A DNA stretch of 64,000 nucleotides from a virus (Duplodnaviria; Heunggongvirae; Uroviricota; Caudoviricetes), in the IMG/VR virus record IMGVR_UViG_3300023371_004649; one strand, 5' to 3'. The notes under the pieces were generated by a model, which worked only from the letters and a program-made list of their open reading frames with translations, was not told where the DNA came from and did no database searches. Positions 1 to 64,000 of the stretch are shown one piece after another; position 1 is the first letter of the stretch; each line of letters starts with the position of its first letter. The translations under genes were made by a program, and so were the position numbers.

Positions 1-2
1 AA

Positions 3-191
3 TATGATGCATTTATGAAAGTTATCAATTCTATGGAAAAGATGGGTCCTTATACTGCAGGAATCATTATTAAAGACCTGACTGCCGAAAGAGAAGCCAA
101 TTTAGAAAGTGCTCGTCAGGCTGTTGAAGAGGAGCGCAACCGCTTCCCCACTTCTATGCAGATGGCCTTCGCCGCCGCACAGAAAAAGTAA
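3..191 (+). CDS. hypothetical protein, 3' end of a gene that starts before the window
   Basis: Open frame runs from the window edge to a TAA at 189-191 and is followed by a strong terminator. Confidence 0.4.
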   Translation, partial: YDAFMKVINSMEKMGPYTAGIIIKDLTAEREANLESARQAVEEERNRFPTSMQMAFAAAQKK

Positions 192-196
192 AACAA

Positions 197-226
197 AAAC
201 CCGAATCTTTAGATTCGGGTTTTTTA
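197..226. terminator. bidirectional rho-independent terminator
   Basis: acccgaatc-ttt-agattcgggt hairpin followed by TTTTT; sits between convergent genes. Confidence 0.6.
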
Positions 227-228
227 TA

Positions 229-930
229 TTATATGGTTCTGCTATATTCTAATAGCCCTTTTGTGTGTTTTAACTTAGCAAGGGCTCTCTTTTCTATCTG
301 TTGAACTCTTTGTTTTGAAACCCCAAGTTTTAAACTAATTTCATCGTATGTCACTAATACTCCTGGATTAGAAAAATATCGTTCAAAAATAACGTCTCTT
401 TCTCTTGGTTTAAGAGTAGCAATAGCCTGTCTAACCATAATTTCAATATCTTCCTTCTCAATATTTTTATCAAGAGGCTCATTATCCGTAGCTAAAGTAT
501 CTATTAGACAACCATCTTCATCAGTATCTCCTATAGGAGCATATAAAGAAACATTTTCGGGGTATAAAACACCTATAACATCACTTACTTTTAGCCCCAA
601 TTTTTCAGCTATCATGTCAGGAGTAGCAACAACTCCACTTTCCTCAATCTCTCGTCTGGTAGCATAAATCTTTCCTCTGTTTTTCTTTGCAGCTCTTGAA
701 ACATTCAAATTAGATTCTATATATCGCTGCATTTTTTGTTTAATCCACCAAGTGGCATATGTACTAAAAGCATTCCCCATTTCTGGGTCGAATTTTTCGC
801 TTGCTCGAATTAGCCCCAGTACTCCTTCCTGAAATAAATCATCATACTCCAAATTCGATTTTGATGAATATTCATATGCTAATTTTCGTACCAGACCTAA
901 ATTTTCTTCTACAAGTGAAGTATTTTGCAT
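229..930 (-). CDS. RNA polymerase sigma factor, sigma-70 family (group 3 / SigF-SigG-like, 233 aa)
   Basis: Region 2 motif FSTYATWWIKQ and a region 4.2 HTH (LSLKLGVSKQRVQQIEKRALAKLK). RBS AAGGAGAG. The conserved TATGTTATAAT promoter lies upstream on the minus strand. Confidence 0.75.
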   Translation of the reverse strand: MQNTSLVEENLGLVRKLAYEYSSKSNLEYDDLFQEGVLGLIRASEKFDPEMGNAFSTYATWWIKQKMQRYIESNLNVSRAAKKNRGKIYATRREIEESGVVATPDMIAEKLGLKVSDVIGVLYPENVSLYAPIGDTDEDGCLIDTLATDNEPLDKNIEKEDIEIMVRQAIATLKPRERDVIFERYFSNPGVLVTYDEISLKLGVSKQRVQQIEKRALAKLKHTKGLLEYSRTI

Positions 931-1020
931 TTAACCATCACTCTCCTTGGGCAAATTATTTTACACAAATTATAACATAAAAAATGTTTAAAATCAAGTG
1001 TCCACAGGTCGAAGTTTGCC

Positions 1021-1254
1021 TTAGCGAATTTGGATATGTAATCCCAAAGTAGAAAAGTCATACATTTGTGTAGTATATAACTCTCTTAATATTTCCTCAG
1101 CAATATTTGCATTAATATTTTCAACTAAAACTTCACTTTTTTCGAGAGTTGGGTCTGCAATAGAAAACCACAAAGTCCTGTCATCATTATTATAAATACC
1201 AATTGAAATATTAGCCAAGCAAAGGCCATATTCACCCATATAAAGAATTCTCAT
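1021..1254 (-). CDS. hypothetical protein (77 aa)
   Basis: ORF with a GGAGGG RBS upstream; no recognisable motifs. Confidence 0.4.
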   Translation of the reverse strand: MRILYMGEYGLCLANISIGIYNNDDRTLWFSIADPTLEKSEVLVENINANIAEEILRELYTTQMYDFSTLGLHIQIR

Positions 1255-1473
1255 ATCGTCCCTCCTGTATAAAGTTATTTGATATATTATATGCCAAACA
1301 ATTTTTACTTACTTGTTTTTGCAGTGCTGGAAACTTCACAACCAAATTATTTTACACGAAACCTTTCTTTTCTTTTTTGATATTTATATTTTGAATATTT
1401 TAATTATATAATTTAGTATCTCATTAGTCAATACAAATGGCAGAGAAATTTTAAATTTAAAGGAGATTTTTCT

Positions 1474-1947
1474 ATGATGGAAATCAAAAACATGAACAAG
1501 GTTAACAAGGGTGGTATTGCAGCTACTGGTACTGTTGTGATGACTGAGGAGGTCTACATCAACGACATTGCAGTACTCGAAGGTAAGAACGGCATCTATA
1601 TCGATATGTCCTACAGCTATAAGAGCGGCGACGAATGGAAGAAGACCAACTACGCAGTTCCTGTCTCTCCCGAAGCTCACGCAGAGATTATGGCTGCAGT
1701 GCAGGAAGCCATTGATAATGGCAAGATGCGCGCTGTTTCCACTGAGAAGAGACCCACTTTGAAGGGCTATGTGAATATCAAGGCCAAGAACGTCAGTATC
1801 CGTGTGTCCTTTACTGACAAGGGTCAGGTAATCACTCCTTCCAGACAGTACGAAAAGAATGGTGAGACCAAGTATGCTCACTATGTCGGCATCTCTAAGG
1901 AGCAGGCCGAATCCATTGCCGAAGCTTTCAAGGCAGCTATGGATTAA
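1474..1947 (+). CDS. SpoVG-family protein, apparent tandem SpoVG-like halves
   Basis: GKNGIYIDMSYSYKSGDEWKKTNYAVPVSPEAHAEIMAAVQEA resembles the SpoVG core (GNNGLFVAMP..DGEFRDIAHPI). The second half repeats the pattern. RBS AAAGGAG. GC-richer codon usage than the neighbours. Confidence 0.55.
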   Translation: MMEIKNMNKVNKGGIAATGTVVMTEEVYINDIAVLEGKNGIYIDMSYSYKSGDEWKKTNYAVPVSPEAHAEIMAAVQEAIDNGKMRAVSTEKRPTLKGYVNIKAKNVSIRVSFTDKGQVITPSRQYEKNGETKYAHYVGISKEQAESIAEAFKAAMD

Positions 1948-1954
1948 CTTTTCT

Positions 1955-1985
1955 GAGACATCCTTCGGGATGTCTCCTTTTTATT
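1955..1985 (+). terminator. rho-independent terminator
   Basis: gagacatcc-ttcg-ggatgtctc hairpin followed by a T-run. Confidence 0.55.
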
Positions 1986-2133
1986 CTTTTATATCGATAT
2001 GCTTTTATCTTTATTTTTTTATAAAAATATGATATAATATACATTAGTCACAAAAAATGTGTAAAATTTTTGTAATTAAAAACAAATCATATAGTAAATT
2101 TTACCAATCTTATTTTTATAAAGGAGCGATAAA

Positions 2134-3195
2134 ATGAGAAAGTTTCTTGTGTTATGCCCTATTTTAATATTTATCCTTACAGGCTGTATGAGTAAAGAAG
2201 TAATAGAAAGTCATATTAGCTATTATGAAGGAATAATTAAAAGTGTTAGTGAGAACACATTGGTTTTAGAAACTCCAGACAACCAAACAATATCTTTCAT
2301 TGCGAATAGAACATCTGCTATAAAAGATGTAGAAGTAAATGATATAGTATATATTGAATGCGAAGAAAGCGCTTCTCTAAATACTAAAAATATTATAAGA
2401 ATAGATATTTTAGAAGATAGCATAGAGGTAAATCTCTTTTCTCGTATGATTTACATTCACGATAATATTTATGTTGAAAGTCTTCCTGCAGATAGAGAAG
2501 AACGAGAAGGCATTATCGATGGAATAATCGATACTACTGTATTAAAAAATCAAAAACCAACTCTACATAACCAATCAAATTTTGGAGTTGGTTATGAATA
2601 TAAAATGATTGATAGCGAAAGAGTAGATGTGCTAATAGATAATCAATGGATAAAGTTTATCAAACTTTCAGATAATACTATTTATTACAATACATACGCC
2701 TTTAAAAAATCTGAACTGTCTTCCGATACTATAAAATGGTTAGAAAAATATAATGAATTATCTGATGTTGAAAAACAAGCTATTAGCTTTGTACCAAACG
2801 AATTAACTTCAAATGCTGCAATGGCAGTAACTCATGCTAGAATATATCATGATATGTCCATCGAAATAGAAGGTGGAAACATTCATATAGATGTAGAAAG
2901 TTTTGAAATTAATCGAGAAACTCAGAATTTTATTATAAATATAAATATAACCAATGAAACGAATAGTGATTATACAATATCAGAAAAGGATATCCAATTA
3001 GTGAAAATGGAAAAGACGAGCGATGGATTTCTTACTGTTTATCCTAATAAAAACGAATCTTCTGCTTTGACTTTAATTCCATCATCAAGTTCAATTCAAG
3101 GAACATTAATTTTTAAAACATCTATTAATTTCGACAATTATGAAATATTGCTTCAAACAAACAATGGAATGTATAGACTCCAAAATATAACTTAA
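2134..3195 (+). CDS. lipoprotein (353 aa), function unknown
   Basis: Signal peptide with lipobox ILTGC; RBS AAAGGAG; own conserved promoter at about 2020. Confidence 0.6.
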   Translation: MRKFLVLCPILIFILTGCMSKEVIESHISYYEGIIKSVSENTLVLETPDNQTISFIANRTSAIKDVEVNDIVYIECEESASLNTKNIIRIDILEDSIEVNLFSRMIYIHDNIYVESLPADREEREGIIDGIIDTTVLKNQKPTLHNQSNFGVGYEYKMIDSERVDVLIDNQWIKFIKLSDNTIYYNTYAFKKSELSSDTIKWLEKYNELSDVEKQAISFVPNELTSNAAMAVTHARIYHDMSIEIEGGNIHIDVESFEINRETQNFIININITNETNSDYTISEKDIQLVKMEKTSDGFLTVYPNKNESSALTLIPSSSSIQGTLIFKTSINFDNYEILLQTNNGMYRLQNIT

Positions 3196-3203
3196 AATAT
3201 TTT

Positions 3204-3237
3204 AAGTCCCACAAATTTTATTTGTGGGACTTTTTTG
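3204..3237 (+). terminator. rho-independent terminator
   Basis: gtcccacaaa-tttta-tttgtgggac hairpin followed by TTTTTT. Confidence 0.55.
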
Positions 3238-3432
3238 TCCTTGATTTCTTTGTATAAATATGTTATACTTTCCGTATAAAAATAATTTTTGGAGTGGTTA
3301 TGTGAAAATACTCGACTTTAAAAATGTGTGGAGATACAAATTTAAATTTCACGCTAAATGGAATATAAGAATTTGATTATAAACTTCTTTTTATCTTTCC
3401 CACAAAAATAAAAATAAAGAGAGGTTTTTAAA

Positions 3433-4851
3433 TTGAAAAAATTTATGTTGATTTTACCTATAATAATTGTTTTAGTAATATGGTTTATCCCAGCTAAAGA
3501 ATCTTCTATCGAAGAATTACAAACAGGAGAAATTATTGAGGAAGAAATCGTTGATAAATTGGCCGAAGCTGCATCAGATAACGAAATAGAAACAGTAAAA
3601 AAAGAAATCCCCAGAAAAGAAAAGCTAATAATTAAAACTCCTATAATCAAGAACTTGACGAATAACAAAAAAGTCGATTTTAAAACATTTAATCCTTCGC
3701 ATAATTTATTGGTAAGTAATGCCCTAAAACAAGAGCATGAAACTCCGTCCAATTTTTCATTCAACGAAAATAATAATTGGTCTTTAGACTTTCTTATTTG
3801 GTTAATACATCAAACAAATAAAAATACTCCTAATTATATAAAAACTGATACGTTTAGAAATTACGAAGAATTTTATGAATATATAGCAATGCATCCCAAT
3901 TATTATCCAGGAAATAAATCATGTATCCCAGATATAGGAGATTTTATTATATATGACAATAATTTAGATGGATATTTTGACGAAATTTCTATTGTCTCAA
4001 GCTATTCAAATAATAAAATAACTGATATCTCAGGTAATAGATGGTGCGAAAAACACTCCCAATATGAAGTGATTACTTATACTCAAGATATTAATAATAA
4101 ACATATTTTAGGTATCTACAAACCACAATATAATCTAACTCGATTAGACGATTTTCACGACATTGAAAAAATAGGATTAACCTTTAACGGAGTAGATACC
4201 GTTGTCCCAATAACAAAGGAAGAATACGTAAAAGTATTAGCAGAAAACGGGATAGAACTCATTGCCAGATATATTAACCCAGAAGGAAGAACCCCTTTGA
4301 GTATAGAAGAAGTAAAGCTGTTTTCTAAATACGGAATTAGAACAATGATGATATACCAAATTAATAAATCTGACCCATATAAAGGTTATGACACAGGTTA
4401 CGAATTTGGAACAAAAGCTTTAGAATATGCTCAAAATTTAAAAGCCCCTAAAGGTATGCCAATATTCTTTTGTTGTGATTGCAATAACAATTTTGCAAGT
4501 TTTGCAAAAGTAGGAGAATTTATAAATGGCGTTAAAGATGCTATGAACGGAGAATATACCGTTGGTCTATATGGTGGATTTTATACCACAGAAGCCTTGC
4601 ATAATTCGGGCGTTATAGACGCTTATTGGCAATGTTGGGGATTTAGTGACAGATATTTATCAGACAATTACGATATTATCCAATATACAACTGGAAGATA
4701 TTTTTTTAACGAAATCCCATACCAGTTTGACGCAAATAATGTAAAAAATATTGAAAAAATCTCTTTTATTTTGGAGGACGAAAATGGAAGGATTGAAAAA
4801 TTGCCCATTTTGCAACGGGACGGCGAGAAAATTCTCATTGAGGACCGTTAA
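3433..4851 (+). CDS. membrane-anchored putative cell-wall hydrolase (glycoside-hydrolase-like DUF1906/Rv2525c-like C-terminal domain, possible CHAP-like N-terminal part)
   Basis: N-terminal TM helix. The C-terminal region (GVDTVVPITKEEYVKVLAENGIELIARYINPEG...IRTMMIYQ) fits the Rv2525c-like glycoside-hydrolase-like pattern. TTG start with RBS AGAGAGG. Confidence 0.4.
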   Translation: MKKFMLILPIIIVLVIWFIPAKESSIEELQTGEIIEEEIVDKLAEAASDNEIETVKKEIPRKEKLIIKTPIIKNLTNNKKVDFKTFNPSHNLLVSNALKQEHETPSNFSFNENNNWSLDFLIWLIHQTNKNTPNYIKTDTFRNYEEFYEYIAMHPNYYPGNKSCIPDIGDFIIYDNNLDGYFDEISIVSSYSNNKITDISGNRWCEKHSQYEVITYTQDINNKHILGIYKPQYNLTRLDDFHDIEKIGLTFNGVDTVVPITKEEYVKVLAENGIELIARYINPEGRTPLSIEEVKLFSKYGIRTMMIYQINKSDPYKGYDTGYEFGTKALEYAQNLKAPKGMPIFFCCDCNNNFASFAKVGEFINGVKDAMNGEYTVGLYGGFYTTEALHNSGVIDAYWQCWGFSDRYLSDNYDIIQYTTGRYFFNEIPYQFDANNVKNIEKISFILEDENGRIEKLPILQRDGEKILIEDR

Positions 4852-4993
4852 TTATATACATAAAGCCACATATGCCGCAGAAGTAGGCTGTGACAAATGT
4901 AACGCATTGATGATAGGTACAGGTTTAACTCCTGAGGAGGCCTGGAAAAATGCGTATATATCTTGGAATAAAAGAGTTAAGCCAGGGAAATAA
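4784..4993 (+). CDS. Lar-family restriction alleviation protein-like (69 aa)
   Basis: NCPFCNG zinc-ribbon motif and C-terminal EEAWKNAYISWNKR, typical of Lar/Ral-like small proteins. Internal ATG at 4784 with RBS GGAGGA. Overlaps the 3' end of the upstream gene. Confidence 0.5.
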   Translation: MEGLKNCPFCNGTARKFSLRTVNYIHKATYAAEVGCDKCNALMIGTGLTPEEAWKNAYISWNKRVKPGK

Positions 4994-5007
4994 TCCCTGG
5001 CTTTTTC

Positions 5008-5037
5008 TTGACTTATATATTAAAATATGTTATAATA
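5008..5037 (+). promoter_or_regulatory. sigma-70-type promoter (TTGACT-N17-TATAAT with extended TG)
   Basis: TTGACT at 5008-5013 and TATAAT at 5031-5036. One of more than 30 copies of the conserved aaatATGTTATAATat element. Confidence 0.5.
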
Positions 5038-5070
5038 TATACAAGAAAAAGTATAAGAAGGAGAAAATAT

Positions 5071-5613
5071 ATGAGAGATTTATTTATTGGCGACCTCCAT
5101 TTTTATGACGAAAACATTATTAAATATGAAAATAGACCATTTAAGTCTGTAGAAGAAATGAATACAACACTAATCAATAATTGGAATAGTGTAGCGTCTC
5201 ATCACGATAGAATCTTTGTTGTCGGAGATTTTATTTCTATGGATTACTGTACTGGTCCAGAAGCTACAGATATTATTAACAAACTGAATGGTCATATTGT
5301 TTTAATTGTCGGAAATCACGATAAAAATTATCTTGATTTTTATAGAGAGTTTTTTATAGATAAAATTGAAATCATTGAATTCCCAATTATTTGGGATAAC
5401 TTCTGGATGGTTTCTCACGAGCCAATGTATATCACAGAAAACTCTCCATATGCAAATATTTTTGCACACATTCACAATAATCCAATGTACAAAACAGTAA
5501 GTAAGCGTTCTTTCTGTGTAAGCGCAGAAAGATTAGATTATACCCCAATTGAAGGAATTAAGATTAAAGAAGCTGTTTTTGCGGCAAATAAGGAGGAAAA
5601 ATATGAGATTTGA
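5071..5613 (+). CDS. calcineurin-like metallophosphoesterase
   Basis: FIGDLHF, VVGDFIS and GNHD motifs; RBS AAGGAGAAA before the ATG at 5071. Confidence 0.65.
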   Translation: MRDLFIGDLHFYDENIIKYENRPFKSVEEMNTTLINNWNSVASHHDRIFVVGDFISMDYCTGPEATDIINKLNGHIVLIVGNHDKNYLDFYREFFIDKIEIIEFPIIWDNFWMVSHEPMYITENSPYANIFAHIHNNPMYKTVSKRSFCVSAERLDYTPIEGIKIKEAVFAANKEEKYEI

Positions 5614-6319
5614 TGGCGATATTATTATAACTGACCCCTGTTATATTATTAATAAAAATAATGATGACCGATTTGATGAAAACGGTCATTGTAAGGGTCC
5701 TTCTTGGTGGGATTTTATAAGTAAAACAACTACAGAAGAAGTAAGTGATGGAAATGGAAAGACTTGGACTCGCTACAATATGCCTAAACCTGAAGATTAT
5801 CCCGATTGCCGAGAAAAAACTCTCGATGATTGCAAAGAAGATATTGATAAAACCATTATGAAAGCAGAAATATTGCTGGGTAAAAAGGCAAAAATGTTTT
5901 CTCCTACCCTTCAAGCAGAATGGGATGCTTATCGCAAAGCAGAAGAGGAATACAATAGCGTTTATCATGACGATTGGTCGCGTTGTGGTTGCGGCGAAGA
6001 TATGTCTGTATTAGGACTAAAAACCTGGATGACAGCTGATACTATTTATGGCGACTGGAGCTGCACTACCTTTAATTCTGATACAAAAGAAAAGATTGGA
6101 GAATTTTGCGCAGATGCTGGTATGGTAGGAGTATTTTTGCTTGATGAAGTGCTAAAATACAACCCCAAATTTAACTATCACACCGAACGTCTTTGGACTA
6201 CTACGTTAATTAAAGATTTCCATGGAAACATCGAAATTAAAGTTAAGGAAGATGGCGAAACGGTTTATGTTGAAGGTATGGGAAATATAAATTTTCTCAC
6301 CGCTCAAACAGGACTCTAA
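5603..6319 (+). CDS. hypothetical Cys-rich protein (238 aa)
   Basis: ATG at 5603 with RBS AAGGAGGAAAAAT; overlaps the upstream gene by 11 nt (translational coupling). Confidence 0.45.
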   Translation: MRFDGDIIITDPCYIINKNNDDRFDENGHCKGPSWWDFISKTTTEEVSDGNGKTWTRYNMPKPEDYPDCREKTLDDCKEDIDKTIMKAEILLGKKAKMFSPTLQAEWDAYRKAEEEYNSVYHDDWSRCGCGEDMSVLGLKTWMTADTIYGDWSCTTFNSDTKEKIGEFCADAGMVGVFLLDEVLKYNPKFNYHTERLWTTTLIKDFHGNIEIKVKEDGETVYVEGMGNINFLTAQTGL

Positions 6320-6354
6320 AACCTATATCCCAATTAAGTTATAGAAAACAAAAA

Positions 6355-6388
6355 CATGGTATACAATAATTGTATACCATGTTTTTTC
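6355..6388 (+). terminator. rho-independent terminator
   Basis: catggtatacaa-taat-tgtataccatg hairpin followed by TTTTTTC. Confidence 0.55.
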
Positions 6389-6408
6389 TTATAGAAGGGG
6401 GTTTATAT

Positions 6409-7122
6409 ATGTCAATATTCCTATCATCTGTGTCGATAGTTACAGGCTTAATTTTTTCTAAGTTATGTTCGTTAGAAAAATTTAATTTTAAAGATTTAAA
6501 TAAAATCAAAAAAATAAAAACAAAAGTAGTTTTAAGTGAAACCATCCCAAATGGAGATGATGATAGCTATCCTGTTTATTACAACAAATATGAATTTGAA
6601 TCGAAAGAAAATAAAAATAATATTTCTGATATCTCAAATAAAAAGTTACTCCCAGGAGACGAGTATTCTTTTTATGTTATAAAGAATAAAGATAAGTATG
6701 AAATTATAAACATAGAAGATAGAGATAGAAAAATTAAAAATCTTTTATATTCAATATTCTTTTTTTCAGTTGGAATCTTAGGAATAATATCAAAACTTCA
6801 TCCAACAACAAAACCAATGATTGATAATTTTATTTTTGTACCAGGCAGCATTTTCATTATTTCTGCAATTGTTGGACAAATAGTTACCAACACTATTTCT
6901 AATTCAATAAAAAACAAAAATACAGAATTGATTGACGCTAAAGTCGTTGATTTTGAAATACATTATAATGACAACTCAAAAGTGTGGAATCCAATTTGCG
7001 AATATAGAAGAAATGGTAAAATTGAAAGATATACAGACAAATCTTTTGATGGCAACTCTCACTACAAAAAATGGGATAGAATTAAAATTAATATCCCAAA
7101 AGAAGCAGTAAAAGCTAATTAA
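6409..7122 (+). CDS. membrane protein, unknown function
   Basis: Several hydrophobic segments; RBS GAAGGGGG before the ATG at 6409. Confidence 0.45.
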   Translation: MSIFLSSVSIVTGLIFSKLCSLEKFNFKDLNKIKKIKTKVVLSETIPNGDDDSYPVYYNKYEFESKENKNNISDISNKKLLPGDEYSFYVIKNKDKYEIINIEDRDRKIKNLLYSIFFFSVGILGIISKLHPTTKPMIDNFIFVPGSIFIISAIVGQIVTNTISNSIKNKNTELIDAKVVDFEIHYNDNSKVWNPICEYRRNGKIERYTDKSFDGNSHYKKWDRIKINIPKEAVKAN

Positions 7123-7180
7123 TATTGTTATACCCAATTATACCCACCGCCAATGAGATACAAAGGGGTATAATAGAAAA

Positions 7181-7213
7181 ACTCTCATCCAACTGGATGA
7201 GAGTTTTATTTTT
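7181..7213. terminator. bidirectional terminator
   Basis: actctcatcc-aactg-gatgagagt hairpin flanked by T-runs, between convergent genes. Confidence 0.5.
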
Positions 7214-8270
7214 AGCCGCAAGTGCCACTAAAAGAGCCACAACGACAAGATGAATAAGAGATTCCGCAACTGGAACCAATCCCACAACTCGAACTGGGAA
7301 TTTTAGTGGGATGAATAGTCGGCAACCCACAACCCTGACGTACGCCACAACTGCTACCAGTGAAAACTACAGAATCGTCAGACTTCTTAGGCTTAGAAGA
7401 ATCCTGGGCAGCTTCGTTGAAATAAGCATCTTTCTTAGCCTTTTTAGCAGAAGCCGCTGTAGGAATCAAACCGTCGAGGTCAGAAATGGGCTTTTTATCC
7501 CAATCGTATGCAACGAAACCATCAGGGAAGATGATAATATCGTTGATAATAACGGTATTGCCCACTTTCAGACTACTCTTTTCGAGACCACGATGGAAAG
7601 CAATGTTTTCTACGAACTTTACGGTGTCGCAAACATCACAGAACCCATGAGATGCAAATTCGTAATTATCAAAAAGATAATCAAGAATATTATCTCCAGA
7701 CATAGCATGAAGAGTTTCAGGCGTAGTCTTACGAAAATCCCTACGGAAACAAACTGTGACATTGGAATCATCCTTCCAACGGTCGATAATTGCTTTCACA
7801 TCTTCAATAGTGGTTTTATCCGTAATAACGGCATTGACCTTGATTGGAACACTGATTCCCTTAAATGCCCAGTCATCCACAATGTTATGAAAAAGCTTGC
7901 AGTCTTCGCTAAAAGATGTAGCATGACGAGAAATGTTGATACCAGTGATATCCCCATCATCACACAGCTCCTGAATCCCAAAAAAATTTTTCTGGGGAAG
8001 AGTTGTGTTGACATAGACATTTTTGTGCTTAGCAATTTCAATCAACTCGTACAGCTTATGGATGTCTGCTGTAGGTTCCCCGCCAGTAAATACTACGTCG
8101 GTAATACCAGGAATCTTGATAGCCTGCTGGAGAGCTGCCTTAACGGCTTCAAAATCCATCTTTGTCTTTGCATATTCCTTCTTGCTCGTACAGAACGGAC
8201 AAGTGTTTTCGCAATCATAAGGAACATACACAGTAATTGCCATGTTTGAACGGCCAAACTTAAATTTCAT
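7212..8270 (-). CDS. radical SAM enzyme (NrdG/PflA-activase-like N-terminal domain) with a C-terminal low-complexity linker and a Cys/Gly/Ser-rich tail
   Basis: CENTCPFC (Cx3Cx2C) close to the N-terminus and a TGGEPT SAM-binding motif. A lysine-rich linker precedes a tail SSCGVRQGCGLPTIHPTKIPSSSCGIGSSCGISYSSCRCGSFSGTCG. RBS AAAGAGG. Own promoter and terminator. Confidence 0.65.
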   Translation of the reverse strand: MKFKFGRSNMAITVYVPYDCENTCPFCTSKKEYAKTKMDFEAVKAALQQAIKIPGITDVVFTGGEPTADIHKLYELIEIAKHKNVYVNTTLPQKNFFGIQELCDDGDITGINISRHATSFSEDCKLFHNIVDDWAFKGISVPIKVNAVITDKTTIEDVKAIIDRWKDDSNVTVCFRRDFRKTTPETLHAMSGDNILDYLFDNYEFASHGFCDVCDTVKFVENIAFHRGLEKSSLKVGNTVIINDIIIFPDGFVAYDWDKKPISDLDGLIPTAASAKKAKKDAYFNEAAQDSSKPKKSDDSVVFTGSSCGVRQGCGLPTIHPTKIPSSSCGIGSSCGISYSSCRCGSFSGTCG

Positions 8271-8369
8271 ATTTTTATACCTCTTTCTTATTTTTTAGCC
8301 ATTTTTATTTTTTGCTTGATAATATATTATATGAATTACCAATAAATAATATATTTTAGATTTTTTATT

Positions 8370-8410
8370 TTGCACAAAGAAAAGGTTCTCATCAATTGAT
8401 GAGAACCTTG
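8370..8410 (-). terminator. rho-independent terminator
   Basis: aaggttctcatc-aatt-gatgagaacctt hairpin followed by a T-run on the minus strand. Confidence 0.5.
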
Positions 8411-8415
8411 ATTTA

Positions 8416-8889
8416 TTAGACGCTAAGAGGAATCTGAGGCATACCATACAAAATGGAACCAGTAGCCTCATGTCTGCCTTCTAAGGCATAGTCATCATCC
8501 TCATCAATATCGTCTTCATAACTGCCCCAAAAATCTTCTTCGAACCAGTTATCGTTTAGCAGCATTGCCGCAAAAAACAGCGCCTGATACTTTTCATAAT
8601 CTTCAGGACTTACATCGTGAGCCAAAAACTCAAGCTGAGAGCTTGTGCCACCCACATTACTAATACACATCTCTTTCCCAGAGAATTTTGCAAGATATGC
8701 CTTTGCTAGAGCGGGAGTAATAACTCCAGAACGCAATAGCACATCAGCGAACTTATCAGCGGTGTACCCCTGAGTCAAATATACGTCAAACACGGATTCA
8801 ACGTCGTCATCAACATCTTCCCACGCATAGTAACATATAAAAGTATATGCGTCCTGAATACTCTTAATTGTGTCTTCACAAAAGAACAT
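8416..8889 (-). CDS. hypothetical acidic protein (157 aa); last gene of a four-gene minus-strand operon
   Basis: ORF 12 nt after the NUDIX gene; acidic C-terminus. Confidence 0.5.
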   Translation of the reverse strand: MFFCEDTIKSIQDAYTFICYYAWEDVDDDVESVFDVYLTQGYTADKFADVLLRSGVITPALAKAYLAKFSGKEMCISNVGGTSSQLEFLAHDVSPEDYEKYQALFFAAMLLNDNWFEEDFWGSYEDDIDEDDDYALEGRHEATGSILYGMPQIPLSV

Positions 8890-8901
8890 AATATATCCTC
8901 C

Positions 8902-9471
8902 TCAAATGTTAAGCATTTCGTTAGCCCAAAGATAAAGAAGTAACTGAGTTCTTGCAGCACACATTTCGGTTTTAAGTAACTCCTTTACCTCTTCCTTAGA
9001 ATACCAACCAGGCTCAATTTCTTCAAATTCATTATTGTTACCACCAAATTCTCCTTCAGCAATACCAATAATAAACTTGCTTTTTTCGTCGGACATACCA
9101 ACGGCACTAAAGGATTCCCCAAGAGTATGGTTAATAGAAACGAGCTTTAAGCCAGTTTCTTCCCATAATTCTCGAGCTGCGGAATCCATAAAATCCTCAC
9201 CAGGGTCAATTAGCCCCGCAGGAAAATTCATTACATAGCGATTGACCGCAAGCCGAAATTCACGATTTACACAAATTTTCGACTTGTCTTTGTTAAAGAC
9301 GACAATAACCACAGCATCTGTCTTGCCATTCTTCAGGTCTTCGACGGTAAGATTGTGATTATGACTTACAATCTCATAGATTTTCCGATTACCATTTCTG
9401 GTAACATAATTGAGATTGTACTTAGATAGAAACTCTCCCTGAGATACCTTTTCAATGTTTTTCAATTCCAT
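8902..9471 (-). CDS. NUDIX hydrolase (ADP-ribose pyrophosphatase-like)
   Basis: Nudix box GLIDPGEDFMDSAARELWEETGL. Confidence 0.7.
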   Translation of the reverse strand: MELKNIEKVSQGEFLSKYNLNYVTRNGNRKIYEIVSHNHNLTVEDLKNGKTDAVVIVVFNKDKSKICVNREFRLAVNRYVMNFPAGLIDPGEDFMDSAARELWEETGLKLVSINHTLGESFSAVGMSDEKSKFIIGIAEGEFGGNNNEFEEIEPGWYSKEEVKELLKTEMCAARTQLLLYLWANEMLNI

Positions 9472-9474
9472 CTG

Positions 9475-10212
9475 TTAATTCCTCCAATAACAATACATAC
9501 ACTTATACGGGCATTGCTTTTTTTCAGCAAGTAATTCGGTTTTTGCAGAACAACACAAACAACCCTTTCTCTGATAGCCTGCATTATCCACATTATCCAC
9601 TTTAAGCCCAAGCATTACGATATCCTTTTCACTTACGCAGCCAGACTGAAGAGTTTCTTGAAGCTTACCCTCAGCACAAGACTCAATCACAATATGTGGA
9701 TGTCTTGCTTTTACATCTCGCAACATATCGTCTGTCGCAAACATCATGTTATAAGATGCAGTGAAATAATCTCCATAAGGAGGGTCAATATTATTCTCTC
9801 TGAACCTCTCTCGAACATGTGGATACGCATCCATTATACTTACACGAAAACGAGAAAACCCACGGGCAATAGCTTCTTCAAATACTCTTTCTGCACGTTT
9901 TAAGCCCTTCTCGGTAGGAATAATTGGGTCGATACGAATAACTACCCTCTCAGGAGAAACCCCCGCAGAAAGCAATTTCTGAGCTTGTGAGAGCTGGTCA
10001 GTATATCGAGGAATATTAGGCTCTACAACAGTCTGACCATAACCTGTACAAGTAACATGAAAAATCATCTTATTAAAATAGGGACAAGCAGACTCAATTA
10101 CTTTGTCAGTAAGATTCTTAGTAATGAGAATTACTCCATCCATCTTATCCATCTGTTCAACCCAAGAAAAATCAATCGAAGGGTCGCCACGTTCAGTAAT
10201 TCCAATCTTCAT
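9475..10212 (-). CDS. putative Fe-S protein with a C-terminal CPYKCMYCYW cluster (DUF1848-like)
   Basis: C-terminal Cx3Cx2C plus further conserved Cys; 3 nt gap to the downstream gene. Confidence 0.45.
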   Translation of the reverse strand: MKIGITERGDPSIDFSWVEQMDKMDGVILITKNLTDKVIESACPYFNKMIFHVTCTGYGQTVVEPNIPRYTDQLSQAQKLLSAGVSPERVVIRIDPIIPTEKGLKRAERVFEEAIARGFSRFRVSIMDAYPHVRERFRENNIDPPYGDYFTASYNMMFATDDMLRDVKARHPHIVIESCAEGKLQETLQSGCVSEKDIVMLGLKVDNVDNAGYQRKGCLCCSAKTELLAEKKQCPYKCMYCYWRN

Positions 10213-10225
10213 TTACGCGTCCTCC

Positions 10226-10606
10226 TTAATTAGAATAAATTTCCTGCATATCGCTTAGTACAGTCTTGTATTTTTCAAGGCGCATCATGTTTTCCACATG
10301 AACCTGACTCTGCTCAACAGTATTGGAGCCCATAGCCCAAAGATTCTCCATACGAATCATTTCATTTGTCTTCTCGATTTCCGCTTCACACATTTTAACA
10401 ATCCAAGCAGACATAATCTCATCGACTTCCATGACGTGACCAGATTCAAAAATCTTTAACACACCACTTTCAACCTTATCGATAGCTTCTGCAGACTCAT
10501 CATCCCCATCAGAGTAACTAATATTGTCTGCAATACCACAGAGAGACCCACAAAGAGTCTTTGCCTCTTCAACCTTTGCCGAATCGAAAACGATAACCTT
10601 TTTCAT
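10226..10606 (-). CDS. hypothetical protein (126 aa); first gene of the operon
   Basis: ORF downstream of a TATAAT-containing promoter region on the minus strand. Confidence 0.5.
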   Translation of the reverse strand: MKKVIVFDSAKVEEAKTLCGSLCGIADNISYSDGDDESAEAIDKVESGVLKIFESGHVMEVDEIMSAWIVKMCEAEIEKTNEMIRMENLWAMGSNTVEQSQVHVENMMRLEKYKTVLSDMQEIYSN

Positions 10607-10869
10607 ATTTTTTCCTCCAATTTGTTTTTATTTTGGTACTTTATATTATACTTTATAAGGTCTTATTTATATATCTATTATAACATATTTAGCCTTAAAA
10701 GTCAAATAAACAATCCATTTTTTCATTACTTTTTCTCGTTTATTTTTAATAAAAATAGCCAAAATCAACCCCAATATTTTAACATTTATACAAAAATGTA
10801 AAGATAGTGACCTTTACACTTTTCTTTCGAGCAATAAAGTGTTATTATATACCCAAAGGAGATGATTTT

Positions 10870-11601
10870 GTGCAAAAATTTATAATTCTTATACTCACAG
10901 TATTACTTTCTATAAACAATTTGTCTATCGCCCCGATAATAACTGAAAACACAATCGAAACACCATTGGCCGTTTCTGAATTTGAATATTCAGAAGCTCC
11001 TCAAAAAATAAAAAACATCAAAAAAAGCAGAGGCCCAATTCCCGTAGTAAAAAAGAAAAATATTATAAAAACTGACGATATTTTATTTATTGGTAATTCT
11101 CTTATATATGGTATAGATTCTGTAACAGATGAACATACTTTTATATCCAAAATAGGGATAACCATAAAAGGATTAAGAGAAGATGGTTATTACGAAAATC
11201 TTCAGTCCCATTCTTTAGATACCGTCATAATTGAAGTTGGAACAAATGAATTAGGATGGTTTGGTGAAAATAATTTCAAAGACGAATTCGATATATTAAT
11301 CAATAAAATAAAAACCCAAAACTATAAAAGCAATATAATATTAATGACTATCCCACCCGTTTCTGAAAACAGAGACCTCACAGACGAGTATTTTAATAAT
11401 AAAAATGTAGAAAAATATAACCAATACATTAAAGATGTTGCGACAAAATATAATTTAATGTTAATAGATGTTCATGAAATATTAGGAGATGTTTTATCCC
11501 CTTATGATACAGATGATGGAATTCATTTAAGAGGCCATAAATACGAAGAATGGTACCAATTCATACTTGATAAAATAGAAGAAACCAATAAACAACAATA
11601 G
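10870..11601 (+). CDS. secreted SGNH/GDSL-family hydrolase
   Basis: GTG start after RBS AAAGGAGATGA; signal peptide; FIGNSLIYG (block I) and DGIHL (block V). Confidence 0.5.
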   Translation: MQKFIILILTVLLSINNLSIAPIITENTIETPLAVSEFEYSEAPQKIKNIKKSRGPIPVVKKKNIIKTDDILFIGNSLIYGIDSVTDEHTFISKIGITIKGLREDGYYENLQSHSLDTVIIEVGTNELGWFGENNFKDEFDILINKIKTQNYKSNIILMTIPPVSENRDLTDEYFNNKNVEKYNQYIKDVATKYNLMLIDVHEILGDVLSPYDTDDGIHLRGHKYEEWYQFILDKIEETNKQQ

Positions 11602-11675
11602 TTTTAATTATTCTTGATTTTTGCATAAAAATATGTTATAATATAAAAAAGATTATAAAAAGAGGAGAATTAGCA

Positions 11676-12287
11676 ATGTATTACAAACAAATTATCGTTG
11701 TTAATAAAGAATTAGATATGAGTAAAGGCAAAATGGCAGCTCAGGTAAGCCATGCGTCTATGGCATTTTTAACTCGTATGATTCAGCGAAATACCACGAG
11801 AAAATTAGAACATGTTTACCCTGCATGGTCAATCGACCCCAAAAGCAATAAAAAAGAGCCACAAAGATATAGAAGAGAAGATTTAGATAATTGGGCATTA
11901 GAAGCAAGGATTCGGGGAGATGCTTATTTCTGCGCCAAACCCGTTGACCCCAATAACCCATACGGAGAACTCCAACTTTGTGAACAGAATTATCATTACG
12001 AAACAACATTTTCCATTGATAAAGATTTATATGAACAGTGGATGGGCGGTTTATTCACAAAGGTAATTCTTTCTGCCAAAAACGAAAATCAAATGGTTAA
12101 AATTATAGAAAAAGCTAAAGAAGCAGGCCTTATTGAAGGAGAAGATTTTTTTTGTATCAGAGATGCTTGTTTAACAGAGCTAACACCTGACGAAACAGGT
12201 ACACGTTGGACTTGTATTGGATTTGCTCCTATGGATGCCGAAAAAATTGACCCAATCACAAAAAAACTACAACTATTTAAGGAGTGA
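11676..12287 (+). CDS. peptidyl-tRNA hydrolase, PTH2 (archaeal/eukaryotic) family
   Basis: N-terminal IIVVNKELDMSKGKMAAQVSHASMAF matches the Pth2 signature (..DL.MGKGKIAAQC.HA). RBS AAGAGGAG. Confidence 0.6.
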   Translation: MYYKQIIVVNKELDMSKGKMAAQVSHASMAFLTRMIQRNTTRKLEHVYPAWSIDPKSNKKEPQRYRREDLDNWALEARIRGDAYFCAKPVDPNNPYGELQLCEQNYHYETTFSIDKDLYEQWMGGLFTKVILSAKNENQMVKIIEKAKEAGLIEGEDFFCIRDACLTELTPDETGTRWTCIGFAPMDAEKIDPITKKLQLFKE

Positions 12288-12291
12288 TGAA

Positions 12292-12699
12292 ATGTTTCAA
12301 TATAATCTACCAATTCCTCTTCCTATTGGTTCTAAGTTTTATAGAATTAATACGGATTGTTGTAACGCATGCTATTTTCAAAAACAACTAAGAAAAAACA
12401 TTTCTTTATTCCCAGATACTATCGCATTAGCATGTAGCTCTTCTGCTCCTTGTCATACACGATTTAAAGGAGTTATAGAAGAGGAATTAACCCTCCATAA
12501 TTTAGCATATGTCATTGAACTTTGGGGAACTAAAATCTTCGAGACGTATGAAGAGGCCGAAGCCGCAGGAAAAGCCCTTGTAGCTCAACATATTAAACAA
12601 ATGCAAACTATGGGCTATGCCGTAATGGATGATGGAAATATTGAACCAGCAGTTATTGAAGCTTATAAAAATGACCCCACGAGGTTTGATAGGAATTGA
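12292..12699 (+). CDS. hypothetical protein (135 aa)
   Basis: ATG at 12292 with a GGAG RBS. Confidence 0.4.
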   Translation: MFQYNLPIPLPIGSKFYRINTDCCNACYFQKQLRKNISLFPDTIALACSSSAPCHTRFKGVIEEELTLHNLAYVIELWGTKIFETYEEAEAAGKALVAQHIKQMQTMGYAVMDDGNIEPAVIEAYKNDPTRFDRN

Positions 12700-12710
12700 C
12701 CATATTCGGA

Positions 12711-12869
12711 ATGATAATGGGTGCTACCTTCATGTATTTTCTGTTTAAATTCTTGGAGGTTGCCACCCAAGAAATAACAGAACTTAACATATGCGAATAT
12801 ATCAAGCGTACAAGCTGGTTTATATTTATGGGTAGCCTCACCCTTTCATTTCTTGTTATACCACTGTGA
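12711..12869 (+). CDS. small membrane protein (52 aa), absent from the ORF track
   Basis: ATG at 12711 and hydrophobic product; followed by a terminator. Confidence 0.35.
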   Translation: MIMGATFMYFLFKFLEVATQEITELNICEYIKRTSWFIFMGSLTLSFLVIPL

Positions 12870-12877
12870 AAAAACAA

Positions 12878-12912
12878 AAGACTAACGAAAATATTTTCGT
12901 TAGTCTTTTTTA
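12878..12912 (+). terminator. rho-independent terminator
   Basis: gactaacgaaaat-attt-tcgttagtc hairpin followed by TTTTTT. Confidence 0.55.
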
Positions 12913-13089
12913 ATAATTAATCAGCGCTACCGCCACAACAACAATCCACAACATAACCATTATGAATCTTTTTATCATCTCATTTTGGTTTTTTGAATTT
13001 ATTCCTTCATTTACTATTTCAAAAAAATATGCTAATAAATACCCAAAAATAGCACCCAAAAATAAACCGAAAATCAAAATAACAACTCC

Positions 13090-13320
13090 TTACTTTATAC
13101 CAGCAGCAGAATAATTAGTAGTTGCAGTAACAGTTGCAGTATCAGAAGGTGTTGAAATTAACAGAACTACTCCAATTGCGAGTAACCAAATCATACACAT
13201 CCCAAAAATTTCCGCCCATTTATCAACGTTAGAATATTCTCTGCTATCTCGATTCATAGTTTCAAACATTCTAAAAACCATAAACATCGAAACTGCACCC
13301 AATAAAAAACCTGTAAGCAA
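13090..13320 (-). CDS. small membrane protein (76 aa)
   Basis: TTG start with a GGAGGGG RBS; two hydrophobic helices. Confidence 0.4.
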   Translation of the reverse strand: MLTGFLLGAVSMFMVFRMFETMNRDSREYSNVDKWAEIFGMCMIWLLAIGVVLLISTPSDTATVTATTNYSAAGIK

Positions 13321-13467
13321 TTATATACACCCCTCCACCACTTACTGAAACTAAATTATTTGTATCATTTTTATACTATTATATCATAAAAAGCAACAAA
13401 AGTTAATAAATAAGAATGCCTACCCGTTAATATAATATATTAACTCAAAACAAAAGGAGCAGGAAAT

Positions 13468-13878
13468 ATGGATTACTTATCTTTTGAAAATAATCTAGCA
13501 AATTATCTGCGAGGAATTCCTTGTGATATTTTAAAACTAAAGACAGACCTTCGAAATTTTAAGCAGTGTTCCTACACTGGATATATCTTTAGAGGTTTGG
13601 CTTTCAAAAACCCAATTGACCGAAACGATATTCGAGACTCCGAACTTTGTTCTTGGTCGAAGGACCTTTCTGTCGCAGAAAACTTTGCATCTCATGGAAG
13701 ATATCAGTATATTGTGGCAAAAAAAAGCCAAGGTATCTGTATCCAGAGCCTATTAGATTATCTCAAAGATAACAATCTGATGGTCTCCGAATCTCTTATG
13801 AGATGCACTACAAAACACGAACTAGAAGTAATCGATGACATGTATGTCACAGAGTGTTCTGTTATGGAGAGAATCTGA
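13468..13878 (+). CDS. hypothetical protein (136 aa)
   Basis: RBS AAGGAG before the ATG; terminator hairpin overlaps the stop. Confidence 0.45.
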   Translation: MDYLSFENNLANYLRGIPCDILKLKTDLRNFKQCSYTGYIFRGLAFKNPIDRNDIRDSELCSWSKDLSVAENFASHGRYQYIVAKKSQGICIQSLLDYLKDNNLMVSESLMRCTTKHELEVIDDMYVTECSVMERI

Positions 13879-13920
13879 GAAATCAGACTCTCTCCATTTG
13901 TGAATTTTTTCGCAAAAGTC

Positions 13921-13950
13921 TTGTTTCCCAAGGAAAAATATGTTATAATA
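13921..13950 (+). promoter_or_regulatory. sigma-70-type promoter (TTGTTT-N17-TATAAT, conserved motif)
   Basis: ggaaaaatatgttataataaat, about 35 nt upstream of the dut start. Confidence 0.5.
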
Positions 13951-13988
13951 AATACAGAAACGTTAAGAAATAATTGGAGGTAACTATA

Positions 13989-14462
13989 ATGCACAACGTA
14001 AATGTAAAGATTCTGAACCCTATGCTGCACGAAGCAGATATCAGTTATGCAAGCGAACAGGCAGCAGGTGTAGACCTAAGAGCTTGTATCGACAAACCTA
14101 TTATCATCAAGCCTCATCAGATTGTAAAGGTCCCTACTGGTATTGCAATTGCTGCAGAGCTAGGAGAAGACAAGTCATTTGTCGATAACCCGTTTTGTTA
14201 TCTACTCTTTGGTCGCTCTGGTCTTGGAGTAAAACACGGAATCACTCTTGCAAATTCTGTCGGGGTAATTGACGCCGATTATCGAGGAGAAATCGTAGCT
14301 GGTCTAATTAACCATTCTGACGAACCCTTTACTATTAATCCCCTTGATAGAGTGGCTCAGTTAGTTATGATGCCTATTAACCTAATGGCCTTTAACTTCG
14401 TAACAGAACTCAATGATACCGCTCGTGGTAGTGGTGGTTTTGGTTCTACAGGAACTAAATAA
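13989..14462 (+). CDS. dut: dUTP diphosphatase (dUTPase)
   Basis: FGRSGLGVKHGITLANSVGVIDADYRGEI motif; RBS GGAGG. Confidence 0.8.
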   Translation: MHNVNVKILNPMLHEADISYASEQAAGVDLRACIDKPIIIKPHQIVKVPTGIAIAAELGEDKSFVDNPFCYLLFGRSGLGVKHGITLANSVGVIDADYRGEIVAGLINHSDEPFTINPLDRVAQLVMMPINLMAFNFVTELNDTARGSGGFGSTGTK

Positions 14463-14471
14463 TGTAAAATT

Positions 14472-14515
14472 GGAGCCTAGTTGGATACTAACCCAATTGG
14501 GCTCCTTTTATTTTC
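14472..14515 (+). terminator. rho-independent terminator
   Basis: ggagcc-...-ggctcc hairpin followed by TTTTATTTTC. Confidence 0.55.
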
Positions 14516-14534
14516 AATAAATAAGGAGAACATC

Positions 14535-15128
14535 ATGGAAAACAAAAAGAATACAACACGACCTTTTATTCTTGGATTACAAGCCTCACTGATGATTATT
14601 GGTATGTTTTTTTTAGTAGCTTTAACAATTTACATTCAACAACCAAACCCCGTTGAAATAAACCAGATAACATTTGCTGGAAAAGAAACAATACGAAATA
14701 ATAATAAATATGCTTTCGATTTATTTAAATGGGCCCCTGGTTATACAGACCAAGCATTAATCCAAATCGATAATAACACAGGAGATTCTCTTGATTGGAA
14801 TATATCCCTTAAGAATTTAGAAACCGTAGATGAATCCCTGATGAAATCAATTGGTGTTTATATAAAAGAAAATCCAACAAGTAGAGATATTTTACCAATG
14901 TACGATTCTGTAATTACAGACGGATATAAATATTTTGGAACATTATCAGAACTTAAAGACTTAGATTTTATATATAGCACATTAGAAAAGAATAAATCTA
15001 TTAATCTATCAATCCTTTTTCATGTTGCAGAAGATTCAAATATAAAAGAAACTGATTTTGAATTTAGAAATGTATTAAAAGTAAGCATTAATTCAAAAAA
15101 TAATGAGTTTGAAAAAATTTTTGAATAA
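14535..15128 (+). CDS. membrane-anchored hypothetical protein
   Basis: ATG at 14535 with RBS AAGGAGAA; TM segment near the N-terminus. Confidence 0.45.
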   Translation: MENKKNTTRPFILGLQASLMIIGMFFLVALTIYIQQPNPVEINQITFAGKETIRNNNKYAFDLFKWAPGYTDQALIQIDNNTGDSLDWNISLKNLETVDESLMKSIGVYIKENPTSRDILPMYDSVITDGYKYFGTLSELKDLDFIYSTLEKNKSINLSILFHVAEDSNIKETDFEFRNVLKVSINSKNNEFEKIFE

Positions 15129-15134
15129 ATACAA

Positions 15135-15172
15135 ATAACAGAACAAATTTTAGTTTGTTCTGTTATTTTTTG
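15135..15172 (+). terminator. rho-independent terminator
   Basis: aataacagaacaaa-tttta-gtttgttctgttatt hairpin followed by a T-run. Confidence 0.55.
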
Positions 15173-15316
15173 TGCATTATGCATGATTTTTAGATTTTGT
15201 ATTTGGTTAATTCTACAAATTCACAGTTGTTATTATCTGGATAATATGATATAATATAATAAATCGCAAATTCAATTATAATGTGATTTTGACAAATTTA
15301 AAAGGAGGTATAAATC

Positions 15317-15547
15317 ATGGTTATAGATTTAAAAATGGATAACATGTCAGATGTAAAGAAAATCAATGACTTTGCTTGCAAATGTGATTTTAACGTCTAT
15401 GTAAGTGCAAATACAAGCATGGTTGATGCCAAATCCATGTTAGGTTTAACCACTATGGTTGGCAAATCTGGATTACGCCTTGTTTTTCCCGACCATGTTC
15501 ATTTTGAAAAAGTCGAAAAAGCAATGAGAAAAGCAAAATTATTGTAA
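15317..15547 (+). CDS. HPr-family phosphocarrier-like protein lacking the His15 equivalent (Crh-like)
   Basis: VDAKSMLGLTTMVGKSGLRLVF resembles the Ser46 region of HPr (KSIMGVMSLG.GKG..I.I). No His at the HPr active-site position. RBS AAAGGAGG. Confidence 0.4.
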   Translation: MVIDLKMDNMSDVKKINDFACKCDFNVYVSANTSMVDAKSMLGLTTMVGKSGLRLVFPDHVHFEKVEKAMRKAKLL

Positions 15548-15550
15548 ACG

Positions 15551-15597
15551 CCAGGTGTCGCACTTGAAAAAGTTTGTGACATCTGGTTTTATTTTTT
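15551..15597 (+). terminator. rho-independent terminator
   Basis: ccaggtgtc-...-gacatctgg hairpin followed by TTTTATTTTTTG. Confidence 0.5.
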
Positions 15598-15698
15598 GTT
15601 TCCCAGCATATAATATATCAATCAAGGTTTCCTACTTTGTATTGTCATTTAGCCTCCATTTCGTTTTTCGTTTAATTGTACATAGTAAAATCTTCCTT

Positions 15699-15733
15699 GG
15701 TGCCGACTTTTTAGTCGGCATTTTTTATTTTTT
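15699..15733 (+). terminator. rho-independent terminator
   Basis: tgccgac-ttttta-gtcggca hairpin followed by TTTTTTATTTTTT. Confidence 0.55.
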
Positions 15734-15816
15734 CGAAATAGTGTATGAAAGTATAGATATTTTTTACAAAATATGTTATAATAGTATTAGCACAAGACAA
15801 TATATCACATAAAGAA

Positions 15817-16131
15817 ATGGAGTTGATTGTTTTGAACATTTTAAATAAAATTAGACTGTTTTTTACAATAAGTGCACAAGATAAAGAAGATATTATTTCA
15901 AAAGGCTATGGAGCCCCCATTAAAGTAATTTCTAACGGTGGCGGCCACGGCTATCCTCCTATTGAATTGGTTCCAAGAGGATTAACCTACGATACAGTAT
16001 ATGTTAGGGAATCAGTGTATTTAACAGACAAAAATAATCAAGTTCGAGTTTCAAAATTTATAGCTAACTCCAATGATAGATGTGTCTATTGCGAAAATGA
16101 AATTCAACTTTTAGGAGGATTGAAATCCTAA
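15817..16131 (+). CDS. hypothetical protein (104 aa)
   Basis: ATG/TAA overlap (taATGg) with the next gene. Confidence 0.4.
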   Translation: MELIVLNILNKIRLFFTISAQDKEDIISKGYGAPIKVISNGGGHGYPPIELVPRGLTYDTVYVRESVYLTDKNNQVRVSKFIANSNDRCVYCENEIQLLGGLKS

Positions 16132-16658
16132 TGGAAACACCTGAAATACATACAATATCAATTCTATTTACCAGATACACTGATTTTGTTTCTAGGCTTT
16201 TATATTTAGTAAGTGGCAGAAGTTATACACATGTATCTCTTAGTCTAGATACTGATGATACATATTTTTATGGATTTAACACTAAAGGTTTCAGAAAAGA
16301 ATATCCGAAAAAACATAAAAACAGAACAAAAGAAAATATTTGTTATAGAATTGATATATCAGACAAATCATATAAAAAACTAAAAAAGATACTCGAAGAA
16401 TTCGAAAAAAGAAAGCAAAAACTATCTTATAATTGGATAGGTATTTTTTTGTGTATAATAGGTATCCCATTTGTTATGAAAAATAAATTTTTCTGTTCCC
16501 AATTTATTGCTTGGGCACTTCTAACCGCTGGTGTAATTGTTTGGAAGAAAAATTACTCAAGATATTTACCAAGCCATATTAAAAAAGAATTAGATAGCAC
16601 AGAAATTGTCAAAGAAAAAATAATTAATGCCGTTCCAGTGGCATCTTCTAAAAAATAA
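16131..16658 (+). CDS. permuted papain-like (YiiX/DUF830-like) putative hydrolase; paralog of 18470..19009
   Basis: SYTHVSLS (His) followed by FCSQFIAWALL (Cys). About 35% identity to the paralog on the other side of the IS element. Confidence 0.4.
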   Translation: METPEIHTISILFTRYTDFVSRLLYLVSGRSYTHVSLSLDTDDTYFYGFNTKGFRKEYPKKHKNRTKENICYRIDISDKSYKKLKKILEEFEKRKQKLSYNWIGIFLCIIGIPFVMKNKFFCSQFIAWALLTAGVIVWKKNYSRYLPSHIKKELDSTEIVKEKIINAVPVASSKK

Positions 16659-16671
16659 CTTTTTATATTAA

Positions 16672-16710
16672 GAAATAGCAAAATTTTGCTATTTCTTTTT
16701 CTTTTTCTAA
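16672..16710 (+). terminator. rho-independent terminator
   Basis: aaatagcaaaattttgctattt hairpin followed by a T-rich run. Confidence 0.45.
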
Positions 16711-16879
16711 TTTCTTAAAAAACATCTATTTTGTAGGGCAAAATAACGAAAAAATAAGTGTTTTTCAGCACTCTTTTTAGTTATATTTTGTACTATTTTG
16801 CTACTATACTAATAACGTAAACACACATCCGATACCACTACTATTCAACCCGTCTAACGACGGTGCACTTTACAATTTT

Positions 16880-17153
16880 TTGTCGGGATGTTCCCAGTTT
16901 ACAAAAGAATGCACATCGATTAATTCGGTGTGCTTCTTTTTTATTAAAAACACAAAACAAAAATTAACTCAACCACCCTTATCAAAATAATTCCATCGCT
17001 TTTTATTACCTGAGTGCTCTAATTTTGACACTCCCCATGTCTAAAGCCAGGGGATTCTTGAGTACTTAGACAGCGTACATTTCTGCCGCTGAATGGGCAG
17101 GTCTCAAGTTAAGGCTGTGCCATCAGCCCTCCTAAGGCAGAACATATAGTTCC
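16880..17153 (-). ncRNA. candidate TnpB guide RNA (omega-RNA/reRNA), minus strand
   Basis: Immediately 3' of tnpB. Complementary segments GCCGCTGAATGGGCAGG (17089-17105) and CCATTCAGCGCAGG (17176-17189) could form the long-range pseudoknot typical of omega-RNAs. Confidence 0.3.
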
Positions 17154-18214
17154 TTAGGCCGCTGAACTTTTACCATTCAGCGCAGGTGCCTGCATTATAT
17201 TAATTGCACCTACTATATCTCTATGCTGCTTATAACCACAACTACATTTATATAATCTGTCTTTAGCTTTATTATTTGCCCCACAACTTGGGCATTTTTG
17301 GCTTGTGTAGGCTGGATTTACTATTTCTACTTGTATGCCTACTAGTTGTGCTTTATATATTATGTAGTTCTGCAATCTATAAAATGACCAATTGTGCAAA
17401 CTCTTATTGTTTTTACGACTTGTTCTTGTCGTGGCCCTTATATTAGCCAGTTGCTCTAGTTTAATTATACTTACATTATTTTCTAAAGCAAAATTAACTA
17501 CCTCTCGGCTTATTTTGTGGTCTTGGTCATTCATCCAGTCGTTTTCTTTGTGACCTATACGTTTGATTGCTTGTGGTTTCTTTAGTTTGCCGAGTTGCTT
17601 TCTCTTTGTAGCAAATTGACGTTTCTTATGCTTAATCATACGTCCATTACCTACAAATTTAGTTTTGTTATTACTTACTCGGCAAACAGCTGGACATTTA
17701 ATACCTAAATCTACTCCCATTATAACGTCCCCAGAAACGACTGGAGTTTCTTTCTTTTCGTAGGTTATAAATGCCATATATTTATTATTTTTTCTACATA
17801 CTCTTAATAAACCTAAACTATCTTTGTTTTCTAGAAGAGTATTGTAGATTTCAGAGGTTATTTTTGCTGGTATTTTAGTTTTTCTAGATTTAGACTCAAT
17901 CCATAAAGGAAAAGCTATTCCGTCTTCGAATATACTGTAGTTTTGATTGTTTATATACATAGCAGGTTTCTTTAAAACGCTATTCTTTTTTTTTTGTCTT
18001 TATAAATAGACTTAGCATCTCTAATACACTGATTTAGAATAGCAGCTGGAAGTGGTGCATTTACAGTTGCTGTTGTCAGTGGGTCCCACTTCAATTGGCC
18101 ATGTTGGTAGTCAACTATACTATTTACAGTAGCTATATAATCAGAAGTCATAGAATCCAAAATAGAAGCAATAAATTTATTAGGATTTAGTTTCAATTTA
18201 ACAGTTATAACCAA
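17154..18214 (-). pseudogene. tnpB: tnpB (IS605 OrfB) split by a frameshift at a poly-A10 tract
   Basis: N-terminal fragment 17972..18214 (MVITVKLKLNPNK...) and C-terminal fragment 17154..17960 join to about 348 aa. The two frames are separated at A10 (T10 on the plus strand, about 17986-17995). Confidence 0.55.
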
Positions 18215-18469
18215 GCATATAACCTCCTTTCATAGAGAATTTATATATGTTTATTATATATCAAAAACAATAAAAAAGCAAGAAGAAAAGCGCCTTATAT
18301 CCCCACAGCTAAAGCAGGGGGCTTTACGGCGCTAGTCGGTAATATAATAATAGAAAACATTCTAAGATAGAATAAGACCCAAAATTGTACGATAGGTCCT
18401 TTGCTTCTGAACGAAGGATGAGAGAGCATCGCTTATTTTTAGAAAAATAATATAAAGGAGGTAAAAATT

Positions 18470-19009
18470 TTGAAAAAGATATACATAATGCTTTCGATGT
18501 CTGGCACTAAATTTTCAAAATTTTTAAGAGCCCTTAGACCAAGTTTTAAATATCCACATGTATCAATAGCTTTAGAAGAAGATTTAAACACTTCTTATAG
18601 CTTCGGAAGACAAAACTTAACAAAATGGTGGATTGCTGGTTTTGTTGAAGAGCATCCCGATACAGGAGTTTTTGGAAAATTTGACCCTAAATGCGAAATA
18701 TTAGAGGTTGAAGTAACAGACGAACAATACCAATCAATTAAAGAATTAATTGATGAATTTAAAAGAAATGTAAAAGAATATCGCTATAATTATTTTGGTT
18801 TATTTTTTTCTTATTTTAAGATTCCTAGACATCTAAACAATAAATTTACTTGCACTCAATTTGTTGCTTGGGTATTAATGCATTGTAATGTAAAAATTGT
18901 TGATAAACCAATGTCATTAATTTACCCAACTGATTATTATAAAATGCCAAAATGCAAAATTGTATATTCTGGAAAATTACACATGTATAAATCTCAGCCA
19001 AGTGCATAA
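18470..19009 (+). CDS. permuted papain-like (YiiX-like) putative hydrolase; paralog of 16131..16658
   Basis: TTG start with RBS AAAGGAGG. YPHVSIAL (His) followed by FTCTQFVAWVLM (Cys). Confidence 0.4.
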   Translation: MKKIYIMLSMSGTKFSKFLRALRPSFKYPHVSIALEEDLNTSYSFGRQNLTKWWIAGFVEEHPDTGVFGKFDPKCEILEVEVTDEQYQSIKELIDEFKRNVKEYRYNYFGLFFSYFKIPRHLNNKFTCTQFVAWVLMHCNVKIVDKPMSLIYPTDYYKMPKCKIVYSGKLHMYKSQPSA

Positions 19010-19143
19010 AACACTTGGCTTTTGTTGTGCAATATGTCTAATTTTTTGTTAGAAAAAATTTACGTTTATAATGTTTACTTTCGCAGTCTAAATATGCTAT
19101 AATACAATCATAAAAATAAAAACAACAAAGGGGCACATTTCTT

Positions 19144-19848
19144 ATGAGATTAATTATCTACGACTGCGAAAACTGTTATCACGAAAACCTAGCAAAGAAA
19201 CTATCTAAAATGCAAAAATACGAAATAGTTTTTGTAGTTGGAAAAAGACAGAATATTAAAATCAAAGAATCAGAAACAGTAACTATTTTAAAAAGTGACA
19301 AGATAGCACATAACCACGCAGATTTTATTGCTGTAACAGAATTATCTCGTCGTTTACATACTAAAAAATATCAATCGGCATGTATTATTTCAAATGATAA
19401 AGGTTTTGACGGAGCTATCAAGCTAATGAGAGAATATGGATTCTCCGTTAATAGATATGGCCCAGAAATGTTTGAAAGACGCTATAAATGCGCGTTAGAC
19501 AAAATTGATATTAACATGCCTGGAACATATAAATTAACTAAAACTCCTCAATACAGACCTAGCAGACACCTAAAAAAGTATAATATTAAGAAACCCGATA
19601 ACAAAGAAAAAATTGTTGCCAGCGCAACACATTTTATTAATAGAATATATAAAGAAACAAACAAATCTTTGGAAATCGAAGAAACACAAATTACTAAGAT
19701 GATTTATGAATCTTCTCATAAAAATCCTAAAGAAGTCGAAGCATTACTTCGCAGAAGTCATATATTAAATAATAAACGAATTGTTCTGACAGAAATAAGT
19801 ATTGATAATTTCTGCAGAGAGGCAGACAAAATTTTATCTGCAACATAA
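19144..19848 (+). CDS. NYN-domain (LabA-like, PIN-like) putative RNase
   Basis: MRLIIYDCENC at the N-terminus and CIISNDKGFDGAIKLMREYG resemble NYN/LabA motifs (D..N...SgDsDf). Confidence 0.45.
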   Translation: MRLIIYDCENCYHENLAKKLSKMQKYEIVFVVGKRQNIKIKESETVTILKSDKIAHNHADFIAVTELSRRLHTKKYQSACIISNDKGFDGAIKLMREYGFSVNRYGPEMFERRYKCALDKIDINMPGTYKLTKTPQYRPSRHLKKYNIKKPDNKEKIVASATHFINRIYKETNKSLEIEETQITKMIYESSHKNPKEVEALLRRSHILNNKRIVLTEISIDNFCREADKILSAT

Positions 19849-19861
19849 GGAGGTTCTAAAT

Positions 19862-20470
19862 TTGCTAACTTTTAAATGTAAAGAAATTATAAAAGAAGAT
19901 ATGATGGATTTTCTAGCAAAAGAATTAGAAAAGATAATGAAATCCACAGAACTTAAAACACTGGCATGTGATTATTTTGACGATGACCTATATGATAAAC
20001 TAATTAGCATTATGCAATCTACTGCAGATGGGTTTATTTTTGATTCAAATGATGAGATTGGAGAAGAGCCGTATGGATATGTAAGTACATTCTTTGAAAA
20101 ATTTTTGATGTTAATGGACGATATCAAGGAAAAGTATCCTATGGTTGAAATCGATGGATATATTTTTGTAAACGACCTTGGCTGTGCAGAATATGTCCTT
20201 CGCCAAAGAATTCATACCACATCTGAAATGGATACTGTTGAATTCATCGACCAGCTTCAGTGCCCTATTTGTGGCAAATGGATGGACACAAAAGACGTTT
20301 ATGAAGCACTATATGATATAGAGAGCGCCTTTAGAACCGAAGAAATCGATGGCGAAACATACGAAGAAGTGCTATATGCCAGTGGATACAGCAATAGCGG
20401 AAATGAGGCAACCTTTGGTCTATGCTCTATAGAATGTAAAGAAAAGCTCGAAGAATTAGAAGGATATTAA
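19862..20470 (+). CDS. hypothetical acidic protein with Cys motifs (CPICGKW..., CSIECKEK)
   Basis: TTG start after RBS AGGAGG; Zn-ribbon-like Cys pairs. Confidence 0.4.
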   Translation: MLTFKCKEIIKEDMMDFLAKELEKIMKSTELKTLACDYFDDDLYDKLISIMQSTADGFIFDSNDEIGEEPYGYVSTFFEKFLMLMDDIKEKYPMVEIDGYIFVNDLGCAEYVLRQRIHTTSEMDTVEFIDQLQCPICGKWMDTKDVYEALYDIESAFRTEEIDGETYEEVLYASGYSNSGNEATFGLCSIECKEKLEELEGY

Positions 20471-20480
20471 CATAAAAAAT

Positions 20481-20520
20481 AACCCATTCTTAATCAAAGA
20501 ATGGGTTATTTTAATTTCTT
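20481..20520. terminator. bidirectional terminator
   Basis: aacccattct-7 nt-agaatgggtt hairpin with T-runs on both sides. Confidence 0.55.
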
Positions 20521-20832
20521 GCTGATTAATTTTCCGTTGAAAAAAGTACAAGAAAAACAAAAACAATATGTAGAAAAAATATAAAGAGAAGTGGTGTCTT
20601 TGCCATTCATCCCATAAGAATAAACGTGACAAACCCATTTAGATTTTGTACCACAAACTTGTTCAACTTCTCTAAGAGTCATCCCTGATTCTATTTTTTC
20701 GAACAATTGCAATTCATACTGTTTTCTATCTTCTTCCGCCGCCCATTTAAGAAGTTTCCATACAACAAAAACAGTTATTGCCGAAAAAATAAAAATCCCA
20801 AGAAGAGTAATTTTAATAGGAATTGTTATCAT
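20506..20832 (-). CDS. membrane-anchored hypothetical protein (108 aa)
   Basis: ATGA overlap with the upstream gene; N-terminal TM helix. Confidence 0.4.
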   Translation of the reverse strand: MITIPIKITLLGIFIFSAITVFVVWKLLKWAAEEDRKQYELQLFEKIESGMTLREVEQVCGTKSKWVCHVYSYGMNGKDTTSLYIFSTYCFCFSCTFFNGKLISKKLK

Positions 20833-21032
20833 TCGAAGATTGGATGCTCGGTATCTACAGGGAAAGAAACAACCCTGAGCTTACGAGGGTCACCATTATT
20901 CCTTGCATTAGTAACGGCGGCAGATGCGGCGTTCTTTTTGATATAAAAAGGATTTGCTCTTTTATTTACCCCATATCCAACAAGGGCAATTTCATTTTTC
21001 TCTTCATCCCAAACAGCAAAAATCTTAGTCAT
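20829..21032 (-). CDS. hypothetical small protein (67 aa)
   Basis: RBS AGGAGGATAT; lies in an operon with the GIY-YIG gene. Confidence 0.4.
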   Translation of the reverse strand: MTKIFAVWDEEKNEIALVGYGVNKRANPFYIKKNAASAAVTNARNNGDPRKLRVVSFPVDTEHPIFE

Positions 21033-21045
21033 ATATCCTCCTTAA

Positions 21046-21663
21046 TTATGCGGCGTACTGCCATCTATATCCATAAGCACTTTTTCTCTTGCCACGACAA
21101 ACCTTAGAAATATGCCCAGAATTAACTCCAGAAACAATCATTTCTGCTTCGTGACAAGAATTATATGTACGAATAACTTCCCCGTCTAGAGTTAGCTGAA
21201 TAACGGAAGTAGAGTTATTTTTCATTACACTCTGAGAGCTCTCAATCTCGATATTGTTTTGTTTCATAATATTTCTCATAGTTTTAGGGGAGATGTTGAA
21301 ATGGTCACAAGTTTCAGAGAAGTTATGATTACCATAAAACTTTTTTAACTCATCAATATCAACGAATACATAAGCTCTACCATCTCCACCAAGAGTTTCG
21401 TTATAACCGTTACTATATGTATGAAGAAGATTAATCCAATATGCTTCACGTTCAGCAGTATTTTCAGTTTCTTCAATTACGGAGAACTCAAAATTTTCTA
21501 CTCCATATTTTTTCATTGCACGATAAAGAGCTCGATTTTTACAATCTTCTCGATTGATGGCTCTCAAATGCTCATTCCATCGACGATTAACATTGAAATA
21601 ATCCGTCTTCCCAATATACATTTTGTGATTTAGCATGTTTTCAATCTTATAAATGTAGCCCAT
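21046..21663 (-). CDS. free-standing GIY-YIG homing endonuclease (Seg/I-TevI-like)
   Basis: MGYIYKIEN...KMYIGKT and NGYN..LGGDG motifs; C-terminal DNA-binding region AYGYRWQY. Confidence 0.7.
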   Translation of the reverse strand: MGYIYKIENMLNHKMYIGKTDYFNVNRRWNEHLRAINREDCKNRALYRAMKKYGVENFEFSVIEETENTAEREAYWINLLHTYSNGYNETLGGDGRAYVFVDIDELKKFYGNHNFSETCDHFNISPKTMRNIMKQNNIEIESSQSVMKNNSTSVIQLTLDGEVIRTYNSCHEAEMIVSGVNSGHISKVCRGKRKSAYGYRWQYAA

Positions 21664-21678
21664 AAATCTCTTCCCCTC

Positions 21679-21879
21679 TTATTCTACAACAGCAACCTCT
21701 CTCATTTCAATCCTTACAATGTGGTAGCCTTCTTTTTCAAACTTTTGATAGTTGCTTTCAGCGGCTTCCTTACATCTCTTAATAGATGTATAAATCATTG
21801 CCTTTCGAAGCTGGTCGCCCCAGGTGTTATAGCCATAATAGTAAGTACCATCAGTAAATTTAACTACAAACATATTCAA
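21679..21879 (-). CDS. hypothetical small protein (66 aa); first gene of the GIY-YIG operon
   Basis: Conserved promoter on the minus strand at about 21895-21915. Confidence 0.4.
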   Translation of the reverse strand: MNMFVVKFTDGTYYYGYNTWGDQLRKAMIYTSIKRCKEAAESNYQKFEKEGYHIVRIEMREVAVVE

Positions 21880-22013
21880 ACTCTCCCTTGTTTTTTCTTG
21901 TTTATATTATAACATATTTTTATACAAAAGACAAGTTTTTCAAAGAAATTTCAGTAATTTTCAAACAAAAAATCAGGTTATTTAGATAATAAAAATGAGG
22001 CGATTTCTCGCCT

Positions 22014-22153
22014 CATAGAGTCGCCTCAGCGACAATAATATCGTAGTGTTTCCCCGTATCTCTATCAACTACACATAGAGTATGGTCATCACCCTCAACT
22101 ACTTTATATCGATTAGATAGCGCCATATCGATAGCTTCCAACAGTTCCTGCAT
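22014..22153 (-). CDS. hypothetical small protein (46 aa), absent from the ORF track
   Basis: RBS GGAAGGAG, conserved promoter upstream (22186-22200, minus) and a terminator hairpin downstream. Confidence 0.35.
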
Positions 22154-22340
22154 AATAATAACTCCTTCCAATATTTTAGTACTTATATTATAACATATTT
22201 AAATTGAAAAATCTAGATTTTGAAAAAATTTGCCCATTATTAGTAGAACCCTTTAACTCGAACAACCATTCAGTTTTGGATGTAAATTCAGTATCTATTT
22301 TTGTATAATAACTATATATAGATAGAAAGGAGGATATCCT

Positions 22341-23231
22341 ATGAACCTTAAAGATGATGAACCAGGAAAAAAATATAGAACAATAAATGGTGCGCATGTT
22401 TTAAGAAAAAAAGTTATTGGTTATTGTGCAAATAGAATACACAGAGGATATCTAACAAAAGATATGATGGAAAGTCACGACTGTATTCACAAACAATGCC
22501 CCTTTCTTGTAAAAAGAGAAGACCATAATTTCTGGATACAAAGAGAACTTTATAGGGAAGAAAAAAGAAAGACAAAGAAGGAAAAGAAATATTGGGAAGA
22601 AAAAGAAGAAGACGTCATGTATTACGTCAGAAATTTAACTAAAAATCTAAAAAATTTTTGTATAACTGGCGCAATGAAAAAAGATAAAATAATAGAAATC
22701 AGATATGTTTCTTTTGAACCATTTGATGTAGAAATTTATGAATTTATGACAGAAAGAGCACTAGAAATAGATTGTAAGTTAGTCCCTATTATAGCAGATG
22801 ACAATAGGAAATGGGAACTGTTAAATATCTTTAATATTGATAACCCTAAATATTTAAGAGAAAACACAGATATAGAACTCTTAACAAAGGAAGAAGTTCT
22901 TGAGATAAAAGAAATTATCAGACAACAAGAAAAACAGTTAGAAGAAGAAAAGAAAAATTTAATTATGGAAAAGAAAAAACTAAAAGAAGAAGAAAAACGT
23001 TTAAAAGAAATTGAAAAACAAAAACAAAAAGAAGCGTTAAAACACAAAGCAAAAAGAACTCCCAACCCCAACAAAGGCAAAAAAGTAAGAGGTTATAAAG
23101 GATTCCCCTTGAATTATGTCCCACCTCAGAAAGCAAATAACATGTCTGAAGTTTTGGGAATAAAACAAACAAATTTCGAAAACATAGATTTTGAAATTGT
23201 AGATATTTCAGATAGTTCAATCTTAAACTAA
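22341..23231 (+). CDS. paralog family A: N-terminal Cys/His module (C..HRGYLTK..M..H.CI.K.C) plus a KE-rich coiled coil
   Basis: Shares the CANRIHRGYLTKDMMESHDCIHKQC N-terminal module with 28152..28829. Confidence 0.45.
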   Translation: MNLKDDEPGKKYRTINGAHVLRKKVIGYCANRIHRGYLTKDMMESHDCIHKQCPFLVKREDHNFWIQRELYREEKRKTKKEKKYWEEKEEDVMYYVRNLTKNLKNFCITGAMKKDKIIEIRYVSFEPFDVEIYEFMTERALEIDCKLVPIIADDNRKWELLNIFNIDNPKYLRENTDIELLTKEEVLEIKEIIRQQEKQLEEEKKNLIMEKKKLKEEEKRLKEIEKQKQKEALKHKAKRTPNPNKGKKVRGYKGFPLNYVPPQKANNMSEVLGIKQTNFENIDFEIVDISDSSILN

Positions 23232-23334
23232 AAATAATGAATAAACACAATATTTTTCTCTATAACCCCTTTCTTTTTCGAATATAATATGTTATAATAT
23301 ATACATTGAAACAAAAAAGGAGATGTTACGTATT

Positions 23335-24453
23335 ATGAAAAAGAAACTAGCGCTAATTTTAGCTTCCATAATGATTATTTCTTCTCTCTGTGGATGTAGT
23401 AAAGAAACAACCAACACAGTTGTTGAGATATTAAAGGAACCAGAAATTATTGACCAATATTATGAAGATTATACTCAAGATTGGCCTGATGCGGTTAAAG
23501 ATGTTGTAGATGATGTTTGGAACGAGTTTTCAACAGTTGTTACCACCCCAGATTATACTCCGCCTGCCGAAAAAGAATATATCGCCCCTGATGAAAAACC
23601 CGTAAAAGACAAAGAGGAAAATTCTAAACCTCAAAACAATACGGATAATAAAGACACTAAAGGCGATTATTCCAATTTAGAAGTACATTTTATTGATGTG
23701 GGTCAAGCCGATTGTGTCCTTCTAATCGACGGAGAAGATGTAATGATGATTGACGCTGGTAATAATGGTGATGACGATGTAATTGTCCAATATCTTGAAA
23801 ACTTAAATATTGACACTATTGACCATTTTGTTTTAACTCATCCCCACGAAGACCACATTGGCTCAGCAGATGTAGTTATTGACACATTTAACGTTGAAAA
23901 CCTTTATATGACAGAATACCCCGCAACCTCTAAAACTTATAAAGATGTAATAACAGCTATAAATAACAATGCAATAGCCCCTCATTATGTTGAACAGCCT
24001 ATTAATTTTGAATTTGGAGATGCTATAATCGATATGTATCCTCCATATGACATTAACACAAAAGAAGTAAATGATAGTTCAATTTTAGTAAAAGTAACTC
24101 ATGGAGAAGATACAATGTTATTCTCAGGAGATACAGAGTTCGCCGCAGAAAAAGAACTTTTGACTATGGGTTATGATTTAACTGTCGACTTATTTAAGGC
24201 AAACCATCATGGTAGTGGAGGTTCAAACTCTTATGTATGGTTGAAAGAACTTAACCCAAGATATGTTGTAATCCAGTGTGGAGAGGGTAACACATATGGA
24301 CACCCTCACGAAGAAGCAATGAGCCGATTTAATGATGTTGGCGCGATTATTTATAGAAACGATACTATGGGCACAATCGTTGCTACAAGCTCTGGAAATG
24401 GAATCACTTTTGACAAAGAAGGAATTCAGCCTACCAGAGAACATACTAACTAA
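23335..24453 (+). CDS. metallo-beta-lactamase-fold hydrolase lipoprotein (ComEC C-terminal-domain-like)
   Basis: Lipobox SLCGCS; LTHPHEDHIG (HxHxDH). Confidence 0.55.
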   Translation: MKKKLALILASIMIISSLCGCSKETTNTVVEILKEPEIIDQYYEDYTQDWPDAVKDVVDDVWNEFSTVVTTPDYTPPAEKEYIAPDEKPVKDKEENSKPQNNTDNKDTKGDYSNLEVHFIDVGQADCVLLIDGEDVMMIDAGNNGDDDVIVQYLENLNIDTIDHFVLTHPHEDHIGSADVVIDTFNVENLYMTEYPATSKTYKDVITAINNNAIAPHYVEQPINFEFGDAIIDMYPPYDINTKEVNDSSILVKVTHGEDTMLFSGDTEFAAEKELLTMGYDLTVDLFKANHHGSGGSNSYVWLKELNPRYVVIQCGEGNTYGHPHEEAMSRFNDVGAIIYRNDTMGTIVATSSGNGITFDKEGIQPTREHTN

Positions 24454-24457
24454 CAGC

Positions 24458-24490
24458 AAATGGCCCGCATAAAGCGGGCCATTTATCTTT
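24458..24490 (+). terminator. rho-independent terminator
   Basis: aaatggcccgc-ataaa-gcgggccattt hairpin. Confidence 0.55.
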
Positions 24491-24508
24491 ATAGAAAGGA
24501 GAAATAAT

Positions 24509-25360
24509 ATGCGTTTAAAACCACTAAATTTCTTAGCAATCACTATTGCTGGCATAATTAATGCAATTGGTGTTTGTATGTTCATGGCTCCTGTTGGATT
24601 ATACGACGGTGGCATATCAGGAACATCTATGTTGCTATCAAATGTTACTCCTTTATCATTATCAATTTTCTTGATTATTTTGAATATACCTCTTTTTTTA
24701 TTTGGTTTTAAAAGTCAAGGCGGAATCTTTACACTATATTCTTTATATGCTGTTTCTATTTATTCAGTATCTTCATATATAATTAACACATATTTCGTAT
24801 ATGGAAATTATTCTCCTTTTGTAGGTAATGATTTGCTTTTATGTGCAATATTCGGCGGAATATTATCAGGTATTGGTAGTGGATTGGTTATCAGATTTGG
24901 TGGAGCAATTGATGGCATAGAAGTTATGTCCGTAATTTTTGCAAAGCGTTTAGGATTAACAGTTGGAACCTTTGTAATGATATACAATATCCTTATTTAT
25001 TTAATAGCTGCGGTTATTATACATACATGGATTTTACCACTATATTCTATTCTTACATATATGGCAACTTTAAAAACCATAGACTTTGTAGTTGAAGGTT
25101 TAGATAAAGCAAAGTCAGCAATTATAATTACCACTGAAGCCAATAAAATTTGTGAAATTCTCTCAAAAGAATTTGGAAGCGGAATTACTTTAGTAGATGC
25201 CAAAGGATATTATTCTGGTTCTAATAAGAAAATGATATATTTTGTAGTAAATAGATTCCAAATTGGGAAATTAAAAAATATAGTACACGACATAGATGAA
25301 AACGCATATATTTCAATAACAGAAGTAAGTGATGTGTTTGGCTCAGGTTCTAGAAGATAA
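24509..25360 (+). CDS. YitT-family membrane protein (DUF161 plus DUF2179)
   Basis: N-terminus AITIAGIINAIGVCMFMAPVGLYDGGISG and a C-terminal DUF2179-like domain. Confidence 0.6.
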   Translation: MRLKPLNFLAITIAGIINAIGVCMFMAPVGLYDGGISGTSMLLSNVTPLSLSIFLIILNIPLFLFGFKSQGGIFTLYSLYAVSIYSVSSYIINTYFVYGNYSPFVGNDLLLCAIFGGILSGIGSGLVIRFGGAIDGIEVMSVIFAKRLGLTVGTFVMIYNILIYLIAAVIIHTWILPLYSILTYMATLKTIDFVVEGLDKAKSAIIITTEANKICEILSKEFGSGITLVDAKGYYSGSNKKMIYFVVNRFQIGKLKNIVHDIDENAYISITEVSDVFGSGSRR

Positions 25361-25372
25361 GGAGATGTTTCG

Positions 25373-25690
25373 ATGAAATATTTTTCAACCACAGAATTGG
25401 TTTCAGAATTGACAAAAAAAATGAAAGAAGATTACAACGTAGATAATATTTTTTGTCAGGTATTCCCACAGCTATGGGGTTCTACTGCGTTAGGATACAA
25501 CGGAATTGGTGGTTCCGCAATGACAACAGCAGATACGATTGTTATATTTATTGAAAATGGACCCGCTCGAGTATATTTTGCGTCCAATAACTTGGCATAT
25601 GAAATTGAAAACCCGAATACTTTATTTTGGAAAGACATTTACAATAGAAATTTGAGACCTCAAGGAGAGGAACATTTATATAACAACTAA
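25373..25690 (+). CDS. hypothetical protein (105 aa)
   Basis: RBS GGAGATG; terminator follows. Confidence 0.4.
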   Translation: MKYFSTTELVSELTKKMKEDYNVDNIFCQVFPQLWGSTALGYNGIGGSAMTTADTIVIFIENGPARVYFASNNLAYEIENPNTLFWKDIYNRNLRPQGEEHLYNN

Positions 25691-25691
25691 A

Positions 25692-25728
25692 AAAATACTG
25701 AGTCATATATGACTCAGTATTTTTTATT
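25692..25728. terminator. bidirectional terminator
   Basis: aatactgagtcatatatgactcagtatt palindrome followed by a T-run. Confidence 0.55.
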
Positions 25729-26278
25729 TCTTAAATTCCATTTTTTCAAGGTTTTTATCATTCATAAAAGCATCATGCGCAACTTCTGCAGAAGACTTAA
25801 TTTTTACCTTACGAAGATTTTCACAATTAGCAAAAGACTGAGTTTCTACAGTATCAATATTCCCCACAATTGATAGTTTTTCCAGTGCATCACAACCATC
25901 AAATGCATGTGCAAATATCTGAACTAATGTTTTTGGCAACATAACATTTTTCAAATTAATACAGTTAGCAAACGCATAATCTTGAATCATAATAATGCCA
26001 TTAGAAATAATAACCGTAGAAATATCGAGCCCAGCGAAAGCCTGCGGCCCAATACCGTATATATGCTGCCCCTTAATAACATGAGGAATTTTTAAAACAT
26101 TTTTAATATTCTTTTTGCCGTATTCAGTAAGCCCAACAATATTACTTCCATCAACAACAAAGAAATCTGGTTTAGGAGCTTCTTTCTTCTTTTTAACAGT
26201 GCAACCAATTATGGCAGCAGAAATCCCAAGACCAATAGTTACTCCAGCGGTTAATGCGACACTTGTTTTTTTATCCAT
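25724..26278 (-). CDS. membrane-anchored BspA-type leucine-rich-repeat (LRR_5) protein
   Basis: Repeats AFxxCxxLxxVxLPxTL.xIxxxAF. ATG at 26278 with a GGAGG RBS, then a TM segment. Confidence 0.5.
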   Translation of the reverse strand: MDKKTSVALTAGVTIGLGISAAIIGCTVKKKKEAPKPDFFVVDGSNIVGLTEYGKKNIKNVLKIPHVIKGQHIYGIGPQAFAGLDISTVIISNGIIMIQDYAFANCINLKNVMLPKTLVQIFAHAFDGCDALEKLSIVGNIDTVETQSFANCENLRKVKIKSSAEVAHDAFMNDKNLEKMEFKK

Positions 26279-26382
26279 TTTAATCGCCTCCTTCTTTATA
26301 ATATATTTGAAATTTATTATTTTTAAATATAAAAAATATCGAAGAAAAGAAAAATCCTTGCCCGAAAGCAAGGATGCGTGGA

Positions 26383-26658
26383 TTAATTTTCTTCATCAAT
26401 GCAACCACAACTGATGAGTTGCCCGCCACAAACGGGACAACGTTCCATATCACAGCCAGGGTGATGATAATGACCTCGAGTAGCGCCACAATCTCCACAG
26501 CGCTCGGATTCGGTTTCATAGAAATAAGAATCTTCGAAATCATCATTCGCACAACCCATTTTGATAGGTTCGTACTCCTTTCCGTTATGCTTAATAGGAA
26601 TTCGAACACATCCCTTTGCGGTCAACATATCTTTCCCACAATATTCGCACTTTGCCAT
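26383..26658 (-). CDS. Cys-rich zinc-ribbon protein (91 aa)
   Basis: CEYCGK...CGDCG...CPVCGG..CGC; RBS GGGAGGAA; terminator downstream. Confidence 0.45.
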   Translation of the reverse strand: MAKCEYCGKDMLTAKGCVRIPIKHNGKEYEPIKMGCANDDFEDSYFYETESERCGDCGATRGHYHHPGCDMERCPVCGGQLISCGCIDEEN

Positions 26659-26740
26659 AATATATTCCTCCCTTGTTTTATTTTCTAAGTAGTGCTAATG
26701 AATTATATTATTTTTTTAGTTAAAGAAAAACCTAAAAACA

Positions 26741-27241
26741 TTATTTTGGCTTTTTATTATAAGTAGAACCTTCCCGAGACAATCTTTTTCTAAAAGGCTT
26801 TTCAAAAGGTCTTCTTATTTTAACTAATATCCCTTCTTCTTTAGTCATGGGGTCGACTAAAGCTAGTCTTACCCCGCACCGAGCTCCACAAAGCATATCA
26901 GTAAAAATTTGGTCTCCAACAAAAAGCACCTCTTCAGGTTTATACTGACTATATCTCAAAAATCTTTTCAGTTCGCCAGGAAAAGGCTTATGCCCGCTAT
27001 CAAAATATTTAGTATCTAAAGATATTGCAAATTTAATGATTCTAGGCATAATATTATTGGAATAGAGGAATATGGTATATCCTTTTTCTTTTAAATTTTT
27101 CATATATTTTTTTACTTCATCACCAGGATGTCTAATCCTGGGAGAAGCTAAAGTATTATCAATATCAAATATCAATACTTTAACATCTGGATATAACGAA
27201 TAATCTATATCAAAAATGGATTTAAAATAATTAATGCGCAC
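26741..27241 (-). CDS. HAD-superfamily phosphatase (YqeG/IIIA-type); putative 3'-phosphatase partner of the adjacent kinase
   Basis: GTG start with RBS AGGAGG; VLIFDIDNTLA (motif I) and GDQIFTD; compare T4 Pnk phosphatase VIFDVDGTLA. Confidence 0.55.
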   Translation of the reverse strand: MRINYFKSIFDIDYSLYPDVKVLIFDIDNTLASPRIRHPGDEVKKYMKNLKEKGYTIFLYSNNIMPRIIKFAISLDTKYFDSGHKPFPGELKRFLRYSQYKPEEVLFVGDQIFTDMLCGARCGVRLALVDPMTKEEGILVKIRRPFEKPFRKRLSREGSTYNKKPK

Positions 27242-27347
27242 AATAATGCACCTCCTGTATATATTATTATACAACCATTTTCTAAGAACAACTGTTTTTA
27301 TGGTTTTAGAAAAATAAAAGCTCCGTCCCGAAGGAAGGAGCTAATAA

Positions 27348-27836
27348 TCAGTTGTCGGTGTTATGTACGACCAGGACATACCAGTCTTCGGGAACGAAGT
27401 TCACGAACTTGTGGTACATTTTGCGAACAACATCCTCAGGCACGTTCTTATAACCACGCTCGGTATTACGCTTGAGCAAGGTTTCCAGGCTACACTCGAA
27501 GCGGTGAACTTCAACGGAATAGCCATACTTCTGAGCCAGATTTTTCACCAGCTCCAGAGAACGAGCATCGAGATGGGTATTGTCCAGAACGGTGTAAGCG
27601 CCAGCCATCATTCGGGTTTCCACCATGCGGCGGTAAATCTCGAAAACGGTCTTGTTATAATCCTGAGAAATTCGAATGGGATTACCATCCTTGTCTCTCA
27701 CGATAGCGCCACACATCTCACGAATAGCGTCCATAGAGAGAACGCAATCATCACCGTACATCGCCTTCTGAATCTGAGCCTCGGTGCTCTTACCAGCAGC
27801 AGCAACACCAGAAAAAACAACGACTTTCTTTTCCAT
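27348..27836 (-). CDS. polynucleotide 5'-kinase-like P-loop kinase (T4 Pnk kinase-domain-like)
   Basis: Walker A GVAAAGKST. TVLDNTHLDARSLELVKNLAQKYGYSVEVHRFECSLETLLKRNTERGYKNVPEDVVRKMYHKF closely parallels T4 Pnk [47 protein letters not shown]. Confidence 0.55.
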   Translation of the reverse strand: MEKKVVVFSGVAAAGKSTEAQIQKAMYGDDCVLSMDAIREMCGAIVRDKDGNPIRISQDYNKTVFEIYRRMVETRMMAGAYTVLDNTHLDARSLELVKNLAQKYGYSVEVHRFECSLETLLKRNTERGYKNVPEDVVRKMYHKFVNFVPEDWYVLVVHNTDN

Positions 27837-27923
27837 TGAATATTCCTCCTCATTTGTTTAAAACCTTTTTATGGAAACTTAATATTATTATATAATTTTT
27901 GTTTTCAAAAAACAATGTGTATC

Positions 27924-27953
27924 TTGACTTTTATAAATAAATATGTTACAATA
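27924..27953 (+). promoter_or_regulatory. sigma-70-type promoter (TTGACT-N17-TACAAT) driving a short terminated transcript
   Basis: cttgacttttataaataaatatgttacaatat. Confidence 0.45.
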
Positions 27954-27958
27954 TAAAT

Positions 27959-28040
27959 GCTAAGAATGATTCTGTTCATTACTTTACCTCTTTTCTTTGG
28001 ACAGGAACCTGTTGGGGAGCAGGTTCCTGTCTTCTTTTTT
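27959..28040 (+). ncRNA. candidate small RNA (about 80 nt) between promoter and terminator
   Basis: The promoter at 27924-27953 is followed about 45 nt later by a gacaggaacct...aggttcctgtc hairpin and TTCTTTTTT. No RBS-preceded ORF. Confidence 0.3.
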
Positions 28041-28151
28041 AACCATTTATTAATCAACCTTTTTATATAATCTGCCAAACAAATAATAATTGTTTTATCC
28101 ATCAAAATATGTTATTATATAAAAAAGAATAAAAAGAAGGGAGGGTAGAAT

Positions 28152-28829
28152 ATGAAAAGAATTGAATCGATATTATCTAAGAAAAAAACTTACTACAACA
28201 TTGATGGAACAAAAAGCGAAACAACCAAACGAGTAGGATTTTGTAATAATAATCTGCATAGAGGTTATCTCACAAAAAAACTAATGGATGAACATCAATG
28301 TATAGAAAAGGGCTGCCATTATTTTATTAAGTATGAAAAGAATGCTTATTGGCAACAGAAAAATGCATCAAAAGAAAAACGCCAAAAAGCAAAAGAAGAA
28401 AAAAAATATTGGGAAAAGAAAGAAAATCAGGCGCTTTATTTGATGAGAGATTTAACAAAAGATATCGATGATTTCGGTATCACTGCGGTTTATAAAAGGG
28501 AAGATTATTTAGAAATAAGATATGTATCCTTAAACATGGTAAATCTCACATCTGAATTATCAGTGGTAAAAATGAAAACAGGTGTAAATTGTAAATTATC
28601 ATCAGTAAAAACTACATATTCAAAAAAAGTAGAACTTCTAAATCTTTTTAACCCATCAGTAAAAGGATATTTGCAAGATATACCTATTGATGAAAAAGCA
28701 GAATGTATAGTAGAAGTTATTGAAGAAAACAAACCCCCAGAGTGCTTTGAAGTAGAAATTGAAGATTCAGATATTGACTTCGATATAGAAGATTATTTAG
28801 AAATAAATCCAGAAAATGAAAATATATAA
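28152..28829 (+). CDS. paralog family A, second member
   Basis: CNNNLHRGYLTKKLMDEHQCIEKGC module followed by KEKRQKAKEEKKYWEKKE, as in 22341..23231. Confidence 0.45.
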   Translation: MKRIESILSKKKTYYNIDGTKSETTKRVGFCNNNLHRGYLTKKLMDEHQCIEKGCHYFIKYEKNAYWQQKNASKEKRQKAKEEKKYWEKKENQALYLMRDLTKDIDDFGITAVYKREDYLEIRYVSLNMVNLTSELSVVKMKTGVNCKLSSVKTTYSKKVELLNLFNPSVKGYLQDIPIDEKAECIVEVIEENKPPECFEVEIEDSDIDFDIEDYLEINPENENI

Positions 28830-28833
28830 CAAA

Positions 28834-28866
28834 AAGCCAGTTAAGAGAATCTTAACTGGCTTTTAT
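28834..28866. terminator. bidirectional terminator
   Basis: gccagttaag-agaat-cttaactggc hairpin followed by TTTT. Confidence 0.55.
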
Positions 28867-28878
28867 ATTTTTAAATTT

Positions 28879-29145
28879 TTAAAATGCCTCTTTGTGAATT
28901 GCCTCCAGCAGCTCAATAGTTAGCTCTTCCCCTCCCTCAGCCACTCGTTTATCATCAATTACAGAATCAATTGTGCAGTTGGGGCAAATGGCAGTATATC
29001 TACCATCCTTTTCTTCCATAAATTCAATCTCTTCTTTATTAAGCAAAGAACAACAATAATAACAACCACAGGTTTTTGCATCTTCAATATATGGTCTATT
29101 TCCAAAAGCCATTTTAATATAATGCCGAACATTATGCTTCATCAA
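28879..29145 (-). CDS. Cys-rich small protein (88 aa)
   Basis: CGCYYCC...CPNC motifs. Confidence 0.4.
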   Translation of the reverse strand: MMKHNVRHYIKMAFGNRPYIEDAKTCGCYYCCSLLNKEEIEFMEEKDGRYTAICPNCTIDSVIDDKRVAEGGEELTIELLEAIHKEAF

Positions 29146-29240
29146 AACACCTCCAAATTCTTTCTGTATTTATTATAACATATTTTTAGAAAAAAGACAA
29201 GATTTTATACAAAAACAGCCGAGAAAAACTCGGCTGTTAA

Positions 29241-30047
29241 TTATTTCTTGTTTCTTAAATTTTTATAGTAGTCATATCCATCCACTCTGATTGTCTTATA
29301 AGAAACAGGACTTCTGCCAATTTCGATTTCAAAATTGTCTTTTAGCTCAATGATTTGCTGAGTACCATCGAAGCCAACAATAACATCACTACTTTGAGAG
29401 TTCTCACAAATTTTAATTTTAATATCAGAGTCATGATGTACGATTAAAGATTTGAATTCCCCATCAGCCGTTCCAATAGGAGTAATAATATAAACAGGAC
29501 TTTTAGGATGAACAATTGTATCGTTTAAAGCTCGGTTATATGCAGTAGAACCAAAAGCAGTAGATACTAACATACCATCACAAATATAAGACCCTACAAA
29601 ACTCTTATCCACGTAGAGTTCAAGATGAATCGTTTTTAAAAAATCTTTCTTGCCGATAGTAATGTCATTTACTGCATCCCAGTATCCTCCATTAACCAAT
29701 CCAGTAATAAAGGATGTGGTATTAACGGAATACCTACCAGAAAAAATTTTCTCAACATCATCAACCATATTTAAAGGTTCAATAGTTGCAATAAAACCCT
29801 TCCTACCTAAATTGATACCAACTACGGGAGTATCAGGGACCAAATGAATAGTCCTTAGCATTGAACCATCGCCCCCAATAGAAAAAGCAATGTCAAATTT
29901 TTCATTAATTTCAATATTATCTTCTACTTTATATACAGTTATATCTGATATTCTATATTTATTTTCTAGAAGCATCTTTAAATTATTTACGCATTCTTTT
30001 TTTGAGTCTTTGGCTTCACTATAACAAATCAATATCTTTTCCAACAT
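29241..30047 (-). CDS. nadK: NAD(+) kinase
   Basis: GGDGSMLRT and NLGRKGFI motifs typical of PpnK/NadK. Confidence 0.75.
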   Translation of the reverse strand: MLEKILICYSEAKDSKKECVNNLKMLLENKYRISDITVYKVEDNIEINEKFDIAFSIGGDGSMLRTIHLVPDTPVVGINLGRKGFIATIEPLNMVDDVEKIFSGRYSVNTTSFITGLVNGGYWDAVNDITIGKKDFLKTIHLELYVDKSFVGSYICDGMLVSTAFGSTAYNRALNDTIVHPKSPVYIITPIGTADGEFKSLIVHHDSDIKIKICENSQSSDVIVGFDGTQQIIELKDNFEIEIGRSPVSYKTIRVDGYDYYKNLRNKK

Positions 30048-30132
30048 ATTAGTAACCTCCTCTGAAGTATGTACGCATTATAACATATTTTAGAAAAAAA
30101 GTAAAGAAAAAGCCCACAAAAGTGGGCCCAAA

Positions 30133-30516
30133 TTAAAACAGCATTGCAAAGAAGCTAAATACGGCAGTACCCCAAATAGCTAAAGTTAGTAAAATACCTC
30201 CAATAACTAAAGCGACTCCAATAAGCAATGTAATTTTACATATTTTCCATTTTTCTTGTGCATCTTTATAATCTCCACGTTTATAATCAGAACTCGCCAT
30301 GATGGAAAAAATAAGAGATATTATACCAGTTATCTGATTACAACAAAACAGAGAAAGAATAGAAAGTATAATGTACAATACAGTTTCATCTTCTATTATA
30401 TTAGAATTGTGTTTCACATCTTGAGTTTCATTCTTTAACACCGCTCCACAACCAGGACAAACCGTAATATTTTCTTCGCATTTTTCCCCACACTTGTAAC
30501 AAAACATATAAATCAC
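30133..30516 (-). CDS. zinc-ribbon membrane protein (127 aa)
   Basis: N-terminal CYKCGEKC...CPGCGAV, then two TM helices. Confidence 0.45.
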   Translation of the reverse strand: MIYMFCYKCGEKCEENITVCPGCGAVLKNETQDVKHNSNIIEDETVLYIILSILSLFCCNQITGIISLIFSIMASSDYKRGDYKDAQEKWKICKITLLIGVALVIGGILLTLAIWGTAVFSFFAMLF

Positions 30517-30626
30517 CTCTTATCAAACATATTTTTATATTATATTCGAAAACATATATAATTACAAACACACATTTTACTAAAAATTAGTTGTTTTGCG
30601 AAAAATAAAAAAACCATAAAAAACAC

Positions 30627-30656
30627 TTGACTTTGCCATAAAAATATGTTATCATA
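30627..30656 (+). promoter_or_regulatory. promoter of the tRNA-Leu operon (TTGACT-N17-TATCAT)
   Basis: cacttgactttgccataaaaatatgttatcatat. Confidence 0.5.
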
Positions 30657-30684
30657 TAGGTGTTCTACCGAGAACAACAAATTT

Positions 30685-30767
30685 GCTGGTGTGGTGGAAT
30701 GGCAGACACGCTAGTCTTAGGAACTAGTGCCTTGTGCGTGTGGGTTCGAGTCCCACCACCAGCACCA
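30685..30767 (+). tRNA. tRNA-Leu (anticodon TAG), type II, CCA encoded
   Basis: Acceptor gctggtg/caccagc; D-arm gtggtggaatggcagacac; anticodon stem ctagt/actag with loop cttagga; long variable arm; T-arm gggttcgagtccc. Confidence 0.8.
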
Positions 30768-30773
30768 TAATAT

Positions 30774-30860
30774 GCCGCAGTGGTGGAATAGGCAGACACC
30801 AGGGACTTAAAATCCCTTGCTGGCAACAGCGTGCGGGTTCGAGTCCCGCCTGCGGCACCA
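30774..30860 (+). tRNA. tRNA-Leu (anticodon TAA), type II, CCA encoded
   Basis: Acceptor gccgcag/ctgcggc; anticodon loop cttaaaa; long variable arm. Confidence 0.8.
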
Positions 30861-31027
30861 AAACAAGTGCTATGAATCCAAAACCTCAGACTTTGAGATG
30901 TCCTCAATGCGCACGTAATTGAGATGGTTACCATACAGATTCGCTTTAGTTGAATGGAGTTAAAAGAACAGCTTGTTTTCCTTGTATAATGGGTGCCGTT
31001 TTAAAACCGCTCATTATACGCATATAT

Positions 31028-31104
31028 AGGCCCTTAGCTCAGTCGGTTAGAGCTAGCGCCTCATAAGCGCTCGGTCCTGGGTTCGAGCCCCAGAGGGCCT
31101 ACCA
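31028..31104 (+). tRNA. tRNA-Met (anticodon CAT; elongator or Ile-lysidine cannot be told apart), CCA encoded
   Basis: Acceptor aggccct/agggcct; anticodon stem agcgc/gcgct with loop ctcataa; own TGnTATAAT -10 element (ttgtataatg) at about 30988. Confidence 0.75.
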
Positions 31105-31106
31105 CA

Positions 31107-31137
31107 GTGCCGCATTCACTGCGGCATTAAATTTATC
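31107..31137 (+). terminator. weak terminator hairpin
   Basis: tgccgc-attcact-gcggca followed by a T-rich run. Confidence 0.4.
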
Positions 31138-31195
31138 AATAACATCATTAGATGTTAAATATAAAAATTTATAAAACATAAGGAGGAGCTATATT

Positions 31196-32830
31196 ATGGC
31201 TTGGTTAATTCCCGCAGGTATCGTCATTGGTATCGTAATCATTCTTGTCGCCTTTCTGTGTGCTATTTATAAGGTAGCAGATATCGATAAGGCACTAATC
31301 ATTACAGGTGGTAAGGAACCTGTAATTAAGGTTTCTGGTGGTTCTTTTGTAATCCCTATTTTCCGTAAGGCATCTTATTTCGACCTTTGCATGCTAACCG
31401 TTAAGGCAGACAGGGACGAAATTCGTACTATTACATCTGTACCCATTGTAACTGACTGGACTGCTCAGATTCGCCCTGACACTAATAATATGGATAACCT
31501 AAAGAAGGCAATTGTTTCCTTCAAGGAACGTGGTCAGGATGGTATTATCCAGGACGTTAAGTTAACCCTTACTGGTGCAGTTCGTGATATCGTCGCATCT
31601 ATGACCCCTGAGGCAGTTCTTCGTGACAAGGCTGAGTTCGCTCAGAAGGTCCGTGATACTGTTGAAGACGAAATGCGCAATATGGGTATGGAACTGGTTT
31701 CACTAAATATCCAGGATATCTCTGACAATAATCATTATTACGATAACATCGCTGCTCTCGACCAGGAAGACAAGCGTCTTGCTGCAGAGAATAAGCGTGC
31801 TCAGATTGACCAGGAAGTTCGTAAGAAGAAGGCTGAAGCAGAAAAGATTGCTGCTCATGCCGAACTTGAATCCGACCTCGCTATCGCTGAAAAGCAGCGT
31901 GATAATAACTTGAAGCAGGCAGAATTCAAGGCTGAAACTGATACCGCTAATGCTAACGCAGAAATCGCTGGTCAGCTTCAGACCACTAAGCGTATGCAGG
32001 AAATCGCAGAACAGGAAGGCAAGATTGAAGTCGTTCGTCAGGAACAGGCTAACCTTGCCGCTATCAAGGAAAAGGAAGTTATCGTTACTCGTGCCCAGGC
32101 TGAAAAGGAAAAGGACATGATTGCTGCTGATGCTTCCGCTAACGTTGAAAAGATTAAGGCTGACGCTAAGGTCCAGATTGCTGAGAAGCATGCTTCCGCA
32201 ATTAAGATTGAGGCCGATGCTAATGCCGAAAAGGTTCGTCAGGAAGGTCAGGCAATTGCCGACGTTGAACGTCAGAAGGGTACTGCTGAAGCTGAAGTTG
32301 TTCGTCAGCGCGGTCTCGCTGAAGCCGAAGTTGAAAAGCAGCAGGGTCTTGCTCGTGCAGAAGTTACTAAGCAGAATGGTCTTGCTGAAGCTGAAGCCGA
32401 GCGTGCTAAGCTGATGGCTCAGGCCGATGGTGAACGCGCACTTGCTGATGCTCGTGCTTCTAACGAAAAGGTTAACTTCGAAATTGAGAAGATTAAGCTC
32501 GAAACTGAAGCTCGTATTACCATTGCTACTAAGACTGCTGAAATTATGGCAGAAATCGGTAAGAACGCTGAGTTCGTTAATATCGGTGGTGGCGCCCAGG
32601 GCCCTGGTGCTCTTGGAAGCCCTACTGGAAACGTCCTAATGGACACTCTCGCCAGCGTTCCCGTTCTTATGAAGACTCTCAACGTTGAAAATCAGGCCCT
32701 CAATGGCAAGACTATCAACGAAGAGGTAGAAGGTCTTGTTGGCAGTGTTGTAGGCCCCATGAAGGGTATGCTTGTTAATACCGAAGGTGACAACAAGCAG
32801 CTTCCCGAAGCTCCTACCGATGCTGAATAA
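31196..32830 (+). CDS. flotillin-like SPFH/band-7 protein (FloT/YuaG-like)
   Basis: N-terminal TM helix and SPFH domain, then a long EA/AE-rich coiled-coil repeat (AEAE, KQ..LA.AE); 544 aa. Confidence 0.7.
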   Translation: MAWLIPAGIVIGIVIILVAFLCAIYKVADIDKALIITGGKEPVIKVSGGSFVIPIFRKASYFDLCMLTVKADRDEIRTITSVPIVTDWTAQIRPDTNNMDNLKKAIVSFKERGQDGIIQDVKLTLTGAVRDIVASMTPEAVLRDKAEFAQKVRDTVEDEMRNMGMELVSLNIQDISDNNHYYDNIAALDQEDKRLAAENKRAQIDQEVRKKKAEAEKIAAHAELESDLAIAEKQRDNNLKQAEFKAETDTANANAEIAGQLQTTKRMQEIAEQEGKIEVVRQEQANLAAIKEKEVIVTRAQAEKEKDMIAADASANVEKIKADAKVQIAEKHASAIKIEADANAEKVRQEGQAIADVERQKGTAEAEVVRQRGLAEAEVEKQQGLARAEVTKQNGLAEAEAERAKLMAQADGERALADARASNEKVNFEIEKIKLETEARITIATKTAEIMAEIGKNAEFVNIGGGAQGPGALGSPTGNVLMDTLASVPVLMKTLNVENQALNGKTINEEVEGLVGSVVGPMKGMLVNTEGDNKQLPEAPTDAE

Positions 32831-32842
32831 TACATAATAATT

Positions 32843-32881
32843 ACAGCCAAGGGAGATTAACCCTTGGCTGTTTCTTTTTTC
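32843..32881. terminator. bidirectional terminator
   Basis: cagccaaggg-agattaa-cccttggctg hairpin followed by TTTCTTTTTT. Confidence 0.55.
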
Positions 32882-33153
32882 TCTAAATAATATTCAAAAA
32901 ATCTTTTATTAAGAACTCGAATTTTTTTATATTGTTCTTCTTTCTCCATATTTTGCTTTTTTTGGAAATATATTATCTTATTTCGCATATGCTCGTCTAT
33001 CTCATCTTGAATATTTTTAATATTTTCATTATTTAGACCAAAGGTTTTCAACATTTCCACATAGTTTTCCACATCCTTTGATGTGGGTTTCTTTTTAGCC
33101 TCTATTATCTCTCTAACAAACTTAGTTGCTTGAATTTTCCCATTCTGTACCAT
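32857..33153 (-). CDS. hypothetical protein (98 aa)
   Basis: ATG at 33153 with RBS GAGGAG. The longer track ORF would overlap the neighbour's promoter. Confidence 0.4.
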   Translation of the reverse strand: MVQNGKIQATKFVREIIEAKKKPTSKDVENYVEMLKTFGLNNENIKNIQDEIDEHMRNKIIYFQKKQNMEKEEQYKKIRVLNKRFFEYYLEKKETAKG

Positions 33154-33235
33154 ATTTACTCCTCTTATATACAAATTTCTACATGTATTAGCATTCCCAT
33201 ATAGGTTATAATAACTCATAGAGGGGTGATAATCA

Positions 33236-33453
33236 TGAAAATTGTAGCCGTTCAAAAAGACGAAAACGGTGTTATCCAGCAGTATAAACTGGATAATGAG
33301 AAAGTGGTAGATGTCAAACAGGCAATTGAAATGGTTCGTAATAATCAAATAGAAAATTGTAACGTTTTTACCACAAAGAATGGCAACGAAGCCATTCGTT
33401 CTGATAGAGATGGAGATGCCTCCAACAATTTAGACAATCTTCCCACTTTCTAA
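33236..33453 (+). CDS. DUF3892-family small protein
   Basis: VQKDENGVIQQYKL...AIEMVRNNQIEN...DGDASNNLDNLPTF matches the DUF3892 pattern. Confidence 0.5.
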
Positions 33454-33455
33454 CA

Positions 33456-33488
33456 AAAACAGGCGGACAATTGTCCGCCTGTTTTCTA
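33456..33488 (+). terminator. rho-independent terminator
   Basis: acaggcggacaa/ttgtccgcctgt perfect palindrome followed by TTTT. Confidence 0.6.
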
Positions 33489-33606
33489 TATAAAACCCAA
33501 CACCAGAACCACAGCACAAATAGCATTAACCATTTGTTCTATCTATATACATAAGTGGAGAATAATAAAAATATTTTTATTATTCTTTAGAAAAAACTAG
33601 AAGAGC

Positions 33607-34248
33607 TTAAACAAGCTCTTCTAGAATATTAGTATTTTCGTTAAACCACGTGACCGAAATACTTTCAATAGTATTTTTATCTGTAGTTTCTAACAGCTCA
33701 TAATACTTAGACAGAACATCTTCTCTGGTCATATCTTTTGTTACCACAAAGCACTCCTGCTTATTATTTCTGCAGTTGATAATAATAAGTCCATGCCCTT
33801 CATAAGTTTCATCTTCTGCTACAACTTTTTCGAGAATCAATGTCTCTTCATTATCAATTCTAAAAGAATTGCCAATAAAATAAAGCTGTTCAAACCCATT
33901 AGAAACATCATAAATATTTGAGAACCCATCAGGGATATCATCAAAAATTTTCTTTCCGTTAATAAATTTAGCAAGCATATCAGTAGAGAATCCATTAATC
34001 TCAGAAACATTCTTCTTCCAGATGATTTCATCCGTCTCAAGATTTTTAACAGCTAAAACTAAATTCTTTCTAAGATAATTGATGTCGTTTGACGCAAGTT
34101 TATTCCCATCCCACTTAAATCGATAATGATGCCCACATCCACATTTCTGACAATAATAATCATGTTCTCCAGTACGACAATCATAATCAACCCAAAGAGT
34201 TTCATTCTTACAACGAGGACATTCCTCAAACCCAATAACCGAACTCAT
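33607..34248 (-). CDS. paralog family B: N-terminal zinc ribbon plus conserved C-terminal domain
   Basis: ECPRCKNETLWVDYDCRTGEHDYYCQKCGCG versus EKCPKCGKESLFVDYDCRTGEYDTFCEFCGFG in 35535..36257. Confidence 0.45.
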   Translation of the reverse strand: MSSVIGFEECPRCKNETLWVDYDCRTGEHDYYCQKCGCGHHYRFKWDGNKLASNDINYLRKNLVLAVKNLETDEIIWKKNVSEINGFSTDMLAKFINGKKIFDDIPDGFSNIYDVSNGFEQLYFIGNSFRIDNEETLILEKVVAEDETYEGHGLIIINCRNNKQECFVVTKDMTREDVLSKYYELLETTDKNTIESISVTWFNENTNILEELV

Positions 34249-34423
34249 ATTTTATCTCCTTTCTGTTTTCATATATATTATAACATATTAAAAAGAAAAA
34301 AGAAACGTCAAAATAAATAAAAAGAAGTAGTAAAATTTTATTTTTTATTACCTCAAAACTCTTTACAAAACAGAAGTTTTATGCTATAATATAAGTACAA
34401 AGAACAGAAAGGAAGTGAGTCCA

Positions 34424-34552
34424 ATGGGTCAAGAAGATTCTATAAAAATCTCTCTGAGAGGATGTGATATAGTATCTAACCGTATTCCCGAATTTAAGAA
34501 AGTTGAGGTACAGACCCATGTGGAAGTAGCTTTAATTACTAATTTCAAATAA
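34424..34552 (+). CDS. hypothetical small protein (42 aa), absent from the ORF track
   Basis: TTTACA-N17-TATGCTATAAT promoter, RBS AGGAAG, terminator palindrome downstream. Confidence 0.35.
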   Translation: MGQEDSIKISLRGCDIVSNRIPEFKKVEVQTHVEVALITNFK

Positions 34553-34568
34553 ATTTTAATTAACATAG

Positions 34569-34608
34569 AAAGGGCCAATAACATATATGTTATTGGCCCT
34601 TATTTATT
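34569..34608. terminator. bidirectional terminator
   Basis: agggccaataacatatatgttattggccct palindrome. Confidence 0.55.
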
Positions 34609-34930
34609 AATCAACGGGTGTAACCCGCAAATAATACTCATAGTTACGAATTTTATATTCGACCTTTGGATTTGTTTTGTTTTTTAGGTCATCTACAGCC
34701 ACGGCATTAGTGCCCTCTCTAACCGCTCTAATAGCGTCTAAATCGTCAGATAGTTGTACCCCATACCCATGTATATCTTCGCTTGTAGCCACGCTAAGAC
34801 CCACGTACATGGTTTTAGAAACTAATATATCATCCACTTCTAATTCTTTTACATCATGCCCCTGAGTACAAGAAATGGCCTTATCATATAACTTAATATA
34901 TCCTTTATATAAATCAGCAAAAATTTTCAT
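34607..34930 (-). CDS. hypothetical protein (107 aa)
   Basis: ORF with a conserved minus-strand promoter at about 34955. Confidence 0.4.
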   Translation of the reverse strand: MKIFADLYKGYIKLYDKAISCTQGHDVKELEVDDILVSKTMYVGLSVATSEDIHGYGVQLSDDLDAIRAVREGTNAVAVDDLKNKTNPKVEYKIRNYEYYLRVTPVD

Positions 34931-35066
34931 AAATACGCTCCTATCCATTTTTTATAAGTCTATTATAACACAATTTTGTAAAAAAGACAATATTAAGAAA
35001 AAATAAAACATATAATATATTGTTATTCCAAACCGTGGTCATAAATTTATTTAAGGAGAAAAAGAA

Positions 35067-35495
35067 ATGGTTAAGAATTGGCTCGTAAAGCACAAGTATG
35101 AAATTGGCTCTGCTATCCTTATGCTCGCAGTTTTTGCAATCCTAACCTTCGGTTTCGGTAGTCTGGTCAAGGTTAAGGCAGAGCAACCCGTTGTCACGAA
35201 TGAATACAAAGTCCTTACTGTTTATCAGTACTCCGCTCCCGTTACAAACGGCTATGGCGGAGTAAAGAGACACGAGACAAAGTATCATGTTACTTACATC
35301 AACAATGACGGCGATATCTGCGATAAAGAAATGTATAATGCCGCCGCCACCTCTGAAAAGCCCTATGAGGCTGTTTATATGGGTGAGGAAACCAAACTGG
35401 TTATTACCAGCAAAGGTTCCACTTCTTGGTACGCTCTGTACCTGACGGAACAGGACTTCCAGGAGATGCGATATAAGCTAATTGAGTCTGAATAA
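35067..35495 (+). CDS. membrane-anchored hypothetical protein (142 aa)
   Basis: RBS AAGGAGAAAAAG; N-terminal TM helix; GC-richer. Confidence 0.45.
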   Translation: MVKNWLVKHKYEIGSAILMLAVFAILTFGFGSLVKVKAEQPVVTNEYKVLTVYQYSAPVTNGYGGVKRHETKYHVTYINNDGDICDKEMYNAAATSEKPYEAVYMGEETKLVITSKGSTSWYALYLTEQDFQEMRYKLIESE

Positions 35496-35498
35496 TAA

Positions 35499-35534
35499 AA
35501 ATGCACCATCACATGATGGTGCATTTTTATTTGC
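35499..35534. terminator. bidirectional terminator
   Basis: aatgcaccatc-acat-gatggtgcatt hairpin followed by TTTTTATTT. Confidence 0.55.
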
Positions 35535-36257
35535 TTAAAAAGGTAAGTCATCCTCAGATGTATTGTCCTCGTAAGGAGTATCATAGACAGGATAAGACTC
35601 ATCAAATTCCCGATATTCTCCATAAAGGATTTCATACTCCTTGATTTCGGGATTATACCAAGTAGCCAAAATCTCCTTTACACCAGAGCGATTTTTAACC
35701 TCTTCAATAACAGCTATGGCAGCCTCTCTTGTAGTATTTTCCTCGAACCTGATTTCTTCGGAAGCGGTATCTGTGAAAAATAGAATATGCCCAAACCCAC
35801 CGAGCTCTTCAAACTCGATTTTAATCTCATGAACAATCATCTTATCATCAAGAACTTCCAGCTCATTTCCGAGAGAATACAGTCTTTCAACTTTTTCTCC
35901 AGAAATCCAATAAAAATTATTGATACCTTCATCATACTCATCGAATCGATACCCATCGCAATGATTTAAATAACAATCAATCATGTCAGTGTTAAATCCT
36001 TTGATTTCTGTTACAGCCTTTTGTAGATAGAACTCATCGTTGTTGTAGTTCCGAACAACTAGAAAAACTTCGGACAAAGGATAAATCTTATCTTCACGAA
36101 CGATGTCAAAGTTTTCATCTCTTATCCAAGAAAAATGCTGTCCGAATCCGCAAAATTCGCAAAAGGTATCATACTCGCCAGTTCGACAATCGTAATCTAC
36201 GAACAAAGATTCTTTGCCACACTTAGGACACTTTTCAGTAGAACAACTTGTACTCAT
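35535..36257 (-). CDS. paralog family B, second member (240 aa)
   Basis: See 33607..34248. Confidence 0.45.
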   Translation of the reverse strand: MSTSCSTEKCPKCGKESLFVDYDCRTGEYDTFCEFCGFGQHFSWIRDENFDIVREDKIYPLSEVFLVVRNYNNDEFYLQKAVTEIKGFNTDMIDCYLNHCDGYRFDEYDEGINNFYWISGEKVERLYSLGNELEVLDDKMIVHEIKIEFEELGGFGHILFFTDTASEEIRFEENTTREAAIAVIEEVKNRSGVKEILATWYNPEIKEYEILYGEYREFDESYPVYDTPYEDNTSEDDLPF

Positions 36258-36354
36258 ATTAACTTCCTCCCATTTTAATTATAGTGTCTTTATATTATAT
36301 GTTTTTTGCGCAAAAAAATATTTTTCAAAAACAAAAATAAATCGTGAACGACCC

Positions 36355-36384
36355 TTGACTTAGACATAAAGATATGTTATAATA
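36355..36384 (+). promoter_or_regulatory. promoter (TTGACT-N17-TATAAT) of the tRNA-like/tRNA-Lys unit
   Basis: cccttgacttagacataaagatatgttataat. Confidence 0.5.
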
Positions 36385-36402
36385 AAAGTACAAACAAGAG
36401 AT

Positions 36403-36480
36403 GCAGAAAAAGTTCTGAAAGGTCGGAACGAATTATAAATAATAGAATTCGGGTAGGTTCGAATCCTACTTTCTGCCCCA
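36403..36480 (+). ncRNA. tRNA-like element with an 11-nt anticodon loop (pseudo-tRNA or unconventional tRNA), CCA encoded
   Basis: Acceptor gcagaaa/tttctgc; D-stem gttc/gaac with a GG-containing loop; T-arm gtagg-ttcgaat-cctac; discriminator and CCA present. The anticodon stem gaatt/aattc encloses ataaataatag. Confidence 0.4.
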
Positions 36481-36609
36481 AAAAAGACTGCCATAGGTGA
36501 ACCTCGTGATTCAGCTACCAAAGAAACGGCTTGAAAATGATGCCATAGTTCGAGGCTGGCAGAATGTATCTATCCAAAAGCTTTTCTACTGTGCATACAA
36601 CTTAATTAT

Positions 36610-36685
36610 GAGGGTATAGCTCAGTAGGTAGAGCACTTGCCTTTTAAGCAAGGAGTCGAGGGTTCGAGCCCCTCTACCCTCACCA
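36610..36685 (+). tRNA. tRNA-Lys (anticodon TTT), CCA encoded
   Basis: Acceptor gagggta/taccctc; anticodon stem cttgc/gcaag with loop cttttaa; T-arm gagggttcgagcccctc. Confidence 0.8.
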
Positions 36686-46485: not shown

Positions 46486-47052
46486 CTATTCTTGATAGCA
46501 ATCAAGAATTTCTTTAATTTCTTTAATGCTAGAAATTTCTTCAATGTTATCTAATAAAGACCAAATATCTGAAGAAAATATAGGCATCACCATTGGTTTT
46601 TTTCGCATTTTCTGTTTCAAATTGGTAGTGAAATAATTTGTTTGCCCATCAATAAAAGCAAATGAACCATATTTGTCAAGTTCATCTTCATAATATCTCT
46701 GGTGCATAAACTTATATTTATATTTTTCATTATCTTTTATCGCAAATAAAAAAATAAATCCACCAACATAATATGAACCATCTTCTTTCCACTCTCCATA
46801 ACTAAAACTCCCAATATACATATCTTGTCTTACAATTCTGTCATAGAAAGAATGCTCTAAAGAAATCGCCTCATCGTCACCGAAATCTTTTTCTAACAAT
46901 TCACAATTTTTAAAGAAATCACTGTTTAAAAGAGAATCTAAATTTCCACGAACATTCTTCGCAATGTTAAAAATATCTTTTTTTGTTAAATCAACATCTG
47001 CAATTACAGTTTTTATCTTTTTATTTCTACAACATTCAATTTTAATTTTCAT
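46486..47052 (-). CDS. hypothetical protein (188 aa)
   Basis: ATG at 47052 with RBS GAGGTGAG; the longer track ORF has no RBS. Confidence 0.4.
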   Translation of the reverse strand: MKIKIECCRNKKIKTVIADVDLTKKDIFNIAKNVRGNLDSLLNSDFFKNCELLEKDFGDDEAISLEHSFYDRIVRQDMYIGSFSYGEWKEDGSYYVGGFIFLFAIKDNEKYKYKFMHQRYYEDELDKYGSFAFIDGQTNYFTTNLKQKMRKKPMVMPIFSSDIWSLLDNIEEISSIKEIKEILDCYQE

Positions 47053-47157
47053 AAGCTCACCTCGTTTGGAAACAAAAATATTAACCAAAAATATATATTT
47101 TTATTATAACATATCTCGGAAATAATGTATAGACCATTATAGTATAACAACAAAATA

Positions 47158-47200
47158 TAATAACAAAGGAATGCCCCTCGTTTAAACGAGGGGCATTCCT
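47158..47200 (-). terminator. rho-independent terminator
   Basis: ggaatgcccctcg-tttaaa-cgaggggcattcc hairpin. Confidence 0.5.
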
Positions 47201-47205
47201 ATCTC

Positions 47206-49422
47206 TTATACAGAAATCATTTCTTTAACTTTTTCAAAAGAAACAATCTCATTTTTAATCTTCATTACATAGTGTTCGTTTTTAAGAATTTCCTCATTAA
47301 TAACTGCATCAGCAATATTGTCTTCAACAAGAGTCTGGATTTCTCGCTTAATATTACGTGCCCCCATCTTTTCATCAAAACCATTAGTAACTACAGCATC
47401 GAGAACAGATTCGTCAAAAGATACGTTAATTTCATACTGCTTAATCCGCTCAGAAACTTCATTAAGCATATGAGAAGCAATAACCTTACAAGAATCTTCA
47501 CCCAGCCCCTTGAAAACAACAACGTTATCAATACGATTTAGGAACTCGGGACGGAAATGTTCTTTAATCGCATTCATAATAATTTCCTTATTATCCTTGT
47601 TTTTTTCTTCAGCAGAAACCCCACCAAAGCCAATAGAAGCTCTCTTAGAAGAAATCTGGCTGGAACCAATATTACTCGTAATAACGATTACAGCGTTCTT
47701 AAAATCAACCTTGACACCACGGGCATCGGTAAGAGAACCTTCATCAAGAATCTGAAGAAGAATATCACTTACTTCGGGATGTGCCTTTTCGATTTCATCG
47801 AAAATGATAACGCTGTAAGGATTTCTCTTAATCTTGTCAGTAAGCTGACCACCTTCATCGAAACCAATATAACCAGGAGGAGAACCAATAATCTTAGAGA
47901 CACTATGCTTTTCCATGTACTCGGACATATCAAGCTTAATAAGGCTCTTTTCAGTACCATTTAGATATGTAGCAATCGTCTTACCAAGCTCGGTCTTACC
48001 TACGCCAGTAGGACCAACAAATAGAAAAGAACCAATAGGACGATTAGGGTTACGAAGCCCAGCGCGGCTACGCTTTAGAGCCTTAGACACTACAGAAACA
48101 GCCTCTTCCTGACCAATAACCTTGGAATTGAGTTCATTTTCAAGATTAGCAAGACGCTTATTTTCATTAGAAGTAAGGTCAGAAACGTTGATACCAGTAG
48201 TCTTCTGAATAGTCATGCAGATATCATTTTTAGTCACAATATCCTTACCTACAGCAGAAATACGAGCAGCAGTTTCATCACAAACAGTAATTGCCTTATC
48301 GGGTAAATAACGGTCAGTAATATAACGCTTAGAAAGAGTAACACAAGCTTCCAAAGCATCCTTTTCAATAGTAACTCCATGGAACTTCTCATAAGTATCA
48401 CAAAGCCCACGCATCATTTCAATAGTATCTTCCACAGTAGGTTCATCAATAAGAACACTCTGCATACGACGAGCAAAAGCAGCATCACGCTCGATACTCT
48501 TCTTATATTCGGCAGTAGTAGTAGCACCAATTAACTGAAGAGTACCACGAGCAAGAGCAGGCTTCAGAATATTAATAGCGTCAGAGCCACCTTCAGAAGT
48601 AGCCCCACTATTTACAAGAGAATGGATTTCATCAATAAACATGATAATATTCTTACTCTTTTCAACTTCATTAATAAGCCCATTCATACGCTCTTCGAAA
48701 TCACCACGATAACGAGTACCAGCAAGAACAGAAGCCATATTAACAGAATAAATAACCTTATTTTTCAGACGAAGAGGAACTTTTCCATCTGCAATACGCT
48801 GAGCAAGACCTTCAACAATAGCAGTTTTGCCAACGCCAGCTTCGCCAATTAGACAAGGGTTCTTTTTGTTCTTACGAAGTAGAATATGAACTACACGCTC
48901 AATTTCTTCTTCTCTGCCAATAACAGGTTCAAGTTCCTTATTGATAGCCATTTCGGTAAGATTCTTACCAAACTTAGCAAGCGATTCAGGAAGAATCATA
49001 TCAATCTTTTCATTGATTTCATCAAGAAGAGCATGGAATGCGCAATCTTCGTTGTTGAAAAGTTCATCAACAAGATTAGACCAATCAACCATTGTGTCTT
49101 CTTCTTTTGCTTCACTAATTACTCTATCAAAAATCTCTTCTAGCTCTTCAGAAATGTTATCAGCAGTAAGATAATCCTTAGATTCTCTGCCAGTATATTT
49201 GAAAGAAGGGTTATCTTCCAAATACTTAGCAAGATACTTTAGAACATATTCATCAGTAATACCCTGTTTAGCGAGCTTCTTCCCCATCTGAGTATCAAAT
49301 CGCAGAAAAGCATAAAGGAAGTGTTCGCTACCAAGATAATTATATCTAAGATGCTCCGCACAAGCAATAGCTGCATCAAGAAGCATCTGAGCACTCTTTG
49401 TAAAAATTCTAATCTTTAACAT
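47206..49422 (-). CDS. Clp/Hsp100-family AAA+ unfoldase (ClpC/ClpE-like; two AAA modules plus Clp_N)
   Basis: Clp_N repeats (FTKSAQMLLDAAIACAEHLRYNYLGSEHFLYAFL); Walker A GEAGVGKTAIVEGLA and GPTGVGKTELGKTIA; 738 aa. No clpP in the window. Confidence 0.8.
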   Translation of the reverse strand: MLKIRIFTKSAQMLLDAAIACAEHLRYNYLGSEHFLYAFLRFDTQMGKKLAKQGITDEYVLKYLAKYLEDNPSFKYTGRESKDYLTADNISEELEEIFDRVISEAKEEDTMVDWSNLVDELFNNEDCAFHALLDEINEKIDMILPESLAKFGKNLTEMAINKELEPVIGREEEIERVVHILLRKNKKNPCLIGEAGVGKTAIVEGLAQRIADGKVPLRLKNKVIYSVNMASVLAGTRYRGDFEERMNGLINEVEKSKNIIMFIDEIHSLVNSGATSEGGSDAINILKPALARGTLQLIGATTTAEYKKSIERDAAFARRMQSVLIDEPTVEDTIEMMRGLCDTYEKFHGVTIEKDALEACVTLSKRYITDRYLPDKAITVCDETAARISAVGKDIVTKNDICMTIQKTTGINVSDLTSNENKRLANLENELNSKVIGQEEAVSVVSKALKRSRAGLRNPNRPIGSFLFVGPTGVGKTELGKTIATYLNGTEKSLIKLDMSEYMEKHSVSKIIGSPPGYIGFDEGGQLTDKIKRNPYSVIIFDEIEKAHPEVSDILLQILDEGSLTDARGVKVDFKNAVIVITSNIGSSQISSKRASIGFGGVSAEEKNKDNKEIIMNAIKEHFRPEFLNRIDNVVVFKGLGEDSCKVIASHMLNEVSERIKQYEINVSFDESVLDAVVTNGFDEKMGARNIKREIQTLVEDNIADAVINEEILKNEHYVMKIKNEIVSFEKVKEMISV

Positions 49423-49445
49423 AGTTTAAATATCCCCTCTCAATT

Positions 49446-49706
49446 TCACTTAATCATATTTCGAATTTCTGTAGGCATTCTGGATGGATATACTTCAGTT
49501 TTAACACCACAGATTGGACAAGTTACATAATAATATACTTCGGAACCTCCACCATAATCGTGATGAATAGCTCTGGTAATATCCAAGCCATTTACTTCTA
49601 GTAATGCACCACAGGCTTTTCGTTCATTGTGAATCCCTTCACCAGTACAATTTACATTGATGGTAGGCAATTCATCATTTTCATAACCCATTTTCAATAC
49701 ATTCAT
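49446..49706 (-). CDS. small zinc-ribbon protein (86 aa)
   Basis: ATG at 49706 with a GGAG RBS; CTGEG...C...CPICG motifs; conserved promoter at about 49740. Confidence 0.4.
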   Translation of the reverse strand: MNVLKMGYENDELPTINVNCTGEGIHNERKACGALLEVNGLDITRAIHHDYGGGSEVYYYVTCPICGVKTEVYPSRMPTEIRNMIK

Positions 49707-49938
49707 AATATTTCTCCTTTCAAACATTACATATATATAATAACATATTTTCATTAAAAAATCAAGAGTTCCCAAAATATGTTTTTAGAAACTCTATAAC
49801 GCGAAGAAAACACGAAAGAAACACGCAAAAATACGCAAAATCAAAAATAAAATATATGAACAGAGCTTGACCAAATTGTGAATATATGTTATAATAAACA
49901 TGTAAATAAACAATTATATTAACAAAGGAGATATAAAT

Positions 49939-50382
49939 ATGAATAAGGAAATGCAGGTCCGTAACGACATGATTGCCGCAATGAAAAATAAGGAGCAGGA
50001 AAAGAAGGTAACTCTTTCTGGTCTGGTAAATGCGCTGACTCTAGCAGCAAAGGAAAAAAAGTCCCCTCTGACTCCCGACGAAGAGAACCAGATTGTTCTG
50101 AAAATGTGTAAACAAATTCAGGAAACTATTGATTCTTGCCCCGATAATCGTCCTGAGGCAAAGGCTAAGGCAGAGGCTGAACTAGCGATTATTTCCGCTT
50201 ATGCTCCCAAGCTAATGGACGAATCAGAGATTAAGGAAGTAATTATCAAGGTACTAGCTGACCTTGGCATTGAAACCCCTACTCCTAAGGATAAGGGCAT
50301 GATTATGAAGAACCTAATGCCTCTGGTAAAGGGAAAGGCCGACGGTAAGCTGGTTAATCAAGTTCTGGCAAATATGATGTAA
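49939..50382 (+). CDS. GatB/YqeY-domain protein
   Basis: Full-length match to the YqeY pattern (MNKEMQVRNDMIAAMKNKE...LIISAYAP...VKGKADGKLVNQVLANMM). Confidence 0.7.
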   Translation: MNKEMQVRNDMIAAMKNKEQEKKVTLSGLVNALTLAAKEKKSPLTPDEENQIVLKMCKQIQETIDSCPDNRPEAKAKAEAELAIISAYAPKLMDESEIKEVIIKVLADLGIETPTPKDKGMIMKNLMPLVKGKADGKLVNQVLANMM

Positions 50383-50387
50383 AATAC

Positions 50388-50421
50388 AAGACATCCGAGA
50401 TTTTCTCGGATGTCTTTTTAT
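50388..50421 (+). terminator. rho-independent terminator
   Basis: aagacatccgaga-tttt-ctcggatgtctt hairpin followed by TTTT. Confidence 0.55.
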
Positions 50422-50501
50422 ATTCATTTTCGTTTTAAACTATAATATATTATTACTGCAAAAAATGCAAATAACAGGAAAAATAAATGGAGGAGAAAAC
50501 A

Positions 50502-50795
50502 ATGAATAAAGGTCTGAAAGTTGTACGAAACGGTGTTACTTACGAAGTTCGCTTTATTGAAGAGCGAATTTGGGATTCTGTAAGAATTTACAGATACAAC
50601 CCTAACGCAATTATCTTTAAGCGAAAACTGGAAGCGGAGTATCTTCAGTGCATTCTAGCCGAAATGGCTGTTCGGCTTGGCGGTATAAACTCTTCTGCTG
50701 AAGATTATCTGGTTCGTCTTGCGGAATATGCCGTAGATTCTATGATTTCGGCTCGGCAGGAAGCGGCATGCAAACAGGCACTTCGCAACAAATAG
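50502..50795 (+). CDS. hypothetical protein (97 aa)
   Basis: RBS GGAGGAG before the ATG at 50502. Confidence 0.4.
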   Translation: MNKGLKVVRNGVTYEVRFIEERIWDSVRIYRYNPNAIIFKRKLEAEYLQCILAEMAVRLGGINSSAEDYLVRLAEYAVDSMISARQEAACKQALRNK

Positions 50796-50810
50796 GAAGA
50801 CTATTTCAAC

Positions 50811-50840
50811 AAAATGAGCTCTTAAGAGCTCATTTTTTAT
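50811..50840 (+). terminator. rho-independent terminator
   Basis: aaaatgagctcttaagagctcatttt palindrome followed by a T-run. Confidence 0.55.
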
Positions 50841-50850
50841 TGCTTTATAT

Positions 50851-50889
50851 AAAGATAACAAAAGCTCCTTGTTATTAACAAGGAGCTTA
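50851..50889 (-). terminator. terminator for the minus-strand seven-gene operon
   Basis: aagctccttgtt-attaa-caaggagctt hairpin. Confidence 0.5.
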
Positions 50890-50893
50890 AATA

Positions 50894-51082
50894 TTAATAT
50901 ATATCAGAAAAATAAGTATATATTTCATCTTCTGTTAGAGGTTCATAATGTATAAAAGAATTATCCAAAAGGTAATACATGTTATCTTTTATATACCCAA
51001 GCCTATAGTATCTACCCTTTGTCCACTTTGAATTGTTTTTCTGAAAGTCTTCGTCACAATAAAATTCTCGTCCATGTAGCAT
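50894..51082 (-). CDS. hypothetical small protein (62 aa)
   Basis: ATG at 51082 with RBS AAAGGTGG. Confidence 0.35.
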   Translation of the reverse strand: MLHGREFYCDEDFQKNNSKWTKGRYYRLGYIKDNMYYLLDNSFIHYEPLTEDEIYTYFSDIY

Positions 51083-51136
51083 TTTGCAACCACCTTTATA
51101 TATTTTCATATATAATAACACAAAAACAATACTTTG

Positions 51137-51679
51137 TCAAGATTCTAACAATACTTCCATACGACTTTTGTATTCTTTATAAACCAGGGGATGATTCCAC
51201 ATAAGATTGATAATTTCTTGATGAATATCATCTTCACTTACATTCATATAAGATTCCATATATTTTTGAGCTTCTCTATCATTTATATTAGAATACGAAA
51301 AACATATTTCATATTCTTTTAAAATTTCTAAAAGTCTATCACTGTTTTTTGGTTTATATTTTATAATCGTATCGTACGCGTTCAAAGGTTTATCTGCTTT
51401 TGTATAAGCTGCACATTCATAATCTATAACAGCTTCTAAACAGTCATAGTAATCCTTTTCTAAGTCATTTTCCATATGATGAGAAGCAGTGCTTCTATGC
51501 AATTTAACAGCTTTTTCCTTATCTAGATACTGATAGTAAATTAATTTGTCAATATCATGAAAATAGGCCCGTTCAAACATTATTTTTCTAACTTCAGGGT
51601 CTTTTATTAATTTATTAACACAAAACAAAAAAGCTTTTCTATGTAAATAAGTGTATTTGCAAAATTCAAAATTATCCAT
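51137..51679 (-). CDS. HD-domain phosphohydrolase
   Basis: AYFHDIDKL (H..D) and later HH; RBS GGAAGGAGG. Confidence 0.55.
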   Translation of the reverse strand: MDNFEFCKYTYLHRKAFLFCVNKLIKDPEVRKIMFERAYFHDIDKLIYYQYLDKEKAVKLHRSTASHHMENDLEKDYYDCLEAVIDYECAAYTKADKPLNAYDTIIKYKPKNSDRLLEILKEYEICFSYSNINDREAQKYMESYMNVSEDDIHQEIINLMWNHPLVYKEYKSRMEVLLES

Positions 51680-51748
51680 ATAACAACCTCCTTCCTAAAA
51701 AATAAAGAGATAACTACTAGCATTATACTCGTAGTCACCTCTTTATAA

Positions 51749-52657
51749 TTACTTTAAACCTGCGCAGAAGTCACGATGCTTCTTCGTATCAGACACCATA
51801 TAATCATTAATTACTTCTTGAGGAATTTCTTGAGAATATTTGTCAAAAATATCTCTCAAAATTTGTTCATCAAAATCTTTATCCCACTCTAAATAATTTT
51901 TAATATATGTTTCAATATCTTCGTTCTTTTCCCTGACTTTTTGAGAAAATAGTTGAACAATTTTATACTTATCCCATTCAGGAGTCCTCTCAGTATCTAG
52001 ACAAGCATCAACAACAATTCCAACGATAAACCCACCATTAACCATTTTATATTTGTCAGAATCTTTTTTTAGGTACCACTGCTCAGAAAACTTTCCAAGA
52101 GATTCTTTAGAAGCTCTATCAAAAGCTTCGCTTTGTTTTTTTAAATAATCTACTCGAACATTTTCATCCATAGCTTTAAACTCTTCAATATTAGGAAGAT
52201 ATTTTGAAACCCCTGCTTCAGTGGCATATTTCTCTCTTAACTCATCATATAGAGCCATGTAATATTTGTGATTAGCAGCAATTTCTACAAAGTCTCCATG
52301 TGTATGGATGTTAAGTGGCTCTCCATAATTATCAACTACCATCCCAACAACTAGGCTCTTTGGAAGCTTGTCATAAGGATAAGAACGGTAATATTTACCA
52401 TCTTTTATAACATGGACGACTAGCCCATAATCAGCCATAAAACTACGATAATCAAAGATAATAAAATCTTTACCAAAGTTGTAGAAAGGTGTCTTATAAG
52501 GAACTTCGTCGCCTCTCTTATAGTAACGAAGATTTCCACCCATAACATAAGGTTCAAAAGCTACATCATTCATGTCTTTAGACTTGATGCTTAAAGGGCT
52601 GCAAGAAACTCCAAAAACTTTTACTTGGTCTTCTCCAAGATTGTCATACATACCCAT
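51749..52657 (-). CDS. hypothetical protein (302 aa)
   Basis: RBS ACAGGAGG; operon member. Confidence 0.45.
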   Translation of the reverse strand: MGMYDNLGEDQVKVFGVSCSPLSIKSKDMNDVAFEPYVMGGNLRYYKRGDEVPYKTPFYNFGKDFIIFDYRSFMADYGLVVHVIKDGKYYRSYPYDKLPKSLVVGMVVDNYGEPLNIHTHGDFVEIAANHKYYMALYDELREKYATEAGVSKYLPNIEEFKAMDENVRVDYLKKQSEAFDRASKESLGKFSEQWYLKKDSDKYKMVNGGFIVGIVVDACLDTERTPEWDKYKIVQLFSQKVREKNEDIETYIKNYLEWDKDFDEQILRDIFDKYSQEIPQEVINDYMVSDTKKHRDFCAGLK

Positions 52658-52674
52658 AAATCTACCTCCTGTGA

Positions 52675-53073
52675 TTACTGATTAATCACTTTATTAGCAT
52701 GCTGAAACCAGTAAAATACTTCACCGTTTTCCCATTTATCAGTTACAGAATTAATGATGGACACTTCAAGATTCTTCTTTAGATACTCTGCATCTTCATG
52801 ATACCATCTATCAACATACTGAGTAAAAGTACGCTTAACCTGTTCGATGATGATATTCTTTTCTTCATCGGACAATTCGTGGTCATTGTTAGGATTCATG
52901 ATAGTACGAATCTGATTTTCACGCTCTCTCCAAGCTCGCAATTCTTCGTATGGAGACTTTTCAGAAAGACAACTGTCAGGATGAAGTTCTAACATTCTCA
53001 TCCAAAAATCTGCAAAATAACCCTGAATTTTTTCAGAAAAATCATTGTCATTAACAGTAAGTCTAATAATCAT
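52675..53073 (-). CDS. hypothetical protein (132 aa)
   Basis: RBS GGAGGAG. Confidence 0.45.
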   Translation of the reverse strand: MIIRLTVNDNDFSEKIQGYFADFWMRMLELHPDSCLSEKSPYEELRAWRERENQIRTIMNPNNDHELSDEEKNIIIEQVKRTFTQYVDRWYHEDAEYLKKNLEVSIINSVTDKWENGEVFYWFQHANKVINQ

Positions 53074-53089
53074 ATATCTTCTCCTCCAA

Positions 53090-53311
53090 TTATTTCATAA
53101 TGTTCTTGCAATGTTGATAACACTTTTTAATATCGGCAAAAGAATGAGTATTTCTAGGATTTTCAAAAAGAACAATTGAAACATTCTTTACTCGATACTT
53201 CTTGAAAGGTAGGTTATCATTTTCATATGCATCAGTAAAGTCAAAAATTCGTGGATATTCAGCAGTATATTTAACACCGCAATCCAACCACTCCATCTTT
53301 AAATCAACCAT
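53090..53311 (-). CDS. hypothetical protein (73 aa)
   Basis: ATGgtTGA overlap with the upstream gene. Confidence 0.4.
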   Translation of the reverse strand: MVDLKMEWLDCGVKYTAEYPRIFDFTDAYENDNLPFKKYRVKNVSIVLFENPRNTHSFADIKKCYQHCKNIMK

Positions 53312-53696
53312 TTTTGCTCTCCTTTACAGAATCTTTTACTTTGCGATAACCTGCTTCATATAAGCGATAAGCAGTTCCAAAAGTATCTACTTTAGTTTCG
53401 CCATATTCTCTGGCAGACCACTCATCATAATCAATAATGTCGTCTAATTCATTAGCAATCGCCCAAATTTCTTTTTGTCGAATTTCTCGTTCATTGTCTG
53501 TCATATCTTCTACGACCTTATTATCTTCGACGTCTACGAGCTCGACCAAACTATAATGGTATCCCAAACCAGAATGCAAACCATTTAATCTTTTAACTTC
53601 TTTTCTGGCTTTTTCAATATCAGTATAAACCTTATCAAAAAGCAAAGTATCTGTCCCGATTTCTTCGCAATGTGCTCTTGCTACCCACTGTCTCAT
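53304..53696 (-). CDS. hypothetical protein (130 aa)
   Basis: ATGA overlap with the upstream gene. Confidence 0.4.
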   Translation of the reverse strand: MRQWVARAHCEEIGTDTLLFDKVYTDIEKARKEVKRLNGLHSGLGYHYSLVELVDVEDNKVVEDMTDNEREIRQKEIWAIANELDDIIDYDEWSAREYGETKVDTFGTAYRLYEAGYRKVKDSVKESKNG

Positions 53697-54016
53697 ATTT
53701 TCTTCTCCTTTAAACATGTAAAAATATTAACAGGAAAATCTTCGTCTCCCTCTATGTACCCAATATAAGCATTTAAATTCTCAAAATACTGCCATACACA
53801 AGAATGCAAATGAATATTATGTCTATCTCTTTCAATTTCTCCAAAATCATTGACACGCAGTCCGTCTGCTCCAATAACTACTTTTTCTAAAGTAGCATTA
53901 GCTGCACCAATAAGATTTAAAATAGAGTTTCTATCATCTGTTTGTAGAACAATAACAGGGATAAACGGCATCCCGCTCTCTACAATCTTGACAGAAAGAA
54001 CATATTGTTTTAGCAT
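53693..54016 (-). CDS. hypothetical protein (107 aa); first gene of the seven-gene operon
   Basis: ATG at 54016 with RBS AAAGGGGAA. The conserved minus-strand promoter at about 54045-54060 excludes the longer track ORF. Confidence 0.4.
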   Translation of the reverse strand: MLKQYVLSVKIVESGMPFIPVIVLQTDDRNSILNLIGAANATLEKVVIGADGLRVNDFGEIERDRHNIHLHSCVWQYFENLNAYIGYIEGDEDFPVNIFTCLKEKKI

Positions 54017-54079
54017 GCCATTCCCCTTTCTATAGTTTCTTATTTTAATTATAACATATTTTTTCATATAAATCAAGAG

Positions 54080-54116
54080 AAACAAAAAAATCCTACGCTG
54101 ATTATCAGCGTAGGAT
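54080..54116 (-). terminator. rho-independent terminator
   Basis: tcctacgctga-tta-tcagcgtagga palindrome followed by a T-run on the minus strand. Confidence 0.55.
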
Positions 54117-54121
54117 TAATG

Positions 54122-54913
54122 TTATTCTTGAAAATATCTTCTCAACATCCCTTCATTACAATTAAGGATTAATTCTTTAGAATACCCCACTTCATTAAGT
54201 AACTTAATTGCGTTATCAAAGTGACCAATTTCTTTGCAATAATGAGCATCTGAACCAAGATAAATCTTATTGCCATTTTCTTTCGCATACGGCAACCAAA
54301 TCTTAATTCTATCAACAGTATCCCCATTATCATTAAAAACAATACTTGATTCATTTAGCTCAAGCCAAACATCATTTTCTTTGGCATAATCGACGATGGC
54401 ATAAAGAAATACTCGATAATCATCCATGGTAAAAGAAGTACCATAAATATCATGAAAAGCTTTAGCCATCTTATGCAAATCTCTTTCAATATGAACAAAA
54501 GCATTATGCCCTTTCTTGTGAGCTCTTACAAAGCAACTATAAAGGTCGTCAAGGGTAGTAATATCCATATCGATAAACCAACTATGAAGCCCAACAGGCT
54601 TCCAAGAAATATGGTTCAACTTTTCAAAAGTATAGACATTCTGATTGATGTTAAATTCAGCACTTGAAAGAAGAGTTATATCAGACTCGAAAGAGTTCCA
54701 ACGCTCTGCTCCATACTGAATACGAGCAATCTCGTTTTTCTTATCGAGGGTATCCCCATTACCAAAATAATGGTCGGTAATGGCTAGATATTTCATACCT
54801 GCTTCTTTTGCAGCATCAATATTCTCTTTTACAGTAGAATACGCATGACCAGAAGCAATTGTATGAGTATGCATATCTGCCAAAATATCAGATTTTTTAA
54901 TCAATATCAGCAC
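54122..54913 (-). CDS. PHP-domain (polymerase/histidinol-phosphatase-like) phosphoesterase
   Basis: ADMHTHTIASGHAY near the N-terminus; further His and Asp ligands (ITDHY, HIERD). Confidence 0.55.
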   Translation of the reverse strand: MLILIKKSDILADMHTHTIASGHAYSTVKENIDAAKEAGMKYLAITDHYFGNGDTLDKKNEIARIQYGAERWNSFESDITLLSSAEFNINQNVYTFEKLNHISWKPVGLHSWFIDMDITTLDDLYSCFVRAHKKGHNAFVHIERDLHKMAKAFHDIYGTSFTMDDYRVFLYAIVDYAKENDVWLELNESSIVFNDNGDTVDRIKIWLPYAKENGNKIYLGSDAHYCKEIGHFDNAIKLLNEVGYSKELILNCNEGMLRRYFQE

Positions 54914-55184
54914 CCACCTTCAAAGAATTAATCATCTTATCGATGTCGACCATACTCTCTTGATAATGCTGCTCAGCAATAGCCTTAGCTTCTTCCATTG
55001 TATTAGAACCACCCATTTGACGAAGTAAACCGAAAGGTCCAGTTACAAGAGTAAAATACTGACCCTTTCTATCAAGCCAATAGGCACTATACACAATATG
55101 GACCCTAAAAGAGCCAAAACCAATATCAATAATAGCCTTTTCTCTATTTTCTTTTTCTGTTTCCCAAACCAATGGTTTAAACAT
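54897..55184 (-). CDS. hypothetical protein (95 aa)
   Basis: ATG at 55184 with RBS AAAGGAGAGG. Confidence 0.4.
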   Translation of the reverse strand: MFKPLVWETEKENREKAIIDIGFGSFRVHIVYSAYWLDRKGQYFTLVTGPFGLLRQMGGSNTMEEAKAIAEQHYQESMVDIDKMINSLKVGADID

Positions 55185-55201
55185 ATTTAACCTCTCCTTT
55201 T

Positions 55202-55978
55202 TTATCCCATATGATTGCAAGAATAGTTAGCAATTTTACGAAGTTTATCAACTACAAAATCAGGAATATAGCCACATTCACTTCGAATTGAAATTTTGCC
55301 AAGAACCATTACAAGTGCATTTTCATTAGTTAGTTCACCAGTCTTAAACTGCTCACGAATCTTTTTACACTCTTCCTTGTCAAAAGAACAATAATTGCAA
55401 TACTCAGGGTCGTGTTCTTCACCAGCAACAAAACGGTCTCCACAAGCAAGATACCAACCGAACTCACTACTATCGCTGGCAAGACGAGGACCAGATACCT
55501 TTCCTTCATTCATCCACTTATACCCATCATGAAGAGGAATATATTCTTCCATACCCTCAAAATCAATAATAGAAAACGGAGCATGAGAATAACTATGAGT
55601 ATCTTCCTGAGCCTCAGCCATCTTCGTCTGCCAATATTCTACATATTCCTGATAAGTTTCGAAATTAAACCATTCCTCGGGTTCACCAAAATAACACCAA
55701 GTATCAATTCCATAAATTTTTTCAATAGTCTTATTAATTTTAGAATTCTTATCATCCCAACTTTTGCCATTTTTAAAATTGAAACAACCCTTGTTATTAT
55801 CATAAACAAGCCCGTATTTATCCATATCTCTCATAAGAGCATCTTTAGCAGCGTAATACTCTTTATAAAATTCCTGAATAATATGAAATACAGAATCTAC
55901 TGTTGTATCATCACCAGCTCGACCAATAACAAAACTCGAGCTAGAACTATTAGTTACAAAATCACTTCTAAGTTTCAT
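55202..55978 (-). CDS. paralog family C (N-terminal MKxRSDFVTNSSSSSF motif), 258 aa
   Basis: RBS AAGGAGGATG. N-terminal 20 aa nearly identical to 55991..56461. Confidence 0.45.
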   Translation of the reverse strand: MKLRSDFVTNSSSSSFVIGRAGDDTTVDSVFHIIQEFYKEYYAAKDALMRDMDKYGLVYDNNKGCFNFKNGKSWDDKNSKINKTIEKIYGIDTWCYFGEPEEWFNFETYQEYVEYWQTKMAEAQEDTHSYSHAPFSIIDFEGMEEYIPLHDGYKWMNEGKVSGPRLASDSSEFGWYLACGDRFVAGEEHDPEYCNYCSFDKEECKKIREQFKTGELTNENALVMVLGKISIRSECGYIPDFVVDKLRKIANYSCNHMG

Positions 55979-55990
55979 TTTTCATCCTCC

Positions 55991-64000: not shown

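Follow-up and report, generated by a model that had tools for sequence, protein, structure and literature searches.

Radical SAM enzymes that are paired with small Cys-rich peptides are a known source of unusual chemistry. In sactipeptide and ranthipeptide systems, radical SAM maturases such as CteB, PapB, AlbA and SkfB act on Cys-rich precursors such as SCIFF, and maturases of this type (PapB, StsB, CteB) form thioether bonds between a Cys sulfur and a carbon of another residue, with an N-terminal RiPP recognition element (RRE) that binds a leader peptide. SPASM-domain maturases carry a C-terminal domain with a seven-Cys motif that binds two auxiliary clusters, whereas twitch-domain enzymes (MoaA, BtrN, SkfB) have an abbreviated C-terminal domain in which a beta-hairpin is flanked by Cys ligands of one auxiliary cluster. 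In borosins of the OphMA type the modifying enzyme carries its own core peptide at its C-terminus and modifies it autocatalytically (PMC7878506), and fused and split versions (SonM/SonA) coexist in related systems (10.1101/2021.12.24.474128; PMC8429565). The borosin enzyme, however, is a conventional SAM-dependent alpha-N-methyltransferase. Disordered C-terminal extensions that end in a closely spaced Cys pair and swing into an active site are found as redox shuttles in class I ribonucleotide reductase and thioredoxin reductase (GCUG).

Here we describe a radical SAM protein with a Cys-Gly-repeat tail encoded by a large gut phage-like element (Caudoviricetes, IMG/VR record IMGVR_UViG_3300023371_004649), of which a stretch of 64,000 nucleotides, referred to as the window, was analysed. 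A reading made from the sequence alone had proposed a 352-aa radical SAM enzyme joined through a Lys-rich linker to a Cys/Gly/Ser-rich tail of the composition of ranthipeptide or sactipeptide cores, and this observation is confirmed. The features of the locus are as follows.

7212..8270, minus strand: complete gene for the 352-aa radical SAM protein with linker and Cys-Gly tail; the stop codon is 7212-7214
7467..8270, minus strand: conserved catalytic core, residues 1-268, a predicted partial TIM-barrel radical SAM fold followed by a beta-hairpin domain
8190..8213, minus strand: C20-x3-C24-x2-C27, the ligands of the SAM-binding [4Fe-4S] cluster
8073..8084, minus strand: G63-G64-E65-P66, the GGE-type SAM-binding motif
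7593..7640, minus strand: C211-x2-C214, a predicted beta-hairpin, then H226, a candidate incomplete (three-ligand) auxiliary metal or Fe-S site
7362..7466, minus strand: Lys/Ser/Ala-rich linker, residues 269-303, predicted disordered
7215..7361, minus strand: Cys-Gly repeat tail, residues 304-352, with seven Cys, the fused peptide partner
8281..8290, minus strand: Shine-Dalgarno-like AAGAAAGAGG, 10 nt upstream of the ATG
7178..7207, no strand assigned: bidirectional terminator-like hairpin just after the stop codon, shared with the convergent gene 6370..7122
8382..8409, no strand assigned: terminator-like hairpin between the upstream DUF1848-NUDIX-157 aa operon and this gene

The motifs named in the sequence-only reading (C20-ENT-C24-PF-C27, T62-GGEP-T67 and the linker AASAKKAKKDAYFNEAAQDSSKPKKSDDS) are present, but the tail has seven Cys (308, 314, 329, 335, 342, 344 and 351) and not the eight that were claimed; six of them are followed by Gly. 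Although terminator-like hairpins flank the gene and a good Shine-Dalgarno sequence precedes the ATG, no sigma-70-like promoter was found on the minus strand between 8271 and 8381, and the proposed own promoter is therefore unverified. The feature exceeds chance: of 1741 stop-to-stop segments in all six frames of the window, only three have 3 or more Cys-Gly in any 45 aa; this one has six and the other two are unrelated.

The protein belongs to the radical SAM superfamily by its Pfam PF04055 match (37.6 bits against a cut-off of 29.5, E 3.2e-9), by the CxxxCxxC motif near the N-terminus (present in 148-149 of 149 family sequences), and by the GGE-type motif, which is invariant in 149 sequences, and the predicted partial TIM-barrel fold. 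In Pfam at E<=1 only Radical_SAM and Fer4_12 match. The absence of a SPASM domain, as claimed from the sequence, is thus correct at this threshold; there is no SPASM or Fer4_14 hit and, in place of the seven-Cys motif, only C211, C214 and H226 are conserved in the core beyond the SAM cluster. The radical SAM motif begins at residue 20, so there is no N-terminal domain, and no Pfam hit to an RRE was found. Scores fall far below the cut-offs of every maturase family, e.g. 18.7 against 340 for PapB and 15.9 against 625 for StsB. The same holds for MoaA (36.3 against 325, 30.8 against 231 and 28.4 against 284; the protein ends in Cys-Gly after a Cys-rich tail, not in the C-terminal Gly-Gly of MoaA), for viperin (NF038283, 24.1 against 180; the PDB viperin hits have E about 2e-4) and for the NrdG-type models of anaerobic RNR and PFL activating enzymes (27 against 131, 19 against 152 and 16 against 126). 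The peptide epimerase YydG/EpeE (TIGR04078) scores 22.6 against a cut-off of 300 over the generic N-terminal half only, and its substrate is unrelated and has no Cys-Gly repeats.

A search for homologues returned 814, and the identical 352-aa protein recurs on at least 24 contigs. A diverse family alignment was too divergent for scans of metagenomes and genomes, whereas a narrower one worked. No DNA match was found among GenBank phages, a protein-level search of the same phages gave only two unannotated faecal phage contigs at about 30% identity, PHROGs gave generic “radical SAM” families only, and nothing above 21% identity was found among the BFVD viral structures. No Pfam, NCBIfam, PHROG or PDB match defines the family, and literature searches on it found no description. 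Its hundreds of members are currently labelled only “radical SAM protein” or “hypothetical”.

Within the core, C211, C214 and H226 are conserved at 94%, 92% and 98%, respectively. The C211-x2-C214...H226 motif is present in all 91 tail-bearing sequences and in all loci with a separate Cys-Gly peptide, whereas it is replaced by C-x3-C or by no Cys in a clade that lacks the peptide and includes a chromosomal Oscillospiraceae group. The predicted strands are 205-211, 214-219 and 223-228. The pattern resembles FC-x2-C-x11-H-x-C in E. coli MoaA, although the profile alignment to that protein covers only residues 16-178, so that the C-terminal similarity remains a pattern resemblance in which the third ligand would be His. 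Metal binding at this site is inferred.

The sequence-only reading had set the conservation of the tail, or its existence as a separate small ORF in relatives, as the point to examine, and both turned out to be true. The tail is present in all close homologues and in 95 of 141 full-length representatives at 50% identity, that is about two thirds. Of about 350 tail Cys, 241 are followed by Gly and 72 are the C-terminal residue, together about 90%. The Cys number varies from 2 to 11 with a median of four, small residues flank each Cys, and the spacing ranges over 4-10 or more residues, with five the commonest. Both linker and tail have a pLDDT below 50, and AlphaFold did not dock the tail. The linker does not align between subfamilies and is the fastest-evolving segment (pN 0.36). 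In the tail pN is 0.24 with synonymous sites saturated (pS about 0.78) and all aligned Cys are kept, which indicates purifying selection weaker than that on the core.

Among clusters of loci at 70% identity, about 10 have a fused tail and about 11 have a separate Cys-Gly-rich ORF next to the enzyme gene. In most of the latter the ORF is on the same strand, either overlapping or within 30 nt downstream, about 470-490 nt downstream with one ORF between, or directly upstream; in one cluster the only such ORF lies on the opposite strand and abuts the stop of the enzyme gene. The background rate for such ORFs is about 2 in 1741 segments. The free-standing forms range from 46 aa to about 170 aa, and further Cys-Gly proteins of about 200-225 aa on the opposite strand have the Cys-Gly region N-terminal to an unrelated domain. 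Some separate peptides carry a conserved leader-like N-terminus, (S)KLLFIDSDDI..LSEAL..ALERRG, followed by an acidic linker and a Cys-Gly C-terminus, and some loci encode two Cys-Gly proteins. Fused and split forms interleave on a rough neighbour-joining tree. Most tail-less homologues with usable DNA context carry the peptide as a neighbouring gene, and the rest form one clade that also lacks the exact C-x2-C motif. There are exceptions, as one cluster (loci L023-26) keeps C-x2-C...H but shows no Cys-Gly ORF within 4 kb, and in two further clusters only some loci have one (L014/L039, relatives of L013, and L040/L041, relatives of L065). Repeated co-loss of motif and peptide was considered at first, but the peptide-less loci form one clade on the tree, so that the link between C-x2-C and the peptide rests on essentially one evolutionary split. 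It is weakened further by the chromosomal Oscillibacter and Dysosmobacter enzymes, which keep a C-x3-C pair without any peptide.

The interpretation given in the sequence-only reading is partly supported. The tail is a separate functional module fused to the enzyme and not drift, and it is not a SPASM or twitch domain or another conventional auxiliary-cluster domain, since it is predicted disordered, varies in Cys number and spacing, and can be a free-standing peptide. The resemblance to sactipeptide or ranthipeptide cores, however, is compositional only: among six tails and peptides scanned at E<=10 against the NCBIfam precursor models, the only hit was for one peptide to NF038108, “Cys-every-fifth RiPP peptide CefA” (E=2.3, 8 bits against a cut-off of 30), which is not a match although CefA is also a small Cys-periodic peptide and the commonest Cys-to-Cys spacing here is also five residues. 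A literature search on this peptide returned only irrelevant cephalosporin papers.

What the analysis establishes is that the gene is a natural fusion of two parts that many relatives encode as two adjacent genes, namely a radical SAM enzyme of an uncharacterised, mainly phage-borne family and a disordered polypeptide of [G/S][G/S]-Cys-Gly units that usually ends in Cys or Cys-Gly. Everything that concerns chemistry is inferred from architecture, including cleavage of SAM to the 5'-deoxyadenosyl radical, metal binding at the C211/C214/H226 site, thioether formation and the status of the tail as a substrate. In the mechanism we tentatively favour, the flexible linker of about 35 residues would let the tail reach the active site of its own or a neighbouring subunit, and a tail cysteine thiolate would dock at the C211-x2-C214...H226 site, which is proposed to hold an auxiliary Fe-S cluster or metal with one free coordination position. 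The 5'-deoxyadenosyl radical would then abstract a hydrogen from the bound Cys or from the Gly that follows it, giving a Cys-centred modification, most likely a thioether cross-link and less likely loss of sulfur. On this reading the protein would be a self-modifying, RiPP-like enzyme-substrate fusion that works as a self-contained module during infection. The architecture matches that of borosins, with the peptide module at the C-terminus of the enzyme and related systems in which the two are separate genes, but there is no sequence or fold relation and self-modification is here a hypothesis. In contrast to the sactipeptide and ranthipeptide systems, the peptide is fused to the enzyme or lacks a leader (apart from the leader-like N-termini of some separate peptides), its Cys are followed by Gly as a rule, no SPASM domain, RRE, conserved cleavage site, protease or exporter was found, and the context is phage, so this is not a classical secreted RiPP pathway.

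Three other roles were weighed against this one. The Cys-Gly polypeptide could be a consumable co-substrate whose cysteines donate sulfur, hydrogen atoms or electron pairs to a reaction of the core on another substrate, such as a nucleotide or nucleic acid, in parallel with the sacrificial cysteines of THI4 and LarE and the redox-shuttle tail of class I ribonucleotide reductase; a multi-Cys tail or an abundantly expressed separate peptide would allow several turnovers. We consider this less likely than the favoured mechanism, though a sacrificial-donor or redox-shuttle role is not excluded and is the strongest of the alternatives. Minimal tails are just a Cys pair at the extreme C-terminus behind a long disordered linker (e.g. 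SCGFRSC, YCGISSKVC and SCGGVIKNGC), as in the redox-shuttle tails, although in this different class of enzyme the Cys units are multiplied, hypervariable and can be a separate unfolded peptide. The free variation in Cys number fits this role, and the small flanking residues are expected for a thiol that must reach into a narrow site. The polar residues conserved in the core (S114, R115, N146, R176, H226, D244, D256, W257) are equally conserved in the clade without a peptide, which would fit a common non-peptide substrate with the peptide as an accessory. Genomic neighbours are often nucleotide or DNA metabolism genes (NUDIX, dUTPase, RecJ-like, Dam, helicase, NrdG-like and PRPP-synthetase-like), the top fold hits include the non-peptide enzymes MoaA, viperin, BlsE and GDGT-MAS, and there are weak sequence and fold similarities to MoaA and viperin, which act on nucleotides. 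However, no second substrate can be named, the leader-like regions and multiple Cys-Gly proteins per locus look more like precursors than reductants, known redox partners are folded CxxC proteins rather than low-complexity peptides, and the prevalence of Gly after Cys is not explained by thiol donation alone.

Less likely still, the tail or separate peptide may bind metal or Fe-S clusters without ever being modified, either completing the coordination of an auxiliary cluster at C211/C214/H226 or scavenging and delivering clusters to the enzyme. Cys followed by Gly is typical of metal-binding knuckles, short Gly-Cys-Gly type peptides can hold Fe-S clusters, the conserved core site offers only three ligands, the median tail has four Cys, and enzymes of this structural neighbourhood (MoaA, SkfB, anSME, PqqE) often carry auxiliary clusters. 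Yet many tails have only two Cys and others up to eleven, the sequence is hypervariable and disordered by prediction with no conserved spacing, the free-standing forms differ widely in size, and the known auxiliary-cluster domains (SPASM, twitch) are folded with fixed motifs, none of which is detected in Pfam at E<=1. This role is nevertheless not excluded. A neutral low-complexity extension or annotation artefact is very unlikely. Although the region is predicted disordered, composition-biased and fast-evolving, and no DNA tandem repeat underlies it, it is conserved across subfamilies below 50% identity with its Cys-Gly or terminal-Cys rule, pN is well below the saturated pS, the module persists as an independent adjacent gene in many lineages, and the identical protein recurs across contigs.

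It is possible, though less likely than not, that this is the first radical SAM enzyme covalently fused to its own ribosomal peptide substrate. The two-part module is widespread in large gut and rumen phages and would then perform new Cys/Gly-centred radical chemistry, such as Cys-to-neighbouring-Gly thioether rings, backbone cleavage at Cys-Gly or multi-shot sulfur donation, with the product used by the phage inside the infected cell rather than secreted. If the tail is a substrate, this is a new self-modifying radical SAM class and a new kind of phage-made peptide product; if it is a consumable sulfur or electron donor, it is a new solution to supplying a radical enzyme during infection. In either case a testable role is assigned to the family, and the Cys-Gly rule together with the fused and split gene forms gives a sharply defined and easily expressed test system in which one protein carries both enzyme and candidate substrate.

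No other gene is consistently linked to the pair, which is in this sense self-contained. A third conserved component was sought among the small neighbours, but the 157 aa protein of the window, the 156 aa protein of locus L006 and the 76 aa protein of locus L001 are not similar to one another and have no Pfam hits, and no Cys-Gly protein had a Pfam hit. A search of a 5.8-billion-protein set with a free-standing Cys-Gly peptide found only nine close relatives. In several split loci the peptide ORF lies in frame right after the stop codon of the enzyme, which suggested read-through or recoding. This was rejected, as the stop is TAA (TGA in one locus) followed within a few codons by an ATG in most of them, and several peptides there share the same leader-like N-terminus.

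The minus strand carries an intact ORF, 7212..8270, encoding a protein of 352 aa. The protein begins with a canonical radical SAM signature, C20-x3-C24-x2-C27, followed by TGGEP at residues 62-66. Pfam Radical_SAM scores 37.6 bits against a gathering score of 29.5, whereas no SPASM-type domain appears even at E<=1. Every named NCBIfam model scores an order of magnitude below its cut-off and matches only the N-terminal half, e.g. MoaA, PqqE, NrdG, HxsC, viperin, YydG and PapB. A linker follows after residue 268 or so, and residues 304-352 then hold seven cysteines, six of which are followed by Gly. The architecture described in the sequence-only reading was thus confirmed, linker included, although that reading had counted eight cysteines in the tail. 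Terminator-like hairpins lie just beyond both ends of the gene and a strong Shine-Dalgarno sequence precedes the ATG; however, no sigma-70-type promoter was detected upstream. Across all six frames of the 64-kb window, this segment has six Cys-Gly in 45 aa, and only two other segments, both unrelated, have 3 or more. The features of the gene, and a Cys-rich ORF picked up by the Cys-Gly scan, are as follows:

7212..8270, minus strand: ORF encoding the 352-aa radical SAM protein
7178-7207: terminator-like hairpin
8382-8409: terminator-like hairpin
26383-26694, minus strand: a roughly 100-aa Cys-rich ORF with CxxC-type pairs, for example CEYCG, CGDCG and CPVCGG, which looks like a zinc ribbon and is unrelated to the tail motif

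The tail is a conserved feature that follows a rule. A word-indexed search found 814 homologues, none with an informative name, and an exhaustive profile search found 165 clusters at 50% identity with E<=1e-30. In the close subfamily the core is highly conserved and the linker cannot be aligned, but the C-terminus always returns to SCG...GCG...CG...C. Among 141 full-length representatives, 95 carry such a tail with 2-11 Cys. Of roughly 350 tail cysteines, 241 are followed by Gly and 72 are the very last residue, and the two preceding positions are mostly Gly or Ser. Of the 95 tails, 72 end in Cys and 12 end in Gly. The commonest Cys-to-Cys spacing is five residues, with a range of 4-10 or more, and the shortest tails are a single Cys-Gly followed a few residues later by a C-terminal Cys. 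Against the 78%-identical relative at locus L004, synonymous sites are saturated (pS about 0.7-0.78), whereas pN is 0.06 in the core, 0.36 in the linker and 0.24 in the tail, and every aligned Cys is kept. No DNA tandem repeat underlies the tail.

More distant relatives (30-45% identity) on IMG/VR and metagenome contigs often lack the tail. The enzyme was located in 122 loci (numbered with the prefix L) using a core HMM, and every reading frame was scanned for Cys-Gly-rich segments. A separate Cys-Gly-rich ORF lies next to the enzyme gene in about 11 clusters at 70% identity, whereas about 10 clusters have the fused form. In most of the former the separate ORF is on the same strand, either overlapping the enzyme's stop or within 30 nt of it, about 470-490 nt downstream with one ORF between, or directly upstream. 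In the cluster of locus L013 the only such ORF is on the opposite strand, abutting the enzyme's stop. Apparent in-frame-stop cases were considered as read-through but are ordinary adjacent genes. On a rough neighbor-joining tree fused and split forms interleave, so the two states have interconverted several times.

The separate proteins come in several architectures. Some are bare peptides of 46-66 aa, such as MCGYSNYRYSSGCGSSGCGSSGCGGG..., while others have a conserved leader-like N-terminus, (S)KLLFIDSDDI..LSEAL..ALERRG, followed by an acidic stretch and a Cys-Gly C-terminus. In the split subfamily of loci L036, L037 and L053-L060, the partner peptides have a conserved leader-like N-terminus and the enzymes carry an extra Cys-free C-terminal extension of about 87 aa, which may form a recognition pair. 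Some rumen megaphage loci encode a second, larger Cys-Gly-rich protein on the opposite strand, with a recurring RLNECGG-type motif and an unrelated C-terminal domain of about 130 aa that has no Pfam match:

L007 7341-7958, minus strand: larger Cys-Gly-rich protein
L008 9168-9788, minus strand: larger Cys-Gly-rich protein
L013 8804-9481, minus strand: larger Cys-Gly-rich protein

None of the Cys-Gly proteins matches any Pfam model, and none of the six tails and peptides scanned matches an NCBIfam model.

Across 149 sequences, the conserved positions of the core beyond the SAM-binding motifs are N88/T89, S114/R115/H116, N146, R176, C211, C214, H226, D244 and D256/W257, whereas C174 is not conserved. 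C211-x2-C214 and H226 flank a predicted beta-hairpin. The pattern FC-x2-C-x11-H mirrors FC-x2-C-x11-H-x-C in E. coli MoaA, where that stretch binds a three-Cys auxiliary cluster with a free iron for substrate. However, the profile alignment does not reach this region, so this is a resemblance and not demonstrated homology. All 91 tail-bearing sequences and all loci with a separate peptide keep C-x2-C...H. The loci with neither tail nor peptide form one clade, in which the site is C-x3-C or has no Cys at all. There are exceptions in the other direction: loci L023-26 keep C-x2-C...H but show no Cys-Gly ORF within 4 kb, and in two further clusters, L014/L039 and L040/L041, only some loci have one. 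The peptide-less clade includes a chromosomal gene of Oscillibacter, Dysosmobacter and other Oscillospiraceae (55-65% GC), seen at loci L136 (3989-4876), L185 (about 3995-4876) and L131-L204. This gene lies next to FHA-FtsW/RodA and penicillin-binding proteins and is named by NCBI only as 'radical SAM protein'; it may hold the key to the chemistry of the core.

The analysis establishes that the enzyme and the Cys-Gly polypeptide form a dedicated pair, fused here, and that the tail is under selection for Cys followed by Gly or by the C-terminus, within a Gly/Ser-rich, disordered context. What the pair does, including any metal binding or radical chemistry, is inferred. These features describe a thiol that must thread into a confined site. 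The most likely event is thought to be that a tail cysteine binds the free position of a metal or Fe-S center at C211/C214/H226, after which the 5'-deoxyadenosyl radical would attack that Cys or the adjacent Gly and leave a Cys-centered modification. Gly has the most easily abstracted backbone hydrogen. In this view, which remains tentative, the protein is a self-modifying, RiPP-like fusion. The leader-like regions, the multiple peptides per locus, the hypervariability with a fixed motif and the peptide-modifying relatives are in favor of it.

Other explanations cannot be excluded. The peptide could instead be a consumable sulfur, hydrogen or electron donor for a reaction on another substrate. 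Although somewhat less likely, this would explain why the polar residues of the core are equally conserved in the peptide-less clade, and why minimal tails look like the Cys-pair redox tails of ribonucleotide reductase. A role as an Fe-S or metal-binding accessory is considered unlikely and is weakened by two-Cys tails, variable spacing and disorder, and a functionless tail is very improbable and is contradicted by the conservation data.

The module works most like sactipeptide and ranthipeptide systems, but it has no SPASM domain and no RRE, and it scores far below the cut-offs of those families. The interpretation in the sequence-only reading, of a tail with the composition of a RiPP core that is either a substrate fused to its enzyme or an unusual auxiliary-cluster or metal-binding tail, is only partly supported. 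The architecture most resembles that of borosins, where a methyltransferase carries and modifies its own C-terminal core peptide and split versions exist (PMC7878506; 10.1101/2021.12.24.474128; PMC8429565), although that enzyme is unrelated. No family model, solved structure, annotated phage protein or paper describing this family was found. Radical SAM enzymes with a Cys-rich peptide partner are already known; what differs here is a stripped-down, often fused, phage-borne form with its own sequence rule. Although its mechanism is uncertain, the system is unusually easy to test because one ORF supplies both parts.

The identical 352-aa protein occurs on at least 24 contigs of 50-205 kb from many samples, always in the order DUF1848, NUDIX, 157 aa and then this gene. 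The arrangement of the three upstream genes is syntenic in L004 and in loci L205 and L206. The DUF1848 protein has a C-terminal Cys cluster, CPYKCMYC, and the phage-like element therefore carries a second Fe-S-type enzyme of unknown function right next to the radical SAM gene. Neighbors of the module differ between lineages, and nothing except the Cys-Gly peptide is consistently linked to the enzyme; the small adjacent ORFs are unrelated to each other. In the 335-aa subfamily, on contigs of about 100 kb (locus L001, 8394-11977), the fused gene starts at the stop of a RecJ-like DHH nuclease gene and is followed by a 76-aa ORF and a Dam-type methyltransferase, with a RecD-like helicase nearby. 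In two large phage contigs of 154-412 kb (L006, 7435-11298; L011, 7442-10811), the enzyme-peptide pair lies among an isochorismatase/nicotinamidase-like gene, a PRPP-synthetase-like gene and a second, different radical SAM gene. An NrdG-like gene was also found among the neighbors.

Relatives sit on IMG/VR viral contigs of 20-415 kb. The window has 34% GC and carries tRNAs, a sigma factor, an endolysin-like hydrolase, a transposase, ABC-transporter-like genes and a Clp-like ATPase, several with strong PHROG matches. A large phage is the most economical, though not formally established, reading of the element, which may be a jumbo phage or another large mobile element; the ABC-transporter-like and ATPase genes are unusual cargo for a phage. 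The upstream operon and other features of the window are as follows:

8416-10212, minus strand: operon of three genes, a DUF1848 protein (9475-10212), a NUDIX hydrolase (8902-9471) and an acidic 157-aa protein with no family match (8416-8889)
229-930 (minus strand), 17154-17960 (minus strand) and 10807-12287 (plus strand): a sigma-factor-like gene, a transposase-like gene, a GDSL lipase-like gene and a PTH2 peptidyl-tRNA hydrolase
30685-31104 and 36610-36685, plus strand: tRNA genes, Leu(TAG), Leu(TAA) and Met(CAT) in a cluster, plus Lys(TTT)
42845-49422, minus strand: two adjacent ABC-transporter-like genes (591 and 586 aa) and a 738-aa Clp/AAA-type ATPase, all three with very strong PHROG matches (E 1e-130 to 1e-234)

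What the first reader, a model, noticed from the sequence alone, without database searches (positions are those of the whole stretch)
26741..27836. Split T4-Pnk-like end-healing enzyme: P-loop polynucleotide kinase gene next to a HAD phosphatase gene
27348..27836 encodes a 162-aa P-loop kinase. Its C-terminal half (LDNTHLDARSLELVKNLAQKYGYSVEVHRFECSLETLLKRNTERGYKNVPEDVVRKMY) parallels the T4 polynucleotide-kinase kinase domain, including the KRN..RG..VP..V..MY block. The next gene on the same strand, 26741..27241, is a HAD phosphatase whose motif I (VLIFDIDNTLA) resembles the T4 Pnk 3'-phosphatase motif (VIFDVDGTLA). In T4 the two activities are fused. There, Pnk and an RNA ligase repair tRNA-Lys cut by the host anticodon nuclease PrrC. 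Here the module is split into two separately terminated genes, and no ligase is evident in the window.
Basis: partly seen in the sequence, partly recalled or inferred. Interest (0 to 1): 0.7.

Follow-up and report, generated by a model that had tools for sequence, protein, structure and literature searches.

The report
Pnk-type kinase beside YqeG/PgpP phosphatase
The kinase gene really does belong to the polynucleotide-kinase (RNA/DNA end-healing) family, but the neighbouring HAD gene belongs to the YqeG/PgpP family (a membrane-lipid phosphatase), so the pair is most likely two unrelated neighbours and not a split T4 Pnk.

Summary
Both ORFs exist on the minus strand: a 162-aa kinase (27348..27836) and a 166-aa HAD protein (26741..27241, GTG start).

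The kinase is a stand-alone member of the 5'-OH polynucleotide kinase clade. Its family profile hits T4 Pnk (2e-30), C. thermocellum Pnkp kinase (3e-29) and PSTK (1e-27). Adenylate kinases reach only ~1e-6. All T4 Pnk catalytic residues are kept. The model superposes on CthPnkp (TM 0.75-0.82) and T4 Pnk (0.73).

The HAD protein is YqeG family: TIGR01668 at 1.4e-23 and every YqeG-invariant residue. YqeG was shown in 2025 to be PgpP, the phosphatidylglycerophosphate phosphatase of Gram-positives. It shares only motifs I-II, which are HAD-superfamily-wide, with the Pnk phosphatase family. It matches no pseT in 50,697 phage records.

The two genes are separate transcription units, with a conserved terminator and -10 box between them. 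Their codon usage differs sharply (GC3 0.55 against 0.22). They are neighbours only in one narrow clade, and the pairing is broken in several relatives. No ligase or other end-healing phosphoesterase (metallophosphoesterase, Pnk-type HAD) was found in the 64 kb.

Verdict: kinase call right, "split Pnk module" not supported. Side finding: a phage-type Ro60/TROVE gene with tandem Y-RNA-like units.

The parts
27348..27836 (-). Stand-alone 5'-OH polynucleotide-kinase-clade gene (162 aa). P-loop G10-x4-G15-K16-S17, catalytic D36 and R39, D85, lid R123 and R127.
27845..27850 (-). Ribosome-binding site AGGAGG, 8 nt upstream of the kinase ATG.
   Evidence: Read from the sequence.
27881..27908 (-). Promoter-like site upstream of the kinase (TTGAAA-16-AATATT, 9 of 12). 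Consensus match only.
27310..27342 (-). Intrinsic terminator of the kinase gene: AGCUCC..GGAGCU hairpin plus U-tract. A terminator occupies the same position in L001 and L101.
27266..27271 (-). TATAAT -10 box for the HAD gene, invariant in the window, L001 and L101. The -35 element is weak, and the promoter is inferred.
27251..27256 (-). Ribosome-binding site AGGAGG, 9 nt upstream of the GTG start of the HAD gene.
26741..27241 (-). YqeG/PgpP-family HAD-IIIA phosphatase gene (166 aa). Motif I D26-x-D28-N29-T30, motif II S61-N-N, motif III K85-P86, motif IV G109-D110-Q-x-F-T-D115. N-terminal SIFDIDY box.
   Evidence: PMC11804483.
26383..26658 (-). Downstream 91-aa Cys-rich (zinc-ribbon-like) gene, possibly co-transcribed with the HAD gene since no terminator lies between them. 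No known family. Context only.
26354..26375 (-). Terminator after the 91-aa gene, the first convincing one downstream of the HAD gene.

Best explanation
These are two functionally unrelated genes, transcribed independently, that happen to be neighbours in one narrow lineage.

(1) 27348..27836 encodes a stand-alone P-loop 5'-hydroxyl polynucleotide kinase of the Pnk/Pnkp clade. By inference from T4 Pnk and CthPnkp, K16/S17 hold the ATP phosphates and Mg2+, D36 activates the 5'-OH of a broken RNA or DNA strand, R39 and T87 hold the phosphate 3' of the terminal nucleoside, and R123/R127 stabilise the transferred phosphate. The 5'-phosphate product would either be sealed by a ligase encoded elsewhere or become a substrate for 5'-P-dependent decay. 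Which of the two happens is not known.

(2) 26741..27241 encodes a YqeG/PgpP-family HAD-IIIA phosphatase. By inference from B. subtilis and S. aureus PgpP and yeast Gep4, it removes the phosphate from phosphatidylglycerophosphate to make phosphatidylglycerol, through an aspartyl-phosphate intermediate on D26 with D28 as acid/base.

Shown here: family membership, conserved residues, folds, the transcription signals and the synteny pattern. Inferred: substrates and biological roles.
For: KINASE.
- Pfam AAA_33 at 2.6e-19. The best NCBIfam hits are the bacterial Pnkp kinase part (8e-11) and PSTK (9.5e-11).
- The family profile hits T4 Pnk at 2e-30 (residues 1-145), CthPnkp kinase at 2.6e-29, PSTK at 1e-27, Pnkp1 at 2.6e-23 and mammalian PNKP at 1.6e-12. 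UMP/CMP and adenylate kinases reach about 4e-7 to 2e-6, and no shikimate kinase is in the top 60.
- Invariant across the family alignments: G10, G15, K16, D36, R39, D85, R123, R127. S17 is invariant in A1 and at least 90% conserved in A3.
- The model has pLDDT 95.5. The top Foldseek hits are CthPnkp kinase (TM 0.75-0.82), PSTK and T4 Pnk (0.73).
- PHROG hits: phrog_8238 (N-terminus of kinase-phosphoesterase-ligase proteins) at 1.7e-28 and phrog_505 (polynucleotide kinase) at 1.6e-22.
- tblastn hits pseT of T4-like phages and the Twort-type 'RNA ligase' N-termini.
- Among the nearest relatives by full HMMER scan, besides small stand-alone kinases, are kinase+Metallophos and kinase+Metallophos+RNA_lig_T4_1 proteins.

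HAD.
- TIGR01668 (YqeG) at 1.4e-23, covering profile positions 22-167 of 170. PF09419 (PGP_phosphatase) scores above its cutoff.
- 122 homologues were found. All that carry a family name are called YqeG; one is named only 'HAD hydrolase-like protein'.
- Every invariant or near-invariant column of a 64-sequence YqeG alignment is kept.
- YqeG is PgpP, with the two Asp of hhhDxDx essential (PMC11804483).
- The nearest relatives outside the clade (36-39% identity) sit in yqeG-aroE-aroK-aroQ-efp contexts.

NOT A MODULE.
- A terminator and a -10 box lie between the genes, conserved in three diverged loci.
- GC3 is 0.55 for the kinase and 0.22 for the HAD gene here, 0.58 and 0.18 in L001, and 0.60 and 0.26 in L101.
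- The adjacency is absent in L005/L100, L017 and L018/L019, and is interrupted by an opposite-strand gene in L006.
- None of five stand-alone kinase relatives has an adjacent HAD gene.
- Neither of the two outgroup yqeG loci has a Pnk-type kinase.
Against: - The kinase-then-HAD order on one strand persists in the most diverged relative seen (L101: kinase 53%, HAD 45% identity), so the linkage is old within the clade.
- Relatives of this kinase almost always travel with a phosphoesterase, and no other end-healing phosphoesterase (metallophosphoesterase or Pnk-type HAD) lies in the 64 kb.
- The HAD score (83.3 bits) is just under the TIGR01668 cutoff (89.1).
- The canonical yqeG operon partners are absent.
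- The replicon could not be placed, so 'housekeeping lipid gene' is not proven for this copy. No GTDB species representative carries the kinase. The Clp ATPase is at most 47% identical to any representative. About half of the ORFs have no Pfam family. The window carries sigma factors, PTH2, dUTPase, GIY-YIG and a TROVE protein 58% identical to Bacillus phage G gp540.
- No enzyme activity was measured.
Confidence: 0.65

Rival explanations
1. A genuine split end-healing module. In this lineage, possibly a large phage or mobile element, a YqeG-type HAD-IIIA phosphatase has been recruited as the 3'-phosphatase or 2',3'-cyclic phosphodiesterase partner of the Pnk-type kinase. Together they would prepare broken tRNA/RNA ends for a ligase encoded elsewhere.
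For: - Same-strand adjacency in the window, L001-L004 and the diverged L101.
- Kinase relatives are normally fused to, or near, a phosphoesterase.
- No metallophosphoesterase or other end-healing phosphoesterase lies in the window.
- From my own knowledge of the family, not tested here, HAD subfamily IIIA also holds eukaryotic PNKP-type 3'-phosphatases.
- The replicon has phage-like traits, and the window carries a tRNA-Lys(UUU) gene.
Against: - The HAD protein keeps every YqeG-specific residue, including the N-terminal SIFDIDY box and the DIDNT, SNN, KP and GDQxFTD motifs. There is no sign of a re-tooled pocket.
- Profile-profile comparison with the true Pnk phosphatase family aligns only 58 columns (motifs I-II). 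The positive control gives 141 columns at E 1.6e-41.
- There is no hit to phrog_505 or to any pseT, and T4 Pnk is absent from the top 50 structural matches.
- A conserved terminator and promoter lie between the genes, and their codon usage is opposite.
- The pairing is broken in at least three related lineages.
- No ligase was found.
Confidence: 0.1
2. The kinase acts on something other than broken nucleic-acid ends. Candidates are an aminoacyl-tRNA or other tRNA-linked hydroxyl (as PSTK does) or a small molecule (as other AAA_33, zeta-toxin or CPT-type kinases do). In that case it could conceivably be linked to the lipid or nucleotide chemistry of its HAD neighbour.
For: - PSTK scores almost as well as Pnk.
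- There are weak Pfam hits to Zeta_toxin and CPT.
- Recombinant B. subtilis YqeG was purified and assayed as a candidate 5'-nucleotidase in one study (PMC5080769, abstract).
- No ligase or phosphoesterase partner was found nearby.
Against: - The protein has only the roughly 160-aa kinase core. From my own knowledge, not tested here, it lacks the C-terminal tRNA-binding domain of PSTK; the chains are 259-260 aa.
- D36, R39 and T87, which in T4 Pnk bind the 5'-nucleoside and its 3'-phosphate, are invariant or nearly so.
- Its closest multidomain relatives are all RNA-repair architectures.
- Stand-alone relatives lie in phage tRNA-repair contexts: Thg1/RlaP/CCA enzyme in one, RNA ligase plus Metallophos in another.
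Confidence: 0.1
3. The HAD gene is an auxiliary or paralogous YqeG-like copy carried by a large phage or mobile element. Its physiological substrate would differ from PGP (for example nucleotides), and it would be unrelated to the kinase.
For: - The replicon is unplaced and rich in ORFans.
- The score lies just below the TIGR01668 cutoff.
- The yqeG operon context has been lost.
Against: - All family-invariant residues are kept.
- Relative to the cutoffs, this is the best-preserved family match among the window proteins tested. The HAD protein reaches 93% of its cutoff, against 37-67% for the Clp ATPase, NAD kinase, sigma factor and Pth2.
- It is not present in IMG/VR.
Confidence: 0.12

Closest known systems
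Bacteriophage T4 polynucleotide kinase-phosphatase (Pnk, PseT), kinase domain (PDB 1LY1/1LTQ)
   Same: Same P-loop kinase fold and the same catalytic set. Window K16, S17, D36, R39, R123 and R127 correspond to T4 K15, S16, D35, R38, R122 and R126. The profile match is 2e-30 over T4 residues 1-145, and TM is 0.73.
   Different: There is no fused HAD phosphatase domain, and identity is only 23-26%. The neighbouring HAD protein is not of the Pnk phosphatase family. No Rnl1 or Rnl2 partner was seen.
Clostridium thermocellum Pnkp (kinase-metallophosphoesterase-ligase of the Pnkp-Hen1 RNA repair system; PDB 4GP6/4JST/4MDE) and the phage Twort-type kinase-phosphoesterase-ligase proteins (phrog_8238)
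   Same: These give the best structural match (TM 0.75-0.82) and the best PHROG match (1.7e-28). The nearest multidomain relatives by HMMER carry this architecture. The architecture itself is described in PMC3675462.
   Different: The window protein is the kinase module alone. No metallophosphoesterase, ligase or Hen1 lies in the 64 kb.
B. subtilis / S. aureus YqeG = PgpP and yeast Gep4 (phosphatidylglycerophosphate phosphatases; TIGR01668, PF09419, COG2179)
   Same: Near full-length TIGR01668 match at 1.4e-23. The hhhDxDx active site has both Asp residues, and all family-invariant positions are kept. Size is about 166 aa, and the fold is a capless HAD-IIIA core with a C-terminal helix (PMC11804483).
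   Different: The score is 83.3 bits against a cutoff of 89.1. Identity to the nearest outside relatives is only 36-39%. The gene is not in the yqeG-yqeH... or yqeG-aroE-aroK operon. The replicon is unplaced.
Split healing-and-sealing sets in phages, such as locus L102 (stand-alone kinase, separate Metallophos, separate RNA ligase) and L011 (kinase with Thg1, RlaP and CCA-adding enzyme)
   Same: They carry stand-alone kinases of about 160 aa from the same family (33-36% identity).
   Different: In those loci the partners are recognisable RNA-repair enzymes. In the window the only neighbouring phosphatase is a YqeG-type lipid phosphatase.
O-phosphoseryl-tRNA(Sec) kinase PSTK (PDB 3ADB/3A4L)
   Same: The kinase core is related at similar significance.
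   Different: PSTK chains are about 250-260 aa, roughly 100 aa longer than this protein. From my own knowledge, the extra part is a C-terminal tRNA-binding domain and PSTK is archaeal/eukaryal; neither point was tested here.

Membership tests
5'-OH polynucleotide kinase clade (T4 Pnk / bacterial Pnkp kinase / PNKP kinase) | P-loop GxxxxGK(S/T) at the N-terminus | tested here: met
   G10-VAAA-G15-K16-S17-T18. G10, G15 and K16 are invariant in the family alignments A1 and A3; S17 is invariant in A1 and at least 90% conserved in A3.
5'-OH polynucleotide kinase clade (T4 Pnk / bacterial Pnkp kinase / PNKP kinase) | Catalytic Asp (general base for the 5'-OH; T4 D35) and Arg three residues later (T4 R38) | tested here: met
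   D36 and R39 in SMDAIRE are invariant in both alignments. They align to T4 RDDYR in the profile alignment.
5'-OH polynucleotide kinase clade (T4 Pnk / bacterial Pnkp kinase / PNKP kinase) | Lid arginines in the RNxxR block (T4 R122, R126) | tested here: met
   R123 and R127 are invariant. The ungapped HMMER alignment to T4 residues 82-145 places them on R122 and R126.
5'-OH polynucleotide kinase clade (T4 Pnk / bacterial Pnkp kinase / PNKP kinase) | Closer in sequence and fold to Pnk-type kinases than to nucleotide, shikimate or other small-molecule kinases | tested here: met
   The profile gives 2e-30 for T4 Pnk against about 4e-7 to 2e-6 for UMP/CMP and adenylate kinases. SKI is not hit. 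The top 30 or more Foldseek matches are all Pnkp, PSTK, T4 Pnk or PNKP.
5'-OH polynucleotide kinase clade (T4 Pnk / bacterial Pnkp kinase / PNKP kinase) | ATP-dependent phosphorylation of 5'-OH RNA/DNA ends | not testable with these tools
   Needs an enzyme assay.
T4-type bifunctional Pnk (kinase plus DxDxT 3'-phosphatase), fused or split | The phosphatase belongs to the Pnk phosphatase family (C-terminal half of phrog_505; T4 residues 148-301) | tested here: not met
   - The HAD protein has no hit to phrog_505.
- It matches no pseT among its 12 phage tblastn hits.
- T4 Pnk is not among its PDB sequence hits at E <= 10, nor in the top 60 profile hits, nor in the top 50 Foldseek hits.
- hhalign against the Pnk phosphatase family profile covers only 58 columns (motifs I-II). 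The control, that family profile against T4 Pnk, covers 141 columns at E 1.6e-41.
T4-type bifunctional Pnk (kinase plus DxDxT 3'-phosphatase), fused or split | Kinase and phosphatase fused, or co-expressed as one unit | tested here: not met
   They are separate genes with an intrinsic terminator and a -10 box between them, conserved in three loci. GC3 is 0.55 against 0.22.
T4-type bifunctional Pnk (kinase plus DxDxT 3'-phosphatase), fused or split | A companion RNA ligase (Rnl1, Rnl2 or RtcB) in the same genome | tested here: inconclusive
   None was found in the 64-kb window (Pfam scans; tblastn). The rest of the replicon, a contig of at least 205 kb, could not be read.
YqeG / PgpP (TIGR01668, COG2179, PF09419) PGP phosphatase | Full-length match to the family model | tested here: inconclusive
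   TIGR01668 gives E 1.4e-23 and 83.3 bits over profile positions 22-167 of 170, just under the curated cutoff of 89.1. PF09419 gives 36.5 bits against a cutoff of 20.4, but over a partial stretch. Other window proteins reach only 37-67% of their family cutoffs.
YqeG / PgpP (TIGR01668, COG2179, PF09419) PGP phosphatase | hhhDxDx active site with both Asp residues (B. subtilis D34, D36, essential) | tested here: met
   VLIFD26ID28NT. D26, D28, N29 and T30 are invariant in 64 YqeG-family sequences. The requirement comes from PMC11804483.
YqeG / PgpP (TIGR01668, COG2179, PF09419) PGP phosphatase | Family-specific conserved positions outside the generic HAD motifs | tested here: met
   The N-terminal S-x-FDIDY box, SNN, R67, F71, KP, GDQIFTD, and R144/E147 in the C-terminal helix are all present (consensus and invariant list).
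YqeG / PgpP (TIGR01668, COG2179, PF09419) PGP phosphatase | Conserved operon context (yqeG-yqeH-aroD-... in Bacilli; yqeG-aroE-aroK-aroQ-efp in the two clostridial loci sampled) | tested here: not met
   The window neighbours are the kinase, a 91-aa Cys-rich gene and a BspA-type LRR gene. The outgroup contexts were seen. Context is supporting evidence and not strictly defining.
YqeG / PgpP (TIGR01668, COG2179, PF09419) PGP phosphatase | PGP-to-PG phosphatase activity, or complementation of pgp mutants | not testable with these tools
   Needs genetics or biochemistry, as in PMC11804483.
Bacterial Pnkp (TIGR04075: kinase-metallophosphoesterase-ligase, with Hen1) | Three-module architecture of about 850 aa with a Hen1 partner | tested here: not met
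   Only profile positions 9-136 of 851 are matched, at 40.8 bits against a cutoff of 750. No Metallophos or ligase is in the window.

The most novel reading that the evidence does not exclude
On an unplaced, ORFan-rich, possibly huge-phage-like replicon of a low-GC host, a YqeG-type HAD-IIIA phosphatase has been co-opted as the 3'-end-healing partner of a stand-alone Pnk-type kinase. This would be a third, previously unseen solution for the phosphatase half of RNA end healing, beside the T4 HAD type and the Pnkp metallophosphoesterase type. It would act with the replicon's own tRNA genes (including tRNA-Lys UUU) and Ro60/Y-RNA-like system against host anticodon nucleases.
Probability: 0.08. 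Interest if true: 0.65.

Novelty: new member of a known kind. Interest (0 to 1): 0.27.

Why it matters
If the split-Pnk reading were true, it would show a new way of assembling an RNA end-healing system. The evidence instead says the resemblance in the HAD half is a superfamily-wide motif. The gene belongs to the family of the recently identified lipid enzyme PgpP.

What remains of interest is modest. There is a small clade of stand-alone Pnk-type kinases (about 160 aa, with a conserved DWYxLVVHN tail). It has no recognisable phosphatase or ligase partner. Its codon usage is strikingly atypical, and that bias persists across orthologues. Its replicon matches no species representative. It could be a handle on 'kinase-only' RNA end processing, either repair with a distant ligase or 5'-P-dependent decay.

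The more promising lead in the window is separate from this finding: a phage-type Ro60 gene preceded by tandem structured sRNA units. The same architecture recurs upstream of the Bacillus phage G Ro60 gene, and no Rfam family matches it.

Tried and rejected
- A scan of genome contigs with kinase patterns found no relative in 185,579 species representatives. The first attempt, with alignment A1, failed for lack of a conserved stretch.
- A Clp ATPase scan for taxonomy gave at most 47% identity to everything, with hits spread across phyla, so no placement was possible.
- IMG/VR scans with the kinase and with the HAD protein found nothing.
- The metagenome scan gave only two short loci. One of them, L101, was informative.
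- Cluster look-ups returned no names.
- The afdb50 fold library was unavailable, so the HAD model could not be compared directly with the AlphaFold models of YqeG or Gep4.
- PADLOC found no defence-system match for the kinase, the HAD protein or their neighbours.
- Shikimate kinase was considered, because clostridial yqeG sits near aroK. It was rejected: there is no SKI hit, and the Pnk-clade evidence is strong.
- Prophage or known phage was considered. Megablast matched only a tRNA, PHROG scans of ORFans found nothing but a transposase, and phage G shares only the TROVE gene within the 41 kb examined.
- Rfam found no Y RNA or YrlA near the TROVE gene.
- The flanks of the TROVE gene show no nucleotide similarity to phage G, L107 or L108.
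- The MAFFT alignment of the phage G sRNA units misaligned the 3' halves. No covariance model was built, and the shared architecture rests on individual folds and inspection.
Full report
OBSERVATION. Both genes exist on the minus strand. The kinase ORF is 27348..27836 (162 aa, ATG start, AGGAGG 8 nt upstream). The HAD ORF is best read as 26741..27241 (166 aa, GTG start, AGGAGG 9 nt upstream). The mechanical ORF extends to a TTG at 27274, but all close homologues are 160-167 aa.

THE KINASE. Pfam places it in AAA_33 (2.6e-19). Its best NCBIfam hits are the kinase part of bacterial Pnkp and PSTK. An exhaustive HMMER scan of 1.84 billion representatives found 1121 relatives. Apart from small stand-alone proteins of about 160 aa, the nearest are kinase+Metallophos proteins (about 360-430 aa) and kinase+Metallophos+RNA_lig_T4_1 proteins (about 660-770 aa). 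These are RNA-repair architectures. A profile search also reached proteins of about 286 aa that carry the kinase plus a C-terminal domain. I showed that this domain is the T4 Pnk phosphatase type (hhalign 100%, E 1.6e-41).

A profile of 44 family members hits T4 Pnk at 2e-30 over residues 1-145. It also hits the C. thermocellum Pnkp kinase (2.6e-29), PSTK (1e-27), Pnkp1 (2.6e-23) and mammalian PNKP (1.6e-12). UMP/CMP and adenylate kinases reach only about 4e-7 to 2e-6, and no shikimate kinase appears in the top 60. The invariant columns are G10, G15, K16, D36, R39, D85, R123 and R127; S17 is invariant in one alignment and at least 90% conserved in the other. This is the T4 Pnk catalytic set. 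The AlphaFold model (pLDDT 95.5) matches CthPnkp kinase best (TM 0.75-0.82), then PSTK and T4 Pnk (0.73). PHROGs gives phrog_8238 (kinase-phosphoesterase-ligase, N-terminal part) at 1.7e-28 and phrog_505 (polynucleotide kinase) at 1.6e-22. tblastn finds pseT of T4-like phages and Twort-type 'RNA ligase' genes.

THE HAD PROTEIN. Its best family is TIGR01668, the YqeG family of HAD-IIIA phosphatases (1.4e-23, profile positions 22-167 of 170, 83.3 bits against a cutoff of 89.1). PF09419 (PGP_phosphatase) scores above its cutoff. Among its 122 homologues, all that carry a family name are called YqeG; one is named only 'HAD hydrolase-like protein'. In a 64-sequence alignment the window protein keeps every invariant column (D26, D28, N29, T30, K85, P86, G109, D110, Q111, F113, T114, D115). 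It also keeps every near-invariant one, including the N-terminal S-x-FDIDY box and residues of the C-terminal helix. YqeG was shown in 2025 to be PgpP, the essential phosphatidylglycerophosphate phosphatase of Gram-positive bacteria and a homologue of yeast Gep4, with both Asp of hhhDxDx required (PMC11804483).

The tests for the Pnk phosphatase family all fail:
- There is no T4 Pnk among the PDB sequence hits at E <= 10, nor in the top 60 profile hits.
- hhalign against the T4 Pnk phosphatase domain covers only 43 columns.
- hhalign against a 28-sequence profile of true Pnk phosphatase domains covers only 58 columns, which are motifs I and II.
- The model (pLDDT 91) has no T4 Pnk among its top 50 Foldseek matches.
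- There is no hit to phrog_505.
- Only 12 phage records match, none of them pseT, and most are unannotated fragments.

The catalytic residues the two share (nucleophile Asp, acid/base Asp, motif II Ser, motif III Lys, motif IV Asp) are those of every HAD phosphatase. For the T4 residues see PMC3592404.

LINKAGE. A hairpin plus U-tract follows the kinase stop codon (-14.9 kcal/mol, z -3.7). It is followed by a TATAAT box and the HAD ribosome-binding site. The same layout is present in L001 and L101, with the -10 box and RBS invariant. No terminator follows the HAD gene, which may be co-transcribed with the downstream 91-aa Cys-rich gene.

Codon usage is opposite in the two genes. The kinase uses CTG/CTC, CGT/CGC, ACC, CAG and AAG with almost no A-ending codons (GC3 0.55). 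The HAD gene uses the genome-typical TTA, AGA, AAA and CAA (GC3 0.22). The contrast recurs in orthologues: 0.58 and 0.18 in L001, 0.60 and 0.26 in L101, and 0.36 and 0.12 in L006.

Synteny was examined in every related locus available:
- Kinase-then-HAD is kept in L001-L004 (kinase 65% identity) and in L101 (kinase 53%, HAD 45%).
- It is interrupted by a 329-aa opposite-strand gene in L006.
- It is lost in L005/L100, where a zinc-ribbon membrane protein follows the kinase.
- It is lost in L017, where the HAD gene follows YitT.
- It is lost in L018/L019, where no kinase lies upstream of a 73%-identical HAD gene.

Other neighbour pairs with no functional relation are conserved to a similar degree. 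Examples are NAD kinase with the 88-aa and 225-aa genes, the HAD gene with the 91-aa and LRR genes, and MBL with YitT. Outside the clade, five stand-alone kinase relatives have no adjacent HAD gene. Two of them lie in phage tRNA/RNA-repair contexts. One has Thg1, RlaP and a CCA-adding enzyme. The other has an RNA ligase and a Metallophos protein within 5 kb. The two nearest outgroup YqeG genes lie in pilus-yqeG-aroE-aroK-aroQ-(pepP)-efp contexts with a shikimate kinase and no Pnk-type kinase. No ligase, metallophosphoesterase, Thg1, RlaP or CCA enzyme is in the window (plus Pfam scans).

MOST LIKELY MECHANISM. The kinase is a monocistronic, probably well-expressed 5'-OH polynucleotide kinase, with a strong RBS, its own promoter-like site and terminator, and biased codons. 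It would convert the 5'-OH ends left by metal-independent ribonucleases into 5'-phosphates. What happens next is inferred and not shown: sealing by a ligase encoded elsewhere, or 5'-P-dependent exonucleolytic decay. The HAD protein most likely dephosphorylates phosphatidylglycerophosphate. The adjacency is best explained as lineage-specific synteny.

CAVEAT ON THE REPLICON. The kinase clade is absent from 185,579 GTDB species representatives and from IMG/VR. The window's Clp ATPase is at most 47% identical to any representative. None of ten window proteins reaches an NCBIfam equivalog cutoff. About half of the roughly 60 ORFs scanned have no Pfam family. Gene content mixes cellular-looking genes (ABC exporters, YitT, NAD kinase, a lipoprotein MBL) with genes common in very large phages. 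The latter include two sigma factors, Pth2, dUTPase, GIY-YIG, PIN/NYN, NUDIX, four tRNAs and a TROVE protein 58% identical to Bacillus phage G gp540. I could not decide between a deep-branching low-GC bacterium and a large mobile element or phage. If it is the latter, the YqeG gene is an auxiliary copy and the split-module rival gains a little. That is why my confidence is 0.65 and not higher.

COMPARISON AND NOVELTY. The kinase is a new member (a small stand-alone clade) of a well-known enzyme family. The HAD protein is a divergent member of YqeG/PgpP. The proposed 'split T4 Pnk' fails the defining test for the phosphatase half. Novelty: new member of a known kind. Interest: low to moderate.

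SIDE FINDINGS. (i) 40742..42409 (-) encodes a Ro60/TROVE protein (phrog_850 at 1e-43; 58% identical to phage G gp540; 60% and 42% to two IMG/VR contigs, one of 341 kb).

(ii) Upstream of it lie two tandem units, each behind a TTGAC-N17-TATAAT-like site inside a 64-nt direct repeat. Each folds as stem, then an AGCGG internal loop, then a second stem, then an apical part starting CUUCA/UUUCA. The second stem is fully compensatory between the two copies. Phage G has five units of the same architecture in the 1-kb gap upstream of gp540, and L108 has two variant units. Rfam 15 matches none of them. They are candidate Y-RNA-like partners of phage Ro60.

(iii) Downstream of the TROVE gene, 39895..40275 (-) is strongly structured (z -6.0).

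Noticed in passing
window 40742..42409 (-): A 555-aa Ro60/TROVE-type RNA-binding protein. Pfam TROVE 1.5e-7; phrog_850 at 1.1e-43 over the full length. It is 58% identical over 99% of its length to Bacillus phage G gp540, and 60% and 42% identical to two IMG/VR viral contigs (58 kb and 341 kb). Its GC3 is 0.46, elevated like that of the kinase.
   Followed up: partly
window 42445..42736 (-); compare L106 19267..19955 (phage G) and L108 2628..2925: Two tandem sRNA-like units lie upstream of the TROVE gene. Each sits behind a TTGAC-N17-TATAAT-like site inside a 64-nt direct repeat (72% identity, spacing 165). Each folds as stem 1, an AGCGG / A(A)UUUUC internal loop, stem 2, then an apical part starting CUUCA/UUUCA. 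Stem 2 is fully compensatory between the copies (z -2.1 and -4.0). Phage G has five units of the same architecture upstream of its TROVE gene ([A/U]GCGG .. ACAGU UACUUCA). No Rfam 15 family matches them. They are candidate Y-RNA-like partners of phage Ro60. No covariance model was built.
   Followed up: partly
window 39895..40275 (-): About 380 nt of non-coding sequence downstream of the TROVE gene folds far better than shuffles (-126.8 kcal/mol, z -6.0, 0 of 100 shuffles as good). It ends in a long hairpin followed by U8. There is no Rfam match. The mechanical ORF 40160..40567 (+), which partly overlaps it, is probably spurious.
   Followed up: partly
window-wide; extreme at 27348..27836: The window has two codon-usage classes. 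Most genes have GC3 around 0.2 (TTA, AGA, AAA, CAA). A minority have GC3 of 0.35-0.55 (CTG, CGT, AAG, CAG, ACC, GCT, GGT): the kinase, TROVE, the Band_7 gene at 31196..32830, 62812..63993, 7212..10606 and 35067..35495. The kinase is the most extreme. Its bias persists in orthologues 53-65% identical (GC3 0.36-0.60, against 0.12-0.26 for neighbours). This argues for selection or a distinct expression class, not a recent transfer. It remains unexplained.
   Followed up: partly
whole window: The identity of the replicon is unresolved. There is no close relative among GTDB species representatives or in IMG/VR. The Clp ATPase is at most 47% identical to any representative. No tested protein reaches an NCBIfam equivalog cutoff. 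About half of the ORFs have no Pfam family. The window carries two sigma factors (229..930, 60868..61446), Pth2 (11676..12287), dUTPase (13974..14462), PIN/NYN (19144..19848), GIY-YIG (21046..21663), NUDIX plus DUF1848 plus radical SAM (7212..10212) and a transposase (17154..17960). It also carries ABC exporters, YitT and NAD kinase. It may be a very large phage or mobile element, or a deep-branching low-GC bacterium.
   Followed up: partly
window 26383..26658 (-); L002 2613..3238: A 91-aa Cys-rich (CxxC-rich, zinc-ribbon-like) protein lies downstream of the HAD gene. It is more conserved than its neighbours (87% identity in L001, where the kinase is 65%), and it is tandemly duplicated in L002. 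It belongs to no known family. The 88-aa gene at 28879..29145 is also CxxC-rich and hits phrog_30788 (unknown function).
   Followed up: no
window 30685..31104 and 36402..36685 (+): A tRNA-Leu(UAG), tRNA-Leu(UAA), tRNA-Met cluster and a lone tRNA-Lys(UUU). A weak tRNA-Sec-like Rfam hit (22.9 bits, E 0.5) lies at 36402..36477, just upstream of tRNA-Lys. If the replicon is a phage, a tRNA-Lys(UUU) gene would be relevant to anticodon-nuclease defence.
   Followed up: no
L102 (GCA_030638275.1 DAOWEZ010000004.1) 161..6480; L011 669..9549: Phage-like contigs in which a stand-alone kinase of this family lies near recognisable RNA-repair genes. L102 has an RNA ligase (PF09414) and a separate Metallophos protein within 5 kb, which is a real 'split Pnkp'. 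L011 has Thg1, RlaP and a CCA-adding enzyme.
   Followed up: partly
L013 6001..8081; L015 6001..8370: In two clostridial genomes yqeG lies in a conserved pilus-yqeG-(aroE)-aroK-aroQ-efp arrangement. A small P-loop kinase next to yqeG is therefore common there, but it is shikimate kinase, an unrelated family.
   Followed up: partly
window 54122..54913 (-): A 263-aa protein with a PHP (metal-dependent phosphoesterase) domain sits in a long same-strand cluster of ORFans (51137..58381). It is 27 kb from the kinase. No link between them was examined.
   Followed up: no
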